Below are positions 1 through 64,000 of a DNA stretch of 64,000 bases, one piece after another. This DNA is from Candidatus Krumholzibacteriota bacterium. Its GTDB lineage: Bacteria; Krumholzibacteriota; Krumholzibacteriia; JAJRXK01. Each line of letters starts with the position of its first letter. Positions within the stretch are counted from its first letter, which is position 1. Made by a program: the position numbers and the translations under genes. The DNA lies in the NCBI GenBank assembly GCA_963806035.1, contig CAWDWO010000026.1, positions 136,092 through 200,091 on the forward strand, written 5' to 3'. The notes beneath the pieces were generated by a model. That model was not told the DNA's origin. It did not search any database and saw only the letters and a list, made by a program, of their open reading frames with translations.

Positions 1-908
1 CGCAGCTGCTCGAAGGAGGAGGCCCGGGCCAGAGCCTCCAGACGGCGCGCCTGCCAGGGGGGAAGGCCCAGGCGGCGCGCGGCGGAGCTTGCATCCTCCC
101 CCTCGTCCAGCGCGGCCCTGAAGGAGGCCAGTTGGCGTAGACGCCAGCTGAGGATGGCAGCGGTCCCGATGGGATCCCCCCCTCCCACACGCACCTTGGT
201 CCAGGCGCGCAACGCGGGCAGGGGATCGTTCGAACTCAAGAGATCGGCCACCGCGAAGGCGTCGAGGTCGCGCGAGCGTGCCACCAGCAGTCGCACTTCC
301 TCCGGGCCGATTTCGGCCTCGCCCTCCTGCAGAAGCGCCAGCTTCTCCAGCTCGGTCTGGAGTTCTCCGAGGTCATCGCCCACCAGATCGACGAGTTCTT
401 CGACCCCATTGCGGGAGAGCTTGAGCGCGAGGTTCGCGGCCTGCCGCGCCACCTGCGTGAAGATGGCGCTGCCGCGCAGGGTATCGAAGTCGACCGCGCA
501 GCCCGCCTTTGCGCAGGCGCTGGTAAACTTCAGGCGCTTGTCGAGTTTGGCGCTGGTGAAGACGAGAACCGTGCTCGCAACCGGCGAATCCAGGTACTGC
601 AGCAGGCCATCCAGCGCGGCGCCGGAGGGCAGCGCTTCGGCGTGGCGCACCCAGACGAAACGCTTGCTTCCAAACATGGGATAGGCGGATGCGGCCTCGA
701 CGATGCTCGATGGAAGGCACTCGTCGGCCTGCAGAACCTGCGCGTTGAACTCGGCGGACTGCGGGTCGAGAACCTTTTCCTTCAGCCAGAGCGCGGTGCG
801 TTCGGCGCGCCAGGTGTCCGGCCCGGCCAGAAGATACACCGGCGCCGGATCGTTCTTGGCGAGGGTGCTCTTGAGTTCGGCCGGGGTGAGAATCTTCGCG
901 CTCGCCAT
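1..908 (-). CDS. holA: DNA polymerase III delta subunit (HolA), partial; 3' end runs off the window
   Basis: Minus-strand frame from the ATG at 908..906 reads MASAKILTPAELKSTLAKNDPAPVYLLAGPD...; it sits just downstream of lptE as in the conserved leuS-lptE-holA arrangement; its ATG overlaps the lptE TGA (TGATG); not in the ORF track because it leaves the window. Confidence 0.55.
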   Translation of the reverse strand, partial: MASAKILTPAELKSTLAKNDPAPVYLLAGPDTWRAERTALWLKEKVLDPQSAEFNAQVLQADECLPSSIVEAASAYPMFGSKRFVWVRHAEALPSGAALDGLLQYLDSPVASTVLVFTSAKLDKRLKFTSACAKAGCAVDFDTLRGSAIFTQVARQAANLALKLSRNGVEELVDLVGDDLGELQTELEKLALLQEGEAEIGPEEVRLLVARSRDLDAFAVADLLSSNDPLPALRAWTKVRVGGGDPIGTAAILSWRLRQLASFRAALDEGEDASSAARRLGLPPWQARRLEALARASSFEQL

Positions 909-1477
909 CACCACTCCTCGATGACCAACGCGAGGATCGCGCGCACCAATTCGTCCGCCGCTTCCTTGCGCGCGTTCTCCTCGCCCTCGGGCCCTTCGTC
1001 GGTGAAGTAGTCTCCCTTGCCGCGAATCGTGGTCGGTTTGACGATGACGTCGCCGGTCGCGCGATCCACCAAACTCACTTCGCAGGCCACGCGAACTTCA
1101 TACTCCTGCGCTTGGCGGTTTTCCGCGAAGAAAACCTCCTGGATCTTGAAGAAGGTGATCTTGCCCAGGATGAGCGCGTCGGCCTGATTCTCTTCGGTGA
1201 GTCGCAGGGTGCGGTCCGCCACGATTCCCGCGATGATCGCATCGGTGAGGCTGACCTCGAGTTCCGGTTCGGTGGTTTCGTTTTCGAAGTAGGGAACGGC
1301 GACGCTCTCCAGCCCCGGCTTCACGCGGCCTGGCGTGAGGCCGTAGCCGCATCCTGAGAGCACGAAAACGAGAAGCAGGATCCAGAGCGGAATGTTTTGC
1401 TTCAGGACGGCGTGCGACCGCGAGCCGCGACGAACCCCCGTCCTTTGCTCGCAGTTGAACACACGCGCGTCTTGCAT
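908..1477 (-). CDS. lptE: LPS-assembly lipoprotein LptE-like
   Basis: Signal peptide with lipobox (LLLVFVLSGCGY); ~190 aa; position immediately upstream of holA matches the lptE-holA synteny. Confidence 0.5.
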   Translation of the reverse strand: MQDARVFNCEQRTGVRRGSRSHAVLKQNIPLWILLLVFVLSGCGYGLTPGRVKPGLESVAVPYFENETTEPELEVSLTDAIIAGIVADRTLRLTEENQADALILGKITFFKIQEVFFAENRQAQEYEVRVACEVSLVDRATGDVIVKPTTIRGKGDYFTDEGPEGEENARKEAADELVRAILALVIEEW

Positions 1478-1479
1478 CG

Positions 1480-2877
1480 TCAGAGCAGCTCGAAAGTCTT
1501 CATCCGGTAACGGAGCTTGTCCCGGTTGATGTTCAGGTACTTGGCAGTGAGGCTCTGATTGCCTTCCGCCTTGTGGAACGCCTTTTCGATGAGCGTCCGC
1601 TCCAGATCCTCGACCAGCGTGTCGTAGGGAATTCCCGCCTCGGGAATCGCTCCCTTGAGAACTTCCTCGATACGCTCCAGCAGCGAACCCTCGTCCGTGC
1701 GCTCGTTGCCCGTGATGGGCACCTGGGAAGCCAGCAGCTCCTCGCCGTCCTCCAAGAGCGCGATACGCTCCATCATGTTCTTCAGTTCCCGGATGTTACC
1801 CGGCCAGGGATAGCCCACAAGCACCTTTTTCGCCTCGGGCGAAAGTCGTTGGAAACGCTTGTGAAAGGCCTTGGCGTAATTGCGCAGGAAATGCTCGGCC
1901 AGAAGGATGATATCCTCGCTGCGCTCCCTCAGGGGCGGAATGTGCAGCGGAATGACCTTCAGGCGATAATAGAGGTCTTCCCGGAAAGTCCCTTCTTCAA
2001 CGCATCTTATGAGGTCGCGGTTGGTGGCGGACACGATGCGGACGTCCACCTGGATGTCCTTCACCCCGCCCACGCGCCGAAAGCTCATCTTTTCCAGCAC
2101 CCGCAAAAGCTTCACCTGGATGGTGAGACTCATTTCGCCGATCTCGTCCAGGAACAGGGTGCCGCGGTGCGCCAGCTCCAAAAGGCCGCGCTTTTGGTTG
2201 ATGGCGTCGGTGAAGGCGCCCTTCTCGTGTCCGAAGAGCTCGCTCTCCAGAAGCTCCTCGGGCAGCGAGGCGCAGTTGATCTCCAGGAAGGCATGATCCC
2301 GCCGCGGAGAATTCTGGTGGATGAGGTTGGCCACCACGTCCTTGCCCGTGCCGCTCTCCCCTTCGATGAGCACGGTCGTGCTCCCCCCCACGGCGATGCG
2401 GCGGATGAGGTCGTAGATCTCGAGCATCTTGGGCGCGACGCTGGGCACGATCTCGCTGCGCGGATCGATGATCTCACTGCGCAGCCGCAGCTGGTGCAAT
2501 TCGGAGTGAAGCTTTCCCGTCTCGAGACCGCGCCGCAGAATGAGCAGAAGCTCTTCGAGGTTGATGGGCTTGTTCACGTAGTCGAAGGCGCCAGCCTTCA
2601 TGGCCGACACCGCGGTCTCGACGTCACCGAAGGCCGTCATCATCACTACACACAGGTCGGGATAGAGGTTTTGGATGCGCTCGAGCACATCCAGACCGCT
2701 CATGTCCGGCAGCTTCAAGTCCAAAAGGACGAGATCGGGAATGGTGCTCTCGATGAGCTTGAGCGCCTTGCTTCCCGTTTCCGCACTGATGACTTCGAAT
2801 CCCTCCTCCGCCAGGGTGCGGCGCAGAAAGAAGAGAATGGATTCCTGGTCATCGATGATGAGAATCTGCGGTTTCAT
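1480..2877 (-). CDS. sigma-54-dependent response regulator (NtrC family; possibly PrsR-like)
   Basis: Receiver domain (IIDDQESI...DLVLLDLKLPDMSG), AAA+ sigma54-interaction motifs (GESGTGKDVVA, ESELFGHEKGAFTDA), C-terminal Fis-type HTH; start overlaps the upstream kinase stop (ATGA). Confidence 0.85.
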   Translation of the reverse strand: MKPQILIIDDQESILFFLRRTLAEEGFEVISAETGSKALKLIESTIPDLVLLDLKLPDMSGLDVLERIQNLYPDLCVVMMTAFGDVETAVSAMKAGAFDYVNKPINLEELLLILRRGLETGKLHSELHQLRLRSEIIDPRSEIVPSVAPKMLEIYDLIRRIAVGGSTTVLIEGESGTGKDVVANLIHQNSPRRDHAFLEINCASLPEELLESELFGHEKGAFTDAINQKRGLLELAHRGTLFLDEIGEMSLTIQVKLLRVLEKMSFRRVGGVKDIQVDVRIVSATNRDLIRCVEEGTFREDLYYRLKVIPLHIPPLRERSEDIILLAEHFLRNYAKAFHKRFQRLSPEAKKVLVGYPWPGNIRELKNMMERIALLEDGEELLASQVPITGNERTDEGSLLERIEEVLKGAIPEAGIPYDTLVEDLERTLIEKAFHKAEGNQSLTAKYLNINRDKLRYRMKTFELL

Positions 2878-4952
2878 GATTGGCTCCCGATGGTAGTGGG
2901 CGCTAGAGGCAAGAGAATCCGGATGCGGGCTCCCCGTGCCGGTTCACTGAAGGCCTGGAGAACGCCGCCGTGGCGCTCCACGATGTTGTGCGAAACGAAA
3001 AGACCGAGACCGGTACCGTCCGCCTTCTTGGAGTAGAAGGGTTCGAAAATGTGCGGCAGATCCTCGCGGGCGATTCCCGGACCCTGATCGATCACCTCGA
3101 AGGCGATGGCTTCCTCGAGTTCCGGTTTCGTACTGGCGTGATCCATCTTGCTCAACTTGAGCAGCACCGTGTTGCCGGGTTCGCTCACCTCGACTGCATT
3201 CTTGAGCAGGTTGAAGAGAACCTGGTGGATCTGATCCCGGTCGATGCGATAGCTCGGCAAGAGGTCTTCACTCTCGATTCGTATCTCGACTCCACGCTCC
3301 TGGGCCCAATCTTTTATGGAGCGGTGGACTCTCTGCGCGGTCTGCAATGCGGAAGTCTCCTCCTTTTGCAGACGCGCGGGGCGAGCGACCTGGAAGAGAT
3401 TGCGGATGATTCCGTCGAGGCGCTGAATCTCCTCCTGGATCACGCTCACACTCTCTGCATCCTCGTCCTCGAAGGCGCCTTTGCGCGCCAGGTAGTCCAT
3501 TCCGGCGCTGATCCCGCCCAGAGGATTGCGAATCTCGTGCGCCATGCTGCTGGCGAAGCGCCCGATCGCGGCCAGGGTATCCAGGTGCCGAATCTCCTCC
3601 TGCATCAGGTGCACCGCGCTGAGGTCCTCGATCACCGCGATGACTCCCACCAGCCCCCCCTCCTCGCGACGGTATTTGGCCAGCGTCACCAGCACGGGAA
3701 TGGAAGACTCCGGGCTGAGACCCATGCGTCCCTCCCAGCGCAGACTCGGCTCGCGCCCCAAAAGAGCCGCCTTGGAAGGAGACTCCACGCCCGGAACCCA
3801 CATCAGGGAGTCCAGCTTCCTCCCCACCAGCTGTTTCTGTGAGCTCGTGAGAAGCTCCTGCGCGCGGCGATTGATGAAGATCACCCGCCCGCGGTCGTCG
3901 GTGGTGATGAGGCCGTTGCTCATGCCGTCCAGTATCTGGTCGCGAAAGCGCTCTCCCATTTCGAGCTCGTGGTACAGGCTCGCGTTTTGAAGCACCGCGC
4001 TCACCGCGTAGCTCAGCGACTCCAAGGTCAATTGATCCGCCTTGCGTATCCCGGCCGGACGCGCGCGATCGGTGACCACCATGAGTCCGTACAGGGGATA
4101 GTGGCGGCAGGAAATGCAGGGGTGGAGATCGAGACCGCCCTCGCCGATGGGAAAGCTCTCACGGATCTGTTCCGAAGGGGCCAGTTCGAACACGGGACAG
4201 TCGTCGTGGTACAGCCAGCCTCCCTTGAGGCATTCGTGGCGCGGCAGCGGCGTGAGCAGGGGCACCACGAGGTGCGCTCCGTGCTCCCTGAACGCGGCCG
4301 GAGATTCTCCGTTCACGGTCAAGAGCAATTCGCTCGAGTTCTCGGCCACCAGAATGCTACTGGGATTGCGCATCGCGCGGGCGGCGCTCCCGCCCAGACC
4401 GCCCAAAGACCAGCGCAGACTCTCCACCACCGAGCCGCTGGCGCCCGGGTGCAACCAGCGTCCCACCAGCTCGCGCGACTTGCGCTCGATGCGCAGGATC
4501 ATGACCTCTTGGAATCCGCTCGCGCGGTGGCAGTAGACCAAAGCTCCGTCCACCGTGTGTTCCAGCCGGCCCGGACGGGCCAGCGCCTGCCAGAGTTCAC
4601 GCACGCTCAAAAGTTGGATGTTGGTGTTCACCAGACGCAGACGCGCGTCCTCGTAGCTGTGCTTGAGCTGCAGGACCCGGGCGCGCACTCCGCGGTAGAA
4701 GTCCAGAATGCCCAGACCGCCGGAAGCTTCCTCGGCGTCACGGCCCAGGGTGTCCCAGCCCCGTAGCAGCTTGCGTGTGTGCAGATGGAAGAGAATGCCC
4801 ACCAGCGCCCAACAGATCGCCAGCACGACGATTCCCGAGACACGCTCGCGCAGGGCCAGCGCCAGCGCGGGGGCGAGAAAAAAGGAGAGAATGAAGGCGC
4901 GGTGGATCATGTGGCTCGCGGTACTCCCCCCAGGAGTCCGCAGATGCCTCAA
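2874..4952 (-). CDS. sensor histidine kinase with N-terminal TM helices and a PAS/GAF region (possibly PrsK-like)
   Basis: H-box HEIRNPLGGI and HATPase motifs (DQGPGI...GTGLGL); a PAS-like segment (GMSNGLITTDDRGRVIFINRRAQELL); two or more N-terminal TM helices; translationally coupled to the regulator. Confidence 0.8.
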   Translation of the reverse strand: MRHLRTPGGSTASHMIHRAFILSFFLAPALALALRERVSGIVVLAICWALVGILFHLHTRKLLRGWDTLGRDAEEASGGLGILDFYRGVRARVLQLKHSYEDARLRLVNTNIQLLSVRELWQALARPGRLEHTVDGALVYCHRASGFQEVMILRIERKSRELVGRWLHPGASGSVVESLRWSLGGLGGSAARAMRNPSSILVAENSSELLLTVNGESPAAFREHGAHLVVPLLTPLPRHECLKGGWLYHDDCPVFELAPSEQIRESFPIGEGGLDLHPCISCRHYPLYGLMVVTDRARPAGIRKADQLTLESLSYAVSAVLQNASLYHELEMGERFRDQILDGMSNGLITTDDRGRVIFINRRAQELLTSSQKQLVGRKLDSLMWVPGVESPSKAALLGREPSLRWEGRMGLSPESSIPVLVTLAKYRREEGGLVGVIAVIEDLSAVHLMQEEIRHLDTLAAIGRFASSMAHEIRNPLGGISAGMDYLARKGAFEDEDAESVSVIQEEIQRLDGIIRNLFQVARPARLQKEETSALQTAQRVHRSIKDWAQERGVEIRIESEDLLPSYRIDRDQIHQVLFNLLKNAVEVSEPGNTVLLKLSKMDHASTKPELEEAIAFEVIDQGPGIAREDLPHIFEPFYSKKADGTGLGLFVSHNIVERHGGVLQAFSEPARGARIRILLPLAPTTIGSQS

Positions 4953-5080
4953 TCAAGGATCGTGCCCAGCTGCGCCAAATTCCCCACTCAGGCGTTTGAA
5001 GGGCTCGAAAGGTACGGATTCGAGGATGCTGGAGGAATCTGCGAAGGAGCGACTCTGGCCGCCAGAAGGGGCAAAAAGCC

Positions 5081-5881
5081 CTAGAGTGCCCCGCGCCCCG
5101 TGATCACGACGCGAACCGTCGCCACGAGCAGGCGCAAGTCGCGCAGCAGACCGAAGCGCGTGATGTACTCCAGGTCCAGTGCCACCTTCTTGTGCACGCT
5201 GTCGAGCGACTCGTCGTAGCCGCTCTCCACCTGGGCCAGTCCGGTGATCCCGGGCTTGAAGCGAAGCCTCTCCAGATAGCCGGGGACCTCCCGGCTCAAG
5301 AGAGAGATGAACGGCGGACGCTCGGGACGGGGCCCCACCACGCTCATGGAACCCCTGAGCACGTTGTAGAACTGCGGGAACTCGTCGATTCGCGTCAGCC
5401 TGAGAAAGCGACCGACGCGCGTGATCCGCGGGTCGTTCTCGCTCGCCCAGCGCATCCCCTCCGATTCGGAGTTGATGTACATGGTCCTGAGCTTCCAGAT
5501 CTTGAAGGGCCTGCCCTCGGCGATCACGCGGCGAACGTCGCGGCTCTGCTGCTGGCAGCGTCTCTCCCCGATCTCCGGGGCCTGGGACTGCTCGCGCCGG
5601 CGCTCACGCCCGCGACGGTTGATGCCCACCCGAATTTGTCCGTAGAACACCGGGCCACGCGATTCGAGCTTGATGGCCAGCGCCAAAAAGGGCAGCAGGC
5701 AGGCAAAGAAGCCCAGAGCGACCAGGGAGAAGACGATGTCGAAGGCGCGCTTGACGCCTCGCTTCCAGCTCGGCACCTGTCCGTAGAGCGGAATCGGGCT
5801 CCCGAGGTACTTCAGCTGCGGGGCGTCGTAGCTGCGGGAATGCGATCCCACGTGCTGGATCATCGAAGGGTGGAGCTGCAT
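5081..5881 (-). CDS. polyprenyl glycosylphosphotransferase (bacterial sugar transferase, WbaP/EpsB-like, short form)
   Basis: C-terminal Bac_transf-like motifs (KFRTM..., SVVGPRPERPPF..., KPGITGLAQV); one TM helix; likely ATG at 5881 with an AAGG RBS (the track start at 5911 is TTG). Confidence 0.75.
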   Translation of the reverse strand: MQLHPSMIQHVGSHSRSYDAPQLKYLGSPIPLYGQVPSWKRGVKRAFDIVFSLVALGFFACLLPFLALAIKLESRGPVFYGQIRVGINRRGRERRREQSQAPEIGERRCQQQSRDVRRVIAEGRPFKIWKLRTMYINSESEGMRWASENDPRITRVGRFLRLTRIDEFPQFYNVLRGSMSVVGPRPERPPFISLLSREVPGYLERLRFKPGITGLAQVESGYDESLDSVHKKVALDLEYITRFGLLRDLRLLVATVRVVITGRGAL

Positions 5882-6098
5882 TCTGGACCTTTCACACACC
5901 CGCGCCGGCAAAGCGTCTCATTGGACTTTGGGAGCTGATCTGGACTGCGGCCTCCGGGCGGACGCGAAGCTGGGACTTCAGCGGGCGTGACCGGAGAGCC
6001 ACGACTTCAGGAGAGCGCCGGTAGAACTCCCCCAATCGTCAAGGACGAGATTAGCTCTTTCTTTCCCCTTCCACCAGGCAAGATCCTCGCCGGGCGCC

Positions 6099-7211
6099 TC
6101 AGAAGCTTCGCGCCAGGCTCAGCCCGGGCGCCTCTCCAACCCAGGCCACTCGCAAATCGACTCCCAGAGCGCCAATTCGCCCGTTTTCCAGCGGTATGGG
6201 AGAATCGTCGGCCAGGAAGATCGCATCCGCCATGTTCAGGACCCAGAGCGCCCCCATGCCGAAAATTACCGCACGCCTGCGTGATTTCGCGCTCTCGAGG
6301 TCCCCCTGAGCGGTGGCCCAGCTGGCTTTGGCCTCGGCCGTGGCTCCGCCCTGGCTCTCCTGAAGGGCGACCACGCGTCCGGCATCCTGTTCGCTGACCT
6401 TGCGTTGGTCCACGAAGCGCTGCGTCTCCACCAGCGTCACCCCGGCCAGAAAGCCCAAGGATGACCACACGAGACCCCGCGTCTCGTGGCCCAGGCGCGT
6501 CTGCCCGGATCCGGGATAGAGGAGCGAGAGCATGCCCACCCCCAGCGGGGAAGGCGGCCGGTAGCGGGCGGCGATGCTGCGGGTGCCCGAGAGTTCGAAG
6601 CGGTAGGGTCCGCGCCGGACCGCGGCGTGGATGATGTTTCCCAGGTGGGCATAGAGCGCGAGATAGCCGTAGTTGTTGCGCGTCTGTTCCTCGAGCCAGA
6701 CCTCGTCTGCGAGGTGATTCGCCACGCGCTGGTAGGCCGGAGTGAGTTTATCCGCGGCCGAGGTCTGCGCCGCGACCGCGTCCATGGTCTGCTGCCGATC
6801 GTTGACGCGCGCGGAGTAGCGAAAGACCTGTCCCAGGGCATTGCCCACTTCAGCCATCGGAACGAGCGCCGAGGCCGGCGAGAGATCGCGGAGCTGTCCC
6901 AGGCCGGGAACGAGGGTCGAGAGCAGAACACGGCTTCCGCGGCGGTCGGAAAGCACCACGCGGGTGCCCGCGTCCATCGTGATCTGGGCCTGCCGGACCC
7001 CGTCGCGGTAGAGCTGCACTTGGTAGCGTCCCGGCGTGAGGTCGTCCATCGCGAGTGGCGCCATGGACGAACGCTTCATGTCCTTTCCCTGAAGGACAAT
7101 TTCGCTGTTGCTCACCTGTGATGTCACGCGAAACGCATTGGGCGAGTTCTCCTGCGCCCCGGCCGGAATCGCCATCGCGCAGAGGAGGAATAAAAATAGG
7201 ATCATCGGACG
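6099..7211 (-). CDS. hypothetical secreted/membrane protein with a PEGA-like N-domain and repeated LxPGxGQ motifs
   Basis: Signal peptide MRPMILFLFLLCAMAIPAGAQ; motif LSTLVPGLGQL and LSLLYPGSGQT; no confident family assignment. Confidence 0.45.
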   Translation of the reverse strand, partial: RPMILFLFLLCAMAIPAGAQENSPNAFRVTSQVSNSEIVLQGKDMKRSSMAPLAMDDLTPGRYQVQLYRDGVRQAQITMDAGTRVVLSDRRGSRVLLSTLVPGLGQLRDLSPASALVPMAEVGNALGQVFRYSARVNDRQQTMDAVAAQTSAADKLTPAYQRVANHLADEVWLEEQTRNNYGYLALYAHLGNIIHAAVRRGPYRFELSGTRSIAARYRPPSPLGVGMLSLLYPGSGQTRLGHETRGLVWSSLGFLAGVTLVETQRFVDQRKVSEQDAGRVVALQESQGGATAEAKASWATAQGDLESAKSRRRAVIFGMGALWVLNMADAIFLADDSPIPLENGRIGALGVDLRVAWVGEAPGLSLARSF

Positions 7212-7301
7212 CATAAGGACCTCTCGGCTGATGTTTACCGCGGACAGTCTAGAACGGCGAGCGAAGGGAAGCAATTGTTCAGGCTCGCGGAGCGCGTCGG
7301 T

Positions 7302-8807
7302 TCAGCTTCCGCTCTCCGGCTGGCCCCCCATCTCTTTCATCATCTCACGCGCCCGCAGAGCGGCACGGCTTCCCGGCACCTGCTCGTCCACCCACTCCAA
7401 GTAGAGGCGGCTCAGCCTGGGGTTCTTCATCTCGTCGCGCGCGATTTCCGCCGCGCGCAGGAGCGCTTCGCCACCCCTTCGCTGTCTGCCCAGGATGTGG
7501 TGGATCTGCTCGAGTTGACGCAGAGCATCTTCGGTTTCGTGCAAAGCGAGGAGACAATCCACCGCGTGTTCGCGGGCGGCAATTCCCACCGCACCCGCCG
7601 AGGCGTGTCCGGAGATGAGACGCTGGTACTGCTCGAGCGCTCGATTGAGTTCGCTGGTGACAGTGCCCGCGTTGCCCCTGTCTCTCTGAATGTCCACCAG
7701 ACGCATGGGGGCTTCCAAGCCGGCCGCCGTGTCCGGATAACGCTGGATGAGTCGGCGCAAGGTCTTCTGAGAGCTGGACCAATCCGAGGCGTCCAAAAGA
7801 AGTTCGGATTTGCGCAGGAGGGCCGCCGCCGCGAGGCGAGACTGGTCGGGGAAATCATGCACGACCTCGTCCAGCGCGAGCATGGCGTCGTTGCGACGAT
7901 TGAGATCCACGAGGATCTCCGCGCGACGCAGCTTCGCCAAACCGCGCAGGCTCTCGGTCTGTGCTTCCTTGATGACTCGCAGATAGAGCGAATCCGCGCG
8001 CTGTGGTTGGTTCAGGCCGTGCGCCAAAATCTCAGCTCGATCGAAGAGAGCATTCAAACGGTCTTCCGGATCAAGCTCGCGCGCTTCGTAACGGCCCAGA
8101 CTTCGCTCCGCGTCTTTCCAACGGTGAGCCGCGATGTCCAGACGATGATCCAAGAAGGCCGCGCGGTCCCCGGTGCGCCTGCCCTGCCATTGCTTCTGCA
8201 CCCATCCGTAAAATTGGTGACCCTCCACCCTACCCTTCTCGGTGAGAAGACTGTCGGCCTTACCGTCGAGATCTTGTACCAACACCAAGGGCAAGCGCAG
8301 GATCTGGGGGTCGAGAGTACTGGGAGCCGGGGGCTCTTGCATGAGGGAGTAGAACTCTCCGTAGAGACTGACCGCGTCTTCCCATCGTTCCTGCGTGCGG
8401 GCCGACTCGGCGCGCAGCAACGCGGCCTGACGCCGCAGAATGATGGGCCCGGTGTCCTGGGCCGCGCGTAACTGGACTTCCGCCAGGTCGAAACGCCCGG
8501 CGCGCAGGAAGGAATCGCCGGCCTGGATCCTTCCCCATGCCTGCAGCGAGGATAGTTCGGCCATGACCTTGGGGTCGCTCTTCCCGTGCACCTGACTCGG
8601 ATCGGCACGTTGGGCGACCTCGATGTAGGCCAGCCCGGTGCGGTAGTAACCCTTGCGAATCTTGGGGTCCGCCTCCAGGGAGAAATTGATGGCTTCGCGT
8701 TCGGCCCAGTAGCGAGCACGTTCTGCCTGGTAGCGGGCGCGCATGTCCTGGCGGCCGCATCCGCACACGAGGATCAAGGAGAGGAAGAGGAGTCCGCGCG
8801 CTCTCAT
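7302..8807 (-). CDS. TPR-repeat lipoprotein (candidate PEP-CTERM-system PrsT-like)
   Basis: Internal start MRARGLLFLSLILVCGCG (lipobox) at 8807 overlaps the upstream gene stop (ATGA); TPR-like repeats throughout; co-operonic with exosortase and EpsI. Confidence 0.6.
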   Translation of the reverse strand: MRARGLLFLSLILVCGCGRQDMRARYQAERARYWAEREAINFSLEADPKIRKGYYRTGLAYIEVAQRADPSQVHGKSDPKVMAELSSLQAWGRIQAGDSFLRAGRFDLAEVQLRAAQDTGPIILRRQAALLRAESARTQERWEDAVSLYGEFYSLMQEPPAPSTLDPQILRLPLVLVQDLDGKADSLLTEKGRVEGHQFYGWVQKQWQGRRTGDRAAFLDHRLDIAAHRWKDAERSLGRYEARELDPEDRLNALFDRAEILAHGLNQPQRADSLYLRVIKEAQTESLRGLAKLRRAEILVDLNRRNDAMLALDEVVHDFPDQSRLAAAALLRKSELLLDASDWSSSQKTLRRLIQRYPDTAAGLEAPMRLVDIQRDRGNAGTVTSELNRALEQYQRLISGHASAGAVGIAAREHAVDCLLALHETEDALRQLEQIHHILGRQRRGGEALLRAAEIARDEMKNPRLSRLYLEWVDEQVPGSRAALRAREMMKEMGGQPESGS

Positions 8808-9646
8808 AGTCCACGGCTCCTGGGTTTCAGGAAAATTCGAATCGAGGCGTCCAGCGCGAGGAATCCGAACAAGAGAAAGATGGCGGCCTGCAGGGCCACC
8901 ACCACCAGAACGATTTCTGGCCGTAGCTGAGCGGCCAGGCGAGTCGAGCGCTGCAGAATCAAGGACAGCGGAAGTCCCGCGAGCCAGGGCAAGAGAACGA
9001 AAGCCACAGGCCACTGTAGATCCTGGCGCGTCCGCCGGAAACTGGCCCCGATTGCGCGCGGCAATCCCCTGTCCTCACGCAGAAGGTGCGCCGGCACGAA
9101 GAACAGGGGGCACAAGAGGAGCAGCGGAAGGAGGCTTCCGAAGGTGGTGATCAACGAGTGGATCCTGTAGGAAAGATCAAATCGCGTGTTCAAAAGATAG
9201 ATCGGCAAGCCGTAGAGGAGAATCCACCCCGCGATTTCCACACAGGTCAACAGGAAGAGGGGCAAGTAGTAATGAGCGCTGTCGCGGGCGGGCGTCTTGT
9301 TCTGTGTGCGTTCGTCACCCACGACGTGGTAGACGGCCAAACCGCACCAGGCCGCGACGAAGGGACTCACGAAAAGATCCACCAGGAGCTTTCCCGCCGC
9401 GCCGGTCACCGGCAGTCCGATGAAGGATTCCGGGTAATGCAGGTAGTAGGAACCGAAGACCCTCTGCACGAAGGGGACGACCGCGCCACCCCACAGGGGA
9501 AAGGTCGGATCCGCGCAAATCACGAATACCATGAGCTCCGCGGCGAAGGCGAAGAAGAGTACGACACGCACCCCGGCGCGCCGAAAGTCCAGGAATCCGA
9601 GGACGATCAGGCGAATGAGATCTTCGACGAAGCGCAGGAGGTTCAT
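8804..9646 (-). CDS. hypothetical multi-pass membrane protein, co-operonic with exosortase and EpsI
   Basis: 280 aa, six or more hydrophobic helices; start overlaps the EpsI stop (ATGA) and its stop overlaps the TPR gene start. Confidence 0.55.
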   Translation of the reverse strand: MNLLRFVEDLIRLIVLGFLDFRRAGVRVVLFFAFAAELMVFVICADPTFPLWGGAVVPFVQRVFGSYYLHYPESFIGLPVTGAAGKLLVDLFVSPFVAAWCGLAVYHVVGDERTQNKTPARDSAHYYLPLFLLTCVEIAGWILLYGLPIYLLNTRFDLSYRIHSLITTFGSLLPLLLLCPLFFVPAHLLREDRGLPRAIGASFRRTRQDLQWPVAFVLLPWLAGLPLSLILQRSTRLAAQLRPEIVLVVVALQAAIFLLFGFLALDASIRIFLKPRSRGL

Positions 9647-10278
9647 TGGCCTCCCCTCTCGTCAAAGTAGCGGAGCACTTCTTCTCCGTAGCTATCCCAG
9701 CTGCGAGCCAGCCGCTTCTGAGCCACGCTCTCTCCTTCCACGTCGAGCACGGGGGTACTGAGCCGGAGCAGGAGCGCGTCGCGCGAGCTGCCGCGCAGGG
9801 AAGAAAGCATCTGGTCCAGTTTGAGGCCGAGCGCACTCGTCACCTGTCCACGACGTGTACGATAGGCGTACCACACGAGCCGTTTCTCTCCCTGTTTCTC
9901 GATCAATAGCTGGCGCATCACCGAATCGTCCTCGTGTACCACTTCGCTGTCGATGATTTCCCATCCCGCGCCCGGATAGCAGTGCTCGGGAGCGTGCACC
10001 TGCGCGTTGGTTCTCTGCCCCGCGTAATAGCCGGCGTAGATCCAGACGGGAGCCCAGTCCTCGCTCTTCACTTCCACGAAGCGATAGCGGTCGACCCCCA
10101 GCGCCTCGCGCGCTTGCAGCGAAACGGGGAGCACCGTCACCTGCGCCCCCTGAAGAATGCTGTCGGCGAAGTCCTTCGACCAATCCGCCTCCGCGACGGG
10201 AGTCTGAAGACGATGCGAGAGAAAAGCCACGCCGAGAAATCCAACTCCCAGGATGAGGGCACGAGGGGATCGTCTCAT
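9643..10278 (-). CDS. epsI: EpsI-family protein (exosortase-associated)
   Basis: Signal/TM N-terminus (MRRSPRALILGVGFLGVAFL) and the EpsI signature HAPEHCYPGAGWEI (HxPxxCxPGxGW); ATG at 10278 overlaps the exosortase TGA. Confidence 0.7.
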   Translation of the reverse strand: MRRSPRALILGVGFLGVAFLSHRLQTPVAEADWSKDFADSILQGAQVTVLPVSLQAREALGVDRYRFVEVKSEDWAPVWIYAGYYAGQRTNAQVHAPEHCYPGAGWEIIDSEVVHEDDSVMRQLLIEKQGEKRLVWYAYRTRRGQVTSALGLKLDQMLSSLRGSSRDALLLRLSTPVLDVEGESVAQKRLARSWDSYGEEVLRYFDERGGQ

Positions 10279-11102
10279 GATCTCGTCCCCCGCCGGATGA
10301 ACGCAGCCATCCCCAACACGATCACTCCCAGAGCGAAGCTCAGAAGTCCGCCTCCGAGATGAAAGAGGTTCTCCGCCGTCTCCGGTCCACCCAACTGCGC
10401 GCCGTAGCCGGTCAACACCAAGCGCAACAGATTGGCTCCCAGTGCCAGAGGCACCGAAAGGAGCAGCAAGAAGAGAGTGCGGCGCACCGAGAGACGCGCG
10501 GCCGCCGCGATGAAGGCGGCCAGTGCGCTCATCACCAAGAGACTGCGTAGCCCGCTGCAGGCCTCCACCACTTCCAGATCGTATCCGGCGAAGTGCAGCA
10601 GATTCCCTTCTCTGGCCAGGGGAACCCCGCTCCAGTGCAAGACGAAGGCCGCCGCGGCCGAGGACATCCGCTGCAGATGCGCGGTCGCACCGTAGTAGAG
10701 CACGTAGGGCCAGGGGACCAAGAGGAGCAGCGCGAGAAGCGGACCGCGCCAGGCGGAGACGATCTTGGCGGGAGCCAAGGCCTCGACTGCAGCGAGAACG
10801 GCCAGGATCAAGGACCAGCGCAAGAGGCTGTCGTTGGCCACCAACAGGCCGCCAACCGCCGCGAGCAGGGCCATGAGCGCCCAGCCCCACCAGATTGGAG
10901 CCAGCCCCCTCTCCCCGCTCTCATCGCCCTTCAAGCTGCGCCAGATCGCCAGCGCGATCAAAAGTCCGCCCAGGACGAGTCCGTGTCCGTAGTTGGGATC
11001 GGAAATGAGGTCCGCGACCCAGCCCTTGAAGATCTGCGCGTAGGCCAGCAGAAAGGCCAGCGTCGCGAAGGCAACGCTGAGGACGAGCCGCAAGTTCTTC
11101 AT
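10275..11102 (-). CDS. xrtA: exosortase (XrtA/EpsH family)
   Basis: ~8 TM helices with conserved exosortase features: NYGHGLVLGG, EACSGLRSL (catalytic Cys), NLLRLVLTG; adjacent to EpsI and a PEP-CTERM protein. Confidence 0.8.
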   Translation of the reverse strand: MKNLRLVLSVAFATLAFLLAYAQIFKGWVADLISDPNYGHGLVLGGLLIALAIWRSLKGDESGERGLAPIWWGWALMALLAAVGGLLVANDSLLRWSLILAVLAAVEALAPAKIVSAWRGPLLALLLLVPWPYVLYYGATAHLQRMSSAAAAFVLHWSGVPLAREGNLLHFAGYDLEVVEACSGLRSLLVMSALAAFIAAAARLSVRRTLFLLLLSVPLALGANLLRLVLTGYGAQLGGPETAENLFHLGGGLLSFALGVIVLGMAAFIRRGTRS

Positions 11103-11213
11103 CGCGTCCCCCCGGGCACGATGTCCCTCCCGAATGCGCCCCCAAAAGGGACATGGATGAGCGGTATCCAGTCGACTGGGCCGCCCGTCGCACGGGCGGC
11201 CGGCGTCGAGAGA

Positions 11214-12140
11214 CTACTGCTTCATCCAGCGGAGGGAAAGCAAATGCGCCTGTCCCAGTTCCTTGTGCGGAACGTAGGCGTAATCCAGGGCCAATCCCGA
11301 GTGGGCGATGGTGAAGCCGAATCGCAGCGGAGAGAAGCTCGCCTGCTCCGAAGATTCGGTGAGCGCGACATAACCCGCGCGCAAATTGAGGATCCCGTGC
11401 ATCCCCGACCACTGCGCGCCCAGAGCGAGGTCCTTGTCGCCATAACGGCGGTCGTTGTACTGAGCCACGAGTTCCACATCGTGCAGCCCCGGTGAAACCG
11501 CGACACCCGTTGCCAGACGCCGTGGCGGATCGTAGCTGCTGCCGTCATAGTTCAGGTAGCCGAAGAGATTGGTGCCGGACACCCCGATGCGTGCCGGTCC
11601 CACGTCCAGGAGCGCACCGAGATCGAAAGAGAAGCCGGTGCCCTTGGCCACCTCCAGGTTCTCCTGGATGTACTGCGCGCCCGCACCCAGGCTGAGCATG
11701 CCGAAGCGCATGGCATAGGCCGCGCCCAGGCTGAGATCCTGGGGCTCCAGAGAGCCCATCCGGTTGCCACTGGCGTCGAATCGCGGCACGCTCGCATGGT
11801 TCACCATGCGGCCCGTCAGCGCGAGTCCGGAGCGGCCCTTCTGCAGGGGCATCTGAATGGACAGGGCATTGACGCGCTGCTCGGCCAACCACAGCTCGTG
11901 GGTCAGGGTGGCGGTGCTGCTCGTCACCTGGGACCCGGCCGGGTTGGCGAAAGGCGAAATTCCGTGGCTGAATCGTGCAACATCCGCTCCACCCATGCCC
12001 GCACCCACCACGTCCACGGGAATGCTGAGGAAGGTGCCGCTGGTCTCTTGAGCCCAAGCGGATGGCGCCGCCACGCCGAGGAAGAGCAGGATGTAACCCG
12101 TGATGCTGAGAAAGTAATGGACTCGTCTTGATTGACGCTT
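11214..12140 (-). CDS. putative outer-membrane beta-barrel protein (EpsL-like / PEP-CTERM-system-associated)
   Basis: Signal peptide MKRQSRRVHYFLSITGYILLFLGVAAPSAWAQ; alternating amphipathic strands rich in G/S/Y; location between exosortase and the EPS export genes. Confidence 0.5.
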   Translation of the reverse strand, partial: KRQSRRVHYFLSITGYILLFLGVAAPSAWAQETSGTFLSIPVDVVGAGMGGADVARFSHGISPFANPAGSQVTSSTATLTHELWLAEQRVNALSIQMPLQKGRSGLALTGRMVNHASVPRFDASGNRMGSLEPQDLSLGAAYAMRFGMLSLGAGAQYIQENLEVAKGTGFSFDLGALLDVGPARIGVSGTNLFGYLNYDGSSYDPPRRLATGVAVSPGLHDVELVAQYNDRRYGDKDLALGAQWSGMHGILNLRAGYVALTESSEQASFSPLRFGFTIAHSGLALDYAYVPHKELGQAHLLSLRWMKQ

Positions 12141-12215
12141 CATCTGCAAGACTCTACGCTCCCTTTTCGACCCTCCCCACCCCAATGACTGGGCAGGATC
12201 CAAGCCAAATTCCCC

Positions 12216-13217
12216 ATGTCTGACGCCAACTCACGCATTCGTTCGTTCCTGAGCCGGCACCTTTTCGCCTACCTTGCGGCTCTGGCGCTCCTCGTGGTGG
12301 TTCTCGCCTTCATCCTGGCGAGAAAGCCCCTACACGAGGCCTGGCAGGTCTTTGATCGTTCTCTCATCCTGCCGGTTCTCGCCCTGAGCCTGCTCAACTA
12401 CTGGCTCCGTTTCGCCAAGTGGGACTTCCTCTTGAAGGCCCTGAAGATCCGCGTGCCCTTTGTGTCCAACGCGCGCATCTACTTTTCTTGCCTCACCATG
12501 GTCGTGACTCCCTTCCGACTGGGTGAGGTCTACAAACTCGTCTTCCTGCGCCGCCAACACGGCCACTCGATCCAGAGCACCACTCCCGTGCTCCTGGTCG
12601 ACCGGATCACCGATGCCTTCGCCCTGACCCTTCTGGCCCTGGTCGGGATCGGTAGCGGACAGAAGAACCTCCAACCGCGCCTGATCGCGCTCTTGCTGGT
12701 GACCCTCCTCGGCGGCTTCCTCTTGGGTCGTCCCTGGGTGCAGAAGCTGATGCTGCGGCTTCTGCGAAAGATTCCCTGGACGGCCAAGCGAGCCGACTCG
12801 TTGGGCGAAGCCCTGCGCGACGGTGCGCGACTCTTTTCCACCGCGAAACTTCTCCCCGCTCTTCTCTTGAGCTTGGGGGCATGGTTCGCGGAATGCGTGG
12901 GGCTCTATCTGATTCTCGTGGGGCTGGGGACGTCCATTCCCCTCGTCCAGGCCAGCTGGATCTATGCTGGCAGTACGATCGCAGGGAATCTCACCTTGTT
13001 GCCGGGCGGCTTGGTGGGGACAGAAGCTCTTTTGATCGAGATTCTGCGCCAGTCCGGCATCACTCTCGCCACGGCGACCGCGGCGACCCTGCTTGTTCGG
13101 GGAGCGACTCTATGGTTCGCGGTTCTTCTCGGTCTTGTCGTAACCTTCACTTCCCGGCGTGAGCTGCGGTGGAAAGAGCTTCGGCGAGAAACAGATTCTT
13201 ATTCTTCTTCGCCGTAA
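12216..13217 (+). CDS. flippase-like integral membrane protein (UPF0104 / LPG-synthase-TM family)
   Basis: 333 aa with ~8 TM helices; the only convincing plus-strand gene in the locus; the minus-strand ORFs over it are Arg-rich artefacts. Confidence 0.55.
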   Translation: MSDANSRIRSFLSRHLFAYLAALALLVVVLAFILARKPLHEAWQVFDRSLILPVLALSLLNYWLRFAKWDFLLKALKIRVPFVSNARIYFSCLTMVVTPFRLGEVYKLVFLRRQHGHSIQSTTPVLLVDRITDAFALTLLALVGIGSGQKNLQPRLIALLLVTLLGGFLLGRPWVQKLMLRLLRKIPWTAKRADSLGEALRDGARLFSTAKLLPALLLSLGAWFAECVGLYLILVGLGTSIPLVQASWIYAGSTIAGNLTLLPGGLVGTEALLIEILRQSGITLATATAATLLVRGATLWFAVLLGLVVTFTSRRELRWKELRRETDSYSSSP

Positions 13218-13900
13218 TAGCTGTACTCGTAGTAGTAGGGTAAGACTCGTGACGCGTTGTTGAGAACCACGCCAAGGATGCGTGCGTTTGAATCATCGAG
13301 AATGTCTCGTGCCCGTTCGACGACTTCTCGTGGGGTGAGTCCACCCATGATCACCATCAAGATTCCATCCATCTCTCCCGCCAGGATCGTGGTATCCGCG
13401 ACGGGCAATACCGGGGGCGCATCGAAGATGACGATTTCAAATCGTTTTCGCAAGTGCTCGACGGTATCGCTCAGATGCTGTCTTTCGAAGAGTGCTCCCG
13501 GGTGTTCCTCGCGGTACCCACTCGGGATCACTTGAAGAAAAGAGTGAGGAGTCGGCCGTAAGGCCTGATCGATCGAGCACTTCCCCTGCAGGATATCGCT
13601 GAGTCCCGGCTCACGCGGCATCTCGAAGAGCTTGTGGACGGTGGGACGGCGCAGATCGGCGTCGACCAAAACCGTGCGCGTGCGACGGTGACGCGCCACC
13701 GTGACGGCCAAATTCGCCGAGGTGGTGCTCTTTCCCTCGCCCCTCTCGGCGGAAGTTAACATCAGGACCTGTGCCGAGAGTTCCTTCAGCCGCGGACGCA
13801 GCTTGGTGTACATCCGTCGCATCTCGACTGCCAAGGGAGTCTCGAAATCCTTGGGATCGGTGGACAACAGAGACGATTGCTGAACCTCGTTCTCTCTCAC
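13199..13900 (-). CDS. BY-kinase-type tyrosine kinase ATPase domain (EpsG/CpsD-like)
   Basis: Walker A (ERGEGKSTTSANLA), A' (VLVDADLRRP) and B (IVIFDAPPVLPVAD) motifs; Tyr-rich tail YYYEYSYYGEEE; probable GTG start at 13900 overlapping the Wzz TGA (the track start at 14080 would overlap Wzz by ~180 nt). Confidence 0.75.
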   Translation of the reverse strand: MRENEVQQSSLLSTDPKDFETPLAVEMRRMYTKLRPRLKELSAQVLMLTSAERGEGKSTTSANLAVTVARHRRTRTVLVDADLRRPTVHKLFEMPREPGLSDILQGKCSIDQALRPTPHSFLQVIPSGYREEHPGALFERQHLSDTVEHLRKRFEIVIFDAPPVLPVADTTILAGEMDGILMVIMGGLTPREVVERARDILDDSNARILGVVLNNASRVLPYYYEYSYYGEEE

Positions 13901-15627
13901 TGTGAATCCCCTGGGGCGGAAGAGGGTGCGGCGCTTTCCGTCAATGGACTGAGCGGCTGAATGTGATCGTGCACCATGGCCTGTCGATAGTAGAGGACGA
14001 AGAGCAGCATCGCCGTCACCAGGGTGACGATGAATGCGGTTCTCCACACGAACACCGTGCGCCTCTTTTTGAGGCTCCACTCATAGGTATCCGCGAAGCG
14101 CGGTAAAGTTCCCACCACGCGCAGTCCCAGGATGTGCTCGACCTCGTCCACGTCCTTGAAACTGGAATCCACGTATTCCGCCAGGAAGATGGCGCCCATT
14201 CCGATGCCCAGGGCGAGCACGATGCCCATCAACGCGATCTTCTTCTTGTCCGGCTTGAAGGGCGTAATCGCCTTGAAGGCCGGCTCCAGGACACGAACGC
14301 TGATGCCGAAGCCACTCTCGTTCGCGGCCAGTCGCAGCTCGTTGGAGTTCTCGGCGTCGATCAGGTGGTTGTAGATCGACTCCTCCTGGGAGACCTTTTG
14401 CTCCAGACGGCGTAGCTCGGCCTCCAGCCCCGGCTTCTTTTTGATGCGTTGCTGGAAGGCGTCGTATTCGCCCTGGATCCTGTCCTGATGCTTGCGCAGC
14501 ACCTCGTCGACGACCATGAGCTCTGCCTTCCGCGCGAGCATTTCCAGCGCGTGCTTGGGCAAATTGGGGTAAGCGTCGCTCATGATCTCGAGCATGCGCG
14601 CGTTCAGGCGATTTCTCTGCACACCGATTCGCTGCTGTTCGGGGGTGATTCCCGAAGCGGAGCTGACCGTAGTGCCGAGCTGTGAGACGTAGTCCTGTTG
14701 TTCCAGCGCTTCGAGCCGATCGCGGATTCCCTGCACCTGCGGGTCGTCACTGAAGCGGAGATTTCGCGGAGGCGAGTCGAGCATGGAGAACAGCTCGTTG
14801 TCGATGCGCGTGATCTCGCGCTCGTTTTCCGTGAGATCGAGTTTGACGTTTTGCAGGATCCCCTCGGCCTGACGGCTGTTCTTTTCGTTCACCGGATTGT
14901 TGGTGAGGGTCTCCTGGATGACGCGGGTTCGTTTGAACTTCTCGAGTTCCGATTCCGCATCCTTGAGATTCTGCCGCGCGCTCTCCAACTGTTGATCGGT
15001 GAAGCTGGTGGTCTCGATCAGACCCTCCACCCTGCGCCGGTTCATCTCCTCCACGAAGGCCTCGGTCACCGCCTCGGTGAGCTTGTACGCAGTGTAGGGA
15101 TCGTTGTCCTCCATGCTGATCAGAAAGAGGTTGCCCTCCTGATAGCTGACGTAAAGCTTGTGGCGTAGACGATCGACCAGGAGTCGCTCGGCGATCAAAC
15201 TGAGAGTCTGATCCGGCAGCTTCGTCTCCTGGAGGATCCGCGCCTGCTCCTGGATCTCCTTGTCGTTACGCAGCTGGAGATTCCGGATGACGCGGGTGAG
15301 CAGCTGTTGCGACATGAGCGTCTCGCGCACCATGACCAGGTTCTCGAGATCGCGCACGCGGCGGGCCTCGCGCGTCATGAGCTTGTCCACGTCGGTTCCG
15401 GTGCTTCGGTCTTCCAAGAGGATACGCACGCTCGACTGATACACGGGCGGCATCGTCGCGACTCCCGCCCCCAGAACACTCCCGATCACCAGCACCGGAA
15501 GAATGAGGTAGAAACGGCGCCGGCGAATGATCTGCCACAGGCGATGGGGATCGAACCCTCCTTCGCCGCTCTTGGACGCTTGGGAAGGGCCCGACCTATG
15601 CTGCGATTTCCTGGGGCTAGGGGCCAT
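13897..15627 (-). CDS. polysaccharide co-polymerase / chain-length determinant (Wzz/GumC/EpsF-like)
   Basis: N- and C-terminal TM helices flank a long coiled-coil periplasmic region; pairs with the downstream BY-kinase. Confidence 0.7.
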   Translation of the reverse strand: MAPSPRKSQHRSGPSQASKSGEGGFDPHRLWQIIRRRRFYLILPVLVIGSVLGAGVATMPPVYQSSVRILLEDRSTGTDVDKLMTREARRVRDLENLVMVRETLMSQQLLTRVIRNLQLRNDKEIQEQARILQETKLPDQTLSLIAERLLVDRLRHKLYVSYQEGNLFLISMEDNDPYTAYKLTEAVTEAFVEEMNRRRVEGLIETTSFTDQQLESARQNLKDAESELEKFKRTRVIQETLTNNPVNEKNSRQAEGILQNVKLDLTENEREITRIDNELFSMLDSPPRNLRFSDDPQVQGIRDRLEALEQQDYVSQLGTTVSSASGITPEQQRIGVQRNRLNARMLEIMSDAYPNLPKHALEMLARKAELMVVDEVLRKHQDRIQGEYDAFQQRIKKKPGLEAELRRLEQKVSQEESIYNHLIDAENSNELRLAANESGFGISVRVLEPAFKAITPFKPDKKKIALMGIVLALGIGMGAIFLAEYVDSSFKDVDEVEHILGLRVVGTLPRFADTYEWSLKKRRTVFVWRTAFIVTLVTAMLLFVLYYRQAMVHDHIQPLSPLTESAAPSSAPGDSQ

Positions 15628-15655
15628 GCTGATTCTCCACGACGCGCGTACGCGT

Positions 15656-16633
15656 TTACTTGCGCGAAACGCTGATCAAGAGGGCGACCACCCCGGTGAC
15701 CGAGGCCACGATGCCGGGAAGAATCCGCCACACGCCTCCCGAGCTGGGCTTCTTCTCGACGAAAACCGTGTCGCCCGAATAGACCAGGGGGTTGCCGCTG
15801 ATCTGTCCGTTCTCCAAGAAGAGGGTCGTATCCACCGTCCGGCCCTGTAGGCTACCGCGCCCCGAATCGTGCACCAATCGCACCTTGTGGGGGTCACCCT
15901 CGCCGTTGAAACCGCCCGCCAGGAGGATCACCGTGAGCACCGGGGTGGGACCCTCCACGCTGTAGAACCCCGCCTTGACGACCTGCCCGAACACCTGCAC
16001 GCCGGTCTCCCGATCCGCCGCGTTGAGCATCGCGTCGTCGGGAACGATGACGGTGTCCCCCGGCGAAAGATCGGGAAGATCTCCGGTCCCCTCTCCGTGG
16101 ATCACCTCGGCAACGTTCACCAGAGTCGTCACCGTCGATTTCTCGTCATTGTGAAGCACGCGCACGCGCCGCAAATTCGCGGTGGCGGTCGGCCCTCCCG
16201 CGGTGCGGATCGCGTCCCATGCAGTGGGAGTTTCCTTGAAGGAATGTACGCCGGGCTTCGCGACAGCCCCCATGACGTAGATCTGCAAACTCTGATACTT
16301 GCTGACCGTGACGGAAACCTCGGTGATGTCTCGGTTGAAGGAACGCAGTCGCTTCGCGAGAAGGTCCTCCAGTTCGGGAACGGTCAGTCCGGCTGCCTTG
16401 ACCTCACCGACGAGCGGCACCACTACCGTACCATCGTCACGGACGGTGAGTTCCCGATCGAGAGTGGGCTGCTGCCACACCGAGAGCTGGAGCACGTCTC
16501 CCACACCGAGATGGTAGGGCCGGCCCGCGACCGCGTTGGGATACTGCGCCAGAGCACCAGGCACGGCCACCGCGCCCAGAAGAGCGAGCAGAAGGAGGAG
16601 GCTCAGGGATCGACAGGACTTGGGCAATCTCAT
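15656..16633 (-). CDS. polysaccharide export protein (Wza/KpsD/EpsA-like; Poly_export + SLBB)
   Basis: Signal peptide MRLPKSCRSLSLLLLLALLGAVAVPGALA from the ATG at 16633; Poly_export-like PYHLGVGDVLQLSVW and SLBB-like segments. Confidence 0.75.
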   Translation of the reverse strand: MRLPKSCRSLSLLLLLALLGAVAVPGALAQYPNAVAGRPYHLGVGDVLQLSVWQQPTLDRELTVRDDGTVVVPLVGEVKAAGLTVPELEDLLAKRLRSFNRDITEVSVTVSKYQSLQIYVMGAVAKPGVHSFKETPTAWDAIRTAGGPTATANLRRVRVLHNDEKSTVTTLVNVAEVIHGEGTGDLPDLSPGDTVIVPDDAMLNAADRETGVQVFGQVVKAGFYSVEGPTPVLTVILLAGGFNGEGDPHKVRLVHDSGRGSLQGRTVDTTLFLENGQISGNPLVYSGDTVFVEKKPSSGGVWRILPGIVASVTGVVALLISVSRK

Positions 16634-16780
16634 GTTCCAGGGTACCCGCGCTGAATGGAATGACGAAACCGGGCAACTCGCAAAGAGACGCCCACGAATG
16701 CGGGACCCTCTCAGCCAGAGGATCCCGCTCCAATCCATATACGCTTATGGAGTCGATGACAATGCCCGAGTGAGGCTCTC

Positions 16781-17341
16781 CTAGCTCTGGGCCTGTGCCC
16801 CTCGGCGACGGGCATGAATCATGGCTCCCACGATGACCAGACCACATGCAAGAAGCATGACGGTGGCAGGCTCGGGGGCCGGGGTCGCCGCGGTGCGGGG
16901 CTGACGCCCCTCCATGGGTACGCTGACGATGGGATCTCCACCGCGGTTGCGGTCCAGGGCTACCCAGCCCGTGGGCTCACCCAGGTTGACATCGCCGTCG
17001 CCAATGCGGGTGACGCCGAGGGTCGTGGTGAGAGGAATCGCACCGCTGGAAATGGTGCCCGTACCGGCATCGGGGTCCTCGCTGGGGAAGACCAGGGGGA
17101 GGCGGCCATTCGGTTCCACCAGATAGAGATCGGAACTGTTCGATCCCTCCGGGGTCTGCAGTTTGAGCGTGAGTTCGGGAGTCTCGGCGGGATCGGCCGT
17201 CTCAGGCACGGCGCTCCAGATCGTGGACGAACCCAGGGCCGCTGCTGAGGGGTCCACTGCCATGTTGGCCTGCGCGGACGGCGCGGCCAGGCAGAGGAGC
17301 AGCGCGAGGGCTGCGGAAAGGATCAGAAGTGGGCGCGTCAT
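16781..17341 (-). CDS. PEP-CTERM sorting-domain protein (exosortase substrate)
   Basis: Signal peptide MTRPLLILSAALALLLCLAAPSAQA; C-terminus is a PEP motif + TM helix + basic tail (PEPATVMLLACGLVIVGAMIHARRRGAQAQS); GAGG RBS before the ATG at 17341. Confidence 0.8.
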   Translation of the reverse strand: MTRPLLILSAALALLLCLAAPSAQANMAVDPSAAALGSSTIWSAVPETADPAETPELTLKLQTPEGSNSSDLYLVEPNGRLPLVFPSEDPDAGTGTISSGAIPLTTTLGVTRIGDGDVNLGEPTGWVALDRNRGGDPIVSVPMEGRQPRTAATPAPEPATVMLLACGLVIVGAMIHARRRGAQAQS

Positions 17342-17423
17342 GATTAGGACCTCGATCGCAGGGCAGGGTAACGGGAATTCGGGCGCGACCACGGCCTCCG
17401 CGGCCACCCGAAAGCTCCCCAAT

Positions 17424-17453
17424 AGTTTAGAAGCGTTTGCCATGGATTGTCAA
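17424..17453 (-). promoter_or_regulatory. sigma70-like promoter (TTGACA-N18-TAAACT) upstream of the PEP-CTERM gene
   Basis: Minus-strand sequence TTGACAatccatggcaaacgcttcTAAACT lies ~75 nt upstream of the ATG at 17341. Confidence 0.4.
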
Positions 17454-17478
17454 CTCTGGCAAAGGGACGCTAAACTCC

Positions 17479-18426
17479 CTAGCTGCCTTGGGTTTCCTGT
17501 GATGCCCGATACCACTCCACAGTCCGCCGTAGTCCCTCGTCGAAGGGGATCTGAGCCTCGTATCCCAGCAGCTCTCGGGCCCGTGAAATATCGGCCTGGC
17601 TGTGCCGCACGTCCCCCGTCCGGACCGGTCCGTGGACGGGATCGAGCGAGCTTCCCACCAGCCTGGCCAGGCGCGCATAGAGTTCGTTGAGCGTGACCCG
17701 GTCCCCCAAGGCCACGTTCACCACCTCCCCGGAGAGCTTGGGCGCCCGCAGGGCGAGGAGATTCGCGTGAACCACGTTCTCCACGTAGGTGAAATCCCGT
17801 GACTGCTCGCCGTCGCCGTGGATGGTCGGAGGCTCCCCCTTCAAGAGAGCGTCCAAGAAGAGCGGAATCACGGCCGCGTAGGGGCTGTCCGGGTCCTGGC
17901 GCGGACCGAAGACGTTGAAGTAACGGATGGCCAGGGTCTCCATGCCGTAGACCTGGGCAAAGACCGACACGTATTGCTCCCCCGCCAGTTTGGCCACCGC
18001 GTAGGGAGACTTGGGCCTCTCCCGCATGGTCTCCACCTTGGGCAAAACCTCACTGTCGCCGTAGGCCGAGGAGGAAGCGGCATAGATCACTCGCTTCACG
18101 CCTTCGTCCCGGCTCGCAACGAGCACGTTCAATGTGCCCGCTACGTTGACCGCATTGCTGGCCAGTGGGTCCTTCACGCTGCGCGGAACCGAGGCCAGCG
18201 CGGCCTCGTGAAAGACGTAGTCGCAGCCCTTCACCGCCTCGCGCACTTTCTCGAGTTCGGTCACGCTGGCCCGGAAAACTTCGTCGACGCCAGCCGCCTC
18301 GACATTGCGCTCAAATCCGGTCGAGAAGTCGTCGAGGATTCTCACCTCGTCCCCCGCCTCCACCAATGCGGCCGCGATGTGCGAGCCGATGAATCCCGCG
18401 CCTCCTGTGATCAGGACTTTCGCCAT
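17479..18426 (-). CDS. NAD-dependent nucleotide-sugar epimerase (UDP-GlcNAc(A) 4-epimerase, TviC/WbpP-like)
   Basis: MAKVLITGGAGFIGSH Rossmann start, YxxxK (YAVAK) catalytic motif; adjacent to a WbpA/TviB-like dehydrogenase. Confidence 0.8.
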   Translation of the reverse strand: MAKVLITGGAGFIGSHIAAALVEAGDEVRILDDFSTGFERNVEAAGVDEVFRASVTELEKVREAVKGCDYVFHEAALASVPRSVKDPLASNAVNVAGTLNVLVASRDEGVKRVIYAASSSAYGDSEVLPKVETMRERPKSPYAVAKLAGEQYVSVFAQVYGMETLAIRYFNVFGPRQDPDSPYAAVIPLFLDALLKGEPPTIHGDGEQSRDFTYVENVVHANLLALRAPKLSGEVVNVALGDRVTLNELYARLARLVGSSLDPVHGPVRTGDVRHSQADISRARELLGYEAQIPFDEGLRRTVEWYRASQETQGS

Positions 18427-18443
18427 GAGCTTCTCCTGCCCCT

Positions 18444-19745
18444 CTAGAGTCGATAGAGATGATCGAATGCTTCTCCGCGCAGAGCGTTGCGCGTGTCGAC
18501 CACGCTTTGGCAATGCTTGGCGAAGAGGGAGTGGTCGACGTCCGCATGCGCGGTGGTGATGACGGCGCAATCGAATTCCGCAAGTTGCTCCGCGCCGATT
18601 TCCACCAGGCGCTGCGCGTCCAAGGGAAGCGGCAGCTTCTCCACATGCGGATCGTACCACCAGGTCTGAGCTCCCATCTCACTGACCTGTTGCAGTACGT
18701 CCAGCGCCGGCGATTCGCGCGTGTCGTCGATTCCCGCCTTGTAGGCGATGCCGACGATGAGAATCTTGCTGCCGCGGACCGCCTTTCCTCTGTCGTTGAG
18801 CGCGCTGGCCACCAGCTGCAAGACGAAGCCGGGCATGCTGCTGTTGATCACGCCCGCCAGCTCGATGAAGCGCGCCTCGAATCCGTGCGCGCGCGCCTTC
18901 CAGCTGAGGTAGAAGGGATCGATCGGAATGCAGTGTCCACCCAGACCGGGGCCGGGATAGAAGGGCATGAAGCCGAAGGGTTTGGTGGCCGCGGCATCGA
19001 TGACTTCCCACACGTTGATGTCCATCTTGCTGCACATCTGCGCCATCTCGTTCACCAGACCGATGTTCACACTACGGAAGGTGTTCTCCAGCAACTTGAC
19101 GGTTTCCGCGACACGAGCGCTGGACACCGGCACCACCTGACTGAGGGAAGCGCGGTACAGCGCGGCCGCGGTCTCGGTGCAGGCGGGCGTGATCCCGCCC
19201 ACGATCTTCGGGATGTTCTTGGTGCTGAAGCGTGGGTTGCCGGGGTCGACTCTCTCCGGCGAGAAGGCCAAATAGAAATCCTCTCCCACTTTCAAGCCGG
19301 TGCTCTCGAGCCGGGGCAGGATCACCTCTTCGGTGGTTCCCGGATAGGTGGTGCTCTCCAGGATGATCAGCATGCCGGGATGCAGATTCTCGACGATCTT
19401 TTCCACCGCCGAGTCGATGTAGCTGATGTCCGGATCGCGGGTCTTGGAGAGCGGAGTCGGAACGCAGATGTTCACGCTGTCACAGGACTCTAGGACGCTG
19501 AAGTCGGTAGTGGCGCTCAAACGCCCCTTCGCGACCAGCTGGGCCACCGTGTCGGACTTGACGTCCCCGACGTAGCTCTCGCCGCGCGCGAGCCTCTCCA
19601 CTTTCCTCGAATCCAAATCGATGCCGGTGACCGTGAAGCCGCTCTTCGCGTACTCGACGGCCAGGGGCAATCCCACGTAACCCAGCCCGATGACGGCCAG
19701 CCGAGCTGAGCCATCTTTGAGTTTTTCTTGAAATGTCATGATCAA
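18444..19745 (-). CDS. UDP-N-acetyl-D-glucosamine/mannosamine 6-dehydrogenase (WbpA/TviB/WecC family)
   Basis: VIGLGYVGLPLA NAD-binding start; nucleotide-sugar-dehydrogenase central and C-terminal domains; 433 aa. Confidence 0.8.
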   Translation of the reverse strand: MIMTFQEKLKDGSARLAVIGLGYVGLPLAVEYAKSGFTVTGIDLDSRKVERLARGESYVGDVKSDTVAQLVAKGRLSATTDFSVLESCDSVNICVPTPLSKTRDPDISYIDSAVEKIVENLHPGMLIILESTTYPGTTEEVILPRLESTGLKVGEDFYLAFSPERVDPGNPRFSTKNIPKIVGGITPACTETAAALYRASLSQVVPVSSARVAETVKLLENTFRSVNIGLVNEMAQMCSKMDINVWEVIDAAATKPFGFMPFYPGPGLGGHCIPIDPFYLSWKARAHGFEARFIELAGVINSSMPGFVLQLVASALNDRGKAVRGSKILIVGIAYKAGIDDTRESPALDVLQQVSEMGAQTWWYDPHVEKLPLPLDAQRLVEIGAEQLAEFDCAVITTAHADVDHSLFAKHCQSVVDTRNALRGEAFDHLYRL

Positions 19746-20794
19746 TCCTCAGGCGCGGCAGCGTTTGGGACCGGGGGTGAAAGAGGATATCCGATACGGT
19801 CCCGGCCCTCCGACTTGGCGAGGTAGAGGCGGTCATCGGCCCGGCTCAAAAGCTCGCGCGCGGAATCTCCGTCTTCGGGATACACAGCGATCCCCGCGCT
19901 GACGGTGAGCCGGCGCTGAGGATCGTCATGGAAGCGGTGGCCGGCGACCCTGCGGAGCATTCTTTCGGCGAACACGATCGATCCCTCCGCGTTGGTGTTC
20001 GGCAGAATCAAGCTGAACTCATCGCCACCGTACTTGGCGATGATGTCGATTTCGCGGGCGTCGGTTCTCAAGAGGGATCCCATCTCGCGCAAGGCAGAAC
20101 TCCCGGCCAGGTGGCCATTCACGTCATTGTATTCTTTGAGGTTGTCGACATCAACCATCACCACCGCGAAGGGCTCCTGGAAGCGGCTGGCCCGCTTCAC
20201 CTCGCGATGCAGTGCGTCCATGAAGTAGCGGTAGTTGTACAAACCGGTCAGCCCGTCGGTGCTGGCCTCCGTCTCCAGGCGGTGATAGAGGCGGGCCAAC
20301 TCCAGGACCACCGAGGCCTGGTTGGCCAGAAAGCCGAGCAGCTTGGCGTCCTCCGGAGAGAAGGAGGACTCCTGCGGAAAGACGATGAGAATCCCCCGCG
20401 TCTTGCCCCCCGCGAAGAGAGGCGAGGACATCGGCGGACCGAAGGCAATACTGTCCTTGAAGCTGCCGATTTCTTCCATGAGGAGCTCCGGCGGCTGAAG
20501 GAGCGCTTCGGCCTGCTCCTGCTGGATCCACTTCACCAGATTGGTGCTGCGCGACAGCAGCTGGGCGCTGAGGACCTCCCGGCCCTTCTCGTCTCGCGAG
20601 AGGACCAGACGGCGAATCCGCTCATTTTCCACCAGGAGCAGATGCACGAAACGGGCATCCAGCAACGAGAGCGCGCTGCGCAGGATCCTCTCCAGAATCT
20701 GCTCTTCCCGATGGGGTCCCGCGCTGATCAAGCCCGAGAGCTCGTAGATCGCCTCAAAGAGGCGTTCCCAGCGGGTACTTTCGTAAGTTTCCAT
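19742..20794 (-). CDS. GAF-domain diguanylate cyclase (GGDEF)
   Basis: RYGGDEF active site and I-site-like RxxD; N-terminal GAF-like region; stop overlaps the dehydrogenase start. Confidence 0.8.
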   Translation of the reverse strand: METYESTRWERLFEAIYELSGLISAGPHREEQILERILRSALSLLDARFVHLLLVENERIRRLVLSRDEKGREVLSAQLLSRSTNLVKWIQQEQAEALLQPPELLMEEIGSFKDSIAFGPPMSSPLFAGGKTRGILIVFPQESSFSPEDAKLLGFLANQASVVLELARLYHRLETEASTDGLTGLYNYRYFMDALHREVKRASRFQEPFAVVMVDVDNLKEYNDVNGHLAGSSALREMGSLLRTDAREIDIIAKYGGDEFSLILPNTNAEGSIVFAERMLRRVAGHRFHDDPQRRLTVSAGIAVYPEDGDSARELLSRADDRLYLAKSEGRDRIGYPLSPPVPNAAAPED

Positions 20795-20886
20795 GGATTT
20801 CCCGATCCAGTGTGCGGTACCTCAGCCGGCAATATGCAACTAGTGTGCCTCTGCCTTCCAAGTTCTTCCTCAGCAAGGTTTTACCC

Positions 20887-21297
20887 TCAATCTTCGCCCT
20901 CGGGACCGATCTCCCGCCGCAGCTTGCTCAGAATTTCGCGCTGCTCGGCGCGCAGCTCACTGATCTCGCGCCAGCCACTACGGGCGCGCAGGAGGCAAAA
21001 AATCAGCGCGAGAGCAGCCAAACCCGGCAGCCCGTAGCGCCAGAAAATCGAGCGATCCGCCAGGTGGGCAGCGGCGACTCTCCACAGAGAGCGCCCCAGG
21101 GGAATCATCATGAAGGCGAGGGCGAGCCAGAGAATCAGGGAGGTGAATTCACGGGCCAGCATTTGCCGGTTGCGGCGGTATTTCTGCAGCAGACGGTTCC
21201 CCGAGGCAGCCCGACCGTCGTGAAAACGCGATCGGTACTTCTCCCGCAGACGCTCGCTACGGGCTCCGCTTCGACCGGTCTTCAGGAAGCTCCTCAA
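20887..21297 (-). CDS. hypothetical small membrane protein
   Basis: 136-aa ORF with two hydrophobic helices; no recognisable family. Confidence 0.25.
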   Translation of the reverse strand: MRSFLKTGRSGARSERLREKYRSRFHDGRAASGNRLLQKYRRNRQMLAREFTSLILWLALAFMMIPLGRSLWRVAAAHLADRSIFWRYGLPGLAALALIFCLLRARSGWREISELRAEQREILSKLRREIGPEGED

Positions 21298-21475
21298 AGT
21301 CCGCCTCCTCGATCTTCTGTTCGCTCAGTACCTCGGGCGTCGGCGTCTTGCGCCCTCCCACCGGACCGCTCTGTTGCGAGGAGACCCGCGAGGCGCTTCC
21401 CTTGGTGAACCACTGGACGAGCCGGCGTACGGCCCAGAACGCCAAGAGCAACAGAAGAACGCGCGTAAGGAACAT
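21257..21475 (-). CDS. hypothetical small single-TM protein with an acidic C-terminus
   Basis: MFLTRVLLLLLAFWAVRRLV... then EEADFEELPED; the upstream part of the track ORF overlaps tRNA-Arg and is discarded. Confidence 0.25.
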   Translation of the reverse strand: MFLTRVLLLLLAFWAVRRLVQWFTKGSASRVSSQQSGPVGGRKTPTPEVLSEQKIEEADFEELPEDRSKRSP

Positions 21476-21545
21476 AACCGCGGCTGAATCTGAGCGAAAG
21501 ACGCCACCGGAACAGCTCGAGGCCCCGTGGACTTTCGGCGGAAAG

Positions 21546-21622
21546 TGGTGTGCCCGGCAGGATTCGAACCTGTGACCTTCGGTTCCGGAGACCGACGCTC
21601 TATCCAACTGAGCTACGGGCAC
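21546..21622 (-). tRNA. tRNA-Arg (anticodon CCG)
   Basis: Minus-strand sequence GTGCCCGTAGCTCAGTTGGATAGAGCGTCGGTCTCCGGAACCGAAGGTCACAGGTTCGAATCCTGCCGGGCACACCA folds as a cloverleaf; anticodon loop CUCCGGA; CCA encoded. Confidence 0.85.
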
Positions 21623-21635
21623 GGCCATCGCAAAG

Positions 21636-21660
21636 GTCGCGCCGGAAGTCCCGGCGCGAC
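21636..21660 (-). terminator. GC-rich hairpin (10-bp stem) between the trpB stop and tRNA-Arg; possible trp-operon terminator or processing site
   Basis: GTCGCGCCGG-aagtc-CCGGCGCGAC is a perfect inverted repeat; only a weak U-tract follows on the minus strand. Confidence 0.35.
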
Positions 21661-21708
21661 GCAGACCAATATGCCAAATCAGCCCTGATGCTGCAACGAC
21701 GGAGGGCG

Positions 21709-22929
21709 CTAGGTGGAGGAGTCCTCGCGCGCGCGCACCGCCTCGACGTCCTTGTCGCCCCGCCCGGAGAGATTGACCAGCACCAGATCGTCCTCGTTCA
21801 GCTCGGGCATGAGTTCCTCCAGCCAGGCCAGGGCATGCGAGGATTCCAGGGCGGGCACGATCCCCTCCAACTCGCTGAGTCGATGGAACGCCGCCAGGGC
21901 CGCTTCGTCCGATACCTTGGTGAACCGGATGCGTCCCACGCTCTGATAGTACGCGTGCTCCGGGCCGACGCTGGGGTAATCCAAACCCGCCGAGACGCTG
22001 TGCGTGGGCAGCACGTTGCCGTCATCGTCTTGCAAGAGGTAGCTGCGCGTTCCGTGGAGAACTCCGGGACGTCCGGAAAAGAAGCGAGCCGCGTGTTCTC
22101 CCCTACCCTCACCGCGTCCTCCGGCCTCTACCCCGATCATTCGAACCTGGCGGTCACCGAGAAATGCGTGGAAGAGGCCGATGGCGTTGCTCCCCCCTCC
22201 CACGCAGGCCAAGAGATGCGTGGGCAGGGTTCCCGCCTGCGCGAGCACTTGTTGCCGCGCCTCCACTCCGATCACGCTCTGGAAATGGCGCACCATGAGG
22301 GGAAAGGGATGGGGGCCGAGCACACTGCCCAAGACGTAGTGGGTGCTCTCGACCGAGGCCACCCAATCCCGGATCGCTTCGTTGATGGCGTCCTTCAGCG
22401 TGCGGCTTCCGCTGTCGACCCCGACCACTTCGGCGCCGAGAAGCCGCATGCGATAGACGTTCAGGGCCTGCCGTTCCATGTCCACCGTGCCCATGTAGAT
22501 CACGCACGAGAGACCGAGGGCGGCACAGGCGGTGGCGGTGGCCACGCCGTGCTGCCCCGCCCCGGTTTCCGCGATGATGCGCGTCTTCTTCATGCGCTTG
22601 GCCAGCAAAGCCTGTCCCAGGGCATTGTTGATCTTGTGCGCGCCGGTGTGCGCGAGATCTTCACGTTTCAACCAAATCGCCGCGCTCGCGTAGTGTGCGC
22701 TCAAACGGCGGGCAAAGCTCAAGGGTGTCGGACGCCCGGCGTAGTTCTGCAGCAGATCGTTCAGCTCCGCGACGAAGCTGGCGTCCGCGCGCGCCGCCTT
22801 GAACGCTTTCTCCAACTCCATCAGTGGACCCATCAAGGTCTCGGGCATGTAGCGTCCGCCGAAGGGACCGAAGCGTCCGTCCTCCCCCAGACCTTCCTCG
22901 AAGACGAACTCGGATTCGCCAGCACTCAT
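21709..22929 (-). CDS. trpB: tryptophan synthase beta chain
   Basis: PLP-lysine region [34 protein letters not shown]; 406 aa. Confidence 0.95.
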
Positions 22930-23558
22930 TGCGTCTCTCCCCCCTCCTTCAAGTCGTGCACTGCTCTGGCGAAGGCCGCCAGTTTGTCCGGGTCCTTCAG
23001 CCCAGGTGCGCTCTCGACCCCGCTGGAGACGTCGACCGCGAAGGGATGCACCTGGCTGATGGCCCGCGCCACGTTGACCGCGGTGAGTCCGCCCGACAGA
23101 AAGATCCGGCGGCGTTTGGCCAAGGAGACGGCGAGCTGCCAGGGAAAGACCTGCCCGCTGCCGCCGCCCGAAGGCGAGGCGCTATCGAGGAGGGTGGCCC
23201 AGCTCGAGTCGCGCAGGCGCGAAGGGGCCACGCGCGCCTGCGTCACCGCCCGCGCTTCGATCACGCGCACCGGCAATCCCAACCACTCCTCGCCGCGTTC
23301 ACTTCCGTGCAGTTGCACCAGATCCAGATCGAGTTGCTCCACCAGCTCCGCCACTTCTTCGTAGCTTTGGTCGCGGAACACTCCCACTAGCTCGGCTCTC
23401 TCGCGCAGCTCGTCCAGCCAGGGACGGATGTCCTCCGGCCGTACCCGGCGCGGACTCTCAGCGAAGACGAAGCCCAGGTAGTCCGCCCCGTGACGCAGCG
23501 CGCACTGCGCATCCTCGGCGCGCGTCAAACCGCAGATCTTCAGGCGCACCGACTTCAT
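22926..23558 (-). CDS. trpF: phosphoribosylanthranilate isomerase
   Basis: [12 protein letters not shown]... start at 23558 (ATGA overlap with the trpC stop); its stop overlaps the trpB start. Confidence 0.85.
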
Positions 23559-24364
23559 GGCGTCTCCTGGAAGAGCTGGGCAAAACGCTGACGCGGACTC
23601 TCGCCGCGCATCAGGCCCTCGCCCACCAAGGCGGCATCCACCGGACTCTGCGCGGCCCGGCGCGCATCCTCGACGGCAAGAATCCCGCTCTCCACCACGC
23701 ACACCCGTTCCCGCGGGACCCTGGCGCACATCTTGAGTGCTTTCTCAAGGTCTACACGGAAAGTACTCAAATCACGCGCATTACAACCTATGATCGGAAG
23801 CTCCAACGCCAGGAGCCGCCGCAGCTCCTCCTCGCCGTGCGCCTCGGCCAGGGTCTCCAGGCCCAACTCCTGTGCGCGATCCCTGAAGGCGAGCAGTTGC
23901 TCGTCGGAGAGGACCGACGCGAGCAAGAGAACCGCGTCGGCCCCGGCCACCCGCGCTTCCAGAAGCTGGTAGGGATCCAGAATGAAGTCCTTGCGCAGAA
24001 GCGGCAGGGTGACGGCCTGGCGCGCCTCTCGCAGCGCAGCGAGACTTCCGCCGAAATGGTCTTCCTCGGTGAGCACGGAGAGCGCCCGGCAGCCCGCTGC
24101 CTCGAGTTCGCGCGCCAGTCGCGCGGGATCGAAATCTTTCCGGATGATTCCGGCCGAAGGCGAAGCGCGCTTCAATTCGCCGATGACGCGCAGGGGCGCA
24201 GCGTCGCTTTCTCCCTTGCCCGGGCGGCGCAGGGCCGCGCTCAGAGAACGGGTCGGGGGCAACGAGGAATACTCTTGGGCGAGCGCGGCCAAGGGCCGCT
24301 GGCGTCGGCGCTCATCGAGGCGCACGCGCACCGAGGCGAGAATCTTCTGCAAATGCTGGCTCAA
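23555..24364 (-). CDS. trpC: indole-3-glycerol-phosphate synthase
   Basis: VIGELKRASPSAGIIR, LSVLTEEDHFGGS, GCNARDLSTF motifs. Confidence 0.9.
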   Translation of the reverse strand: MSQHLQKILASVRVRLDERRRQRPLAALAQEYSSLPPTRSLSAALRRPGKGESDAAPLRVIGELKRASPSAGIIRKDFDPARLARELEAAGCRALSVLTEEDHFGGSLAALREARQAVTLPLLRKDFILDPYQLLEARVAGADAVLLLASVLSDEQLLAFRDRAQELGLETLAEAHGEEELRRLLALELPIIGCNARDLSTFRVDLEKALKMCARVPRERVCVVESGILAVEDARRAAQSPVDAALVGEGLMRGESPRQRFAQLFQETP

Positions 24365-25416
24365 GCTGTCGCTCCGTGCTGCTGAGAAAAGCGCAGATAG
24401 GCTCGCAAGACTTCGACCGCCTCTCCGCGATCGATGCTCTGCTGCGCGCGCGCCACTCCCTCCTTCAAGTCCTCCACCAAGTCGGCGACCAGAAGCGCCG
24501 CCGCCGCGTTCAGGACGATCGCATCGCGACGCGGGCCCATCTTTCCTTCCAACACTTCCCGCAAGATGGCTGCGTTCTCGTGAGCATCCCCGCCCTTCAG
24601 TGCCTCGGCAGGATGCGGACCCAGGCCGAATTCGCCGGGATCCACGCGACCCTCACTGAGACTTCCATCCACCAAGAAAGTGCGGCTGGGAGCGCAGACG
24701 CTGAGCTCGTCGAGCCCATCGTCTCCGTGGACCAGGAGCGCGCGGCGCGTGCCCAGTTCGCAGAGCGCCTCTCCCAGCTTGGAAAGGAGCTGGCCTTCGT
24801 AGACCCCCACCACTTGATACGGAGCTCCCGCCGGGTTTACCAGCGGGCCCAGGAGATTGAATGCCGTGCGCACGCCGAGTTCCCGGCGCGGTTCCACCGC
24901 GTGTTTCAGCGCGGAGTGGTGCCGCGGTGCGAAGAGAAAGCCGTAGCCCAAGTCGTCGATCGCCTCTTGCACTCGTTCCTTGCTCAATTCGAGACGCGCA
25001 CCCAGGGCCTCCATCACATCGGCGCTGCCACAGCGGCTACTCACCGAACGGTTCCCGTGCTTGGCGACGTGGGCGCCGGCGCCCGCCGCCACCAATGCCG
25101 CTCCCGTCGAGATGTTGAAAGTGTGCGCGCCGTCTCCTCCGGTCCCACAGGTATCCACCAGAGGTTCACGAGTGCAGTGAATGAGCTCGGCGTGAGCGCG
25201 CACCGCCTCGGCGAAACCCACGATCTCCTCTACGCTTTCGCCCTTCTGCCTGAGGGCCACCAGCCAGCCCGCGATCCAGGGAACGCTGGCCTTGCCCTGG
25301 AGGATGGCTTCCATCACCCAACGGGCTCGCTCGCGATCGAGGTCCTCCCCCGCCAGCGCACTGCGCAGGATCTGGTTCAGCTCCCGAGTGGTCTCCTTAC
25401 GATCCTTCATCGGCAC
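24361..25416 (-). CDS. trpD: anthranilate phosphoribosyltransferase
   Basis: DTCGTGGDGAHTFNISTGAALVAAGAG..AKHGNRSVSS motifs. Confidence 0.9.
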   Translation of the reverse strand: MPMKDRKETTRELNQILRSALAGEDLDRERARWVMEAILQGKASVPWIAGWLVALRQKGESVEEIVGFAEAVRAHAELIHCTREPLVDTCGTGGDGAHTFNISTGAALVAAGAGAHVAKHGNRSVSSRCGSADVMEALGARLELSKERVQEAIDDLGYGFLFAPRHHSALKHAVEPRRELGVRTAFNLLGPLVNPAGAPYQVVGVYEGQLLSKLGEALCELGTRRALLVHGDDGLDELSVCAPSRTFLVDGSLSEGRVDPGEFGLGPHPAEALKGGDAHENAAILREVLEGKMGPRRDAIVLNAAAALLVADLVEDLKEGVARAQQSIDRGEAVEVLRAYLRFSQQHGATA

Positions 25417-26000
25417 GACTCCAACCAGTTGCGCAGGATCCGGATGCCGTCCTCAGTGAGAATGGACTCGGGGTGAAACTGCACGCCCCAGCTCTCGCTC
25501 TGCTTGTGCTTGATCGCCATGATCTCGTCGTCCGCGGTCCACGCCACCACCTCGAATTCGCAGGGGAGGCCGCTGCGCGGGACCTCGAGACTGTGATAGC
25601 GCGTGGCGGTGAAGGGGTTCTTCAAGCCGGCGAAGATCCCTCGTTCGCCGTGAAGCACGCGCGAGGTCTTCCCGTGCAAGATGTGACGGGCCGGTCCGAT
25701 CGTTCCCCCGAAAGCCTGGGCGAGGGCCTGGTGGCCCAAACAGACTCCCAAGAGGGGGATCTTGCCGGCAAAGGCTTTGATCGCTTTCAAACTGATCCCC
25801 GCGTCGTCAGGAGTCCCCGGACCCGGGGAGACGAGGAGGCCGTCGGGAGAAAGACGACGAATCCCGGCCACGCTGATTTCGTCGTTCCGTCGCACTTCGA
25901 TGTGCGCCCCGAGCTCGCCCAAGTACTGCACCAGGTTGAAGGTGAAGCTGTCATAGTTGTCCAAGACAAGGACCAATGGCTTGGAGGATTTCGCGCTCAT
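25407..26000 (-). CDS. trpG: anthranilate synthase component II (glutamine amidotransferase)
   Basis: LVLVLDNYDSFTFNLVQYL, GVCLGHQALAQAFGG (catalytic Cys), HPES; ATG at 26000 overlaps the trpE TGA. Confidence 0.9.
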   Translation of the reverse strand: MSAKSSKPLVLVLDNYDSFTFNLVQYLGELGAHIEVRRNDEISVAGIRRLSPDGLLVSPGPGTPDDAGISLKAIKAFAGKIPLLGVCLGHQALAQAFGGTIGPARHILHGKTSRVLHGERGIFAGLKNPFTATRYHSLEVPRSGLPCEFEVVAWTADDEIMAIKHKQSESWGVQFHPESILTEDGIRILRNWLESCR

Positions 26001-27484
26001 TGGAGCTCTCCTCTCTCGGCCCATTCGATGGCCTGGCGCAGCGCGCCCGCCTTTTCGTTCGTCTCTTCGAATTCGCGCTCGGGGCGGCTGTCCAGCACGA
26101 TGCCTGCCCCCACGCCGAGACGCACGATGCCCTCTTCCTTGACCATGCTGCGGATGGCGATGCAGGTGTCCATCGAGCCCGCGAAGGAAATGTATCCCAC
26201 CGCGCCCGCGTAATTGCCGCGCCGGCGAGTCTCCAATTCGTCGATGATCTCCATGGCGCGAATCTTGGGAGCGCCGGAAACCGTTCCCGCGGGAAAGCAG
26301 GCCGCCAGGGCATCGAAGCAGTCGCAGTCCTCGCGCAACTCGCCGCTGACGTGGCTCACCAGATGAATGACGTGACTGTACTTCTCCACCGCCATCAACT
26401 CGTCGGTACGAACACTACCATAGCGGCACACGCGCCCCAGATCGTTGCGGCCCAAGTCGACGAGCATCACGTGTTCGGCCCGTTCCTTTTCGTCGGCGAG
26501 CAGCTCGGCGATGAGAGCCTCGTCCTCGCGCGCGGTCTTCCCCCGCATCCTGGTGCCGGCAATCGGACGCAACTCGGCGCGCCCGGACTCCACTCGTACC
26601 AGGACCTCCGGAGACGCCCCCACCAGTTGTCTCTTTCCGTAATCGAAGTAGAACATGTAGGGGCTGGGATTGATCACGCGTAATGCCCGGTAGACTTCGA
26701 AAGCGGAAGCGATGGACTTGCACCAGAGCTCCCGGCTCAAAACGATCTGAAAGCAATCTCCGGCGCGAATGTACTCGGTGGCGCGCTTTACCGCGCGGCC
26801 GAACTGCAGCTTGGACACGCTGGATCGAAAGCGGGGCGCATGGGCCGGTCGGCTGCGGCTCAAGTCGGGGAGAGCTTCGGCCAGCGCCCTCTCCATGGCA
26901 TCCAGACGGGCGCGCGCGCGCTCACGGGCACTGGGGACGTCACCGTCGATCGTGGCGCAGGACACCAGTTTCATGCGATTGCTCAGGTTGTCGAAGACGA
27001 CCAGATCAGTGACGAGAAAAAAATCCAATTCTTCCGGGTCGTTCTTGGTGCGGTGACGGTCGGGGATTCTCTCGATTCCCCGGATGGCGTCATAGGAGAT
27101 GCTTCCCACCGCGCCCCCGAAGAAGCGAGGCAGACCCTCGACGGGAGCCGCGCGAAAACGCTTCATCCAATCCGCCAAGGCACGCAGAGGGTTCTTGGTT
27201 TTGAACGTGCGCTTGCGCCCATCCCATTCGATGAGCACCCTCTGGCCGCGGGCGCGAAAGCGGCCGCGCGGATTGGCCCCGAGGATGGAATAGCGTCCCC
27301 AGTTTTCGCCTCCCTCCACGCTCTCCAAGAGAAAGCACCGCGAGGAGCCAGCCCGCAGTTTGAGGAGGGCTGAAACCGGAGTCTCCAGATCGCCCATGAG
27401 TTCTCGCACGACCGGCACGAGATTGTAGTGGCGCGCGAGGGAGGAGAAGCGGCGCGCGGTGGGAGTGTCCTGCCGGAAGCTCAT
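25997..27484 (-). CDS. trpE: anthranilate synthase component I
   Basis: Chorismate-binding family motifs (GAVGYISFAGSMDTCIAIR); 495 aa; its ATG overlaps the recN stop. Confidence 0.9.
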   Translation of the reverse strand: MSFRQDTPTARRFSSLARHYNLVPVVRELMGDLETPVSALLKLRAGSSRCFLLESVEGGENWGRYSILGANPRGRFRARGQRVLIEWDGRKRTFKTKNPLRALADWMKRFRAAPVEGLPRFFGGAVGSISYDAIRGIERIPDRHRTKNDPEELDFFLVTDLVVFDNLSNRMKLVSCATIDGDVPSARERARARLDAMERALAEALPDLSRSRPAHAPRFRSSVSKLQFGRAVKRATEYIRAGDCFQIVLSRELWCKSIASAFEVYRALRVINPSPYMFYFDYGKRQLVGASPEVLVRVESGRAELRPIAGTRMRGKTAREDEALIAELLADEKERAEHVMLVDLGRNDLGRVCRYGSVRTDELMAVEKYSHVIHLVSHVSGELREDCDCFDALAACFPAGTVSGAPKIRAMEIIDELETRRRGNYAGAVGYISFAGSMDTCIAIRSMVKEEGIVRLGVGAGIVLDSRPEREFEETNEKAGALRQAIEWAERGELQ

Positions 27485-29196
27485 GAGCCAGCTCGCGCTC
27501 GCGATGATCGAAGAAGTCCACGGGCGACTTGAGCCGCGGCGCGCTTCTCTCCGCCCACCATCCGGCTGAGTTCGGCGAGGCGTTGATCGCCGTGGACCTG
27601 GCCTATGCGCGCCAGGGTCCGTTCCCCGCTGGAAGATTTTTCGGCCACCAGGTGCGTGGCCGCGGCGGCAGCGACCGCGGGCAGATGGGTGATGACCAGG
27701 ACCTGGAGCGCGTCGGACATCGCCGACAGTCGCCGCGCCAGGGCTGGTCCGAGATCGGCCCCTACCCCGGCATCCACCTCGTCCAAGATCAGAAGAACGG
27801 GACGCGTGCCCGTCACCGCGAGGGTCTGGAGGACGAGACTGATGCGGCTCAACTCCCCGCCGCTGGCAATCCTCTCGATGGGACCGGGAGCTTCACCGCG
27901 ATTGGTGCGCACGAACAGTCTGACGCTACCGGGACCTTCCCTGGAGGGCGTGATCCGCGTGCCGGCGAGCTTGATGGGTCCCTCGGGATCCGCCTGGAGA
28001 TCGAGCTCGAAACTCAATTCCGCCTCCGCCATCTTCAAATCCGCGAGCAACTCCTTGGCGGCGCGCGCGACTTTGCGCGCCACGCGGCGCCGCTCCTTCC
28101 ACAGGCGAACTCCGGCCTGCTCCAGCGCGGCGACGGATTCTCTCAGCGGCGCCAGCAGACGCTCGGGCTCCGCTTCCTCCCAGTCCTCCCCGTCGAGTTC
28201 GCCGCTGAGTTTCTCCAGCAGGCGCAGCAGTTCGCTCTCGCTACGTGCGTACTTACGGCAGAGCGATTCGAGTTGGGACAAACGGGCCTGGTCGGCGTCG
28301 AGGGCTTCCGGACTGAAATCGGCGCTGTCAAGAAATCGCTCGAGTTCGCGCGTCGCCTCGCTCGCCAACTCGAGCGACTGCAACAGCGCCTCCCGCGCTT
28401 CGCCGATCACCGCGATGGAGTCTCCCGCGCGTTCGAGCGCTTGGATGGCGCTCGACACCTCACTCACCGCACCTCCCTCATCGCTCTCCAGGCGCGCCAA
28501 GGCCGTCCGCGCCGCCTCGAAGATCTGCGCGCCGTGCATGAGCAGCTCCACTCGTTCGCGCAGCTGCTCCATCTCCCCCTCTTGCAAATGCGCGTCCGCC
28601 AGCTCGCGCCGTTGGAAGAGGAGAATCTCGCGCTGAGCGAGAAATTCCTCGCGGCGCTTCTGCCACAGAGAGAGTTCGCGTTTGCAGCTCTTGTAGCGAT
28701 CGTAGGCCGCTTCCCATTCCTCGCGCAGCTCGGCCGAAACCCCGCAGTCGTCCAAGAGGCCGCGATGACGCGCCGGGTCTTGAATCTGCGTCTGCTGGTG
28801 TTGACTGAAGAGTTCGAGCAGCCGCTCACAAATCGCGCGGAGGTGGTTGGCGGAGGTGAGATTGCCGTCCAAAAATGCGCGCGAGCGCCCGTTGCGCCGC
28901 AGCTCGCGCCGCAGGGTGAGGATGCCGTCCGCCGAGAGTTCCACTCCGAGTTCGGCGAGCCAAGCCGCAGCAGAGGGACTCTGCTGCAGATCGAAGATGG
29001 CCTCGGCCGAGGCCCAGTCCTCACCGGCGCGAATCAAGCTGGATTCGGTCTTCTCTCCGCGTAACCAGCGAACCGCCTCCACCACCAGTGACTTACCCGC
29101 GCCGGTACTGCCACTGAGCGCATTGAGTCCCGGTCCCAGTGAGAGGGAAACGTCGCGGGCGATCGCGAGGTTCTTGAGACGCAGTTCGGCGAGCAC
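27481..29196 (-). CDS. recN: DNA repair protein RecN
   Basis: MLAELRLKNLAIARDVSLSLGPGLNALSGSTGAGKSL Walker A, long coiled coil, C-terminal ABC signature and Walker B (LLILDEVDAGVG). Confidence 0.9.
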   Translation of the reverse strand: MLAELRLKNLAIARDVSLSLGPGLNALSGSTGAGKSLVVEAVRWLRGEKTESSLIRAGEDWASAEAIFDLQQSPSAAAWLAELGVELSADGILTLRRELRRNGRSRAFLDGNLTSANHLRAICERLLELFSQHQQTQIQDPARHRGLLDDCGVSAELREEWEAAYDRYKSCKRELSLWQKRREEFLAQREILLFQRRELADAHLQEGEMEQLRERVELLMHGAQIFEAARTALARLESDEGGAVSEVSSAIQALERAGDSIAVIGEAREALLQSLELASEATRELERFLDSADFSPEALDADQARLSQLESLCRKYARSESELLRLLEKLSGELDGEDWEEAEPERLLAPLRESVAALEQAGVRLWKERRRVARKVARAAKELLADLKMAEAELSFELDLQADPEGPIKLAGTRITPSREGPGSVRLFVRTNRGEAPGPIERIASGGELSRISLVLQTLAVTGTRPVLLILDEVDAGVGADLGPALARRLSAMSDALQVLVITHLPAVAAAAATHLVAEKSSSGERTLARIGQVHGDQRLAELSRMVGGEKRAAAQVARGLLRSSRARAGS

Positions 29197-29200
29197 GTCT

Positions 29201-30106
29201 TCAGTCCCCGTCGTAGTCGCCGTCGTCGCGGCCTTCGTTCAGAGTGCGGGGGGTTCCGCCCCAGCGCAATTTCTCGTGGATGATCTCGAAGAAATTCCGC
29301 CGCGGCAGCCGGATGAGATAGGCCGGCTCGTGCGCGCGCCGGAAGGCGATGTGGTCGCCGGTGATCACGTGCTGCCGCAGCTGTCCGTCGCCCGAGATGA
29401 CCCCGTCAGGACAGTCGTGCAGAATGATTTCCAGAGGATGGTTGTGGTGCAGCAGAAGCGGCCGTACGGCCAGGCTGTGCGGGCAGATGGGCGTGATGAC
29501 CAGCGCGTCCATGGCGGGATCCACGATGGGACCTCCCGCGGAGAGCGAGTACGCCGTGCTGCCGGTGGGCGTGGAGACGATGAGTCCGTCCGCGAGATAG
29601 CGTCCCAGCGAGGAAGAGTTCACCTTGACTTCGAGGTCGAGCACGCGCGGGGTGGCGCCCATGTTGAGCACCACGTCGTTCAGCGCCGTCAGTTCGCAGA
29701 CGATTTCGCCCTCGCGCTGCACGGCCGCGCTGACCTTACGCCGCTTTTCGATGCGGTAGTTGCCCTCGGCCAAAGTGCTGATCGCGCTCGCGATCTCTTC
29801 ATGCCTCACTTCCGCCAGGAAGCCGAGACTGCCCAGATTGATTCCCAGCAGCGGAATCTTGTCCTTGCCCACCAGTCGCGAGGCCATCAAGAAAGTGCCG
29901 TCCCCGCCGAGCGTGATGATTGCATCGACGAAGCGAGCCATCTCCTCCTGCTTGACCACCGCTCCCTTCAAACCGAGTTCGGCGGCCAAGGCTTGCGACA
30001 TGACCGGTTGGAATCCGTTGGTCAAGAGCTCCCGTCGGCAAACATGCACCGCATCTCTGACGATGGGTTTCGTGAGATTCGCGATGAGCCCGATTCGTGT
30101 GAGCAC
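29201..30106 (-). CDS. nadK: NAD kinase
   Basis: GGDGTFL and NDVVL motifs; ~300 aa. Confidence 0.85.
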   Translation of the reverse strand: MLTRIGLIANLTKPIVRDAVHVCRRELLTNGFQPVMSQALAAELGLKGAVVKQEEMARFVDAIITLGGDGTFLMASRLVGKDKIPLLGINLGSLGFLAEVRHEEIASAISTLAEGNYRIEKRRKVSAAVQREGEIVCELTALNDVVLNMGATPRVLDLEVKVNSSSLGRYLADGLIVSTPTGSTAYSLSAGGPIVDPAMDALVITPICPHSLAVRPLLLHHNHPLEIILHDCPDGVISGDGQLRQHVITGDHIAFRRAHEPAYLIRLPRRNFFEIIHEKLRWGGTPRTLNEGRDDGDYDGD

Positions 30107-30128
30107 TGTGCGGCTCCTCTGGAGGTTC

Positions 30129-32063
30129 TCAACTCTCGTGATTCTGCGAACGCCGATGGTGCCCGAGGTCGATCCAGCGCTCGTCCAGGATGAGCCGATT
30201 GCGAATTTCGCCGGCGATCGAGGGAGCGTGCAGGCCGCACTGTTCGTGCAGCTTGTTGGGCGGCCCGTGCTGCTGGAAGCGGTCGGGTAGACCGAAACGC
30301 AGCACGCGCGGAGGATGCTTGAGATTCTCGTGGAACAACTCGAGCACCGCCGAGCCGAATCCGCCGGACAGGGTATTCTCCTCGATCGTCACCACCAATT
30401 GATGCGTCGAGGAGAGCTCCAGGAGCAATTCCTCGTCGAGGGGCTTCACGAAGCGCGCATTCACCACGGTGGAACTGATCTGCGACTCCTGAAGGATCTC
30501 GGCGGTCTCGCTGGCCAGCTGCACGCCGAAGCCGATCCCGATGAGGAGGACCTCCTCCCCTTTGCGCAGCACCTCGCCCTTTCCGATCGGCAGCGGCTTG
30601 TAGTCCTTTTCGAGTTTGACTCCCAAGCCCGCGCCCCTCGGGAAACGCACCGCGATCGGTCCCGCGTCGTAGGCGAGGCCGGTCGCGATCATCCGCTGCA
30701 GCTCGTTCTCGTCCTTGGGTGACATGATCACCATGTTTGGTACCGCGCGCAGGTACGAGAGATCGAAGGCGCCGTGGTGTGTGGGTCCGTCCGCCCCCAC
30801 CAACCCGGCCCGGTCCAGGGCGAAGAAGACATTCAACTTTTGCAGGGCGACGTCGTGGATGACCTGGTCATAGGCGCGCTGCAGAAAGGTGGAGTAGATC
30901 GCGCACACCGGCTTCATCTGGCGGCAGGCTAGGCCGGCGGCGAAGGTCACCGCATGCTGTTCGGCGATCCCCACGTCGAAAAAGCGGTCCGGGTATTCGT
31001 GGGCAAAGGCTTTCAATCCCGTCCCCTCGGGCATCGCGGCCGTGATCGCGACCACCCGCCGGTCGTCCCTGGCCAGTTCCACCAGAGCGTTCCCGAAGAC
31101 CGAGGTGTACTTCGGTGCGCCCTTGGACTTGGGTGCGGCGGTGACTCCCTCCTTGGGATCGAAACGCGAGACGCCGTGGTATTTGGCCGCGTCCTTCTCG
31201 GCGAAGGAATAGCCCTTCCCCTTGCAGGTGATGACGTGGAGCAGCGTGGGCCCCTTCAGATTCTTGACCTGCTCAAAGGTGGTGACGAGCAGGTCGATGT
31301 CGTGGCCATCCAGCGGGCCGAAGTAACGGAAGCCGAGCGACTCGAAGAGTTGTCCGGGGACCATCAGTGTCTTGAGCGCCTCTTTGACTCTGCCCGCCAT
31401 GTCCTGCGCTTTGGTGCCCTTGGGCAGCCTGCCCAAAAGCTTGAAGATCTCGGCCTCCATCGCGGTGTACACCCGACCGGAGGTGATCTGGGTCAGGTAG
31501 CGGCTCATCGCGCCCACATTGCGCGAAATCGACATCTCGTTGTCGTTCAGGATGACGATGAGATCGCTGTCGAGCTGGCCGGCGTTGTTCATCCCCTCGT
31601 AGGCGATGCCGCCGGTGAGTGCGCCGTCTCCCACCACTGCGATGACGTGGTGGCGTTCCCGGCGCAGATCGCGCGCCTTGCAGTAGCCCAGAGCGGCGGA
31701 AATGGCGGTGGAGGCGTGGCCCACGCCGAAGGTGTCGTGTTCGCTCTCACTGCGCTTGGGGAATCCCGAGATCCCCCCGTATTGCCGAATGGTCGAGAAC
31801 TGTTCGCGGCGTCCCGTGAGCAGCTTGTGCCCATAGGCCTGATGTCCCACGTCCCACACGATCTTGTCGCGCGGCGAATCGAAGGCGTGGTGCAGCGCAA
31901 CCGTGAGTTCGGCCACCCCGAGGCTCGCTCCCAGGTGTCCTCCGATCTCGCTCACCACGCGCAGAATCTCCGCGCGCAACTCGTCCGCGAGCTGACGCAG
32001 TTCCTCGGGGCTCAGGCCCGAGACCTGATCCGGGGATTCGATTCCGGGCAGAATTGGAGCCAT
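30129..32063 (-). CDS. dxs: 1-deoxy-D-xylulose-5-phosphate synthase
   Basis: TPP-binding motifs GHQAYGHKLLTGRR, GDGALTGG; ATG at 32063 (MAPILPGIESPD...) rather than the track start. Confidence 0.9.
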   Translation of the reverse strand: MAPILPGIESPDQVSGLSPEELRQLADELRAEILRVVSEIGGHLGASLGVAELTVALHHAFDSPRDKIVWDVGHQAYGHKLLTGRREQFSTIRQYGGISGFPKRSESEHDTFGVGHASTAISAALGYCKARDLRRERHHVIAVVGDGALTGGIAYEGMNNAGQLDSDLIVILNDNEMSISRNVGAMSRYLTQITSGRVYTAMEAEIFKLLGRLPKGTKAQDMAGRVKEALKTLMVPGQLFESLGFRYFGPLDGHDIDLLVTTFEQVKNLKGPTLLHVITCKGKGYSFAEKDAAKYHGVSRFDPKEGVTAAPKSKGAPKYTSVFGNALVELARDDRRVVAITAAMPEGTGLKAFAHEYPDRFFDVGIAEQHAVTFAAGLACRQMKPVCAIYSTFLQRAYDQVIHDVALQKLNVFFALDRAGLVGADGPTHHGAFDLSYLRAVPNMVIMSPKDENELQRMIATGLAYDAGPIAVRFPRGAGLGVKLEKDYKPLPIGKGEVLRKGEEVLLIGIGFGVQLASETAEILQESQISSTVVNARFVKPLDEELLLELSSTHQLVVTIEENTLSGGFGSAVLELFHENLKHPPRVLRFGLPDRFQQHGPPNKLHEQCGLHAPSIAGEIRNRLILDERWIDLGHHRRSQNHES

Positions 32064-32157
32064 GGATTCCTTTTCCTCCTCGTCCTTGAAGGCGGGCCCT
32101 CTCCGGCCGCGCTTCTGCAGTCTATCCCAGCCCTTGGAAACCGCCAAGGGACGAGCT

Positions 32158-32628
32158 TCAGGGCAAATAGTAGTAGGCCAGCCCCAGGACAATCCCCAGG
32201 ACCACTCCCGCCAGGACATGGGCGGGCCGGTGGTTGTAGGAACTCCCCAGCAAGAGCTCCTGGAAGGAGAAGGGGCGCGCGAGACGCCCCTGGAGGCGCT
32301 GCGCGACCGCGAAGGCGAGAGTTCTCCCCTCCTCGACCCGGCCCTTCACCCTCATCGCGTCATGAAGAATGATAGCGCCATAGATCAGAACGGCATTGTA
32401 GGCCGGGTCCTGGCCCCCTCGCGCGCACCAGATGAGGGTCGCAAGGCAGGCGAACACGACCGCGTGCAGGCTGGGAAAACCGTTGGAGGACACCAGAATC
32501 TTCAAGTTCTTCTGCCGCTGAAGCGCCCAATACAGAACGAACTTCAGGATCTGGACCGCCAGCGCGGCCAGGATCACGAAAGCCCAAATGGGCAGGATCG
32601 CGCCGGAAGTGCCTTCCTCAGCGAGCAC
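32158..32628 (-). CDS. divergent PAP2-family membrane protein (YuiD/DUF212-like)
   Basis: GFPSLHAV motif (cf. GMPSSHSA) and 3-4 TM helices; inserted between ispA and dxs. Confidence 0.5.
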   Translation of the reverse strand: MLAEEGTSGAILPIWAFVILAALAVQILKFVLYWALQRQKNLKILVSSNGFPSLHAVVFACLATLIWCARGGQDPAYNAVLIYGAIILHDAMRVKGRVEEGRTLAFAVAQRLQGRLARPFSFQELLLGSSYNHRPAHVLAGVVLGIVLGLAYYYLP

Positions 32629-33508
32629 GATGCACCAGGGAATCGCAGAGCCAGTTCAGCTCGGGCGACCAGAGGGAAAGTTCCTGCAGCTGAGAAGTGG
32701 ATTGGGCCAGAAAGTCGCGCGCCAGCTCTTCGCTCCTCTGCTTGCCGTGCGCTCGGAGAATGGTCAGCTTGCCCTGCTTCTGATCCTTGCCGGGACTCTT
32801 GCCCAGCTCCTGCGCGCTGGCGGTTTCGTCCAGGATGTCGTCGACGATCTGAAACGCGATCCCCAGCCGCACCCCGGCCTCCTCCGCTCCATCCACTACC
32901 GCCGGCTCCGCCTGGGCGCAGAGAGCCCCCAGAGCGAAACTGGCCCCGATCAGCGCGCCCGTCTTGAGACGATGAATGGTCTCCACCTCGGGACCTCCGG
33001 TCTGCTCGGCCGCCATGAGGTCCCACTGCTGTCCGCTGGCCATTCCCTGCACTCCCGCGCTGCGCGCCAAGCGCAGCACACAGGCGCTGGCGAGGGCGGG
33101 CGGTGCGATCTCCGCCAGGAGCTCGAAGGCCAGCGTCTGCAGCGCGTCGCCGGCGAGAATGGCCGTCGCTTCGTCGAAACTGCGATGACAGGAGAGCTGT
33201 CCGCGACGCAGGTCGTCGTCGTCCATCGCGGGAAGATCGTCGTGGATCAGGCTGTAGGTATGGAGCATTTCCAAGGCGATGGCGGCGTTCCAAATCGCGG
33301 GAGTACGCTGCGGCGAGCCGCCGGCCGCATCGTGGACCCACAGCGCCAAGAGAGGGCGCAGGCGCTTCCCCCCGCCCATCAAGCTGTACTCCATCGCCTC
33401 CAGCAGCCGTGGGGCCGCGCCCTCGCGCGCGCGCAGAGCCCGCCCCGCGCGACGGGTCAGCTCCTCGGCGTCGCTCCTCATCCTGTCCTGCGGGGTCACT
33501 TCCGTCAT
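32618..33508 (-). CDS. ispA: (2E,6E)-farnesyl / geranylgeranyl diphosphate synthase
   Basis: First and second Asp-rich motifs (LIHDDLPAMDDDDLRRG and FQIVDDILD); ATG at 33508 overlaps the folD stop. Confidence 0.85.
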   Translation of the reverse strand: MTEVTPQDRMRSDAEELTRRAGRALRAREGAAPRLLEAMEYSLMGGGKRLRPLLALWVHDAAGGSPQRTPAIWNAAIALEMLHTYSLIHDDLPAMDDDDLRRGQLSCHRSFDEATAILAGDALQTLAFELLAEIAPPALASACVLRLARSAGVQGMASGQQWDLMAAEQTGGPEVETIHRLKTGALIGASFALGALCAQAEPAVVDGAEEAGVRLGIAFQIVDDILDETASAQELGKSPGKDQKQGKLTILRAHGKQRSEELARDFLAQSTSQLQELSLWSPELNWLCDSLVHRAR

Positions 33509-34392
33509 TGGCTCGAAGTCCCCGTCCTTCGACCGTGGGAGAGCACCGTGTTGGAGAGAAGCATGGCGATGGTCATCGGGCCCACTCCTCCGGGAACCGG
33601 AGAGATCCACGAGGCGAGCTCGGCCACGCCGGGATCGACGTCGCCCATCAAGCGCGTCCCCTTGGGCGCGTCGGCGTCGGGCACGCGGTGCATGCCGACG
33701 TCGAGTACGGCCGCGCCCTCTTTCACGTGTTCGGCCCGCAGCAATCCCGGGGTTCCCGCCGCGGCGACGATGATGTCGGCCTGTCTGCCCAGCTCGGCGA
33801 GACCATGACTTCTGGAATGGTAGATCGTGACCGTCGCGTCCACGCCCTTCTGCGATAGCAAGGCGGCCATGGGGCGTCCCACGATCAACGAGCGGCCGAT
33901 GACCAGCGCGCGCTTCCCCGCCACTTCGATTCCGTGTTCTTTGAGCAGGGCCATGCATCCCGCCGGAGTGCAGGGGACGAACCGCGCCTGACCGCTGGCC
34001 AAAAGACCCACGTTCTCCGGGTGCAGTCCGTCCACGTCCTTCTGCGGATCGATCCAGGAGCGCACTTGTGCCGGATCGATGGCCTCGGGCAAAGGAAGTT
34101 GAACGAGGAGGCCGTCGACTGCATCGTCAGCGTTGACTCTCTCGACCGCCGCACGGAGCTCGCGCGCACTGGTGCTCGCCGGCAGGCGTTCGACTCCGCC
34201 CACGATTCCCATTTTCGCGGCGGCCTTTTCCTTGTTGCGCACGTAGATCGCGCTGGCCGGATCCTCCCCCACCAGGATCACTTTGAGTCCCGGAGGCCGG
34301 ACTCCCTGATCGATGCGGCGCGCCACTTCTTGCGCGAGCTCTCCGCGGATCTTCAGGGCCAGAGCCTTACCATCCAGGATGCGGGCACTCAT
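33505..34392 (-). CDS. folD: bifunctional methylenetetrahydrofolate dehydrogenase / methenyl-THF cyclohydrolase
   Basis: MSARILDGKALA... start, GLKVILVGEDPASAIYVRNK, VGRSLIVGRPMAALL motifs; ATG at 34392 overlaps the ymdB stop. Confidence 0.9.
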   Translation of the reverse strand: MSARILDGKALALKIRGELAQEVARRIDQGVRPPGLKVILVGEDPASAIYVRNKEKAAAKMGIVGGVERLPASTSARELRAAVERVNADDAVDGLLVQLPLPEAIDPAQVRSWIDPQKDVDGLHPENVGLLASGQARFVPCTPAGCMALLKEHGIEVAGKRALVIGRSLIVGRPMAALLSQKGVDATVTIYHSRSHGLAELGRQADIIVAAAGTPGLLRAEHVKEGAAVLDVGMHRVPDADAPKGTRLMGDVDPGVAELASWISPVPGGVGPMTIAMLLSNTVLSHGRRTGTSSQ

Positions 34393-35183
34393 GCTTCCTC
34401 CACGTCGACGAGACGTTCGTGAACTCTCTGTACGAAACGGGCCTTCCCGCTCTCCTCGTCCAGATCGACGATGAGTCCGCTCAGACGGGGGTCGCCACTG
34501 GCGACTTCGAAGCGGTGCGGAAGCCCGCTCACGAACTTGGCCAGAACGTTCTCCCGATCCATGCCGATCACCGAATCGTAAGGACCGGTCATTCCCAGAT
34601 CGGAGACAAAAGCGGTTCCCTCGGGGAGAATGCACTCGTCGGCCGTCGGCACGTGGGTGTGGGTGCCCACCACCGCGGAGACGCGACCGTCGGCGTAGAG
34701 CGCCATGGCCTTCTTCTCGCTGGTGGCCTCTCCGTGAAAGTCGAGCAGGAAGATATCCGCCGAAGAACGCAATTCCTCCAGGAGAGAATCGAGGGCCCTG
34801 AATGGACAGTCCAAAGGCGGCATGAAAACGCGGCCCTGCAGGCTCAGCACAGCGACCCGGGTGCCCGCGACTTCGGTGAGATGATAACGGCGTCCCGGAG
34901 TTCCCTCGGGATAGTTCGCCGGGCGCACCAGGCGCTCCTCCGCCTCGAGGTACGCTTCGCTTCCCCTGCGATCCCAGAGGTGGTTGCCTCCGGTCATGAC
35001 GTCGACCCCGGACTCGAGAATCTCGCGCCCGACTTTTTCGTTGAGACCGAATCCCGAAGCGGCGTTCTCGACGTTTGCCACCACGAGCTGAGGCGCGTAG
35101 GAGTTCTTGACCCCCGGCAAGAGACGTCGCAGAGCCTTCCGGCCGGGACGCCCCACGATGTCTCCGATGAAAAAGATGCGCAT
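34389..35183 (-). CDS. ymdB: YmdB-family metallophosphoesterase (2',3'-cyclic-nucleotide phosphodiesterase-like)
   Basis: MRIFFIGDIVGRPGR start, GNHLWD and GTHTHV metal-ligand motifs. Confidence 0.8.
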   Translation of the reverse strand: MRIFFIGDIVGRPGRKALRRLLPGVKNSYAPQLVVANVENAASGFGLNEKVGREILESGVDVMTGGNHLWDRRGSEAYLEAEERLVRPANYPEGTPGRRYHLTEVAGTRVAVLSLQGRVFMPPLDCPFRALDSLLEELRSSADIFLLDFHGEATSEKKAMALYADGRVSAVVGTHTHVPTADECILPEGTAFVSDLGMTGPYDSVIGMDRENVLAKFVSGLPHRFEVASGDPRLSGLIVDLDEESGKARFVQRVHERLVDVEEA

Positions 35184-35199
35184 GAAGTCACTCTCGAAG

Positions 35200-35400
35200 G
35201 GTGAATGGAGTAGGCCCGCAAGGCCGTGTGCACGGGACCCTTTGAACCATTCGGTTCAAGTGGAGTCCCTGCCACGAGCCTCGGCCTTTCCTTTCGCAAG
35301 ACTTGGCCTCGGGATCATGAACTGCGGAACTCCGTGGTCTACTTGTTGGCTCAAAAACGTCGGTGCATCACAAACACCGCAGGGATACTCCAATCGTCAA
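35200..35400 (-). ncRNA. ssrS: candidate 6S RNA (ssrS) in the zapA-ymdB gap
   Basis: 225-nt non-coding gap immediately 3' of zapA (the canonical ssrS position); the minus-strand RNA contains CCACUUGAACCGAAUGGUUCAAAGGGUC, which resembles the conserved E. coli 6S 3'-bubble hairpin CACCUUGAACCAAGGGUUCAAGGGUU; flanking GGAGUA/UACUCC can close a long stem. Confidence 0.45.
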
Positions 35401-35408
35401 AGAAAGCC

Positions 35409-35696
35409 TCAGCCGGGGATCTTCTCCAGGCTTTTCAGCAGCTTCTGTGCGCGTTTGCGCAGCTCTTTGTGAGTGCGCTGGCGGCCTTCCCTCTCCTGGA
35501 AGAGCTCGTCGGCGATGTTCAAGGAGGCGAGGATTGCCACCCGCAAGGAGGTGATCTGGCTCGTCGAGGAAGCAACCTCGTTCATGCGCTCGTCCACGTA
35601 CTTGGCGATTTCGCGCACGTAAGCCGCATCATCTCCGCCACGGACACTGTAATCCTGGCCGAAGATCGTGACCGTGGTCACACCAGGCTCCATCAC
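35409..35696 (-). CDS. zapA: cell division protein ZapA
   Basis: 95 aa; VTIFGQDYSV...REIAKYVDERM, typical ZapA; strong RBS GGGGGAGG. Confidence 0.8.
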   Translation of the reverse strand: MMEPGVTTVTIFGQDYSVRGGDDAAYVREIAKYVDERMNEVASSTSQITSLRVAILASLNIADELFQEREGRQRTHKELRKRAQKLLKSLEKIPG

Positions 35697-35809
35697 TGCC
35701 TCCCCCTCTGAGGTCTGTAGCTACTTCGTCGCGCGTACCGCCGGCTGCGGTCCTCTCGTCCACGAGTACTTCTAGCTTAATCCGGCGGCCTGCCTCACGG
35801 CAAGCGCGC

Positions 35810-38233
35810 TCATTCCGCTCTCAACTTGACTCTCAGCTCCAACTCCATTCTCTTCAGCATCTTGCCGAGAAGCTGGTCGACGCGCTTGTCCTTGAGCGTC
35901 CCCTTGATGCTGCGAAGCACCAGGCGCACCCCCAGCGCGCGCTCGGCCGAGCCGATTCCCTCGCCCTCGTAGAGGTCGAAGACGTCCAGGCTCTCCAGCA
36001 GCTCGCCGCCTTCCTCTCTGAGGAGTGCGGCGATGGCGCCGTAGGCAACCCCCTTGGGCACCAAAAGACTCAGGTCGCGCCGTACCGGCGGATAGATGGG
36101 GACCGGCTGGTAGCTCCTCCCCTGCGGCAGGGCCTCCTTCAGAGCGCTGAGCGAGAGCCTGGCGTGCAACACCGGTCCCTCCAGATCGAAGGCTTTGAGT
36201 ACTTTCGGGTGCAGGAGCCCCATGCGGCCGAGTTCCCGGGAACCGTCGGATACCACTGCCCCACTGCCCGGCGCGTAAAAGCTCTCGTCCTGGCCCGGGG
36301 CGCAGTGCGGACGAATCCCCAGGCTCTCCAGCGCGAGTTCGATCTCTCCGCGGGCGTCGAAGAGATCCACGGGACGCGGCTCGCGCGAAAAATGCGCGGT
36401 TTCAGCCGGACCGGCCCATACCATCACCACCGCCTCTGGCTCTTGCGGCAATGCCTCGTCCTGCTGCTTGAGAAAGCAACGATCCAGCTGGAAGAAGCGG
36501 ATGGGGCCGCTGAATGCCCGACGGCGATTGCGGTCCACGAAACGCAGCATCTCGGGCAGCGAGCTCGTCTTCATCAGACCCTCGCCGGCCACCAGGGGAT
36601 TCAAAACTTCCACCGCGCTGCGACGGGGATCGTCCTCGCCGAGACGGAGACGGTCCGGGTCCTTCGACTCCATGAAGGAAGATCCAGCAACTTCGTGAAA
36701 ACCGACGGCCGAGAAATGCTGGCGCAGTTGGCTCCTGAGCATCTCCGCTTTCTCACGGCGCGCGGGACGCAGCATGGGGGCGCGATCGCGCACCGGAATG
36801 TTGTCGTAGCCGTAGAGCCGCGCGATTTCCTCGATCGCATCGACCTCCTCCAGGAGATCGCGTCGGAAGCTGGGCGCCTTCACCCACACTCCGCTCTCGC
36901 CCTCCTCCTCGCCTTCCTGGGCGGAGATCTGCAGGCGGTCCAGAATCTTCGTGATCTGCCCGGTCGAAAGCTCCACCCCCAAGAGACGCCGCACTTGTTT
37001 GGAGCGCACGAAAAAGGAGGCGGGACTCGGGAGCGACTTGCCCAGAGCCTGGATCGCTCGCGAGCTCGCCGTCCCCCCGCAACACTGCGTGAGCAGTTGC
37101 ACGAGCCGCGACTGAACCCAGGGAATCATTTCCTGATCGCAACCCCGCTCGAAGCGATAGGAGGCGTCTGTGTTCATTCCAAGATCCCGGCGCATGGCGC
37201 GCACCGTCTGCGGATCGAAGTTCGCAACCTCGAGCAAGAGATCGGTCGTATCGTCGGAAACTTCGGTGCGGTTGCCACCCATCAGTCCGGCCAGCGCGGC
37301 GGGGCCTTTTGCGTCCGCGATCACCAGATGAGAGGGCTCGAGGGCGCGCTTCTGCTCATCCAGGGTCACGCAGGTTTCGCCCTTCTTGGCGCGCCGGACG
37401 ATGATTTCCTTTCCTTCGATTTTCTTCAGGTCGAAGGCGTGATTGGGCTGCCCACATTCGTGCAACAAATAGTTGCTGCAATCCACGACCGCGTTGATCG
37501 GCCGCTGCCCGATTGCCAAGAGCCTTCGCCTCATCCACTCGGGAGTTTTCGCCATCGCGAGTCCGTGAACGATACGCCCGGTATAGCGCGGGCAGGCGCC
37601 CTCGTCCTCGCAGCGCACGCGATAGCCTTCGTCCTCCAGGGCCAACTCGAGCTTCTCATCCACCTGCGGCAAGCGCAGTTCCTTGCCGTACTTCGCGGCC
37701 AGCTCGCGCGCCACCCCAATGTGACTCAACCAGTCGGGACGGTTGGGCGTGACCTCGATCTCCACACAGGTGTCCTTCCACCCGAAGATCTCGTCCACCG
37801 AAGTTCCGATTGCGTGCGTTCCGTCCAGCTCCAGAATGCCGCTGTGACCCTCGCCCAATCCCAGTTCACGCTCGCTGCAAATCATTCCCAGCGAAACCTC
37901 GCCGCGGATCTTGCTCTTCTTGATGGTCGTTCCGTCGGGCAAGGTGGCACCGGGAGTCGCGAAGGCGACCTTGAGGCCTTGACGCACGTTGGGGGCACCG
38001 CAGACCACCGGATACTCCGTGGCGCCGTCGCTGACCACGCAGACGCTCAATCGATCCGCGTTGGGATGGCGGCCGTGCTGCAACACGTGCCCCACCACGA
38101 TTCCCGGGAAGCTCAGGCCTACCTCTTCCACCTGCTCGACTTCCAGGCCCAAAAGAGTCAGATCCTGGCAGATCGACTCGATCTCTCGTGGCAGATCCAC
38201 GAGTTCACGCAACCACTCGATGGAGAGCTTCAC
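35810..38233 (-). CDS. pheT: phenylalanine--tRNA ligase beta subunit
   Basis: 807 aa; N-terminal tRNA-binding MKLSIEWLRELVDL, B3/4, B5 and anticodon-binding domains. Confidence 0.95.
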   Translation of the reverse strand: MKLSIEWLRELVDLPREIESICQDLTLLGLEVEQVEEVGLSFPGIVVGHVLQHGRHPNADRLSVCVVSDGATEYPVVCGAPNVRQGLKVAFATPGATLPDGTTIKKSKIRGEVSLGMICSERELGLGEGHSGILELDGTHAIGTSVDEIFGWKDTCVEIEVTPNRPDWLSHIGVARELAAKYGKELRLPQVDEKLELALEDEGYRVRCEDEGACPRYTGRIVHGLAMAKTPEWMRRRLLAIGQRPINAVVDCSNYLLHECGQPNHAFDLKKIEGKEIIVRRAKKGETCVTLDEQKRALEPSHLVIADAKGPAALAGLMGGNRTEVSDDTTDLLLEVANFDPQTVRAMRRDLGMNTDASYRFERGCDQEMIPWVQSRLVQLLTQCCGGTASSRAIQALGKSLPSPASFFVRSKQVRRLLGVELSTGQITKILDRLQISAQEGEEEGESGVWVKAPSFRRDLLEEVDAIEEIARLYGYDNIPVRDRAPMLRPARREKAEMLRSQLRQHFSAVGFHEVAGSSFMESKDPDRLRLGEDDPRRSAVEVLNPLVAGEGLMKTSSLPEMLRFVDRNRRRAFSGPIRFFQLDRCFLKQQDEALPQEPEAVVMVWAGPAETAHFSREPRPVDLFDARGEIELALESLGIRPHCAPGQDESFYAPGSGAVVSDGSRELGRMGLLHPKVLKAFDLEGPVLHARLSLSALKEALPQGRSYQPVPIYPPVRRDLSLLVPKGVAYGAIAALLREEGGELLESLDVFDLYEGEGIGSAERALGVRLVLRSIKGTLKDKRVDQLLGKMLKRMELELRVKLRAE

Positions 38234-38248
38234 GATCGACTCCTCGAC

Positions 38249-39262
38249 TCAGGACGGAAACTGCGAAAGAAAGCGAATGTCGTTCTCGTAGAGCAGCCGA
38301 ATGTCGGGAATGTCCGCATTCACCATGGCCAGACGATCAATGCCCATTCCGAAGGCAAAGCCCGTGTATTCATCGGGCGAATAGCCGCAGTTCTGAAACA
38401 CGTGCGGATGCACCATGCCCGCGCCCATGATCTCGAGCCACTGCCCCTTGCCGCCACTCTCCCACCACAGATCGACTTCCACGCTGGGCTCGGTGAAGGG
38501 AAAGAAGTGCGGACGAAAACGCAGACGGGGATTTTCTTCCTCGCGGAAGGCCTTGACGAAGGCGTAGACCGTGGCCTTCAGATCGGCCATGGAGACGCCC
38601 TTGTCCACGAAGAGTCCCTCGATTTGGTAGAACTCCGCGGCATGACTCGCGTCGGGCTGCTCCTGCCGGTAGACGCGTCCCGGAGCGAGGATCGCGATGG
38701 GAGGCGTGTGGGCCCGCATGTAGCGCACCTGTACCGGAGAGGTCTGTGTCCGCAGCACCACTTCGTCGTTCACGTAAAAAGTGTCTTGCAGATCCCGGCT
38801 TGGATGGTCGTCGGGGAAGTTCAGGGCGGTGAAGTTGAGAGCATCCAGTTCCACGTCCGGTCCGTCCGCGCGGGAATACCCCATGCCGTGAAAGATGTCG
38901 CAGATCTTTTCGATGCTCTGTTGAAGGAGGTGGAGGCTGCCCGCGTGCGGTCTCCGCGCGGGCAAACTCAAATCGAAGCGCACCGTCTTGTCGTTACCCT
39001 TGGCGTCCAGCGCTTCGCGACGCTGGTTCAGGGCGAGGGTGAGTTCCTCTTTGGCCGCATTCAGGGCCTGTCCCACCTGGGGACGCTCCTCCGCCGGCAC
39101 TTCCTTCAATCCGCGAAGGAGCGAGGTCAAATCGCCCTTCCGTCCCAGGTAGCGAATCCTGGCTTCCTCCAGGCTCGCCGCGTCTTCCGCCGCGCGGATC
39201 GCCTTGGAAGCCTCGCTCAGAATCTCCTGGATTCTCTCCTGCATTCCATCCTCCCGGATCAA
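38249..39262 (-). CDS. pheS: phenylalanine--tRNA ligase alpha subunit
   Basis: Class II motifs FPFTEPSVEVD, GAGMVHP, GFAFGMGIDRLAM. Confidence 0.95.
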   Translation of the reverse strand: MIREDGMQERIQEILSEASKAIRAAEDAASLEEARIRYLGRKGDLTSLLRGLKEVPAEERPQVGQALNAAKEELTLALNQRREALDAKGNDKTVRFDLSLPARRPHAGSLHLLQQSIEKICDIFHGMGYSRADGPDVELDALNFTALNFPDDHPSRDLQDTFYVNDEVVLRTQTSPVQVRYMRAHTPPIAILAPGRVYRQEQPDASHAAEFYQIEGLFVDKGVSMADLKATVYAFVKAFREEENPRLRFRPHFFPFTEPSVEVDLWWESGGKGQWLEIMGAGMVHPHVFQNCGYSPDEYTGFAFGMGIDRLAMVNADIPDIRLLYENDIRFLSQFPS

Positions 39263-39325
39263 AGACCGCCCCGAAGCCAGCTGGGCCCGGGGCGGTGCGA
39301 ATTTCTCCTCACAATGCCGCGACGA

Positions 39326-39679
39326 TCAGAGATGGGCCTTGGCGAGCTCGGCGATCTTCGCAAAGCTCTGCTCATCTTTCACCGCGAGATCCGCGAGAAT
39401 TTTGCGGTCGATCTCCACTTTGGCCGCCTTGAGACCACAGATGAGACGACTGTAGTTGAGTCCATGAATCCTCGCAGCTGCGTTGATACGAGTGATCCAG
39501 AGACGGCGGAAATCCCGCTTCTTGTTGCGACGATCGCGGTAGGCGTAGGCCAGGGCGCGGTCGACGGTCTCCTGCGCGGTGCGATTCAGTTTGCTGCGTC
39601 CGCCGTAATAGCCGCGCGCCCTCTGCAGGACCTTCTTGCGACGGGCGCGACTTGCGGGGTTGTTGGTTGCTCGTGACAT
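39326..39679 (-). CDS. rplT: 50S ribosomal protein L20
   Basis: [41 protein letters not shown]; 117 aa. Confidence 0.95.
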
Positions 39680-39709
39680 GGTCGAACCTTCCTCTTGAAC
39701 TCCGTTGGC

Positions 39710-39907
39710 CTAGCCGCCCGCCAGCATCTTCTTGACCCGGCTTTCATCCACCGAGGCCACGAGCGTCAACTGGCGCAGATTGCGCTTTCTCTTGGTCGTC
39801 TTCTTCGTGAAAATGTGGCCATGGAAGGCCTTCTGCCGGCGTATCTTGCCGCTTCCGGTACGTCGAAACCGTTTCGCGGCAGCCCGGTTACTTTTCATCT
39901 TGGGCAT
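39710..39907 (-). CDS. rpmI: 50S ribosomal protein L35
   Basis: [31 protein letters not shown] from the ATG at 39907. Confidence 0.9.
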
Positions 39908-39971
39908 TTCGCCCTCCTGAGTCTGAAAGATCCTCACGCGAATGCACGGTGCCTCGCGCCTCTCGCCACGG

Positions 39972-40502
39972 CTATTTCTTGCTCGGTGGCATCAACATCA
40001 AAGAGAGGGTATTCCCTTCCATCTTGGGTGGATCGACCACGAGCGCCGCTTCGTCCAAGTCCTGAAGCAGTCGCGTGATCACCATCATCCCTCGCTCCTT
40101 GTGCGCCATTTCCCGTCCGCGGTACTGCACGAGGACCTTCACCCTCTCCCCCGCGGCCAAGAACTCGAGAATGTGCTTCTTCTTGAAGTTGTAATCGTGC
40201 TCTTCCGTCTTGGGACGGAACTTGATCATCTTCACCTTTTGGCGCTGCTGCTTGGACTTGGCGTGCTTCTGTCGCTTGCTTTCTTCGTACTTGAAGCGCC
40301 CGTAGTCCATGATCCGGCAAACGGGAGGACGCGCGGTGGGGGCAACTTCCACGAGGTCCAAGCCTCGGTCCTGCGCCAGCTCCAGAGCATCCCTGGTTTC
40401 CATGATCCCGAGCTGCTCCCCCTCTTCGTCGATCACGCGGATCTGCGGAATGCGGATCTGGTAATTGACTCGATTCTGGGGAGTCGATGACGAATTGGCG
40501 AT
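39972..40502 (-). CDS. infC: translation initiation factor IF-3; 5' boundary uncertain, likely a non-AUG start
   Basis: The conserved IF-3 N-terminus (..[24 protein letters not shown]..) extends upstream of the track GTG start; the frame stays open to a stop at ~40521-40523 and contains no in-frame ATG, as expected for the AUU/non-canonical infC start; the C-terminal domain is conserved. Confidence 0.8.
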
Positions 40503-40520
40503 ATCGAGACCTCCTTCGTC

Positions 40521-40708
40521 TCACTGGGCTCCTCTTACGACAAAAGGAGCAAACCACATGGTCTGCTCCCTCACTCAGAGTGCCTCGGGAACCCGGTCAG
40601 ATGACGGTGGCACGCTTGGCCTCCGCCGGGTGAGAAGCAGACCGCTTCTACTTGTTGATTTTTCGGCCCTCGCGCCGGCCTCAGCCGGCGTCAAATGCCC
40701 GCAGCAAT
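40521..40708 (-). promoter_or_regulatory. infC leader with an intrinsic-terminator-like hairpin (candidate L20-dependent attenuator)
   Basis: ~190-nt untranslated gap between thrS and infC; the minus strand has GGAGCAGACC-AUGU-GGUUUGCUCC followed by UUUUGUCG (plus 40541..40569), ~30 nt before infC. Confidence 0.4.
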
Positions 40709-42634
40709 CTAGCGCTTGGCCTCGATTTCGTCAAGGAGGGCCGAAATGAAGCCCTCCAGCTCCCTCGTGCCCAGGTCGCCCTCTCCATGACGGCGCACCG
40801 AGACCGTACCGGCCTCGCGCTCGCGCTCGCCGAGGACCGCCATGTACCGCACCTTCTCCAGCTCTGCGTCGCGGATCTTGCGGCCGATCTTCTCGTCCCG
40901 GGTGTCCACCTGGCTGCGGATTCCGGCCCCTTTGAGCTTGGCGTCGAGCTGCTTGGCGTAGTCCAGCACCTGCTCGTTCACCGGCAGAATGGCCACCTGC
41001 AGAGGCGCCAGCCAGAGGGGGAATTCCCCGGCGAACTGCTCGGTGAGCATTCCGATGAAACGCTCGAGGGAGCCGAAGATGGCCCGGTGAACCATGTACA
41101 CGTTCTTGCGTTCGCCTTGGTTGTCCACGTATTCCACACCGAAGCGGCGCGGCAGGTTGAAATCGAACTGGCAGGTGGAGGTCTGCCACTTGCGCCCCAG
41201 GGCATCCACCAGCTTCACGTCGATCTTCGGCCCGTAGAAGACCGCTTCGCCCTCCATGCGGCGGTAGCTGAGGCCCTCGGCCTCGATGGCCTTGACCAGC
41301 GAGAGCTCGGCCCTTTCCCACTCCTCGTCGCTGCCGGCGTACTTCCCCTTGTTCTGGGGGTCGCGCACGCTCAACTCGACGTGGAATTCCTCGAAGCCAA
41401 AGGTGGTCAGGATGTGCCGCGTGAGACGCAAGACGCCCAGCACCTCCTCCTCCAGCTGTTCCGGCGTGCAGAAGATGTGGGCATCGTCCTGGGTGAAGCC
41501 ACGTACCCTGAGCATCCCGTGCAGGGTGCCGCTGCGTTCGTAACGATACACGGTGCCCATCTCCGCATAGCGGACGGGAAGATCACGGTAACTCCACAGA
41601 CGCCGCTTGTAGATCAGCACGTGACCGGGACAGTTCATGGGCTTGACGACGTACTGCTGATTCTCGATCTCGAAGAGGTACATGTTCTCCTTGTAGAAGT
41701 CCATGTGCCCCGAAGTGCGCCAGAGATCGGCGCGGCTGATGTGCGGCGTGTCCACCATCAGATAGCCGTGCTTGAGGTGCTCTTGTTTCCAGAAGTCGAT
41801 GAGAACGTGGCGCAGGACGGAGCCCTTGGGGTGATAGAACGCCAGTCCCCCACCGGCCTCGTCTTGAATGGAGTAGAGATCGAGCTCCTTGCCCAGCTTG
41901 CGGTGGTCGCGCTTCTTGGCCTCCTCGATCTGCTTCAAGTAGGCGTCGAGATCCTGCTTGGAAAACCACGAGGTGCCGTAGATGCGCTGTAGCTGTTCCC
42001 GGTTCTCGTCTCCGCGCCAATAGGCTCCCGCCACGCTCAAGAGTTTGAAGGCCTTGATGCTCTTGGTGTTGGGAACGTGCGGCCCCTCGCAGAGATCGGT
42101 GAACTCGCCCATGTGGTAGGCGTAGATCTCCTGCCCCGCGAGTTCCTCGATCTGCTCCACCTTGAAGGGCTGGTCGCCGAAACGTTTCAGAGCGTCCGCG
42201 CGACCGATCCTCTCGCGCACGATGGGAAAACTCTGCTTCGCCAGCTCGCGCATCCTCTTCTCGATCTTTTCCAGATCCTGTTCGGAGAAGGGCTGGTCCA
42301 CTTTGATGTCGTAGTAGAAACCGTTTTCGACCGGCGGACCGAAAGCGAACTGGGCTCCGGGGAAGAGCTCCTGGATCGCGTAGGCCATGAGGTGCGCCGT
42401 ACTGTGCCTGAGCACGTCCAGCGCTTCCTCGGAACTCTTGGTCACCACCTCGAGTCGAGCGTCTTCTTCGAGAGGCTCATCGAAGGGTTGGTAGTCCCCA
42501 TCGACCTTGGCCGCGACGGCGGCCCGCGCCAGTCCCTCTCCGATAGTCGTGATGGCCGACAGAACCGTGCTTCCGCGCGGGACCTCGATCGAGTTTCCAT
42601 CGGGCAGACTCAGGGTGACTGTCGACTCGGCCAT
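40709..42634 (-). CDS. thrS: threonine--tRNA ligase
   Basis: TGS domain, HSTAHLMAYAI editing-domain motif, class II core and anticodon-binding domain; probable ATG at 42634 (MAESTVTLSLPDG). Confidence 0.95.
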   Translation of the reverse strand: MAESTVTLSLPDGNSIEVPRGSTVLSAITTIGEGLARAAVAAKVDGDYQPFDEPLEEDARLEVVTKSSEEALDVLRHSTAHLMAYAIQELFPGAQFAFGPPVENGFYYDIKVDQPFSEQDLEKIEKRMRELAKQSFPIVRERIGRADALKRFGDQPFKVEQIEELAGQEIYAYHMGEFTDLCEGPHVPNTKSIKAFKLLSVAGAYWRGDENREQLQRIYGTSWFSKQDLDAYLKQIEEAKKRDHRKLGKELDLYSIQDEAGGGLAFYHPKGSVLRHVLIDFWKQEHLKHGYLMVDTPHISRADLWRTSGHMDFYKENMYLFEIENQQYVVKPMNCPGHVLIYKRRLWSYRDLPVRYAEMGTVYRYERSGTLHGMLRVRGFTQDDAHIFCTPEQLEEEVLGVLRLTRHILTTFGFEEFHVELSVRDPQNKGKYAGSDEEWERAELSLVKAIEAEGLSYRRMEGEAVFYGPKIDVKLVDALGRKWQTSTCQFDFNLPRRFGVEYVDNQGERKNVYMVHRAIFGSLERFIGMLTEQFAGEFPLWLAPLQVAILPVNEQVLDYAKQLDAKLKGAGIRSQVDTRDEKIGRKIRDAELEKVRYMAVLGEREREAGTVSVRRHGEGDLGTRELEGFISALLDEIEAKR

Positions 42635-42751
42635 GACCGCTCCTTCGACCAGCTCGTCGAACGAAAAAGGCGAACCCGGAGGTTCACCCAAGAGAATGGC
42701 CCCGCGGGCCCGCGCGCTCCCTCCGAAGGAGCGCTATCTCGAGATTTGAGG

Positions 42752-42829
42752 TGGTGGGCGATACTGGACTTGAACCAGTGACCTCTTACATGTCAAGCAA
42801 GCGCTCTAACCAAGCTGAGCTAATCGCCC
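42752..42829 (-). tRNA. tRNA-Val (anticodon GAC)
   Basis: Minus-strand sequence GGGCGATTAGCTCAGCTTGGTTAGAGCGCTTGCTTGACATGTAAGAGGTCACTGGTTCAAGTCCAGTATCGCCCACCA; anticodon loop UUGACAU; CCA encoded. Confidence 0.8.
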
Positions 42830-42886
42830 CCAGGAACGCAAAGTAATATCCAAGGGGCACCCCCCTGTCAAGCCTGACAGCCCCTT

Positions 42887-43276
42887 TCAGCGGGGCAGGT
42901 GCTCGCGCTTGAAAATCGGAACCCGCGCCTTGAGTTCGTCGATGAGCCAGTGGCAGATGGTGAATGCCTCGGCTCGATGCGCCGTCGCCACCGCGATGTA
43001 CACGGCGCACTCTCCCACTTCGACCACGCCCTTGCGATGCGCCACCACCGCATCGAACTCGGGCCATCTTCCGTGGGCCTCCTTCAGCAACTCCGCCAGC
43101 TTCTTCTCAGCCATCGCGGCGTACGCTTCGTAATCGATGCCACGCAGCTTCAGCCTACCCTCGGTCTCGCGGACCCGACCTTGAAAGCTGACGACCGCAC
43201 CCCGCTCCCCACCGGAAAGCTCCGCCTCCAATCCCACCAGATCGAGCGTCTCGTCGCTGAGGAGAATCCGGTCCAC
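42887..43276 (-). CDS. moaE: molybdopterin synthase catalytic subunit MoaE
   Basis: GAVVSFQGRVRE...HRKGVVEVGECAVYIAVATAHRAEAF..FKRE; probable GTG start just after the moaD stop. Confidence 0.7.
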   Translation of the reverse strand: MDRILLSDETLDLVGLEAELSGGERGAVVSFQGRVRETEGRLKLRGIDYEAYAAMAEKKLAELLKEAHGRWPEFDAVVAHRKGVVEVGECAVYIAVATAHRAEAFTICHWLIDELKARVPIFKREHLPR

Positions 43277-43283
43277 GGACGGC

Positions 43284-43535
43284 TCACCCCCCGCTGAAGG
43301 GAGGCATGACGCCCACCCGTTGCGCCTGAGACAGGCGGGTCTCGCCACTGGCGAGCTCCTCGTCGACCGACCAGAGGAGGTGCTTCTGCATCGCCTTCAA
43401 CTGGGGGTATTTCTGGTAGAGGCTTTCTTGCAGCTCGGACAGGGTCGCATCCTCAGGAAGCGATACCGACTCCTCGCGGGTTCCCGTCTGGAGCGCCACA
43501 TCGGCGAAGTAGAGCAGCCTGAGAGTTTTGTCCAC
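43284..43535 (-). CDS. moaD: molybdopterin synthase sulfur-carrier subunit MoaD
   Basis: 83 aa ubiquitin-like protein ending in ...MPPFSGG (C-terminal Gly-Gly). Confidence 0.75.
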   Translation of the reverse strand: MDKTLRLLYFADVALQTGTREESVSLPEDATLSELQESLYQKYPQLKAMQKHLLWSVDEELASGETRLSQAQRVGVMPPFSGG

Positions 43536-43606
43536 GACCCCTGCCTCTTTCTCACAAAAAAGGCCTGTTAGAACAGGCCCCTTTCGCGCTGACCGGTCCT
43601 GCCGGA

Positions 43607-44506
43607 TCAGCTGAGATAGTCCGTGAGGTTGGTACCCGAAACTGAATGGCGCATCTTGCGCAGAGCGTCATTACGAATCTGCCGCACGCGCTCACGCGAA
43701 AGATTGATGTCCTCGCCGATCGCCTCCAGCGAGGTGCTCTCCTCGCCGCTGAGCCCGTAGTAACGCACCACGATATCTCGTTCGCGCGAGGTCAGGTTCT
43801 TCATTGCGGAGTCCAGTTGATCGCGCAGCTCGTCGCGCACGAATTCATCCTCAGGAGTGGAGTCCTCGGGGTTGGAGAGAATCTCCTGCAGAGGCTGTGA
43901 CTCCTCGTCGTGCAGGCTCTCGTCGATCGAGAGCAGTGGCCGCAGCACCGCGTTGATCTCGTTGAGCTTGCTCACCGAGATGTCGAGTTGCTTGGCCAGC
44001 TCCTCGCGCGGAATCGTGCCGCCCTTCTCCTGCTCCATGCGGTTGTTGATCTTGCGCAAACGCTGAGCCTGCTGCGCGCGATTGATCGGCAGTCGCACGG
44101 TGTGAGTCTGCTCCGCGAGCGCCTTTTGAATGGCCTGACGAATCCACCAGACCGCATAGGAGATGAAACGGAAGTTGCGGCGTTCATCGAAGCGATGTGC
44201 TGCAGTGATGAGCCCCATGTTGCCTTCCGCGATGAGATCGAGGAAGGAGAGCCCATGGCCTACGTAGCGCTTGGCCACGCTCACGACGAAGCGCAGGTTC
44301 GAGTAGACCAGCTTCTCGAGCGCCGCTTCGTCGCCACCGCGAATGCGGTAGGCCAGATCGAACTCCTGCTCCTTGGTGAGCAAGGGATAACGTCCGATCA
44401 CCTTCAAGTAGTGCTGAAGCGCCTGATCCTGACGACGATCAGGGCTCCGCTCGACTTCATACATGATTTCCTCCACCTTGGGACGCCGTAGATTGCGCGT
44501 CTCCAT
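43607..44506 (-). CDS. RNA polymerase sigma factor, sigma-70 family (group 1/2-like, RpoD/RpoS-type)
   Basis: Region 2 (DLIAEGNMGLITAAHRFDERRNFRFISYAVWWIRQAI) and region 4 (LSRERVRQIRNDALRKMRH); 299 aa. Confidence 0.85.
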   Translation of the reverse strand: METRNLRRPKVEEIMYEVERSPDRRQDQALQHYLKVIGRYPLLTKEQEFDLAYRIRGGDEAALEKLVYSNLRFVVSVAKRYVGHGLSFLDLIAEGNMGLITAAHRFDERRNFRFISYAVWWIRQAIQKALAEQTHTVRLPINRAQQAQRLRKINNRMEQEKGGTIPREELAKQLDISVSKLNEINAVLRPLLSIDESLHDEESQPLQEILSNPEDSTPEDEFVRDELRDQLDSAMKNLTSRERDIVVRYYGLSGEESTSLEAIGEDINLSRERVRQIRNDALRKMRHSVSGTNLTDYLS

Positions 44507-44790
44507 GCAAACTCGACCGCGACACTCCCACTGCCTTCTTCGACGCAGACAACTGACCTAGGAGCCCAAAAACCCGGGTGGGTTCCTGGCGGCCCATGAC
44601 CGTGAAGGCTCTCTTCTCCTACGTCATTCCCTGGAAGCAGTTCCCGGCGATGATGCCGCGTGCGCCGGGATCGGGCTCACTCTCGCGGTAAACCCATGTT
44701 TGCGTGAGAACTCGCGCAGCTATTGTGAACCATGGGCCCGGGCCCTGTCAACCAAGGGGCTCAGGGAATCCGCGGCCCGGGCCCCATCGT

Positions 44791-46719
44791 TCAGGATTTG
44801 TCCTCGTCCACCACCTCGAAATCGGCGTCTACCGGCTCGGAAGAGTCGTTTCCAGCCTCGGCCTGGCCCTCCGCCTGCTCCGTCTGGGACGAGCCGGCCG
44901 CGCCCTGAGAGGCCGAAGCCTGCTGGTAGGCTTCCGTCCCGGCCTTCTGGAGGGCGTCGCTCAGGGCCTGGGTGCGGCTCTTGACCGCGGCCAGATCCTC
45001 GGAGTCCTTCACGGACTCCAGCTCGGAAATGGCCTTCTCCACCGTCTCCTTGGTGTCGGACTGGATTTTGTCGCCCGTCTCGCTCAGCAGCTTTCGCGCC
45101 TGGTAGAGCAACGATTCGGCCTGGTTCTTGGTGTCCACTTTCTCGCGCCGCTTCTTGTCTTCGTCGGCGTGGGACTTGGCGTCCTCGACCATCCTCTCGA
45201 TTTCCGATTCGTCCAAGCCGCTCGAGGCCTGAATGACGATGCTCTGCTCCTTACCCGTCGCTTTGTCCTTGGCGTTCACGTTGAGAATCCCGTCGGCATC
45301 GATGTCGAAGCTGACCTCGATCTGCGGAATGCCACGCGGCGCGGGCGGAATGCCCGTGAGCTGGAAGCGCCCGATGGACTTGTTCCCCGCGGCCATTTCG
45401 CGTTCGCCCTGCAGTACGTGAATCTCCACCACGCTCTGGTTGTCGTCAGCCGTGGAGAAGGTCTGGGACTTCTTGGTGGGAATCGTGGTGTTGCGCTCGA
45501 TGAGCTTCGTCATCACTCCACCGAGAGTCTCGATCCCCAGACTCAGGGGCGTGACGTCCAAGAGCACCACATCGTTCAGGTGAGACTCGCCGGAGAGCAC
45601 GCCTCCCTGGATCGCGGCTCCCATCGCCACGCATTCGTCCGGATTGACCGAATGATTCGGGTCCTTGCCGAAAAGGCTCTTCACCTTTTCCTGGATCACC
45701 GGCATGCGGGTCGATCCACCGACGAGAATCACCTCGTCGATGTCAGAGGTCGAAAGCCCTGCGTCCTGCAGCGCCTTCTGACAGGGTCCCACGGTTCTCT
45801 GCACCAACGCATCGACCAGTTGCTCGAAGCGCGAACGGGTCAGAGTCTTCACGAGGTGCTTGGGGCCACTCGCGTCCGCGGTGATGAAGGGAAGATTGAT
45901 CTCCGTCTGCGTCGAGCTGGAGAGCTCGCACTTGGCGCGCTCCGCGGCTTCCTTGAGTCGCTGCATCGCCATGCTGTCCAGTGAGAGATCGATGCCCTCC
46001 GCCGACTTGAATTCCTGAACGAGCCACTCGATGACGGCCTGGTCGAAGTCGTCTCCCCCGAGATGGGTGTCGCCGTTGGTCGACTTGACCTCGAAGACGC
46101 CCTCGCCCAAATCCAAGATGGAGATGTCGAAGGTTCCACCCCCGAGGTCGAAGACGGCCACGGTCTCGTTCTTCTTCTTGTCGAGTCCGTAGGCCAGAGC
46201 GGCCGCGGTGGGCTCGTTGATGATACGCTTCACCTCGAGTCCGGCGATGCGGCCGGCGTCCTTGGTGGCTTGCCGCTGGGAGTCGTTGAAATACGCGGGA
46301 ACCGTGATCACTGCCTCGGTGACCGCTTCGCCGAGATAGGTCTCGGCGGTTTCTTTCATCTTCTGCAAGATCACGGCGGAGACCTCAGGTGGAGTGAATT
46401 CACCGGAGGGGGTCTTCACGACCACCTTCCCGCCCGGCCCCTCGATGAGCTGGTAGGGAACCTCGCTGATCTCCTCGGCCACCTCGTTGAACTGGCGGCC
46501 CATGAAACGCTTGATGGAATAGATGGTGTGCTCGGGTTGCGTCACCGCCTGGCGCTTGGCGACCACGCCGACGAGACGGTCTCCGTCCTTGTTCCACCCC
46601 ACGACCGAGGGAGTCGTCTTCTGACCCTCGGCATTGGTGATGACTTTGACTTCCGAACCCTCGACCACGGCCACGCAACTGTTCGTCGTGCCCAGGTCGA
46701 TTCCAATGATCTTGCCCAT
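44791..46719 (-). CDS. dnaK: chaperone DnaK (Hsp70)
   Basis: [37 protein letters not shown] signatures; acidic C-terminus. Confidence 0.97.
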
Positions 46720-46887
46720 TCTCTTGCTTCCTTTCCTTCTGCGATAGAATCCTGGTGCCCGGGAAGACAACAATCCCCATGCCAGGGGAAGGGACTTCCA
46801 CTAAGTTCTGAAATCAGAATGAGTTGAGGGTTTCAAGGCCGAGAGCGGCTCTGCCCCTGACAGTGCCACAATGGCAGATTTCTGTCG

Positions 46888-47826
46888 TTATGGCAGGCTT
46901 CGTTCTGCCAGGCCCTGCGCGTAGCAGGCGAGCACCAGGTAGTCGTAGAGGCGCCGCCGCAGCCCCTGGGGCAAAAGCGCGGCAACCCCACCCAGCGCCG
47001 CCTGGGCCGCGCTGGGGCCGCCGAGGCGAAAGCTCTGGCGCAAGGCGAGGGCCAGTGCGCGTCGCGGCCCTTCGAGCTCATCCAGGGGCGTGACAAGAAG
47101 ATCCAGCTGCATCTCGCGCAGGCGCTGGGGATGCAGACGGGCGATCAGGGGCAGAGACGAGCGCCCGCATTCGCGCTTCTTGTGCAGATACTCCGCGAGG
47201 GTGTGGTGGTGCACGTGGTAGCCGAGAGCCCCCTCCAGGAAGTGAAAGTCCAGCCCCGCTCGCTCCTCGAGCCGGAATGCCAGTTCCATGTCCTCGAATC
47301 CGTAGGACGCAAAGCGCTCGTCGAAGCCCTCGCAGAGCTCGAGCGCGGCGCGCGGCAGCGATACGTTTTGCGTGAGAAAGTAGCGCGCCGGTACCGGCCC
47401 GTCCGGGGAACACTTCGCGAGCCCCTGGCCATCGAGATACTCGAAAAGAGTCGAATCCACGATTTCAGGAAGGGTCTTCACCTCGGCCAACCACACGCCG
47501 GGGTGGCGCTCTTGCGCGGCGGCATGAGCGGACAGGGCATTGGCCGTGAGCAGGATGTCATCGTCCAAGAAGAGCACGCTTTCCCCGCGGGCGTGGCGCC
47601 AGCCGTGATTGCGAGCTCGTGAGCGCCCCTCGTTCTGCGAGAGCACGAGCGCGCGCAGCGGAAGCCGTCTCCCCCATTCCCGCAGGACCTCCTCCGTCGC
47701 GTCCTGTGAGCCGTCATCCACCACCACGAGTTCCCACTCGGGAAGGTAACGCTGTCGGCTGAGAGCTTTCAGGGTGCGCCGCAGAAGTTGCGGTTTGCAG
47801 TGTGTGGGAACGACGACGCTGATCAC
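46888..47826 (-). CDS. family 2 glycosyltransferase
   Basis: VISVVVPTHCK...LSRQRY...VVVDDGS...LFLDDD (DxD) GT-A signatures; likely GTG start overlapping the upstream GT4 TGA. Confidence 0.75.
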   Translation of the reverse strand: MISVVVPTHCKPQLLRRTLKALSRQRYLPEWELVVVDDGSQDATEEVLREWGRRLPLRALVLSQNEGRSRARNHGWRHARGESVLFLDDDILLTANALSAHAAAQERHPGVWLAEVKTLPEIVDSTLFEYLDGQGLAKCSPDGPVPARYFLTQNVSLPRAALELCEGFDERFASYGFEDMELAFRLEERAGLDFHFLEGALGYHVHHHTLAEYLHKKRECGRSSLPLIARLHPQRLREMQLDLLVTPLDELEGPRRALALALRQSFRLGGPSAAQAALGGVAALLPQGLRRRLYDYLVLACYAQGLAERSLP

Positions 47827-48956
47827 GAGAGCCCCCTCTCCTGGATCGAACGCAGTTCGGATGGAAGAGGCCGGTTGTCCGTGAAGTGTTCGTAGAGGCG
47901 CAGCATCCACTGCATGTTCAGCTCGTGATCGGCGCGCTTGCGAACTTCGCTCGCGCACGACTTTCCAAACTCATCGCGGAGAGCGGCGTCATCCAGCAGC
48001 TTTGTGAGCGCGTCCACCAGAGCGCCTTCGTCGCGCGGGGGCACCACCAGTCCGTTCTCACCGTCCCTGATCCACTCCAGAGAGGAGGGCAGAGAGGAAA
48101 CCACGATGGCGCGGCCACAGGCCATGGCCTCCAGCAGTGAAACCGCGGTTGCGTCGACAGAGGGAACGCTCACGAAGACGTCGCTGGCCACCAGGTAATC
48201 CGCGAAATCCTCGTGCGGGATTCTGCCCACGAAGTGAGTTTGACGGTCCAGACCGGCCCGCTTCGCCAATGCGCGGAAGGGCGACTGATCGCCCTCGTAG
48301 CCGGCGAAAATCACATGGAGCGCGGGCCGCTCCTTTTGCAGGCGCGCCGTCGCATCGATGATGACATCGATGTTGTAGTAGGCCTGGGTGAAGGAGCGCG
48401 GTGAAAAGACGACGGGGGCCGACTCGGGAATCCCCAGTTCTTCACGAACCCGGCTCGGACGCTCGGGATGGAAAATGGAAAAGTCGACGCCCCACTGGAT
48501 CTCGTAACAGGTGGCGGGATCGGCCCCGAGAGCGACGCAGCTCTTGAGGATGTCCACCGAGTCGCCGCTGACCGCGCAGGCAGAGCGCAGGGCGCGCCGG
48601 GCCAACCAACCCTTCAGCGCATTTTCATGCGGGGTGACATACACGTCATCACCCCACACCGTCAAAAGGTTGGGCGTGAAGCGCGAGTAGTGACCCCAAT
48701 AACCATAGCCGGTGAGGAAGTGCGTGTGGAGCAGATCGGGCTTCAGTCCCTTCAGGATCTTCCGCACTTTCCTCAGACTCAACCAGTAGCGCAGCGGCTT
48801 GAAGGGAGCGCGCGTGCGAATGTCGTGCACCTGCACCCCTTCGATGGGTCCTGGTTGCACCGTGAGGAGATGGCATTCGTGACCGCGCCGCGCGAAGTAC
48901 TGGATCCAGCGCTCGGTATGCAGGTGCCGGCCTATGCTCAAGTATGCGATGCGCAC
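47823..48956 (-). CDS. family 4 (GT-B) glycosyltransferase
   Basis: N-terminal RIAYLSIGRHLHTERW, C-terminal GT1-like domain (EGFGL/E...E motif region); the track start at 49064 lies inside tRNA-Leu, so a GTG near 48956 is proposed. Confidence 0.7.
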   Translation of the reverse strand: MRIAYLSIGRHLHTERWIQYFARRGHECHLLTVQPGPIEGVQVHDIRTRAPFKPLRYWLSLRKVRKILKGLKPDLLHTHFLTGYGYWGHYSRFTPNLLTVWGDDVYVTPHENALKGWLARRALRSACAVSGDSVDILKSCVALGADPATCYEIQWGVDFSIFHPERPSRVREELGIPESAPVVFSPRSFTQAYYNIDVIIDATARLQKERPALHVIFAGYEGDQSPFRALAKRAGLDRQTHFVGRIPHEDFADYLVASDVFVSVPSVDATAVSLLEAMACGRAIVVSSLPSSLEWIRDGENGLVVPPRDEGALVDALTKLLDDAALRDEFGKSCASEVRKRADHELNMQWMLRLYEHFTDNRPLPSELRSIQERGLS

Positions 48957-49030
48957 GCGTGCCTTCCGCCTCAAAGCGCCGAGACGCTGCCCGAGATCTG
49001 GTATTGCCCTGTTTGCAGGCGCGGTGGTTC

Positions 49031-49114
49031 TGCCCGGGGAGGGAATCGAACCCTCACGAAGCAAGCTTCTGGGGATTTTAAGTCCCCTGCGTCTACCAAT
49101 TCCGCCACCCGGGC
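49031..49114 (-). tRNA. tRNA-Leu (anticodon UAA), long variable arm
   Basis: Minus-strand sequence GCCCGGGTGGCGGAATTGGTAGACGCAGGGGACTTAAAATCCCCAGAAGCTTGCTTCGTGAGGGTTCGATTCCCTCCCCGGGCA. Confidence 0.85.
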
Positions 49115-49156
49115 TCCGTCAGTACCAAAATCCGCGCCATCTGGGAATTGGGCAAG

Positions 49157-49192
49157 CGAAAACGCGGATGACGCATCCAGCGTCATCCGCGT
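49157..49192 (-). terminator. rho-independent terminator after tRNA-Cys
   Basis: Perfect 12-bp stem CGCGGATGACGC-auCCA-GCGTCATCCGCG (plus 49163..49191) followed on the minus strand by UUUUCGC. Confidence 0.6.
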
Positions 49193-49253
49193 GGCAAACT
49201 CGATTCCAAACTCAGCCCACCACTCTCGGGGCGCGGGCCGTGCTCGGGTCGTA

Positions 49254-49330
49254 TGGAGGCGGCACCCAGATTCGAACTGGGGAATAACGGTTTTGCAAAC
49301 CGTCGCCTTGGACCACTTGGCTATGCCGCC
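49254..49330 (-). tRNA. tRNA-Cys (anticodon GCA)
   Basis: Minus-strand sequence GGCGGCATAGCCAAGTGGTCCAAGGCGACGGTTTGCAAAACCGTTATTCCCCAGTTCGAATCTGGGTGCCGCCTCCA; discriminator U73; CCA encoded. Confidence 0.85.
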
Positions 49331-49339
49331 GGGAAGCGA

Positions 49340-49415
<76 letters not shown>

Positions 49416-49454
49416 TCCTTGAAAACCAAGAATTCCCACCGTGTGGGACTGCTT

Positions 49455-49482
49455 AGTTTAGCTAATGAGGCCCCTCCGTCAA
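49455..49482 (-). promoter_or_regulatory. sigma70-like promoter (TTGACG-N16-TAAACT) for the tRNA-Gly/tRNA-Cys unit
   Basis: Minus strand ttGACGgaggggcctcattagcTAAACTaagcag sits ~40 nt upstream of the tRNA-Gly 5' end and overlaps the SPOR gene stop. Confidence 0.45.
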
Positions 49483-50186
49483 GAGCCGGAATCCTTGGCG
49501 TTTTCCAGGATCGTGGTGGTGACCACCCAGGCCCCGTCATATCCGTAGCCGCGGAGCCGATCCCGCAATTGCAAGGCGAGGGCCCGATCACTGAAGTCTC
49601 CCACGCGAACCTTGTAATAGGGGCTCTCGAAGACCACGTAGACCGTCTCGGGGACGCGTGTGCGAGCCACCCTGGCCACCTCTTCGGCGCTGTTCTTGTC
49701 GCCAGAGGCCGCAATCTGTACGCGGAAACCTCGGCGCGCTGCGGGGCGGCTCCCCTCGATGGGCGTTTTCACGCTGGGCTCCACCGGCGCGGTGACGCTT
49801 TGGGGGATCTTTGCCGCATTGCTATCGCCTTGGGCCTCTCCTTGCACCTTGGGCATCTGCTCGAGTTCGGTTGGAGCCACCTTGCTCTTTTCGAGGCTCG
49901 CCGCCTCCACTTCCTCCGGAGAAGGCGGCAGACGATCCTCTTCGAATTCCACGTCCTTCGTGACCGGAGCCTCGCCCTCGCTTTGGAGCCGGTACTCTTG
50001 CTTGCCATCGGCGTCCTGCGAGTGGGTGGACTCGCTCTCTTGCTGAGCGGTCTGCTGCGTGCTCTCTTGCTCGGCCGCGGGATCGCTCTTCACGCTCGAC
50101 GCGGGAGGCGAAGAGCACGCGCTCAGCCCAAGCGCGAGGATGAGGGGAAGAACTCGCGCGATCGTACCCTGAAAGTCGCTTCGCAT
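49479..50186 (-). CDS. SPOR-domain lipoprotein
   Basis: Lipoprotein signal MRSDFQGTIARVLPLILALGLSAC from the ATG at 50186 (GAGGAG RBS); low-complexity acidic linker; C-terminal SPOR domain (FRVQIAASGDKNSAEEVARVA...YKVRVGDFSDRALALQLRDRLRGYGYDGAWVV). Confidence 0.75.
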   Translation of the reverse strand: MRSDFQGTIARVLPLILALGLSACSSPPASSVKSDPAAEQESTQQTAQQESESTHSQDADGKQEYRLQSEGEAPVTKDVEFEEDRLPPSPEEVEAASLEKSKVAPTELEQMPKVQGEAQGDSNAAKIPQSVTAPVEPSVKTPIEGSRPAARRGFRVQIAASGDKNSAEEVARVARTRVPETVYVVFESPYYKVRVGDFSDRALALQLRDRLRGYGYDGAWVVTTTILENAKDSGS

Positions 50187-50212
50187 CACAAACTCCTCAG
50201 CACCGGGTGAAT

Positions 50213-52072
50213 TCAAGAACCGCCGATGTATCCCAGCGACTTGAGCCGCTGAAGGTCAAGAGCCGAGCGCTTTGCGTGCGGCGTCCAGGCTGCTCGGCGT
50301 CCCCAGGTGGCCGGACCATCTTTGTCGCTTCCGGCCATGTCTTTGGCCGGGGGGATCCCCAGGATTCGCAAGAAGGACGGCGCGAGTTGAAGCACGGATC
50401 CCTCCCCCTTCGCCAAAGAAGATGGAATCGCCCATGCAAGCCGTTCCTTTTTCTGAACCCGCGAGAACACGAAGCAAAGTTCGCTGCCCTTGGGAACTTC
50501 CTCTACCACTTTCTGCAGCAATTCATCCAGAAAATTCGCATAGAGGACTTCCAGCCGCTCTCCCATCTCCTTGGAAGGACCGGCCGGAATTCGCCTCACC
50601 GCCCGCTCCAGAATGTCCGCGCCCCCCAGATGACAGATACGTCCCTGCTGGGCGTCAGTGCCCATTCCCTTCAGGATCAGTGAGGAGTGAAAGAGATCAC
50701 TGGCGAGCGCGTAGCGCCAGGCCTCGGCCACCTCTTGCAGGTCGTGCAGGGGCAAGTTGTTCAGAAGGGAATCGCCTCGCACCAGGGAGGAATACCCGCT
50801 CTGCTCCATGAGGGCCGCCCGCAGATCGGCCAAGAGCCCCTCTTGCGCCGGTTGCACGAGCAGGGTGTCTGCCGCTGAGTCCGCGCCCTCCCACAGGCGC
50901 AAAAAACAGCGATCGCTGACCACGGTGAGGCCCTCGTGGCGCGCGGCGGGGTAGGTCGCCCAGGCGTTCACCACCTCCATTTTCAAACCCATCCGCACCG
51001 CGATCTCCCAAAACGGAGGACGGAGGAGTTCTCGCTGATCGTGAGCCTTCTCCTTGGTCAATCCGATGCCCGGGAGCAGTCCACGGAGCATCAGCGCCAA
51101 CAGGGGTTGGCGACGCGCCCGGGTCAAATCGCTCGCCACCCCCTTGGGCCCGCTGGAGGACGCGCGGTTGAGGCCGTGAACCTCCGGCGGAAATCCGGTG
51201 GCGACACAATTCCAGAAACTCTCCGGGTGCAGCGCGAGGCCCGGGGCTTGCAGGGTCCGCGCGGGCTCGCCGAGCTGGCGCTGGAGTCCGGGAAGGTCGG
51301 CGGGACTTTCCCCGTCCACCGTGAACAAGATGAGGCTTCGTTTTGGTGCGACCGTCACCGCGGGATGGACTTCGTCCAGGGTGGGAAGCGGCCGCAGATG
51401 ACGGTAGGGTCCCAAGAGAAGGAGTCCCGCTGCCAAGACGAACAACAGCAAGATGACCCGCGGGGTGTGGCGCGCGCTCTTTCTCTCCTCATCGAGTTCG
51501 AACTGATCCAATCGAACGACGGCCAATAGAGCGCGAAAGAGCCTTCCGAAGGCCACCCCGAGCGCGGCGCAGAACAGACTCGCCAAGAGAGCGGCCACGA
51601 ACCAGGTGGAGCCATGAATCTTGGGCAGGACGAAGCGTCCCACCACATCGCTCAAATACAGCCCGAAGAGTAGCGAGGAGACGAAGAACACCGCCAACTC
51701 GCCGCGGCGGCGTGCGGAGAAGCCGTTCCGGCGCGCGCTGAGGAGGAGCGGATAACTGAGCAAGCTCACCAGGACCCCACCCGAGATCGCGGCCGCCAGC
51801 ACCAGGTCGAAACTCAACCACAGAAGATCGTGGAGCTTGTCGAGGATCTCCGTCTGCGCAACCGCCACGGAGACCGTGAGCAAGAGACCGGTGAGAGCTC
51901 CTCCTCCCGCTCCCAGCCACAGCCCGGCCAAGAGAGCGCTGCGCGAGGGGCTGCGGCCGCGCGAGACTTTCTCCGCGACGAAGGTCTCCACCGGAGAACG
52001 CAGATAGCCCAGTTCGCGGAGCCGGGCCAGTCCTTGCCGGAGACGTTCTTCGTCTTGGGGACTGCGCGGCAT
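50213..52072 (-). CDS. membrane protein with ~5 N-terminal TM helices and a C-terminal alkaline-phosphatase-superfamily (nucleotide-pyrophosphatase / LtaS-like) domain
   Basis: Five hydrophobic helices in the first ~230 aa, then LILFTVDGESPADL and ATGFPPEVHGL (cf. NPP TGLYPESHG) AlkP-core motifs; translationally coupled (3-nt spacer, AAGGAA RBS) to the upstream polyprenyl synthase. Confidence 0.5.
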   Translation of the reverse strand: MPRSPQDEERLRQGLARLRELGYLRSPVETFVAEKVSRGRSPSRSALLAGLWLGAGGGALTGLLLTVSVAVAQTEILDKLHDLLWLSFDLVLAAAISGGVLVSLLSYPLLLSARRNGFSARRRGELAVFFVSSLLFGLYLSDVVGRFVLPKIHGSTWFVAALLASLFCAALGVAFGRLFRALLAVVRLDQFELDEERKSARHTPRVILLLFVLAAGLLLLGPYRHLRPLPTLDEVHPAVTVAPKRSLILFTVDGESPADLPGLQRQLGEPARTLQAPGLALHPESFWNCVATGFPPEVHGLNRASSSGPKGVASDLTRARRQPLLALMLRGLLPGIGLTKEKAHDQRELLRPPFWEIAVRMGLKMEVVNAWATYPAARHEGLTVVSDRCFLRLWEGADSAADTLLVQPAQEGLLADLRAALMEQSGYSSLVRGDSLLNNLPLHDLQEVAEAWRYALASDLFHSSLILKGMGTDAQQGRICHLGGADILERAVRRIPAGPSKEMGERLEVLYANFLDELLQKVVEEVPKGSELCFVFSRVQKKERLAWAIPSSLAKGEGSVLQLAPSFLRILGIPPAKDMAGSDKDGPATWGRRAAWTPHAKRSALDLQRLKSLGYIGGS

Positions 52073-52075
52073 CGG

Positions 52076-52960
52076 CTAGTTCCTTCTGGATGCGACGAAG
52101 GAGCAGAGTTCACGCAGAAGCGGATCGGGATTCTCCAGATGAACCAGGCTGTCGCTTGCCGTCGCCAGGAGTCGATTCATGATTTCCTCGCTGGCCTCGG
52201 CTCCCAGCGAGCTGACGAAGGTCGCCTTGCCTCGATCCTTGCGCGCGTCCTTTCCCATTTCCTGCGCGTGCCCGAATGCGTCCAGGAGGTCGTCCTTGAT
52301 CTGAAAGGCCAACCCGAGATTTCGTGCGTAATTGGCCGCGACTTCCTCCAGGCGTTCATCCCCCTTGCTCAGGCGAACTCCCGCGCGCGCGCAAGCTCCG
52401 AAGAGTTCGCCGGTCTTGTGCCGGTGAATGTACTCGAGTGTATCGAGCTCGCGCATCTGTGCCGGGAGATGGAGATCGACGTGTTGTCCGCCGATCATCC
52501 CATTCACGCCGACCGCCCTGGCGAAGAGCGCGGTGAGTCTCAGGTGCTGATTCTTCGCGTCGACTTCGCCCAGAATTTCGAAGGCCCGCGCCAAGTTGGC
52601 CGTCGCGACCAGGATCGCGGTATCGACACCGAAGACCAGATGGCAACAGGGCAATCCCCGGCGCGTACGCGCGTCATCCATGCTCGGCAGATCGTCCAGA
52701 ATCAGAGAAGCGCTGTGGATCAATTCCACCGCGGTCGCCGCATCCAGCACGAGTTTCTCGTCCGCCCTCGCCGCGGAGCGCGACCACAGATCGATGACGG
52801 CGGCGCGGATGCGCTTGCCGGGAGCAAGCAGAGTATAGCCGAGAGCTTCCCGCAGGCGTGGGGTATGAGCGTGCTCTTTCGCTTCGACGGCGGCAAGGAG
52901 CCGTGGATGAAGGTGGCGGGCAAACTCTTCCAGATACTTCGCGAGAGACGCATCTCCCAC
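52076..52960 (-). CDS. polyprenyl diphosphate synthase (short-chain trans-IPPS family; second copy in the window)
   Basis: First Asp-rich motif LILDDLPSMDDARTRRG and second FQIKDDLLD; 294 aa. Confidence 0.8.
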   Translation of the reverse strand: MGDASLAKYLEEFARHLHPRLLAAVEAKEHAHTPRLREALGYTLLAPGKRIRAAVIDLWSRSAARADEKLVLDAATAVELIHSASLILDDLPSMDDARTRRGLPCCHLVFGVDTAILVATANLARAFEILGEVDAKNQHLRLTALFARAVGVNGMIGGQHVDLHLPAQMRELDTLEYIHRHKTGELFGACARAGVRLSKGDERLEEVAANYARNLGLAFQIKDDLLDAFGHAQEMGKDARKDRGKATFVSSLGAEASEEIMNRLLATASDSLVHLENPDPLLRELCSFVASRRN

Positions 52961-52982
52961 AATCGTTCCTCCCCTGCCGCCC

Positions 52983-54104
52983 CTACTTCGCCGCCATCCG
53001 ACGAAGCAAGCGCGCCGTAGCCTCTACCATGGTCTCCTGATCGAAGTTCCGCAACACATGCTCGCGGCCGGCCACCCCCATGGCTTTCGCCCGCTCGGGC
53101 TCGCCGAGCAGTTCATCGATTGCCTGGGCAAGGGCGCTCGCATCCGACGGCGCCACGAGCAGTCCGGTCTTCCCTTCCACCACCATCTCCTCGATCGAAC
53201 CCACCCGGGTGGAGATGACCGGGAGCTCGGCAGCCATCCCTTCCAGTACACACAGCGGGAAGGTCTCGACAACGGGGTGCGAGCAGAGGACGAGGAGATC
53301 AGCAAGAGAGAGAATCCGCGGCACGTCGTCGCGAAGTCCCAGCCAGTGGAGACGATCGCTGACGCCGAGCTTGTCCGCGTGCGCCCGGATGGCGGATTCA
53401 CGCGCGCCCGTTCCCACGATGGCCAAATGGGCTCGAGGCTCGTGAGCACTGCTCTGCAACGCTTCGAGAATCAGCTCGTGGTGCTTTTCGGGACGCAAAG
53501 CGGCGACGATGATCAGGAGCGGGTTCTGCAGGGGAAGTCCGAGTTCGCGTCGGAGCGCAACCCGCTCCTCGTTGGAAGGACGTGGCGCGAAGCGGTGCGT
53601 GTCGATTCCGTTGTGGATGACGGCGATCCGCTCCGGCGCGATTCCCATTTCCTCTTGCAGATAGCTCGCCTGCCGGTGGCTCACCGCGACCACCGTATCG
53701 GACAGGGGCATCAGGACCCGATCCAGCAGATTGAGACTGGGGCTGCCGTCAGCACGTCTGGTGCGATGCACCGCGCAGAGCTGATGCGGGACGCCGGCCA
53801 GGCGTGCGGCCAGCCGTCCCAAGAAGAGGGCGTTGCCGTGATCGAGGACGTAGAGCAGGTCGCAGGAGAGGCCGGCCAGGTGACGGACGAGACGCGGCAG
53901 GGCAAGGAGAGACTTGGGCTCTGGCAGCAGTTGAGCTTCGACCTCTACCCCCGCGGCCTCGATCTCCGAGCCGATTTCTCCCAGTCCGCGGAAGGTCGTG
54001 AGCGCCGTCTCGATGCCCTGCCCTGGAAGTCCCAGACAGAGCGACTGGACGACCCGCTCGGCGCCTCCCACCGGCAGACGGTCGGCCAGAAAGCGAACTC
54101 TCAA
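52983..54104 (-). CDS. family 4 (GT-B) glycosyltransferase
   Basis: RVRFLADRLPVGGAERVV N-terminus typical of GT4; C-terminal EGMAAELPVISTRVG...E motif; probable TTG start at 54104 (the upper part of the 695-aa track ORF is an artefact over WbpB). Confidence 0.7.
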   Translation of the reverse strand: MRVRFLADRLPVGGAERVVQSLCLGLPGQGIETALTTFRGLGEIGSEIEAAGVEVEAQLLPEPKSLLALPRLVRHLAGLSCDLLYVLDHGNALFLGRLAARLAGVPHQLCAVHRTRRADGSPSLNLLDRVLMPLSDTVVAVSHRQASYLQEEMGIAPERIAVIHNGIDTHRFAPRPSNEERVALRRELGLPLQNPLLIIVAALRPEKHHELILEALQSSAHEPRAHLAIVGTGARESAIRAHADKLGVSDRLHWLGLRDDVPRILSLADLLVLCSHPVVETFPLCVLEGMAAELPVISTRVGSIEEMVVEGKTGLLVAPSDASALAQAIDELLGEPERAKAMGVAGREHVLRNFDQETMVEATARLLRRMAAK

Positions 54105-54121
54105 TTTGCTGCTCGGGGAAT

Positions 54122-55159
54122 TCAGCGCGGGCTCCCCACCCCATTCAATTCGATGGCCGCACCGCCGTCGGAAATGGATCGACAGGCGGCTTCCAGAACT
54201 TCCACCACCTTGAGACCATTGGCTCCGTCGCTCAAGGGATTCTTCCCCTCCCGAATGCACTCGAGGAAATGCTGGGCTTCGGTCTTGAGCGGTTCGGCTT
54301 CTTCGATGCGCGGCAGGACGATGTCTCCGTAACGGTAGCTCAGATGGAATTCTCCAAAGCTGTCGTAGTGCGGCATCTTGGTGACGCCCTTGTCGTACAC
54401 GCGCAGCTTTTCCAGGTTGGAGGTGTCGTCGTAGACCAGCATCTTCCTGCTGCCCACCACGGTGACCCGTCGGATCTTGTTGGGATCGAGCCAGCTCACG
54501 TGCAGATGAGCCCGCACGCTTCCCGGGTATTCCAGGTCCACGAAGGCCACGTCCTCGATTCCCGGTTGTACGAAGGCGTTGCCGGTGGCGTGCACTTTCA
54601 GAGGATGCGAGTCGAGCAGGTAGCCGAGAATGGAAATATCGTGCGGAGCGAGGTCCCAGACCACGTTCACGTCCTCGCGAAAGAGCCCGAGGTTCACGCG
54701 GGTCATGTTGATGTAGAAGATCTCCCCGAGTTCGCCCTCCTCGATGAGCTGACGGATCCTGCGCACCACGGAATTGTAGAGGAAGGTGTGCCCGACCATC
54801 AGGACCTTTCCGTTGCGTTCGGCCGCGGCGATCATGCGGTGGCACTCGTCCACCGTGGTGGCCATAGGCTTCTCCACGAAGACGTGCTTGCCGTGGTTCA
54901 AAGCCCTGACTGCGATCTCCTCGTGCTTGTCGACCGGCGTGGCCAGCACGATGGCGTCGACCGAGGGATCCTCGATTGCGTCCGAAGCATTCCGGCTGAC
55001 TTGCAGGGCCGGATAGAGCCCCTGCATGTGGCTCAGACGCTCTTCGTCCAGATCGACGGCCCAGGCGCACTGTGTATTGGGAAGAGATGCGAAATTGCGC
55101 ACGAGATTGGGTCCCCAGTACCCAACCCCGATGACACCAACGCGAATGGGAGCGCTCAT
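54122..55159 (-). CDS. Gfo/Idh/MocA oxidoreductase, WbpB/WlbA-like (UDP-GlcNAcA 3-dehydrogenase-type)
   Basis: IRVGVIGVGYWGPN Rossmann start at M23, EKP motif (VFVEKPMA), dimerisation-domain C-terminus; genomic association with a DegT aminotransferase and the WbpA-like dehydrogenase. Confidence 0.7.
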   Translation of the reverse strand: MSAPIRVGVIGVGYWGPNLVRNFASLPNTQCAWAVDLDEERLSHMQGLYPALQVSRNASDAIEDPSVDAIVLATPVDKHEEIAVRALNHGKHVFVEKPMATTVDECHRMIAAAERNGKVLMVGHTFLYNSVVRRIRQLIEEGELGEIFYINMTRVNLGLFREDVNVVWDLAPHDISILGYLLDSHPLKVHATGNAFVQPGIEDVAFVDLEYPGSVRAHLHVSWLDPNKIRRVTVVGSRKMLVYDDTSNLEKLRVYDKGVTKMPHYDSFGEFHLSYRYGDIVLPRIEEAEPLKTEAQHFLECIREGKNPLSDGANGLKVVEVLEAACRSISDGGAAIELNGVGSPR

Positions 55160-55211
55160 TGGTGGTCCTCGGTTTAGAGACTGATTTCTGGCATTTGGAA
55201 TCGGGGGGTGA

Positions 55212-56045
55212 TCAGTACGCCCCATCTCCCTTCAGGAGCACGGGAATCGTCTTGAAGATGATCCTCAGATCCATCGCGAGACTCCAATGCGTGATGTAAT
55301 GCAGATCCAGCATTACCATCTCGTCGAAGGGCACTCGGCTGCGGCCGCTGACCTGCCAGAGACCGGTGAGTCCCGGCTTGGCTTTCAAGCGATCCTTGTG
55401 CCAGTCCTGGTAGTGGTCCAACTCGTAGTGAATGGGCGGACGCGGCCCGACCAGGCTCATCTCGCCTTTCAGGATGTTCCAAAACTGTGGGAGTTCATCG
55501 AGGCTGCTCTGCCGCAGGAAGGTGCCGATGCGTGTCACGCGCGGGTCGCTGATCATCTTGAAGACGCGTCCCCCCTGGCGACTTTCCATCTTTCCGTTGA
55601 TGAAACTCTGGGCAAAGCTGCGATGGACCGATTCATCGTTGTTATGATGCATCGTCCGGAACTTATAAAAAGTAAAAGGGATACCGTTCTTACCCAAACG
55701 GGTTTGCCGGAAAAACACCGGGCCGCGCGAGCTACACTTCACGGCGAGGGCGAGGAAGAGGAAGAGCGGAGCTCCCACCACCAAGACCAATGCCGAAAAG
55801 AAGAGATCCATCGCGCGCTTTACGCCCAATTGGAGCTGTGATTGTTCCAGCCTGCCGATGCGAAGACTGAAGACCTCGGCCGCTTCCAATTGCTTTTCCA
55901 GCGTTGCGAGATTCAAGGCTGTCGCGTCTTTCTTCATTTCTGGAGCCGTCCCTGCGCTGAGCTGCACTTCACGGTGATCAATGGCCGACCCGAAACAGGC
56001 GCCCGGCCCTTTCAAACCAGGCACGAGGTCCAACAGGTTTTCCAT
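55212..56045 (-). CDS. polyprenyl glycosylphosphotransferase (bacterial sugar transferase, second copy)
   Basis: TM helix plus Bac_transf motifs ([33 protein letters not shown]); an alternative ATG at 55937 is possible. Confidence 0.75.
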
Positions 56046-56071
56046 CCGAAACCCGAAGCGAGCGTCTCGCC

Positions 56072-57184
56072 TCAGGATTCGAGTTTCAGCAACACCTCGC
56101 TGACGTAGTCCACCATCTCATCGTCCAGCTCCGCAAAGATGGGAAGCGAGACAATCTGATTACAGATCGCTTCGGCAATCGGAAATTCACCGTCACGACC
56201 CAGGCTAGAGAAAGCAGGGTGCTGGTGCACCGCCAGGGGGTAATGCGCCCCATGTCCGATCCGGTGCTCCTTGAGCAGTTGCTTGACCTTCTCTACCTCG
56301 GGATGGTTGACCACGAACAGATGATAGACAGGCTCCGCCCCTTCTTGGGGTTGCGGCATCCGATACCGAGTACCGGCGAGTCGTTCTCGATACCGCTTGG
56401 CCACGCGACGGCGTCCGTCGTTCCAGTCGTCCAGGTGTGCCAACTTCACCTCGAGAACCGCCGCCTGCAGAGAATCGAGTCTCCCGGTGGTTCCCACGAG
56501 GCTATGGATGTTCTTCTCGAGCTGACCATGATGGCGCAAAGCCACCACTTTCTCGGCCAGTTCGGGTTCGTCCGTCACCACGGCGCCACCGTCGCCCATC
56601 GCGCCCAGGTTCTTCCCCGGGTAGAACGAAAAGGCCGCGGCGGTGCTGCTGCTGCCAATGCGAGAAGATTTCCAACGTGCGCCGTGTGCCTGCGCCGCAT
56701 CCTCCAGTAGCACGAGCTCATGCTTCCGCGCGAGTGCGCGCAGTGCATCGAGATCGCAGGGAATGCCGTAGAGGTGCACTGCGAGGATCGCCTTGGTGTT
56801 GGGAGTGATCTTCTCCTCCACCGCGGCGGGATCCATGAGCCAGGTCTCGGGGTCGACATCGCTGAGAACAGGAGTCGCCCCCACCGCGAGAATTGCCTCG
56901 ACCGTGGCCACGAAGGTATTGGGGACGGTGATGACCTCGTCCCCGGGTCCGAGCCCGGCCGCCTGCATCATCAGTTGAAGGGCCATGCAGCCCGAGCTGA
57001 CGCCAACGCAGCGCGCGGCTTCGCAGTAATCCGCAAACGCGGTTTCGAAGGAAACCACGGAGGGACCCAGAATAAATGCATTCTGGTCGATGACGCGCGC
57101 CATCGCGGTGTTGATCTGGTCACGAAGGGGGCCGTTTTGGGCCATCAGGTCCAGGAACGGTACCTGTTGGATATCGGTTCGCAT
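56072..57184 (-). CDS. DegT/DnrJ/EryC1-family PLP aminotransferase (WbpE-like)
   Basis: 370 aa from the ATG at 57184 (MRTDIQQVPFLDL...); conserved PLP-lysine region SFYPGKNLGAMGDGGAVVT; the upper 300 aa of the track ORF are an antisense artefact. Confidence 0.85.
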   Translation of the reverse strand: MRTDIQQVPFLDLMAQNGPLRDQINTAMARVIDQNAFILGPSVVSFETAFADYCEAARCVGVSSGCMALQLMMQAAGLGPGDEVITVPNTFVATVEAILAVGATPVLSDVDPETWLMDPAAVEEKITPNTKAILAVHLYGIPCDLDALRALARKHELVLLEDAAQAHGARWKSSRIGSSSTAAAFSFYPGKNLGAMGDGGAVVTDEPELAEKVVALRHHGQLEKNIHSLVGTTGRLDSLQAAVLEVKLAHLDDWNDGRRRVAKRYRERLAGTRYRMPQPQEGAEPVYHLFVVNHPEVEKVKQLLKEHRIGHGAHYPLAVHQHPAFSSLGRDGEFPIAEAICNQIVSLPIFAELDDEMVDYVSEVLLKLES

Positions 57185-57430
57185 GACCTTGGCAGTATAG
57201 CATAGAAAATTGGGGGATTCCAAGAGGCTCAATGCGACACTTTTCGCCAAGCAAGTTCCCTTCCAACAGGGGCTTAGCCTGGCCCTCCCGGCCCTCCCCC
57301 CGAGGATCCCCGGCCCGAGCCCGCCGGGCGGCGCCGGGCCAGCTCCCTTCCCGCTCTGCGCTCGCCAGCTGGCCCGCACTCTGCTAATCTTCGAGTTCGG
57401 GCCGAGAAGCGCACTTTCGGGGAGGATTCC

Positions 57431-58309
57431 ATGAGGCTGCTCATCACCGGCGCGCGGGGCATGATGGGAAGGGACCTTCGCGCCGCGGCGGAAGCCGCGG
57501 GGCACGAGGTCTGGGGGACCGATATCGCCAAGCTGGAAAAGGACCCCAAGGACCGGCTGGACATCAGCGCCCACGAGGCCGTCGCGGAGGCCCTCGACCG
57601 CTTCCAGCCCGACTGGGTGCTCCACCTGGCCGCCCTCACCGACGTCGATCACTGCGAGCGAGTGCCCGAGGATGCCTGGCGAGTCAACGCCCTGGGCACC
57701 GAGAGCCTGGCCATGCTCTGCCGCGATCGTGACTGCGGATTGCTCTACGTTTCGACGGGCAGTGTCTTCCCCGGTGACAAGAATCTCCCCTACCACGAGT
57801 TCGATTCTCCGGGACCGGTGAGCGTCTACGCGCGCAGCAAATACCTGGGCGAGGAGTCGGTGCGTCGTCTGGTTGCCCGGCACTATGTCGTTCGCGCGGG
57901 CTGGATGTTCGGAGGCGGGCCCGAGGACAAGAAATTCGTGGCCAAGATGATCGATCGCGCGCGAGCGAGCGAGCTGCTGCTCGCGGTGGATGACAAGACG
58001 GGGTCGCCCACTTACACGGTCGACATCGCGCGCCGCTGCCTCGAACTCTTGTCCACGGAGAGATTCGGCACCTATCACGCCGCGAACGAAGGCGCCTGCA
58101 CGCGCTTTGAAATGGCGCAGGCGATCCTGCAAGCCGCCGGCATCGAAAACTGCGAGGTGCAACCTTGCTCCTCGGCACAGTTTCCGCTCGCGGCCTTCCG
58201 TCCCCCTTCGGAGAGTCTCGAAGGGCTGCGCGCCAAGTTGATCGGACTTGCGCCCATGCGTGACTGGCGCCTCGCATTGAGCGAGTACGTCCAGACCACT
58301 TTTCGCTGA
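57431..58309 (+). CDS. RmlD-like NAD(P)-dependent sugar-nucleotide reductase / epimerase (dTDP-4-dehydrorhamnose reductase family)
   Basis: MRLLITGARGMMGRDL Rossmann start, YARSKYLGE (YxxxK); GGGGAGG RBS; convergent with the flanking minus-strand genes. Confidence 0.75.
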   Translation: MRLLITGARGMMGRDLRAAAEAAGHEVWGTDIAKLEKDPKDRLDISAHEAVAEALDRFQPDWVLHLAALTDVDHCERVPEDAWRVNALGTESLAMLCRDRDCGLLYVSTGSVFPGDKNLPYHEFDSPGPVSVYARSKYLGEESVRRLVARHYVVRAGWMFGGGPEDKKFVAKMIDRARASELLLAVDDKTGSPTYTVDIARRCLELLSTERFGTYHAANEGACTRFEMAQAILQAAGIENCEVQPCSSAQFPLAAFRPPSESLEGLRAKLIGLAPMRDWRLALSEYVQTTFR

Positions 58310-58322
58310 GCCACGACTCGGC

Positions 58323-60431
58323 TCAGCGGATGAGGCTCAACTTCTGCGAGCTGCTCTGCGCTCCCGCTTTCAAGACGGCAAAGTAGGTTCCCGAGGATGC
58401 CTCTCCTCCGCGTTCGTCTCTGCCATCCCAGACGAGCACTCCTGAGAGGGGCCAATCTCCCCCGCTCTTCAGGGTGCGCACCCGACGCCCACGGGCATCG
58501 TAGATCGCGAGCTGGGCGCTGCTCTCGCCCGGCGGCAGCTCGTAGTGAAGGGTCGTCCGTGGATTGAAGGGGTTGGGAACCGCGGGCGCCAAACTCACCG
58601 CCACCGGAATCCGGGTCACCGCGGGTCCGCTGGTCACCACGTCACTGCCCGAGCGCGCGATACGAAATCCGATATAACTCTGACTCTCCTCGGCGAGCTC
58701 ACCGCTGCGATAGCCGTTGCGGCAGCCGGCCCAGTCGAAATTGTAGCCGCCGCCGCGGATCACCCGGTACTGTGTGTACCCATACGAGCCGCTCTCCAGG
58801 GGATCGTTCACGCTTCCTGAAAGCTGGTAGGACCAGGTCCACGGATCCTCGCACCACTCGAAGGCGTTGCCCGCCATGTCTCTCAGTCCGAAGAGATTGG
58901 GCGGGAAGGAACCCACCGGCGCCAGTCCTTCCCACACGTCGGCTCCCCCGGTCCCATAGTAGTTGGCGTAGTCGTGCACGTAGTCGGAAGAGTCATCCCC
59001 CCACCAGAAGCGCGTGTAGCCCGGGGTTCCCGGAGTGGATCCGTAGCCGCCGCGCAGCGCGTACTCGAACTCCGCATCGGTGGGAAGCCGCCAGCCATCG
59101 CTTCCCGGAACCGGCGTGACCCCGTCATAGGCCGGGGTGGTTCCGTCCAGTCCGCTGCGCCAGTTACAGTAGGCCAGGGCTCCGTACCAGCTCACCTCAA
59201 CGATGGGCTCGTGGACATCGACGGAATCCTTCGCGGAATAGACTCCCCCGAGCTCTTGGATTTGACACTGGGCGTCGCCCAGATCGACGCAGGGGTATCC
59301 GGCGTAGAGATTGGAACCCGTGTCGTTGAGGAAGGCCAGGTACTGGGCCACCGTGATCTCGGTCACCGACATCACGAAGGGCGACAGAGTCACCGTATAT
59401 CCGGTGGACACCTGATAGCTCTCATAGCGGGGATCGACGTGGTCCCCCATGTCGAAGGTGCCCGCAGGGAGATCCGAGACGAAGGGTGGCTCCGGCCCCG
59501 GGGTGACCGTTGGAGCCGGATCGCTGGCTTGGGCAAGCTTGTTGGTCCAGTAGTCCAGATTGTAGCTCTCGAGCGGATTGAAATTGGTCCCCCAGGGCGA
59601 GAAGAGCTGCAGGGAGATCTGCCCGCCGCTGGAACGGTAGAAGATTACCGCATCGCCGCTGGGATTCCCGCCGGCGTGATAGCCCGAGGCGATCAAAGTG
59701 ACTCCATCGAGCACGTCGTAGAAAATCCCCGGATTCAAATCGGTATAGCCGGTGTCCCCGCAGTACATCGTGACCGGCTTGAGCTGCGCCACCGCCTTGA
59801 TGTGGGGCCAGATCTCGTCGAAGAACTCGTTCACGTCGTATCCGCGCGTGGAGAACTCGTCGTACCAGGCGTTTCCCATCTTGCGGATGACTTCGTAGCG
59901 CGGGTGAGTCTTCACCCAGGCCAGGTGGTGCTGCACGATGAGAAGATCGCTGACGCTGGGATCGCTGGCCGCCTGCGCCAGTTCATTCACGATGAAGTTG
60001 AAATGTTCCTGGTCGGGATTTCCGTTGGGAGATTGCGAGGACCACAGAAAGATCACGCGCGTCGAGTCGTAATCGCTGCGCCAGGTGTCGTCTCCCCAAC
60101 GCGAATACCACTCGCCCATGTTTTCGCTGTCGTGATTGCCCAGCACGGGAACGAAGGGGAAGCTCCACTTCCCGGCGTAGGTGGCCTCGAGGCTGTCCCA
60201 TTCCGCGGGCGCCCCGGAGAAAGTACAGTCTCCCCCGGCGATGTAGGCATCGGGTCCGTAGTGGGGCAGGCTGTCCACGATGGCCTGAAAGCCGGGGCAG
60301 GGCTTCTTGTCCGCGGTCAGGCCGTACATGTGGCCGCCGAGGACCAGGAAGGAGTTGGCGAGTGCAGAAGCGGGCCATCCGGCCAGAATTCCCAGCGCCA
60401 GGAACCAAGCCATGAAGCTTCGCGCGCGCAT
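58323..60431 (-). CDS. secreted three-domain protein: calcineurin-like metallophosphoesterase + formylglycine-generating-enzyme (FGE-sulfatase) family domain + T9SS-type C-terminal sorting domain
   Basis: Signal peptide MRARSFMAWFLALGILAGWPASALA from the ATG at 60431; GNHD and DLLIVQHH phosphoesterase motifs; FGE-like GLRDMAGNAFEWCEDPW...YRVIRGGGYNF...GFRIAR; C-terminal ~90 aa NPFNPRTTLHYELPPGESSAQLAIYDARGRRVRTLKSG...GTYFAVLKAG match the por-secretion-tail (T9SS CTD, FlgD-Ig-like) pattern. Confidence 0.65.
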   Translation of the reverse strand: MRARSFMAWFLALGILAGWPASALANSFLVLGGHMYGLTADKKPCPGFQAIVDSLPHYGPDAYIAGGDCTFSGAPAEWDSLEATYAGKWSFPFVPVLGNHDSENMGEWYSRWGDDTWRSDYDSTRVIFLWSSQSPNGNPDQEHFNFIVNELAQAASDPSVSDLLIVQHHLAWVKTHPRYEVIRKMGNAWYDEFSTRGYDVNEFFDEIWPHIKAVAQLKPVTMYCGDTGYTDLNPGIFYDVLDGVTLIASGYHAGGNPSGDAVIFYRSSGGQISLQLFSPWGTNFNPLESYNLDYWTNKLAQASDPAPTVTPGPEPPFVSDLPAGTFDMGDHVDPRYESYQVSTGYTVTLSPFVMSVTEITVAQYLAFLNDTGSNLYAGYPCVDLGDAQCQIQELGGVYSAKDSVDVHEPIVEVSWYGALAYCNWRSGLDGTTPAYDGVTPVPGSDGWRLPTDAEFEYALRGGYGSTPGTPGYTRFWWGDDSSDYVHDYANYYGTGGADVWEGLAPVGSFPPNLFGLRDMAGNAFEWCEDPWTWSYQLSGSVNDPLESGSYGYTQYRVIRGGGYNFDWAGCRNGYRSGELAEESQSYIGFRIARSGSDVVTSGPAVTRIPVAVSLAPAVPNPFNPRTTLHYELPPGESSAQLAIYDARGRRVRTLKSGGDWPLSGVLVWDGRDERGGEASSGTYFAVLKAGAQSSSQKLSLIR

Positions 60432-60432
60432 G

Positions 60433-61596
60433 CTAGGCGCTCCCGTTCCGCGCCGGCACCCCCGCTGAGCTTTGGGAGAGCGGTTCTCCTCTGAGCGAGG
60501 CATAGAGACTCTCATAGGCGGCCGCGATGGAGTCCCAGGCGTACTCGCGCATGCAGCGCTCGTAGAGCCGCGCGCTCCATTCTTCGAGCCGCGGATCCGT
60601 CAGGGCAGCCTGGAGTCGCTCCGCGAGTGAATCCGAATCCTTTGTGCGATGAAGGTAGGGATAGTCCGGGACGAGCAGCTCACGGTTGGCGGGAATGTCT
60701 GAACAGAGAACGGGGCGTTTGCAGGAGATCGCCTCCAGCAGCATCATCGACATCGCCTCGTATTCGGAGGGAAACACGAAGAGCTTGCAGTTTCGCACCA
60801 GCTCCAAAAGCGCCTCCCTCCCCAGCAGCCTGCGCTGTGCCACGATCGAGGCGTCGGCTGCGATCCTTGCGTCCACTTTCGCGCTGTAGGCCGCATCGTG
60901 CGTGAAGTCGCCGACGACGCACAATTTCAACGGCGTATCCATTTTCTCCCAAGCACTCAGGAGATGGTGGAGTCCCTTGGTGGAATCGAGCCGGCCGCAG
61001 GCGAAGAGGACGTAAGCCCGGGGCCTCAGTTCCATGCTGCTGAGATCGAGACTCTCGGGGTGGCTGTCCTGAAAATAAGGATCGACACCGTTGGGGATGT
61101 ACTCCACCTGCTTGCGGCTCCACAGCCCATTCACCCGCTCTTTGAAACGAGAGACCGAACTCAACCGGTGGCAAAACTGCACGAAGAATCTCTCGGAAAT
61201 CTTGAGATAGAGCTTGGCGAAGCGACCCCACTTCTGACGCGTGTAGGGGTCGCCATGGAAAGTCCCCAGGACGGGAACCCTGAATTTGAGGCGCAGGAGG
61301 GGAACGAAAATACCGAAATCCGAATTGTGCACGTGGGCAAGATCGTAGCGGCCCTTGAGGAGGTAGTGCACGCAGCACAGAAAGAAATAGCTGAACGACC
61401 CGAGATGCTTTCCGCTGAGCGCGGGGACGTGGATGAAATGCAGATTGTCGTGGCAGACGGTGGTTGAGGACGTGTCCTTCCGCAGGTAGATCCAGTAGTC
61501 ATTCTCCGCGGAGAAGTTCTCCAGGAGCTTCTCGACGACCCTGTCTGCCCCTGCCACCGCGGGCAAGGTCTTGATCCCCAGGATGGCGACATTCAT
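60433..61596 (-). CDS. family 4 (GT-B) glycosyltransferase
   Basis: MNVAILGIKTLPAVAGADRVVEKL N-terminus; C-terminal FVFPSEYEAMSMMLLEAISCKRPVLCSD (E..E motif). Confidence 0.75.
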   Translation of the reverse strand: MNVAILGIKTLPAVAGADRVVEKLLENFSAENDYWIYLRKDTSSTTVCHDNLHFIHVPALSGKHLGSFSYFFLCCVHYLLKGRYDLAHVHNSDFGIFVPLLRLKFRVPVLGTFHGDPYTRQKWGRFAKLYLKISERFFVQFCHRLSSVSRFKERVNGLWSRKQVEYIPNGVDPYFQDSHPESLDLSSMELRPRAYVLFACGRLDSTKGLHHLLSAWEKMDTPLKLCVVGDFTHDAAYSAKVDARIAADASIVAQRRLLGREALLELVRNCKLFVFPSEYEAMSMMLLEAISCKRPVLCSDIPANRELLVPDYPYLHRTKDSDSLAERLQAALTDPRLEEWSARLYERCMREYAWDSIAAAYESLYASLRGEPLSQSSAGVPARNGSA

Positions 61597-61607
61597 CCGC
61601 GAGACCT

Positions 61608-62741
61608 CTAGCGATTGAAGAAACCGTTTTCGAACTGGCCATATTGCCGGCTCTCGTCGGGCTGCATGACAGCCTTTTGGCGTTTCCCCAGATAGCTTTC
61701 GCGCCGCACGATGTTCTCGTCCTGATGCACGATGGAATAGTCGACATATTTCTCGAACGGGATGCGAATTCCCAAGATGCTACGGAGCTTGTTTCGCATC
61801 ACCCAGAGCAGGGGTTTCATCCGCGGCAGTTTCGCGTAGTGCTCGTTCCGCATCGCGGTCTTGGCCGACGCCACCATCCAACAGTTCTGGGTGCAGGCCG
61901 CGACCTTCTGCCGTTGCTCCTTGGCCAGCGGTGAGGACATGATCTCTTTCCAGCTGGCCTGCAGAAGGTTGCCCATCTTGAGATCGGGGCGGACGTTGCA
62001 AGCGTAGACGTCACTCCACGGATCGATGAAGGCGAACATGCTTCCGGCAGTACAGGGGATGAGACGGTCGTGCCCCAGAACTTTGGCGATGAGACCGAGG
62101 TTCAGGTAAGCGCGGAATAGAGTCTTCGCGTCCCAGGCCTTCATCATTTCGCTGACCAGATCCTCCACCCGGCTCGCGATGGCGCGGCGGTCGTAGGGAA
62201 CGTTGTCATCTTTGTGGAACTGGAATCCGTTGTGGAGCGCCGAGGTCGCGAACTCCACCCCCTTGTCGCGACTCATGACGTACAGGTCGACGATCTCGTC
62301 CACGTTTTCGTCCTGGAAAGTGGTCGCGAAGCCCAGGTCCCTCCCCCCTGCTTCGATCAGGGCATCCATGCACTCCATCTTCTTGGAGAAGCCCTCTTTC
62401 TCGCCGCGGATGCAGTTGTTCGTGGCCTCGAATCCCTCCACGCTGATGCGAATCTTGATGTCGGGATGGCGCTTCACGATGGGGACCAGCTTGTCCGGGT
62501 GAAGGCCGTTGGTGGAGATCTCCATCGTGCACGCCTTGGGCGACAGGACGTCGACGATCTCTGCGAGATCCTTGCGGAGGGTCGGCTCGCCCCCGGTGAG
62601 GTTCAGGTGGTCGAAGCCGCCCGGGAGCTGTTCCAGAGTCTCGAGGGTCACTTCGCTATTGGTCCGCGTCGGATTCTGCCAGATGTTGCACATCGAGCAA
62701 CGCGAGTCACAGCGGTAAGTGAGGATCACGGACAGATCCAT
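61608..62741 (-). CDS. radical SAM enzyme with a C-terminal SPASM-like Cys-rich domain
   Basis: CxxxCxxC at residues 11-18 (CDSRCSMC) followed by GGEPTL; C-terminal Cys pattern C-x5-C...C-x3-C (IPCTAGSMFAFIDPWSDVYAC...AACTQNC) typical of SPASM/twitch auxiliary clusters; GAGGTGA RBS. Confidence 0.7.
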   Translation of the reverse strand: MDLSVILTYRCDSRCSMCNIWQNPTRTNSEVTLETLEQLPGGFDHLNLTGGEPTLRKDLAEIVDVLSPKACTMEISTNGLHPDKLVPIVKRHPDIKIRISVEGFEATNNCIRGEKEGFSKKMECMDALIEAGGRDLGFATTFQDENVDEIVDLYVMSRDKGVEFATSALHNGFQFHKDDNVPYDRRAIASRVEDLVSEMMKAWDAKTLFRAYLNLGLIAKVLGHDRLIPCTAGSMFAFIDPWSDVYACNVRPDLKMGNLLQASWKEIMSSPLAKEQRQKVAACTQNCWMVASAKTAMRNEHYAKLPRMKPLLWVMRNKLRSILGIRIPFEKYVDYSIVHQDENIVRRESYLGKRQKAVMQPDESRQYGQFENGFFNR

Positions 62742-62957
62742 GGATCACCTCGAAGATTCGAAAGGAACGACGCGCAACTCTCGGAGAGGATGGGAGCCCT
62801 TTCCGCATGTTCGGAAAAGACGGAGATACAGCCGCAAACGTCGCATGATTTGGCTTTAGAGCCTTTTTCTACTGGGATCCCCGCCAGGAGAATCAGTATA
62901 GCACTCTTGCCCCGTCGCAAGCAATCTAGCGGCCCCGAGAAATCTCGCGAGTACGGC

Positions 62958-64000
62958 TCACCGGGGCCGCGTTTCGAACACACGAACCCCGGCGGCCTCA
63001 TGCAGCAGGGACCAACTTTCCGGGGGATGGAAGACATAGGCCGGTAGTGTGGCTGCCACGGGCCGCCCCTGGCCCCCCTCGGGACCGCCATACTTCTTCA
63101 AGGAGGCCGCGTCGATGACCGCCAGTCCTTCGGGCAGGGTGGCGGGATTGCGATACCAGTTCAGGTAAGCGATCCGCCCGCCCGGCCAGGGATCGGTCCG
63201 CACCATCCTGGCATCGTCATCACTCCCGTGGTAGAGACCGCGCATGTCTTTGTAACGCAGCTCGTAGGCCAGGCGAATTCCGGTGCGCCAATGGTCCACC
63301 AGGATGGGGAGCTGCGAGTGCTCCTCCGCCAGATGGGCAACTGATCTCCAGGTCTCGTATCTCGGGACATCAAGCCTTCGAAACCGGACGACCTGATACC
63401 CGTAGAGTCCAAGTTCCAAAAGCAGGACTCCCACCGCCCCCACACGCAGAGCGTTGCGTAGCGCGCGACGCCGCAGAAAAGGCGCGCGTGGATTGGGCGC
63501 GAGGCCCAAGAGCTGTGAAACGCCCCACGCTCCCAGGACCGCGGCCGGGATGCTCAGCGGGGTGAGAAAGCGCAGTCGCTTCAGAATGGGCAGGTAGCTG
63601 CCAAGGCTCATGGATCCGAATTCCAGGAAGCAGAAGATCACGAGGATCCACAGGAGCAGACTGCGCGCCTCCTTCGAGCGCCACACCAGTGCGAGCATTG
63701 CCCCCAGCATGAGAAACCACGGGTGCAGTCCCGTCAGACTCAGGGGCGCAATCAGAGTCGAGGGGTACATGCTAAGCCTGGCCGGTTCGGCCAAGACGCC
63801 ACTGCTATAGACCTGAGACACCACCTCCGCCCGGTAAAACGGATTTCCAGTGGCCAGCCCGTACAGCAAGAGCAGTCCACCGATTACCGTGAGGCTACCG
63901 AGAGCCACTTGGAACACCTTCGTCCCGCGGACTCTGCGCACCAGAGCATCGATGACGACGTAGGCCGCAAGGATCAGTGCATAGGGTCGAATGACCGCGG
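62958..64000 (-). CDS. polytopic membrane protein with a soluble C-terminal domain (GT-C-like, ArnT/PMT-type architecture), partial; 5' end beyond the window
   Basis: Seven or more hydrophobic helices then a ~150-aa soluble tail; the frame stays open to the window edge; family assignment is tentative. Confidence 0.4.
   Translation of the reverse strand, partial: AVIRPYALILAAYVVIDALVRRVRGTKVFQVALGSLTVIGGLLLLYGLATGNPFYRAEVVSQVYSSGVLAEPARLSMYPSTLIAPLSLTGLHPWFLMLGAMLALVWRSKEARSLLLWILVIFCFLEFGSMSLGSYLPILKRLRFLTPLSIPAAVLGAWGVSQLLGLAPNPRAPFLRRRALRNALRVGAVGVLLLELGLYGYQVVRFRRLDVPRYETWRSVAHLAEEHSQLPILVDHWRTGIRLAYELRYKDMRGLYHGSDDDARMVRTDPWPGGRIAYLNWYRNPATLPEGLAVIDAASLKKYGGPEGGQGRPVAATLPAYVFHPPESWSLLHEAAGVRVFETRPR

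Follow-up and report, generated by a model that had tools for sequence, protein, structure and literature searches.

A Krumholzibacteria-specific exosortase and exopolysaccharide-export gene cluster with a PorV-like barrel among its conserved partners

Wza, Wzz, kinase, exosortase and EpsI represent the classic core order of exosortase loci. The eps locus of Methylobacillus sp. 12S, EpsE-F-G-H-I(-L), which we take to be XrtB-type, presumably encodes exporter, chain-length determinant, Tyr kinase, exosortase and a separate EpsI in this order. For comparison with that system, the NCBIfam models TIGR03028, TIGR03017, TIGR03029, TIGR03113 and NF045609 were used. Exosortases are defined by invariant Cys-x-Gly, Asn-x-x-Arg and His-x-x-x-Gly motifs, with EpsI located directly downstream of EpsH, while PEP-CTERM genes as a rule form single-gene operons set off by long intergenic regions and a genome with one PEP-CTERM domain marks the low end of the range (Haft 2006, PMC1569441). 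Experimental precedent exists for PEP-CTERM proteins and exosortases attaching exopolysaccharide (EPS) to cells (PMC9850573, PMC12188702).

We analysed a 64-kb stretch of DNA from an uncultured Krumholzibacteria bacterium (the window), focusing on the minus-strand region at 9643-17453. The region was confirmed as a genuine exosortase protein-sorting and exopolysaccharide-export gene cluster, a known kind of system. It is a lineage-specific version of that system which fits no curated exosortase subtype and has extra conserved partners, including a PorV-like barrel. The original prediction, in which an exosortase/EpsI/PEP-CTERM locus is combined with a Wza-Wzz-BY-kinase export set, is in good agreement with the gene content, as exosortase, EpsI, Wza-like exporter, Wzz, BY-kinase, barrel and PEP-CTERM-like substrate were all found at or very near the predicted positions (Table 1), with family assignments carrying E-values of 1e-22 to 1e-44. 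The organism had also been proposed to encode a T9SS-sorted protein, and one product in the window passes the corresponding sorting-domain model. The locus is, however, not unusually compact as proposed, since 18 genes over ca. 20 kb (about 900-20850) are conserved as a unit whose core order is the classic one. Seven related metagenomic loci were long enough for synteny analysis and all share the cassette gene order (L001 and L003-L008; 48-95% protein identity), while an eighth, the short contig L002, shows the downstream part only. Since the orthologous loci all belong to a single phylum-level lineage, shared ancestry accounts for part of the conserved order.

Table 1. Features of the locus, listed by window position. 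Scores are in bits; paired values give score and model cut-off.
Feature	Coordinates	Strand	Basis
Sigma-54-dependent response regulator	1480-2877	minus	profile search
PAS-HisKA sensor kinase	2874-4952	minus	profile search
Priming polyprenyl-phosphate sugar-phosphate transferase (Bac_transf)	5081-5911, start approximate	minus	TIGR03025 268, cut-off 296
PEGA + DUF5683 membrane protein	6099-7214	minus	PF18935 29.3 vs 26.7; PEGA 17.7
TPR protein, 501 aa, possible lipoprotein signal (MRARGLLFLSLILVCGCG)	7302-8807	minus	PF13174, YbgF-like stretch
mem280, orphan multi-pass membrane protein (~6 TM)	8804-9646	minus	ATGA overlaps with EpsI and TPR genes
EpsI, free-standing	9643-10278	minus	TIGR02914 78.1 vs 42.8; PF11984 107.5 vs 26.1
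Exosortase (EpsH family)	10275-11102	minus	PF09721 + TIGR04178, no curated Xrt subtype
PorV/PorQ-family (FadL-like) outer-membrane beta-barrel	11214-12143	minus	NF033709 90.9 vs 90 (marginal)
Flippase-like membrane protein (LPG_synthase_TM/UPF0104)	12216-13217	plus	PF03706 140; TIGR00374 88.5 vs 43.2
BY-kinase with C-terminal Tyr cluster	13199-13900	minus	TIGR01007 145 vs 108
Wzz/PCP chain-length determinant, no kinase domain	13897-15627	minus	TIGR03007, PF02706
Wza-like outer-membrane polysaccharide export protein (OPX)	15656-16633	minus	Poly_export + SLBB_2 + SLBB
Small acidic secreted protein, 186 aa (presumed substrate)	16781-17341	minus	signal peptide + PEP-CTERM-class tail
Sigma-70-like promoter TTGACA-N18-TAAACT	17424-17453	minus	10/12 matches
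NAD-dependent sugar epimerase	17479-18426	minus	NF011728 277
Nucleotide-sugar 6-dehydrogenase (TviB/WecC-like)	18444-19745	minus	TIGR03026 430 vs 190
GAF-GGDEF diguanylate cyclase, first cassette gene	19742-20794	minus	TIGR00254 159
Sigma-54-type promoter-like element AGGCAC-N5-GTTGCA	20835-20850	minus	41-56 nt upstream of GGDEF gene
T9SS type A sorting domain protein	58323-60515		TIGR04183 24.3, cut-off 23

Significant profile matches were obtained for both the exosortase (PF09721, 151.1 bits, E 4.8e-44, GA 25.7; signature model TIGR04178, 62 vs cut-off 23) and EpsI, with the exosortase 2 bits short on TIGR02602 (103.5 vs 105.55). The VVEACSGLRSL and ANLLRLV stretches are present, and an alignment of 17 sequences shows C182-S-G, N224-L-L-R227 and H248-L-G-G-G252 to be invariant. 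The locus thereby resembles the XrtA/PEP-CTERM system (PMC1569441; TIGR03109), which likewise combines an EpsH-family exosortase carrying Cys, Arg and His motifs with EpsI. The predicted EpsI motif (HAPEHCYPGAGW) was also found. The EpsI gene starts at the ATG at 10278, not 10281, and a 4-nt ATGA overlap between exosortase stop and EpsI start makes translational coupling plausible. An XrtA-type label, as originally assigned, does not fit the exosortase, which scored 108.8 on the XrtA model against a cut-off of 208 (105.7 for the L005 orthologue) and slightly higher on the XrtD model (111.5 vs 400). The XrtB (55 vs 275) and EpsI type B (38 vs 220) models, as well as those for EpsE, EpsF and EpsG, all gave scores far below cut-off, which sets the window apart from the Methylobacillus sp. 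12S locus despite the same core order. Exosortase identity is at least 58% within the clade and drops sharply to 37% or less beyond it. The protein belongs to no curated subtype; its relatives are XrtA-like (near-XrtA) systems, from which it has diverged strongly.

As in the XrtA system, the export set consists of Wza plus split Wzz and BY-kinase. The Wza-like protein, whose start was set at 16633 based on orthologue length, scored above GA for all domains (PF02563, 77 bits; SLBB_2 and SLBB domains, 58.7 and 49.3 bits) and shows a C-terminal hydrophobic helix in its sequence. The BY-kinase start overlaps the Wzz stop (GTGA), and the kinase carries Walker A (GEGKST), A' (VLVDADLRRP) and B (IVIFDAPP) motifs followed by a Tyr-rich tail (YYYEYSYYGEEE). 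XrtA-associated models were the best or second-best match for all three proteins, each score being below cut-off: TIGR03027 (XrtA-system exporter) was the top NCBIfam match for Wza (119 vs 180) and TIGR03007 the top match for Wzz (155 vs 279; PF02706, 27.1 vs 25.5), while the kinase scored 140 vs 231 on TIGR03018.

Judged from its sequence and surroundings, the 186-residue protein encoded next to Wza is the presumed dedicated substrate of the exosortase. Its signal peptide ends in AQA (N-terminal sequence MTRPLLILSAALALLLCLAAPSAQA). The translation contains the predicted tail at the extreme C-terminus (TPAPEPATVMLLACGLVIVGAMIHARRRGAQAQS), arranged as TPAPEP, then a TM helix, then RRRG (in full, PAPEP-ATVMLLACGLVIVGAMIHA-RRRG). 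PEP, TM and RRRG elements are thus present as proposed, but "canonical" overstates the case since the tail scores just under both curated cut-offs (TIGR02595, 15.3 vs 16; PF07589, 16.9 vs 20.7). Orthologues scored 14.0-16.4 and 14.6-20.3, respectively, with L005 alone passing TIGR02595 (16.4 vs 16). PF07589 picks up just 22% of true PEP-CTERM instances (Haft 2006, PMC1569441). Every HMM match to the protein was to a PEP-CTERM tail model. The P-x-P-E-P-x-x-V-x-LLA-x-GL core is invariant among orthologues with 27-40% overall identity and, together with the subsequent R-x-R, represents the best-conserved part of a fast-evolving protein with only two close homologues among 5.8 billion clustered proteins. 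Orthologues were seen exclusively in exosortase loci, always between the epimerase and Wza genes, with exactly one PEP-CTERM-like tail per locus. A regex search of the 64-kb window likewise returned a single such tail, and a clade-specific tail HMM scored 71.7 bits for the substrate and 6.1 for the runner-up. The gene shares with the XrtA system its single-gene arrangement with long flanking intergenic regions and differs in being the one substrate gene seen here (64-kb window). It was proposed to have its own promoter, and the upstream TTGACA-N18-TAAACT element is the sole strong minus-strand site within 9-18 kb. The pattern TTGAC(A/G)-N17/18-TAnnCT is kept in 6/6 orthologous intergenic regions compared. 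Unlike in the XrtA system, this promoter is sigma-70-like, and a sigma-54 -24/-12 element was not found in the gene's upstream region.

The exosortase, EpsI, mem280 and TPR genes are joined by chained ATGA overlaps, the last of which fixed the start of the TPR gene. No Pfam or NCBIfam family matched mem280, which has 20 relatives in all among 1.84 billion representatives. Residues G65, H70-Y71-P72 and P243-E244 are invariant, and a PDB search with the AF2 model (pLDDT 89.8) returned nothing at E below 0.1. The TPR gene follows mem280 in all related loci; its product matched YbgF-like repeats alone and gave no PrsT match. Distant mem280 members invariably sit between EpsI and a TPR gene, and the mem280-TPR module recurs beside exosortase-EpsI in distant near-XrtA loci.

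The outer-membrane barrel of the original prediction is supported by an AF2 model (beta-barrel, mean pLDDT 73), its PorV/PorQ family membership having gone unrecognised. The best PDB match was PorV (6H3I_F; E 2.4e-11, TMq 0.65), with FadL, TbuX and TodX next in rank. In having PorV as top structural match and passing the family HMM, the protein resembles the T9SS barrels PorV and PorQ (NF033709, NF033710, NF033711), and its lineage has T9SS C-terminal-domain cargo. In contrast to those barrels, it failed the equivalog models widely (PorV, 32 vs 250; PorQ, 55 vs 220; PorV2, 22 vs 325) and its gene heads the exosortase operon rather than adjoining PorU or T9SS cargo genes. The Methylobacillus sp. 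12S locus also contains an outer-membrane barrel, but the window's barrel is PorV/FadL-like and found no EpsL model match in NCBIfam at E <= 0.01. The gene opens the exosortase transcription unit and keeps this place in every Krumholzibacteria locus that extends far enough. It is still first upstream of the exosortase where Wzx or three GT4 genes intervene, these insertions being separated by short gaps or overlaps. Divergent from it lies the flippase-like gene, whose 3' end overlaps that of the kinase gene by 19 nt and which is kept at the same position in all Krumholzibacteria loci.

Further cassette genes are shared as well. The PEGA/DUF5683 gene is syntenic and was also found in L011, the Bac_transf gene is syntenic in related loci, and the GGDEF gene in L003, L004, L007 and L008. 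Compared with the XrtA system, the window adds mem280, the PEGA/DUF5683 protein, the flippase-like protein and the PorV-like barrel, and its EpsI is free-standing. The epimerase, for which the ATG at 18426 was chosen because orthologues have 314-315 residues, matched TviC (UDP-GlcNAcA 4-epimerase) best, at a score below cut-off. Since Wzx, Wzy and further, non-priming glycosyltransferases were not found in the window's cassette, the polymer must be built by genes elsewhere. The element upstream of the GGDEF gene has one mismatch to TGGCAC-N5-TTGCA and recurs at the equivalent position in L003, L004 and L007 (four loci including the window), despite diverged L007 flanks. As sigma-54-type matches across the window are not above chance (29 vs 25), it is this phylogenetic footprint that argues for the element.

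Gene content, motifs and synteny, along with promoter footprints and folds, make it likely that the region forms the core of an exopolysaccharide and protein-sorting cassette of ca. 20 kb and 18 genes that is specific to Krumholzibacteria. It seems improbable that the locus is instead a true XrtA system, with the usual PEP-CTERM/XrtA machinery of proteobacterial type and numerous substrates encoded elsewhere in the genome. XrtA loci share with the window a TPR protein as well as a sensor kinase and sigma-54 regulator. The ranking of the XrtA-associated exporter, Wzz and kinase models would fit an XrtA system, as would the regulator's score on the PrsR model (386.5 vs 502.6, lower than on AtoC and NtrC). 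Further, the distant loci sharing the EpsI-mem280-TPR module have exosortases reaching 187-200 of 208 on XrtA, and two of them (L012 and L013) carry a comparable histidine kinase and sigma-54 regulator pair after the TPR gene, with a kinase at 297 of 300 on PrsK. The connection to XrtA that these loci provide is, however, indirect, and in the window every XrtA-specific model, accessory models included, stays below cut-off. XrtD outscores XrtA, PrsK is not among the sensor kinase's best 25 matches, the TPR protein has no PrsT match, the substrate gene has no upstream sigma-54 box and exosortase identity falls abruptly outside the clade. Still less probable is that the PEP-like tail is a mere C-terminal membrane anchor or chance resemblance, and the protein an uncleaved, tail-anchored periplasmic exporter component. 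The sub-threshold PF07589 and TIGR02595 scores would be expected in that case, but the PEP core and R-x-R are what this fast-evolving protein conserves most, its weak matches are all to PEP-CTERM tails, one orthologue passes, and the protein occurs beside exosortases only.

The barrel is harder to place. It may serve the T9SS instead, since its nearest outside relatives (24-29% identity) adjoin Por_Secre_tail T9SS cargo genes. As a T9SS component or FadL-like lipid channel it would take part in neither exosortase sorting nor EPS export, a possibility we rate somewhat short of even. The organism's T9SS type A cargo, of which there is at least one, is consistent with this, as are the L011 and L013 loci, which carry the exosortase-EpsI-mem280-TPR module and lack both the barrel and the flippase-like gene. 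On the other hand, the very low PorV and PorQ equivalog scores and the barrel gene's persistent first place upstream of the exosortase, even across insertions, speak against it. In addition, the loci sampled either have all three of barrel, flippase-like gene and adjacent substrate gene or lack all three. Heading the exosortase operon, the PorV-family barrel is the strongest candidate outer-membrane partner.

By analogy with characterised PEP-CTERM systems, we infer how the Krumholzibacteria cassette may work, including cleavage, acceptor, barrel role and regulatory wiring. Sec would export the acidic substrate, which its C-terminal helix and Arg cluster would hold in the inner membrane. The exosortase (Cys182/Arg227/His248) would then recognise the invariant P-x-P-E-P at the periplasmic face, cleave there and release or transfer the mature protein, probably acting in concert with EpsI, mem280 and the TPR lipoprotein. 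The Bac_transf enzyme would start an acidic amino-sugar polymer from sugars supplied by the TviB/TviC-like pair, and this polymer would leave via Wzz, BY-kinase and Wza. Regulation appears to be split, with the sigma-70-like promoter driving the substrate gene and the sigma-54-type promoter, which the kinase and sigma-54 regulator of the locus presumably control, lying ahead of the GGDEF and sugar-precursor genes. Synteny suggests a link between exporter and sorted protein, and the processed substrate would end up on the polymer or the cell surface. Although the substrate has no similarity to the flocculation protein PepA of Zoogloea and Aquincola (with PrsK/PrsR/PrsT/RpoN; PMC9850573) outside the tail (floc_PepA, 7.7 bits) and its gene differs in having no sigma-54 promoter, both are small secreted PEP-CTERM proteins adjoining EPS genes, each system including a TPR protein as well as a sigma-54 regulator, and the likely role would in both cases be the binding of EPS to cells.

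Six-frame ORF analysis and HMM scans recovered all components named in the original prediction, comprising an exosortase, EpsI, Wza, Wzz, a BY-kinase, an outer-membrane barrel and a PEP-type tail. The locus is a lineage-specific form of the known exosortase/PEP-CTERM system; the earlier observation is confirmed and its interpretation partly supported. Positions 1-21 kb were examined in detail and the remainder of the window was surveyed, with a G+C content of ca. 0.62-0.65 throughout. Inspection of the genomic contexts of homologues revealed one cassette common to the seven Krumholzibacteria-type metagenomic loci of sufficient length (L001 and L003 to L008), the nearest being L003 from a Candidatus Krumholzibacteriota MAG; L002, a short contig, carries the downstream part only. 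The cassette is ordered GGDEF, nucleotide-sugar dehydrogenase, epimerase, PEP-CTERM protein, Wza, Wzz, BY-kinase, flippase-like LPG_synthase_TM protein (opposite strand) and PorV-like barrel, followed by a variable slot, exosortase, EpsI, a 280-residue membrane protein (mem280), TPR protein, PEGA/DUF5683 protein, Bac_transf, sensor kinase and sigma-54 regulator. LptE, encoded next, is probably unrelated housekeeping. Because this order is syntenic across loci, the conserved unit spans ca. 20 kb and 18 genes (ca. 900-20850) rather than the 7.8 kb flagged before, and the locus can no longer be called unusually compact. Coding starts of the Wza, kinase and TPR genes were revised from orthologue lengths and junction sequences.

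Positions of the features discussed, in window coordinates
Feature	Position	Strand	Remark
PEGA + DUF5683 membrane protein	6099-7214	-	
TPR gene	start 8807		revised start
mem280	8804-9646	-	
EpsI	ATG at 10278		ATGA overlap with exosortase TGA
Exosortase	10275-11102	-	
Variable slot	11103-11213	-	111 nt
PorV-like barrel	11214-12143	-	
Flippase-like gene	12216-13217	+	
Kinase/flippase-like 3' overlap	13199-13217		19 nt, convergent
BY-kinase	start 13900	-	revised start; GTGA overlap with Wzz stop
Wza	start 16633		revised start
Terminator-like hairpin	16691-16704	-	in 147-nt substrate-Wza gap
PEP-CTERM-class substrate	16781-17341	-	
Putative substrate promoter	17453-17424	-	TTGACA-N18-TAAACT
Sigma-54-type element	20850-20835	-	AGGCAC-N5-GTTGCA
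Second polysaccharide-type cluster	46888-63941	-	
T9SS-sorted protein	58323-60515	-	730 aa
Radical SAM/SPASM protein	61608-62741		in second cluster

Three states were seen for the variable slot that separates the PorV-like gene from the exosortase: no gene in the window, L003 and L004; a Wzx flippase in L001 (8535-10004), L007 and L008; and three GT4 genes in L005 (7748-11200) and L006. The window's slot gap contains a GC-rich hairpin, GCCGCCCG-TGCGA-CGGGCGGC, without a T-run. The convergent 3' overlap of the kinase and flippase-like genes has counterparts of 10 nt in L001 and 19 nt in L004. The PEGA/DUF5683 protein, with repeated L-x-PG-x-GQ motifs, is kept downstream of the TPR gene and was also seen in the distant locus L011 (14219-15028).

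The exosortase was recognized by its family model (PF09721, 151 bits) and by the exosortase/archaeosortase signature (TIGR04178, 62 vs a cut-off of 23). The motifs Cys-x-Gly, Asn-x-x-Arg and His-x-x-x-Gly, invariant in exosortases according to Haft et al. 2006 (PMC1569441), are present as C182-S-G, N224-L-L-R227 and H248-L-G-G-G252, and all three are unvarying in a 17-sequence alignment with identities down to 24%. The protein is 100% identical to P0001 from a Candidatus Krumholzibacteria MAG, and its homologues form a tight clade (at least 58% identity) beyond which identity falls to 37% or less. None of the curated Xrt subtypes fits (XrtD 111.5 vs 400, XrtA 108.8 vs 208, XrtV 80.6 vs 313, XrtB 55 vs 275). 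The label XrtA-type was therefore dropped, the XrtA score lying far below its cut-off and slightly below that of XrtD. Wza, Wzz and the kinase find their best matches among XrtA-associated models, all under cut-off. The window's sensor kinase, regulator and TPR protein could not be assigned to PrsK, PrsR or PrsT.

EpsI scored 78.1 vs 42.8 with TIGR02914, and its proposed coupling to the exosortase is plausible, since ATGA overlaps link exosortase, EpsI, mem280 and TPR gene in a four-gene chain in the window. No Pfam or NCBIfam family matched mem280, an orphan protein with about six TM helices, and only 20 relatives were found among 1.84 billion representatives. Residues G65, H70-Y71-P72 and P243-E244 are invariant; the AF2 model is confident (pLDDT 89.8) and has no significant neighbour in the PDB. 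Genomic context was inspected for three distant members (19-24% identity), those of L011 (8001-8843), L012 (112-957) and L013 (8001-8813). In L011 and L013, mem280 is flanked immediately by exosortase-EpsI on the upstream side and by a TPR gene of ca. 500 codons downstream, while the L012 contig begins at mem280 and the TPR gene is likewise next; beyond the TPR gene, L012 and L013 encode a GAF kinase and a sigma-54 regulator. Against the XrtA model the L011 and L013 exosortases reached 200 and 187 of the required 208, and the L013 kinase reached 297 of 300 for PrsK. Given this shared mem280-TPR module and these near-cut-off XrtA and PrsK scores, the Krumholzibacteria system is most readily interpreted as a far-diverged branch of a near-XrtA lineage with a common Xrt-EpsI-mem280-TPR module, XrtA-like but not XrtA. 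We propose mem280 as a candidate for an unrecognised core exosortase accessory protein.

The putative substrate of the exosortase carries a signal peptide (…CLAAPSAQA) and the C-terminal end TPAPEPATVMLLACGLVIVGAMIHARRRGAQAQS. Its tail scores slightly under both PEP-CTERM cut-offs (TIGR02595 15.3 vs 16; PF07589 16.9 vs 20.7). All weak HMM matches are nevertheless to tails of PEP-CTERM families, the core P-x-P-E-P-x-x-V-x-L-L-A-x-G-L…R-x-R is unchanged among syntenic orthologues of 27-40% overall identity, and the most divergent of these, in L005 (NPVPEPHTVMLLASGLL…LRRR), exceeds the TIGR02595 cut-off (16.4 vs 16). For these reasons we accept the tail as a PEP-CTERM-class signal slightly off the canonical profile, so that of the predicted canonical PEP-CTERM substrate the class stands and the word canonical does not. 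The family is very small; 5.8 billion clustered proteins yielded two close homologues. Within the sequence covered, the expectation of a single substrate gene was borne out: a regex and a clade-specific tail HMM found one such tail per orthologous locus spanning the substrate position and one in the 64-kb window, where the HMM gave 71.7 bits against 6.1 for the runner-up, and no further PEP-CTERM proteins in the window or the related loci.

The substrate gene also appears to have its own promoter, as predicted, located at the sole strong minus-strand site in 9-18 kb. The element TTGAC(A/G)-N17/18-TAnnCT is kept in six of six orthologous intergenic regions, despite divergence of the sequence around it. 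In the substrate-Wza gap, CCCGCATTCGTGGG could form a weak hairpin ahead of a T-rich run, resembling a terminator, as would fit a substrate gene transcribed in part on its own. A structured or regulatory 5' UTR was rejected: Rfam gave no match in 5000-21500, and the leaders of six orthologous loci share no conserved fold. In proteobacteria, a sigma-54 box precedes PEP-CTERM genes (PMC1569441), whereas the Krumholzibacteria substrate gene lacks a conserved -24/-12 element in its upstream region. Such an element was found upstream of the GGDEF, sugar-dehydrogenase and epimerase genes and recurs in L003, L004 and L007 despite diverged flanks; sigma-54-like matches across the window are at chance level, so that footprinting alone argues for it. 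This suggests that the sigma-54 regulator of the locus drives precursor and c-di-GMP genes and not the PEP-CTERM gene.

The Wza-Wzz-BY-kinase export set was found beside the exosortase as described, with Poly_export and two SLBB domains in Wza. The kinase (TIGR01007, 145 vs 108) has Walker A, A' and B motifs and the tail YYYEYSYYGEEE. The window's cassette contains no Wzx, Wzy or non-priming glycosyltransferase. A second polysaccharide-type cluster elsewhere in the window encodes GT2 (EpsD-like), a second Bac_transf, GT4, a GFO/IDH/MocA oxidoreductase, two large family-less proteins, a 696-residue DegT-type aminotransferase fusion and a radical SAM/SPASM protein. It may supply the glycosyltransferases, Wzx and Wzy absent from the exosortase cassette.

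The outer-membrane barrel is present and is predicted to adopt a PorV/PorQ-family fold. It barely passed the PorV/PorQ family model (90.9 vs 90) and failed the PorV, PorQ and PorV2 equivalog models by wide margins. Its AlphaFold model (pLDDT 73) best matched PorV of the F. johnsoniae SprA complex (6H3I_F, E 2.4e-11, TMq 0.65), with FadL-type channels next. PorV-type barrels have the fold of the T9SS cargo shuttle. Farther relatives (24-29%) adjoin Por_Secre_tail cargo genes, and the organism does encode a T9SS-sorted protein, with a GldK-like FGE-sulfatase domain, FlgD_ig and a C-terminal T9SS type A sorting domain (TIGR04183, 24.3 vs 23). The barrel may thus have a plain T9SS role. Its close homologues form a tight clade (at least 48% identity), all within this cassette; the gene is transcribed divergently from the flippase-like gene and heads the transcription unit containing the exosortase, with slot insertions following at short gaps or overlaps. 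In L011 and L013 there is no barrel, no flippase-like gene and no neighbouring substrate gene, and therefore these three co-vary across the sampled loci. A bolder reading, which we regard as improbable, would have a PorV-type barrel recruited into the exosortase operon together with the flippase-like protein and one dedicated PEP-CTERM protein. The barrel would then be the long-sought outer-membrane step, taking up the processed protein or anchoring it on the cell surface; the periplasmic acceptor would come from the flippase-like protein, and mem280, with its HYP and PE motifs, would be a core exosortase partner common to near-XrtA systems, giving hybrid sorting by an exosortase at the inner and a T9SS-like component at the outer membrane. 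Literature searches retrieved nothing relevant on exosortase together with PorV, or on Krumholzibacteria and T9SS.

By analogy with Haft et al. 2006 and with published phenotypes of PepA (Aquincola, PMC9850573) and CrtB (Nostoc, PMC12188702), Sec would export the substrate, and its tail would hold it in the inner membrane. Acting with EpsI, mem280 and the putative TPR lipoprotein, the exosortase would cleave it at the PEP motif, for release or transfer to an acceptor. The processed protein would then become associated with an acidic amino-sugar polymer for which Wzz, the kinase and Wza form the export route. Precursor supply is probably controlled by GGDEF c-di-GMP signalling and the sensor kinase/sigma-54 regulator pair.

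Exosortase systems occur widely among environmental bacteria. To our knowledge their biochemistry is almost uncharted, and the acceptor, the accessory proteins and the outer-membrane route are open. Full-text literature searches returned no paper mentioning Krumholzibacteria with exosortase or PEP-CTERM, and with the present locus the known range of the PEP-CTERM system comes to include the candidate phylum Krumholzibacteriota. The locus is of interest for its lack of a subtype fit, for mem280 and the PorV-like barrel as new conserved partners, and for the single syntenic substrate. If the system is ordinary, its value is mainly annotational; a new family model drawn from the recurrent Xrt-EpsI-mem280-TPR module could improve the annotation of XrtA-like loci. 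With one exosortase, one conserved adjacent substrate, fixed, presumably co-translated partners (EpsI, mem280 and TPR lipoprotein) and a PorV-like barrel, the locus represents a minimal case, and this minimal gene set makes it a tractable target for reconstitution.

Follow-up and report, generated by a model that had tools for sequence, protein, structure and literature searches.

Radical SAM (rSAM) enzymes with a full SPASM domain have seven cysteines and two clusters in it, whereas a Twitch domain holds one cluster. [quoted passage not shown] Gram-positive pel operons are contiguous with cotH, polyphosphate-polymerase and DUF4956 genes (10.1101/768473), and deletion of the CotH-like and DUF4956-like genes in S. 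intermedius gives lower Pel levels and less aggregation (PMC12345266). The partners named in these pel papers are DUF4832 or DGC/PDE, and a metallophosphoesterase is not listed there (10.1101/768473; PMC12345266).

Here, we describe three minus-strand genes of a Krumholzibacteriota bacterium, encoding an rSAM/SPASM enzyme, a GT4 glycosyltransferase and a secreted fusion protein, within a 64-kb stretch of DNA that was analysed as a whole (the window). We propose that they are probably a lineage-specific juxtaposition of two independent cell-envelope modules in a Krumholzibacteriota surface-glycan locus.

Results

ORF mapping placed the three genes 11 nt and 1 nt apart on the minus strand, in agreement with the coordinates and close packing given in a preliminary description of this DNA. 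The first encodes the radical SAM enzyme (61608..62741, 377 aa; Pfam Radical_SAM and SPASM), the second the GT4 glycosyltransferase (60433..61596, 387 aa; Pfam Glycos_transf_1 and Glyco_transf_4) and the third the fusion protein (58323..60431, 702 aa), which combines a signal peptide, a variant metallophosphoesterase domain, an FGE fold and a T9SS-type C-terminal domain. The domain assignments of the preliminary description were all correct by Pfam and NCBIfam profiles and, for the metallophosphoesterase fold, by Foldseek, and it rightly held the genes to be without a characterised family, none of the three exceeding a curated cut-off for one. The fusion runs from ATG 60431, 1 nt past the GT4 stop, to 58323. 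Another possible start, ATG 60515, finds no support in the homologues, which likewise have ~702 aa. Convergent with it, 13 nt from its stop, lies RmlD (dTDP-4-dehydrorhamnose reductase; 57431..58309, plus strand; TIGR01214 251.7 bits, above the cut-off). Upstream of the rSAM gene is a promoter-like element (62895..62924, minus strand; TTGCTT, an 18-nt spacer and TGC-TATACT) that is kept in the window and in two related loci (L001 and L007) and partly in a third (L003); a consensus scanner made no call there because the -35 hexamer matches at 3/6 positions. The surface-glycan locus of the window also holds Bac_transf, a WbpB-like GFO, a DegT aminotransferase, more GT4s and a polyprenyl synthase, and no T9SS machinery (SprA/Sov, PorU/V, PorK/L/M/N) was seen within the 64 kb.

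The rSAM enzyme exceeds the cut-offs of both Pfam models (Radical_SAM 4.7e-15, 56.6 bits against 29.5; SPASM 27.7 bits against 21.5). Its cluster motif, CDSRCSMC, occupies residues 11-18 in a CX3CX2C spacing (C11, C15 and C18), and its C-terminal SPASM/Twitch-type domain has four invariant cysteines (C230, C248, C283 and C287), a number compatible with one auxiliary cluster in a Twitch-like or partial SPASM domain. No NCBIfam model reached its cut-off, the top one being the mycofactocin maturase MftC at 77 of 265 bits, and peptide maturases (SkfB, MftC, PqqE and CteB) lead the matches in both sequence and structure. An AF2 model (pLDDT 81.6) shows alternating beta and alpha elements; its top Foldseek matches are SkfB, CteB, BlsE (TMt 0.67), anSME and MoaA, and DesII and BtrN were also matched. 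The anSME-like architecture named in the preliminary description holds for the rSAM core and for the SPASM profile, which passes, but the domain has four cysteines and the likeness is generic, being shared with SkfB, BlsE and MoaA; none of the eight PDB sequence matches is an anSME chain. An RRE is absent from the protein, whose motif begins at residue 11 and leaves no N-terminal domain, and no conserved small or precursor ORF was found beside the gene, the single upstream mini-ORF being deleted in L007. With 56-66% identity between phyla (~60% from Bradyrhizobium to Chloroflexota) and a distinctive C-terminal tail, the enzyme belongs to a separate, strongly conserved family of ~376 aa that no curated model covers.

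The GT4 has a GT-B architecture, with Glyco_transf_4 (2.2e-13, 51.0 bits) at the N terminus and Glycos_transf_1 (5e-23, 81.9 bits) at the C terminus, both above their Pfam cut-offs, and has no equivalog-level NCBIfam match. Of 77 species loci, 60, representing at least 12 phyla, have a GT4 homologue directly downstream of the rSAM gene; the median projected gap between the two is 30 nt, and these homologues are 24-93% identical. Between phyla the GT4 is 24-51% identical against 56-66% for the rSAM enzyme, which fits a conserved small-molecule substrate for the latter. In 37 of 70 loci a GT4 with a Cys4 insert lies directly upstream, so that other phyla often have the arrangement GT4(Cys4 insert)-rSAM-GT4. 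Neighbours of the pair elsewhere include Bac_transf, DegT, GFO, epimerases, O-antigen ligase and AsnB-type amidotransferases. In Bradyrhizobium an ABC/HlyD exporter adjoins the cassette; by inspection its ABC N-terminal domain is without the C39 catalytic Cys and appears HlyB-like. The pair is often found in phyla for which T9SS is not known (for example, in Bradyrhizobium, Actinomycetota and Chloroflexota), and no described function for it was found in the literature searched.

The fusion protein begins with MRARSFMAWFLALGILAGWPASALA|NS, a Sec signal peptide by inspection. Its variant metallophosphoesterase domain (59532..60356, minus strand; ~residues 26-300 by alignments and Foldseek) scores 20.8 bits with Pfam Metallophos in the whole protein, just below the 21.5 cut-off, and 23.1 bits in isolation. 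Foldseek matches it to purple acid phosphatase (1ute, E 1e-9), Rv0805 (2hy1, TMt 0.66-0.69) and GpdQ (3d03), with E values of 1e-9 to 2e-8 and TMt of 0.58-0.69 overall. In alignments H34, G67-D68, G98-N99-H100(-D101), H168 and G225-D226-x-G228 are invariant. The canonical five-motif set (DxH, GDxxD, GNHD/E, H, GHxH) is thus incomplete: motifs II-IV are kept, the motif-I Asp is absent (G32-G33-H34), with Gly or other residues in its place, and GHxH is replaced by the invariant G225-D226-x-G228. From these residues the M1 metal site looks degenerate, and the domain may therefore not be catalytic. An exhaustive HMMER search found homologues of this domain in 220 representative clusters, mostly as stand-alone proteins of 330-370 aa; full-length relatives of the fusion number about 10 among 5.8 billion protein clusters.

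The FGE-sulfatase-fold domain follows (58653..59474, minus strand; residues 320-593; PF03781 2.3e-41, 142.6 bits) and is matched by PDB FGE chains at E ~1e-16; NCBIfam GldK reaches 104.9 bits against a cut-off of 350. The catalytic Cys pair, raised in the preliminary description as a point to check, is not kept. In the PDB alignment F565 stands at human C336 and C570 at C341, and across ten family members the C336 position is never Cys and the C341 position is Cys in eight. The C-terminal sorting-type beta-sandwich (58326..58577, minus strand; residues 619-702) passes both TIGR04183 Por_Secre_tail (24.4 bits, cut-off 23) and Pfam FlgD_ig (30.9 bits, cut-off 27), and unrelated secreted proteins from Krumholzibacteria and Acidobacteriota (P0143 and P0144) carry the same tail type. 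With this Por_Secre_tail-type domain and the N-terminal Sec signal, the protein has the sequence features of T9SS type-A cargo.

The gene order rSAM-GT4-fusion is kept in five genomes, with fusions 65-88% identical to that of the window; apart from the window, the four closest Krumholzibacteriota loci (L001, L002, L003 and L007) are the only ones where the fusion follows the pair, and two others (L004 and L006) have the locus but not the fusion. Synteny in relatives thus holds for the first four and fails in the last two, and the ‘triad’ of the preliminary description breaks up into two separable modules, the pair being present in 60/77 loci. The GT4-fusion spacing of 1 nt is similarly tight (~1-4 nt) in L001, L002 and L003, which implies co-transcription, so that in this clade the fusion may have acquired a role in the glycan pathway. 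Outside the clade the fusion family was never found with the rSAM-GT4 pair: three distant fusions (P0125, P0126 and P0127; 41-48% identity) adjoin CotH T9SS proteins, one of them (P0126) also VTC and DUF4956. Of seven sampled stand-alone phosphoesterase homologues, six lie in or beside DUF4956/CotH/VTC clusters (L085, L087, L088, L090, L091 and L092) and the seventh at a contig end; the association rests on 11 sampled loci in all, and the CotH/VTC/DUF4956 adjacency is present in L003 and nine other loci. In L003 rSAM-GT4-fusion is followed by VTC-CotH-DUF4956-RmlD, the block standing at the fusion/RmlD junction; the window, L001 and L007 are without these ~4 kb, and tblastn with CotH, VTC and DUF4956 queries gave no match in the window. 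By homology the fusion is a family member of the CotH-VTC-DUF4956 module, which is not intact in the window.

The GC content of the rSAM (0.591) and GT4 (0.596) genes compares with ~0.60-0.66 in the other genes computed and about 0.63 in the surroundings, and equally low values occur elsewhere in the window (0.568 at 55-56 kb). Their GC3 (0.82 and 0.78) and codon bias (0.288 and 0.204) lie within the range of 21 other genes (GC3 0.72-0.84); the deficit is in codon positions 1 and 2, that is, in amino-acid composition. The fusion has a GC3 of 0.80 and a normal codon score, and over 11.3 kb the block aligns collinearly with L001 at 87% nucleotide identity. The slightly lower GC of the first two genes noted earlier is real and small, but acquisition, which had been suggested from it, is unsupported given the normal GC3 and codon use.

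Discussion

The juxtaposition of two modules that we consider probable builds on observed domain content, motif states, synteny statistics and composition, from which we infer substrates and chemistry. The first module would be cytoplasmic and consist of the rSAM enzyme and the GT4. A 5'-deoxyadenosyl radical, together with a single auxiliary Fe-S cluster, may change the sugar of a nucleotide- or polyprenyl-linked intermediate by oxidation, epimerisation, dehydration or decarboxylation, by analogy with BtrN, DesII and BlsE, and the flanking GT4(s) may install or extend the altered sugar. The second module would be the fusion, exported by Sec and then carried to the cell surface by a T9SS-type route via its C-terminal domain. 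Its variant metallophosphoesterase domain appears to belong regularly, as the fourth gene, to DUF4956-CotH-VTC (polyphosphate-polymerase-like) clusters and could hydrolyse a phosphoester or polyphosphate linkage of an extracellular polymer; the cysteine-less FGE fold, which is C-type-lectin-like, would act as a binding module and not as a formylglycine generator.

Tentatively, the locus may be more specifically the meeting point of two new systems: a radical sugar-modifying GT4-rSAM-GT4 cassette found in at least 12 phyla, and the phosphoesterase as the fourth component of DUF4956-CotH-VTC. The latter four would then constitute an extracytoplasmic polyphosphate or phosphorylation system that decorates or remodels exopolysaccharide, and Krumholzibacteriota would have joined the phosphoesterase to a lectin-like FGE fold and a T9SS tail and brought it into the cassette operon.

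We think it unlikely that the three genes form one clade-specific functional unit, in which the rSAM/GT4 glycan would anchor or modify the T9SS cargo, much as A-LPS does in Porphyromonas, or the surface enzyme would trim the glycan made by the pair. The tight spacing on a shared strand, downstream of a single conserved promoter-like element, the order kept in five genomes and the WbpB-like GFO and DegT genes in the same locus would suit such a unit, but the pair is common where T9SS is not known, the fusion family elsewhere is never with the pair, and L004 and L006 have the locus and no fusion.

Very unlikely, in our view, is that the pair makes a glycosylated RiPP instead of modifying a polysaccharide precursor. 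The peptide maturases among the top sequence matches (MftC, PqqE and SkfB) and the exporter beside the Bradyrhizobium cassette speak for it; against it, every score is far under the family cut-offs, the Bradyrhizobium ABC domain is without the C39 Cys, the rSAM enzyme is without an RRE, no conserved precursor ORF was found and core gaps are ~30 nt, and most phyla have glycan-assembly genes beside the pair. It is also very unlikely that the fusion is a decaying remnant left in the window lineage by loss of the adjacent VTC-CotH-DUF4956 block: that block is indeed present in L003 and missing from the window, L001 and L007, but the fusion ORF is intact with all family-invariant residues kept and normal codon use, its full-length identity with the L001 and L007 proteins is 85-88%, and the genome may have a CotH block at another site. 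The side-by-side FGE-type and radical-SAM-type maturases of the preliminary description can be read as a new system of protein maturation, with an FGE-type and an anSME-type enzyme acting jointly on a substrate that is, for instance, sulfatase-like or T9SS-sorted; this reading is almost certainly wrong and already largely refuted. Both domain families are present and anSMEcpe is among the structural neighbours of the rSAM enzyme (E ~1e-8), but the FGE Cys pair is absent, the rSAM enzyme has four C-terminal cysteines and no anSME among its PDB sequence matches, no sulfatase was found among ~45 window ORFs scanned, and the rSAM enzyme accompanies GT4 in phyla without any fusion.

As the claim of dual formylglycine maturases fails, there is no reason to pursue the finding on that ground. 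The rSAM family can be tested in cultured carriers (Bradyrhizobium spp. and Leptolinea tardivitalis). In bacteria of diverse kinds a dedicated variant phosphoesterase accompanies CotH-VTC-DUF4956, a trio that is by no means confined to pel loci; explanations of this module should consider the phosphoesterase as an extra partner beside the kinase and polyphosphate-polymerase genes.

Comparison with known systems

The anSME enzymes share the rSAM core and a putative SPASM-family C-terminal domain with the window enzyme, but they bind two auxiliary [4Fe-4S] clusters on seven or eight SPASM cysteines, and the window enzyme has a GT4 as partner and no sulfatase neighbour. The sugar-modifying BtrN, DesII and BlsE have in common with it a single domain, no RRE, a one-cluster Cys count, a C-terminal beta-hairpin with a GX4C-type motif and GT4 genes adjacent in sugar pathways, and BlsE has the top TM-score to our model; they differ in that identity is just 12-18% and the window enzyme forms its own family. 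The fusion shares the FGE-sulfatase fold and the RLPTEAEWE, GNxxEW and RGG...GFR motifs with SUMF1 and its non-catalytic relatives PorK/GldK, PvdO and the EgtB C-terminal domain. It is without the Cu-binding Cys pair of SUMF1, as are PorK/GldK and PvdO, scores far below the GldK cut-off and differs in joining the fold to a phosphoesterase and a sorting domain. With purple acid phosphatase, Rv0805 and GpdQ the phosphoesterase domain has in common the fold and motifs II-IV (GD, GNHD, H), and it differs in the motif-I Asp and in GDxG for GHxH, which makes its M1 site non-canonical. The Gram-positive pel loci differ in that the window lost or never had the CotH block and that the organisms here are Gram-negative and FCB-type, with CotH proteins that have T9SS tails. 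The same three Pfam families as in the pel accessory genes nevertheless adjoin the L003 fusion and the homologues of its N-terminal domain, and in both settings CotH, VTC and DUF4956 lie in or beside exopolysaccharide loci.

Results

Three genes lie closely packed on the minus strand with the 11-nt and 1-nt gaps claimed in the preliminary description: a 377-aa radical SAM protein (rSAM, 62741→61608), a 387-aa glycosyltransferase (GT4, 61596→60433) and a 702-aa fusion protein (60431→58323). Pfam and NCBIfam bear out all the domains named there, namely Radical_SAM and SPASM in the rSAM, Glyco_transf_4 and Glycos_transf_1 in the GT4, and FGE-sulfatase (2.3e-41), a C-terminal FlgD_ig/Por_Secre_tail region (TIGR04183 exceeds its cut-off) and a marginal Metallophos match in the fusion. 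The Metallophos match is real: though marginal on the whole protein, it exceeds the Pfam cut-off when the domain is scored by itself, and the first 300 residues, modelled with AlphaFold (pLDDT mostly 70–90), resemble purple acid phosphatase, Rv0805 and GpdQ. The nearest genome locus comes from a Candidatus Krumholzibacteriota MAG, with an rSAM 97% identical. Two other assignments were rejected: the GT4 scores 22.4 bits (cut-off 400) for TIGR04157, the rSAM-associated glycosyltransferase of Bacteroidetes RiPP loci, and in a PADLOC scan for anti-phage defence the rSAM shows only weak similarity of the pVip type (41.7 bits) and the other genes show none.

The rSAM and GT4 form a pair that extends far beyond this lineage. 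By tblastn, in 80 rSAM-encoding loci taken from GTDB species representatives (181 matching stretches overall), a homologue of the window GT4 lies directly downstream of the rSAM on the same strand in 60 of the 77 evaluable loci, at a median projected gap of 30 nt. The pair occurs in Krumholzibacteriota, Eiseniibacteriota, Acidobacteriota, Ignavibacteriota, Bacteroidota, Actinomycetota, Verrucomicrobiota and other PVC lineages, as well as in Chloroflexota, Omnitrophota, Deferribacteres, Nitrospirota, Planctomycetes and Pseudomonadota (many Bradyrhizobium). Across phyla the rSAM identity is unusually high (56–66%), and GT4 identity is 24–51% outside the Krumholzibacteriota loci. In 37 of 70 loci the rSAM is also immediately preceded by a second GT4, making a GT4–rSAM–GT4 cassette; this upstream protein of approximately 420 aa carries a zinc-ribbon-like four-cysteine insertion, CP-x(6-14)-CxxC-x(8-20)-C (for example in loci L004, L008, L010, L012, L030, L037 and L049), and is absent from the window lineage. 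The proposed triad is not one conserved unit: most loci have the pair without the fusion, which follows rSAM–GT4 only in L001, L002, L003 and L007 among the loci examined. It is absent from the Krumholzibacteriota loci L004 (rSAM 74% identical), in which DegT directly follows GT4, and L006 (69%). A literature search on rSAM with glycosyltransferase or polysaccharide returned nothing relevant.

The pair also has other neighbours. In three Bradyrhizobium loci (L049, L058 and L070) the GT4–rSAM(–GT4) cassette adjoins an HlyB-like ABC transporter and an HlyD protein, which suggests a link to type I secretion in rhizobia; a DUF4910/DUF2172/HTH_47 aminopeptidase-like protein adjoins it too. Five Vicinamibacterales loci, L037 (12259–13209) among them, have a canonical secreted metallophosphoesterase (Metallophos 4.2e-11) after rSAM–GT4 and before an O-antigen-ligase-like gene. 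Membership of the same family as the fusion domain was rejected, because hhalign finds superfamily-level similarity only (probability 79.5%, motifs II–III), and we treat the position as coincidence or convergence.

The fusion belongs with a different set of genes. Full-length relatives number about ten among 5.8 billion protein clusters. Three more distant fusions with usable contigs (41–48% identity) have no rSAM or GT4 nearby; all three adjoin CotH-domain proteins bearing T9SS tails, and one also adjoins VTC and DUF4956. For the N-terminal domain (window 59487–60359), a word-indexed search found two proteins only and exhaustive HMMER was needed for the full family of 220 representative clusters, most of them stand-alone proteins 330–370 aa long. 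Six of seven sampled stand-alone homologues lie inside or beside DUF4956/CotH/VTC clusters, and the other one lies at the end of its contig. Most telling is the Krumholzibacteriia MAG locus L003 (rSAM 80% identical), in which the order is rSAM, GT4 and fusion, then on the other strand VTC, CotH, DUF4956 and RmlD, and then DegT. The window, L001 and L007 have this arrangement minus the VTC–CotH–DUF4956 block of approximately 4 kb (L003 10782–14748, between fusion and RmlD), so that the fusion abuts RmlD (window junction 58309–58323), and no CotH, VTC or DUF4956 was found in the window; the difference may reflect either loss or gain. Taken with the CotH neighbours elsewhere, these arrangements identify the fusion as a satellite of the CotH module, placed downstream of rSAM–GT4 in one clade. 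The tight gene spacing leaves room for the fusion having been functionally recruited to this glycan within the clade, which we regard as unlikely.

Six stand-alone loci from diverse metagenomic bacteria (L085, L087, L088, L090, L091 and L092) have DUF4956–CotH–VTC with the variant metallophosphoesterase as a fourth gene, L092 with PPK2 in addition, and no Pel genes were among their called neighbours.

Across the fusions and the stand-alone family, the motif-I His, the GD of motif II, the GNHD of motif III and the motif-IV His are invariant, together with an Asn, a GDxG where GHxH is expected and one more Asp, whereas the motif-I Asp is never present in the alignments. With these motifs kept and the motif-I Asp and GHxH missing, the M2 metal site looks complete and the M1 site non-canonical. 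Because conservation is so strict, the alignments argue for a predicted working, if unusual, active site.

The FGE domain does not retain the catalytic cysteine pair that the preliminary description had left to be checked. In the HMMER alignment to human FGE, catalytic C336 corresponds to F565 and C341 to C570. None of ten family members has Cys at the first of these positions and eight have it at the second, so the domain lacks the copper-binding pair by which FGE catalysis is defined. PorK/GldK and PvdO, which were also matched, likewise lack this pair. Since residues 460–580 are poorly modelled in the AF2 prediction of the full-length fusion (pLDDT <50), this argument is drawn from the sequence alignment only. 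PDB 5aoh, which matches residues 407–530, is named ‘Spore coat protein CotH’ in the sequence file and CarF in the Foldseek library, seemingly an inconsistency in how the deposit is named; the match covers the FGE-fold domain and not a kinase domain.

The rSAM has four invariant C-terminal cysteines (C230, C248, C283 and C287), which would be enough for one auxiliary cluster, whereas anSME has two. Its profile matches SkfB, PqqE, BlsE and MoaA in the PDB, with anSME absent from the matches, and its model (pLDDT 81.6) is about equally like SkfB, CteB, BlsE (best TM-score), anSME, MoaA, DesII and BtrN. No sulfatases were found among approximately 45 window ORFs scanned. A RiPP function for rSAM and GT4 has little chance of being correct, because both an RRE and a precursor are absent. 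That FGE-type and radical-SAM-type maturases stand side by side is highly improbable, given the missing Cys pair, the only four C-terminal cysteines of the rSAM and the lack of an anSME profile match.

Low GC had been taken as a sign of acquisition. The GC of rSAM (0.591) and GT4 (0.596) is indeed slightly low against about 0.60–0.66 for the other computed genes, but GC3 (0.82 and 0.78) and codon-usage scores are within the range of 21 other genes, and the deficit falls in codon positions 1 and 2, which points to amino-acid composition. A sugar transferase at 55–56 kb has a lower GC still, 0.566. These values give no indication of recent acquisition.

The three genes are one end of a glycan-assembly locus at about 47.8–63 kb, with a GT4, a SPOR protein, a 619-aa membrane protein, a polyprenyl synthase, a second GT4, a GFO/IDH/MocA oxidoreductase, a Bac_transf initiating transferase and a DegT aminotransferase; RmlD is on the strand opposite to the three genes. 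The block common to relatives begins with rSAM as its first gene. Nucleotide collinearity with L001 (51615–62951, 87%) ends approximately 210 nt upstream of rSAM, and a promoter-like element at 62924–62895 (TTGCTT, 18-nt spacer, TGC-TATACT) is shared by the window, L001 and L007, with partial conservation in L003. Beyond the end of collinearity (62951–63941) the window encodes a 327-aa membrane protein with zero matches in Pfam, NCBIfam and PADLOC; at that place L001 carries a penicillin-amidase gene and a PMT_2-type GT-C gene. Genes for DXP synthase and two polyprenyl synthases lie at 30129–33958 and 52076–52960, and the polyprenyl-synthase gene inside the glycan locus possibly supplies the lipid carrier. 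A second, exosortase-type polysaccharide locus (1480–16738) contains a sigma-54 response regulator, a PAS histidine kinase, Bac_transf, an EpsH exosortase (10275–11102), a Wzz/GNVR co-polymerase and a Wza-type Poly_export protein.

Discussion

The preliminary description was correct in its observation, and its interpretation is supported only in part. There are two modules. Most likely, the rSAM–GT4 pair would modify a sugar by radical chemistry in the cytoplasm, in a step coupled to glycosyl transfer, and the fusion would be a surface enzyme, exported by Sec/T9SS, whose phosphoester or polyphosphate chemistry is tied to the CotH/VTC system and whose Cys-less FGE fold is a putative binding module. 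The leads of value are the widespread GT4–rSAM–GT4 cassette and the phosphoesterase partner of CotH–VTC–DUF4956.

In Gram-positive pel loci, cotH, a polyphosphate-polymerase gene and DUF4956 are described as accessory genes, and deletion of the CotH-like and DUF4956-like genes in S. intermedius lowers Pel levels and aggregation (10.1101/768473; PMC12345266). The available passages of these papers name no phosphoesterase partner, unlike the clusters here, and where PMC12345266, in those passages, reports no case of the three-gene synteny beyond pel loci, the six clusters of stand-alone homologues listed above have it with no Pel genes among their called neighbours. Neither module is a new kind of system; both consist of uncharacterised members or variants of known superfamilies.
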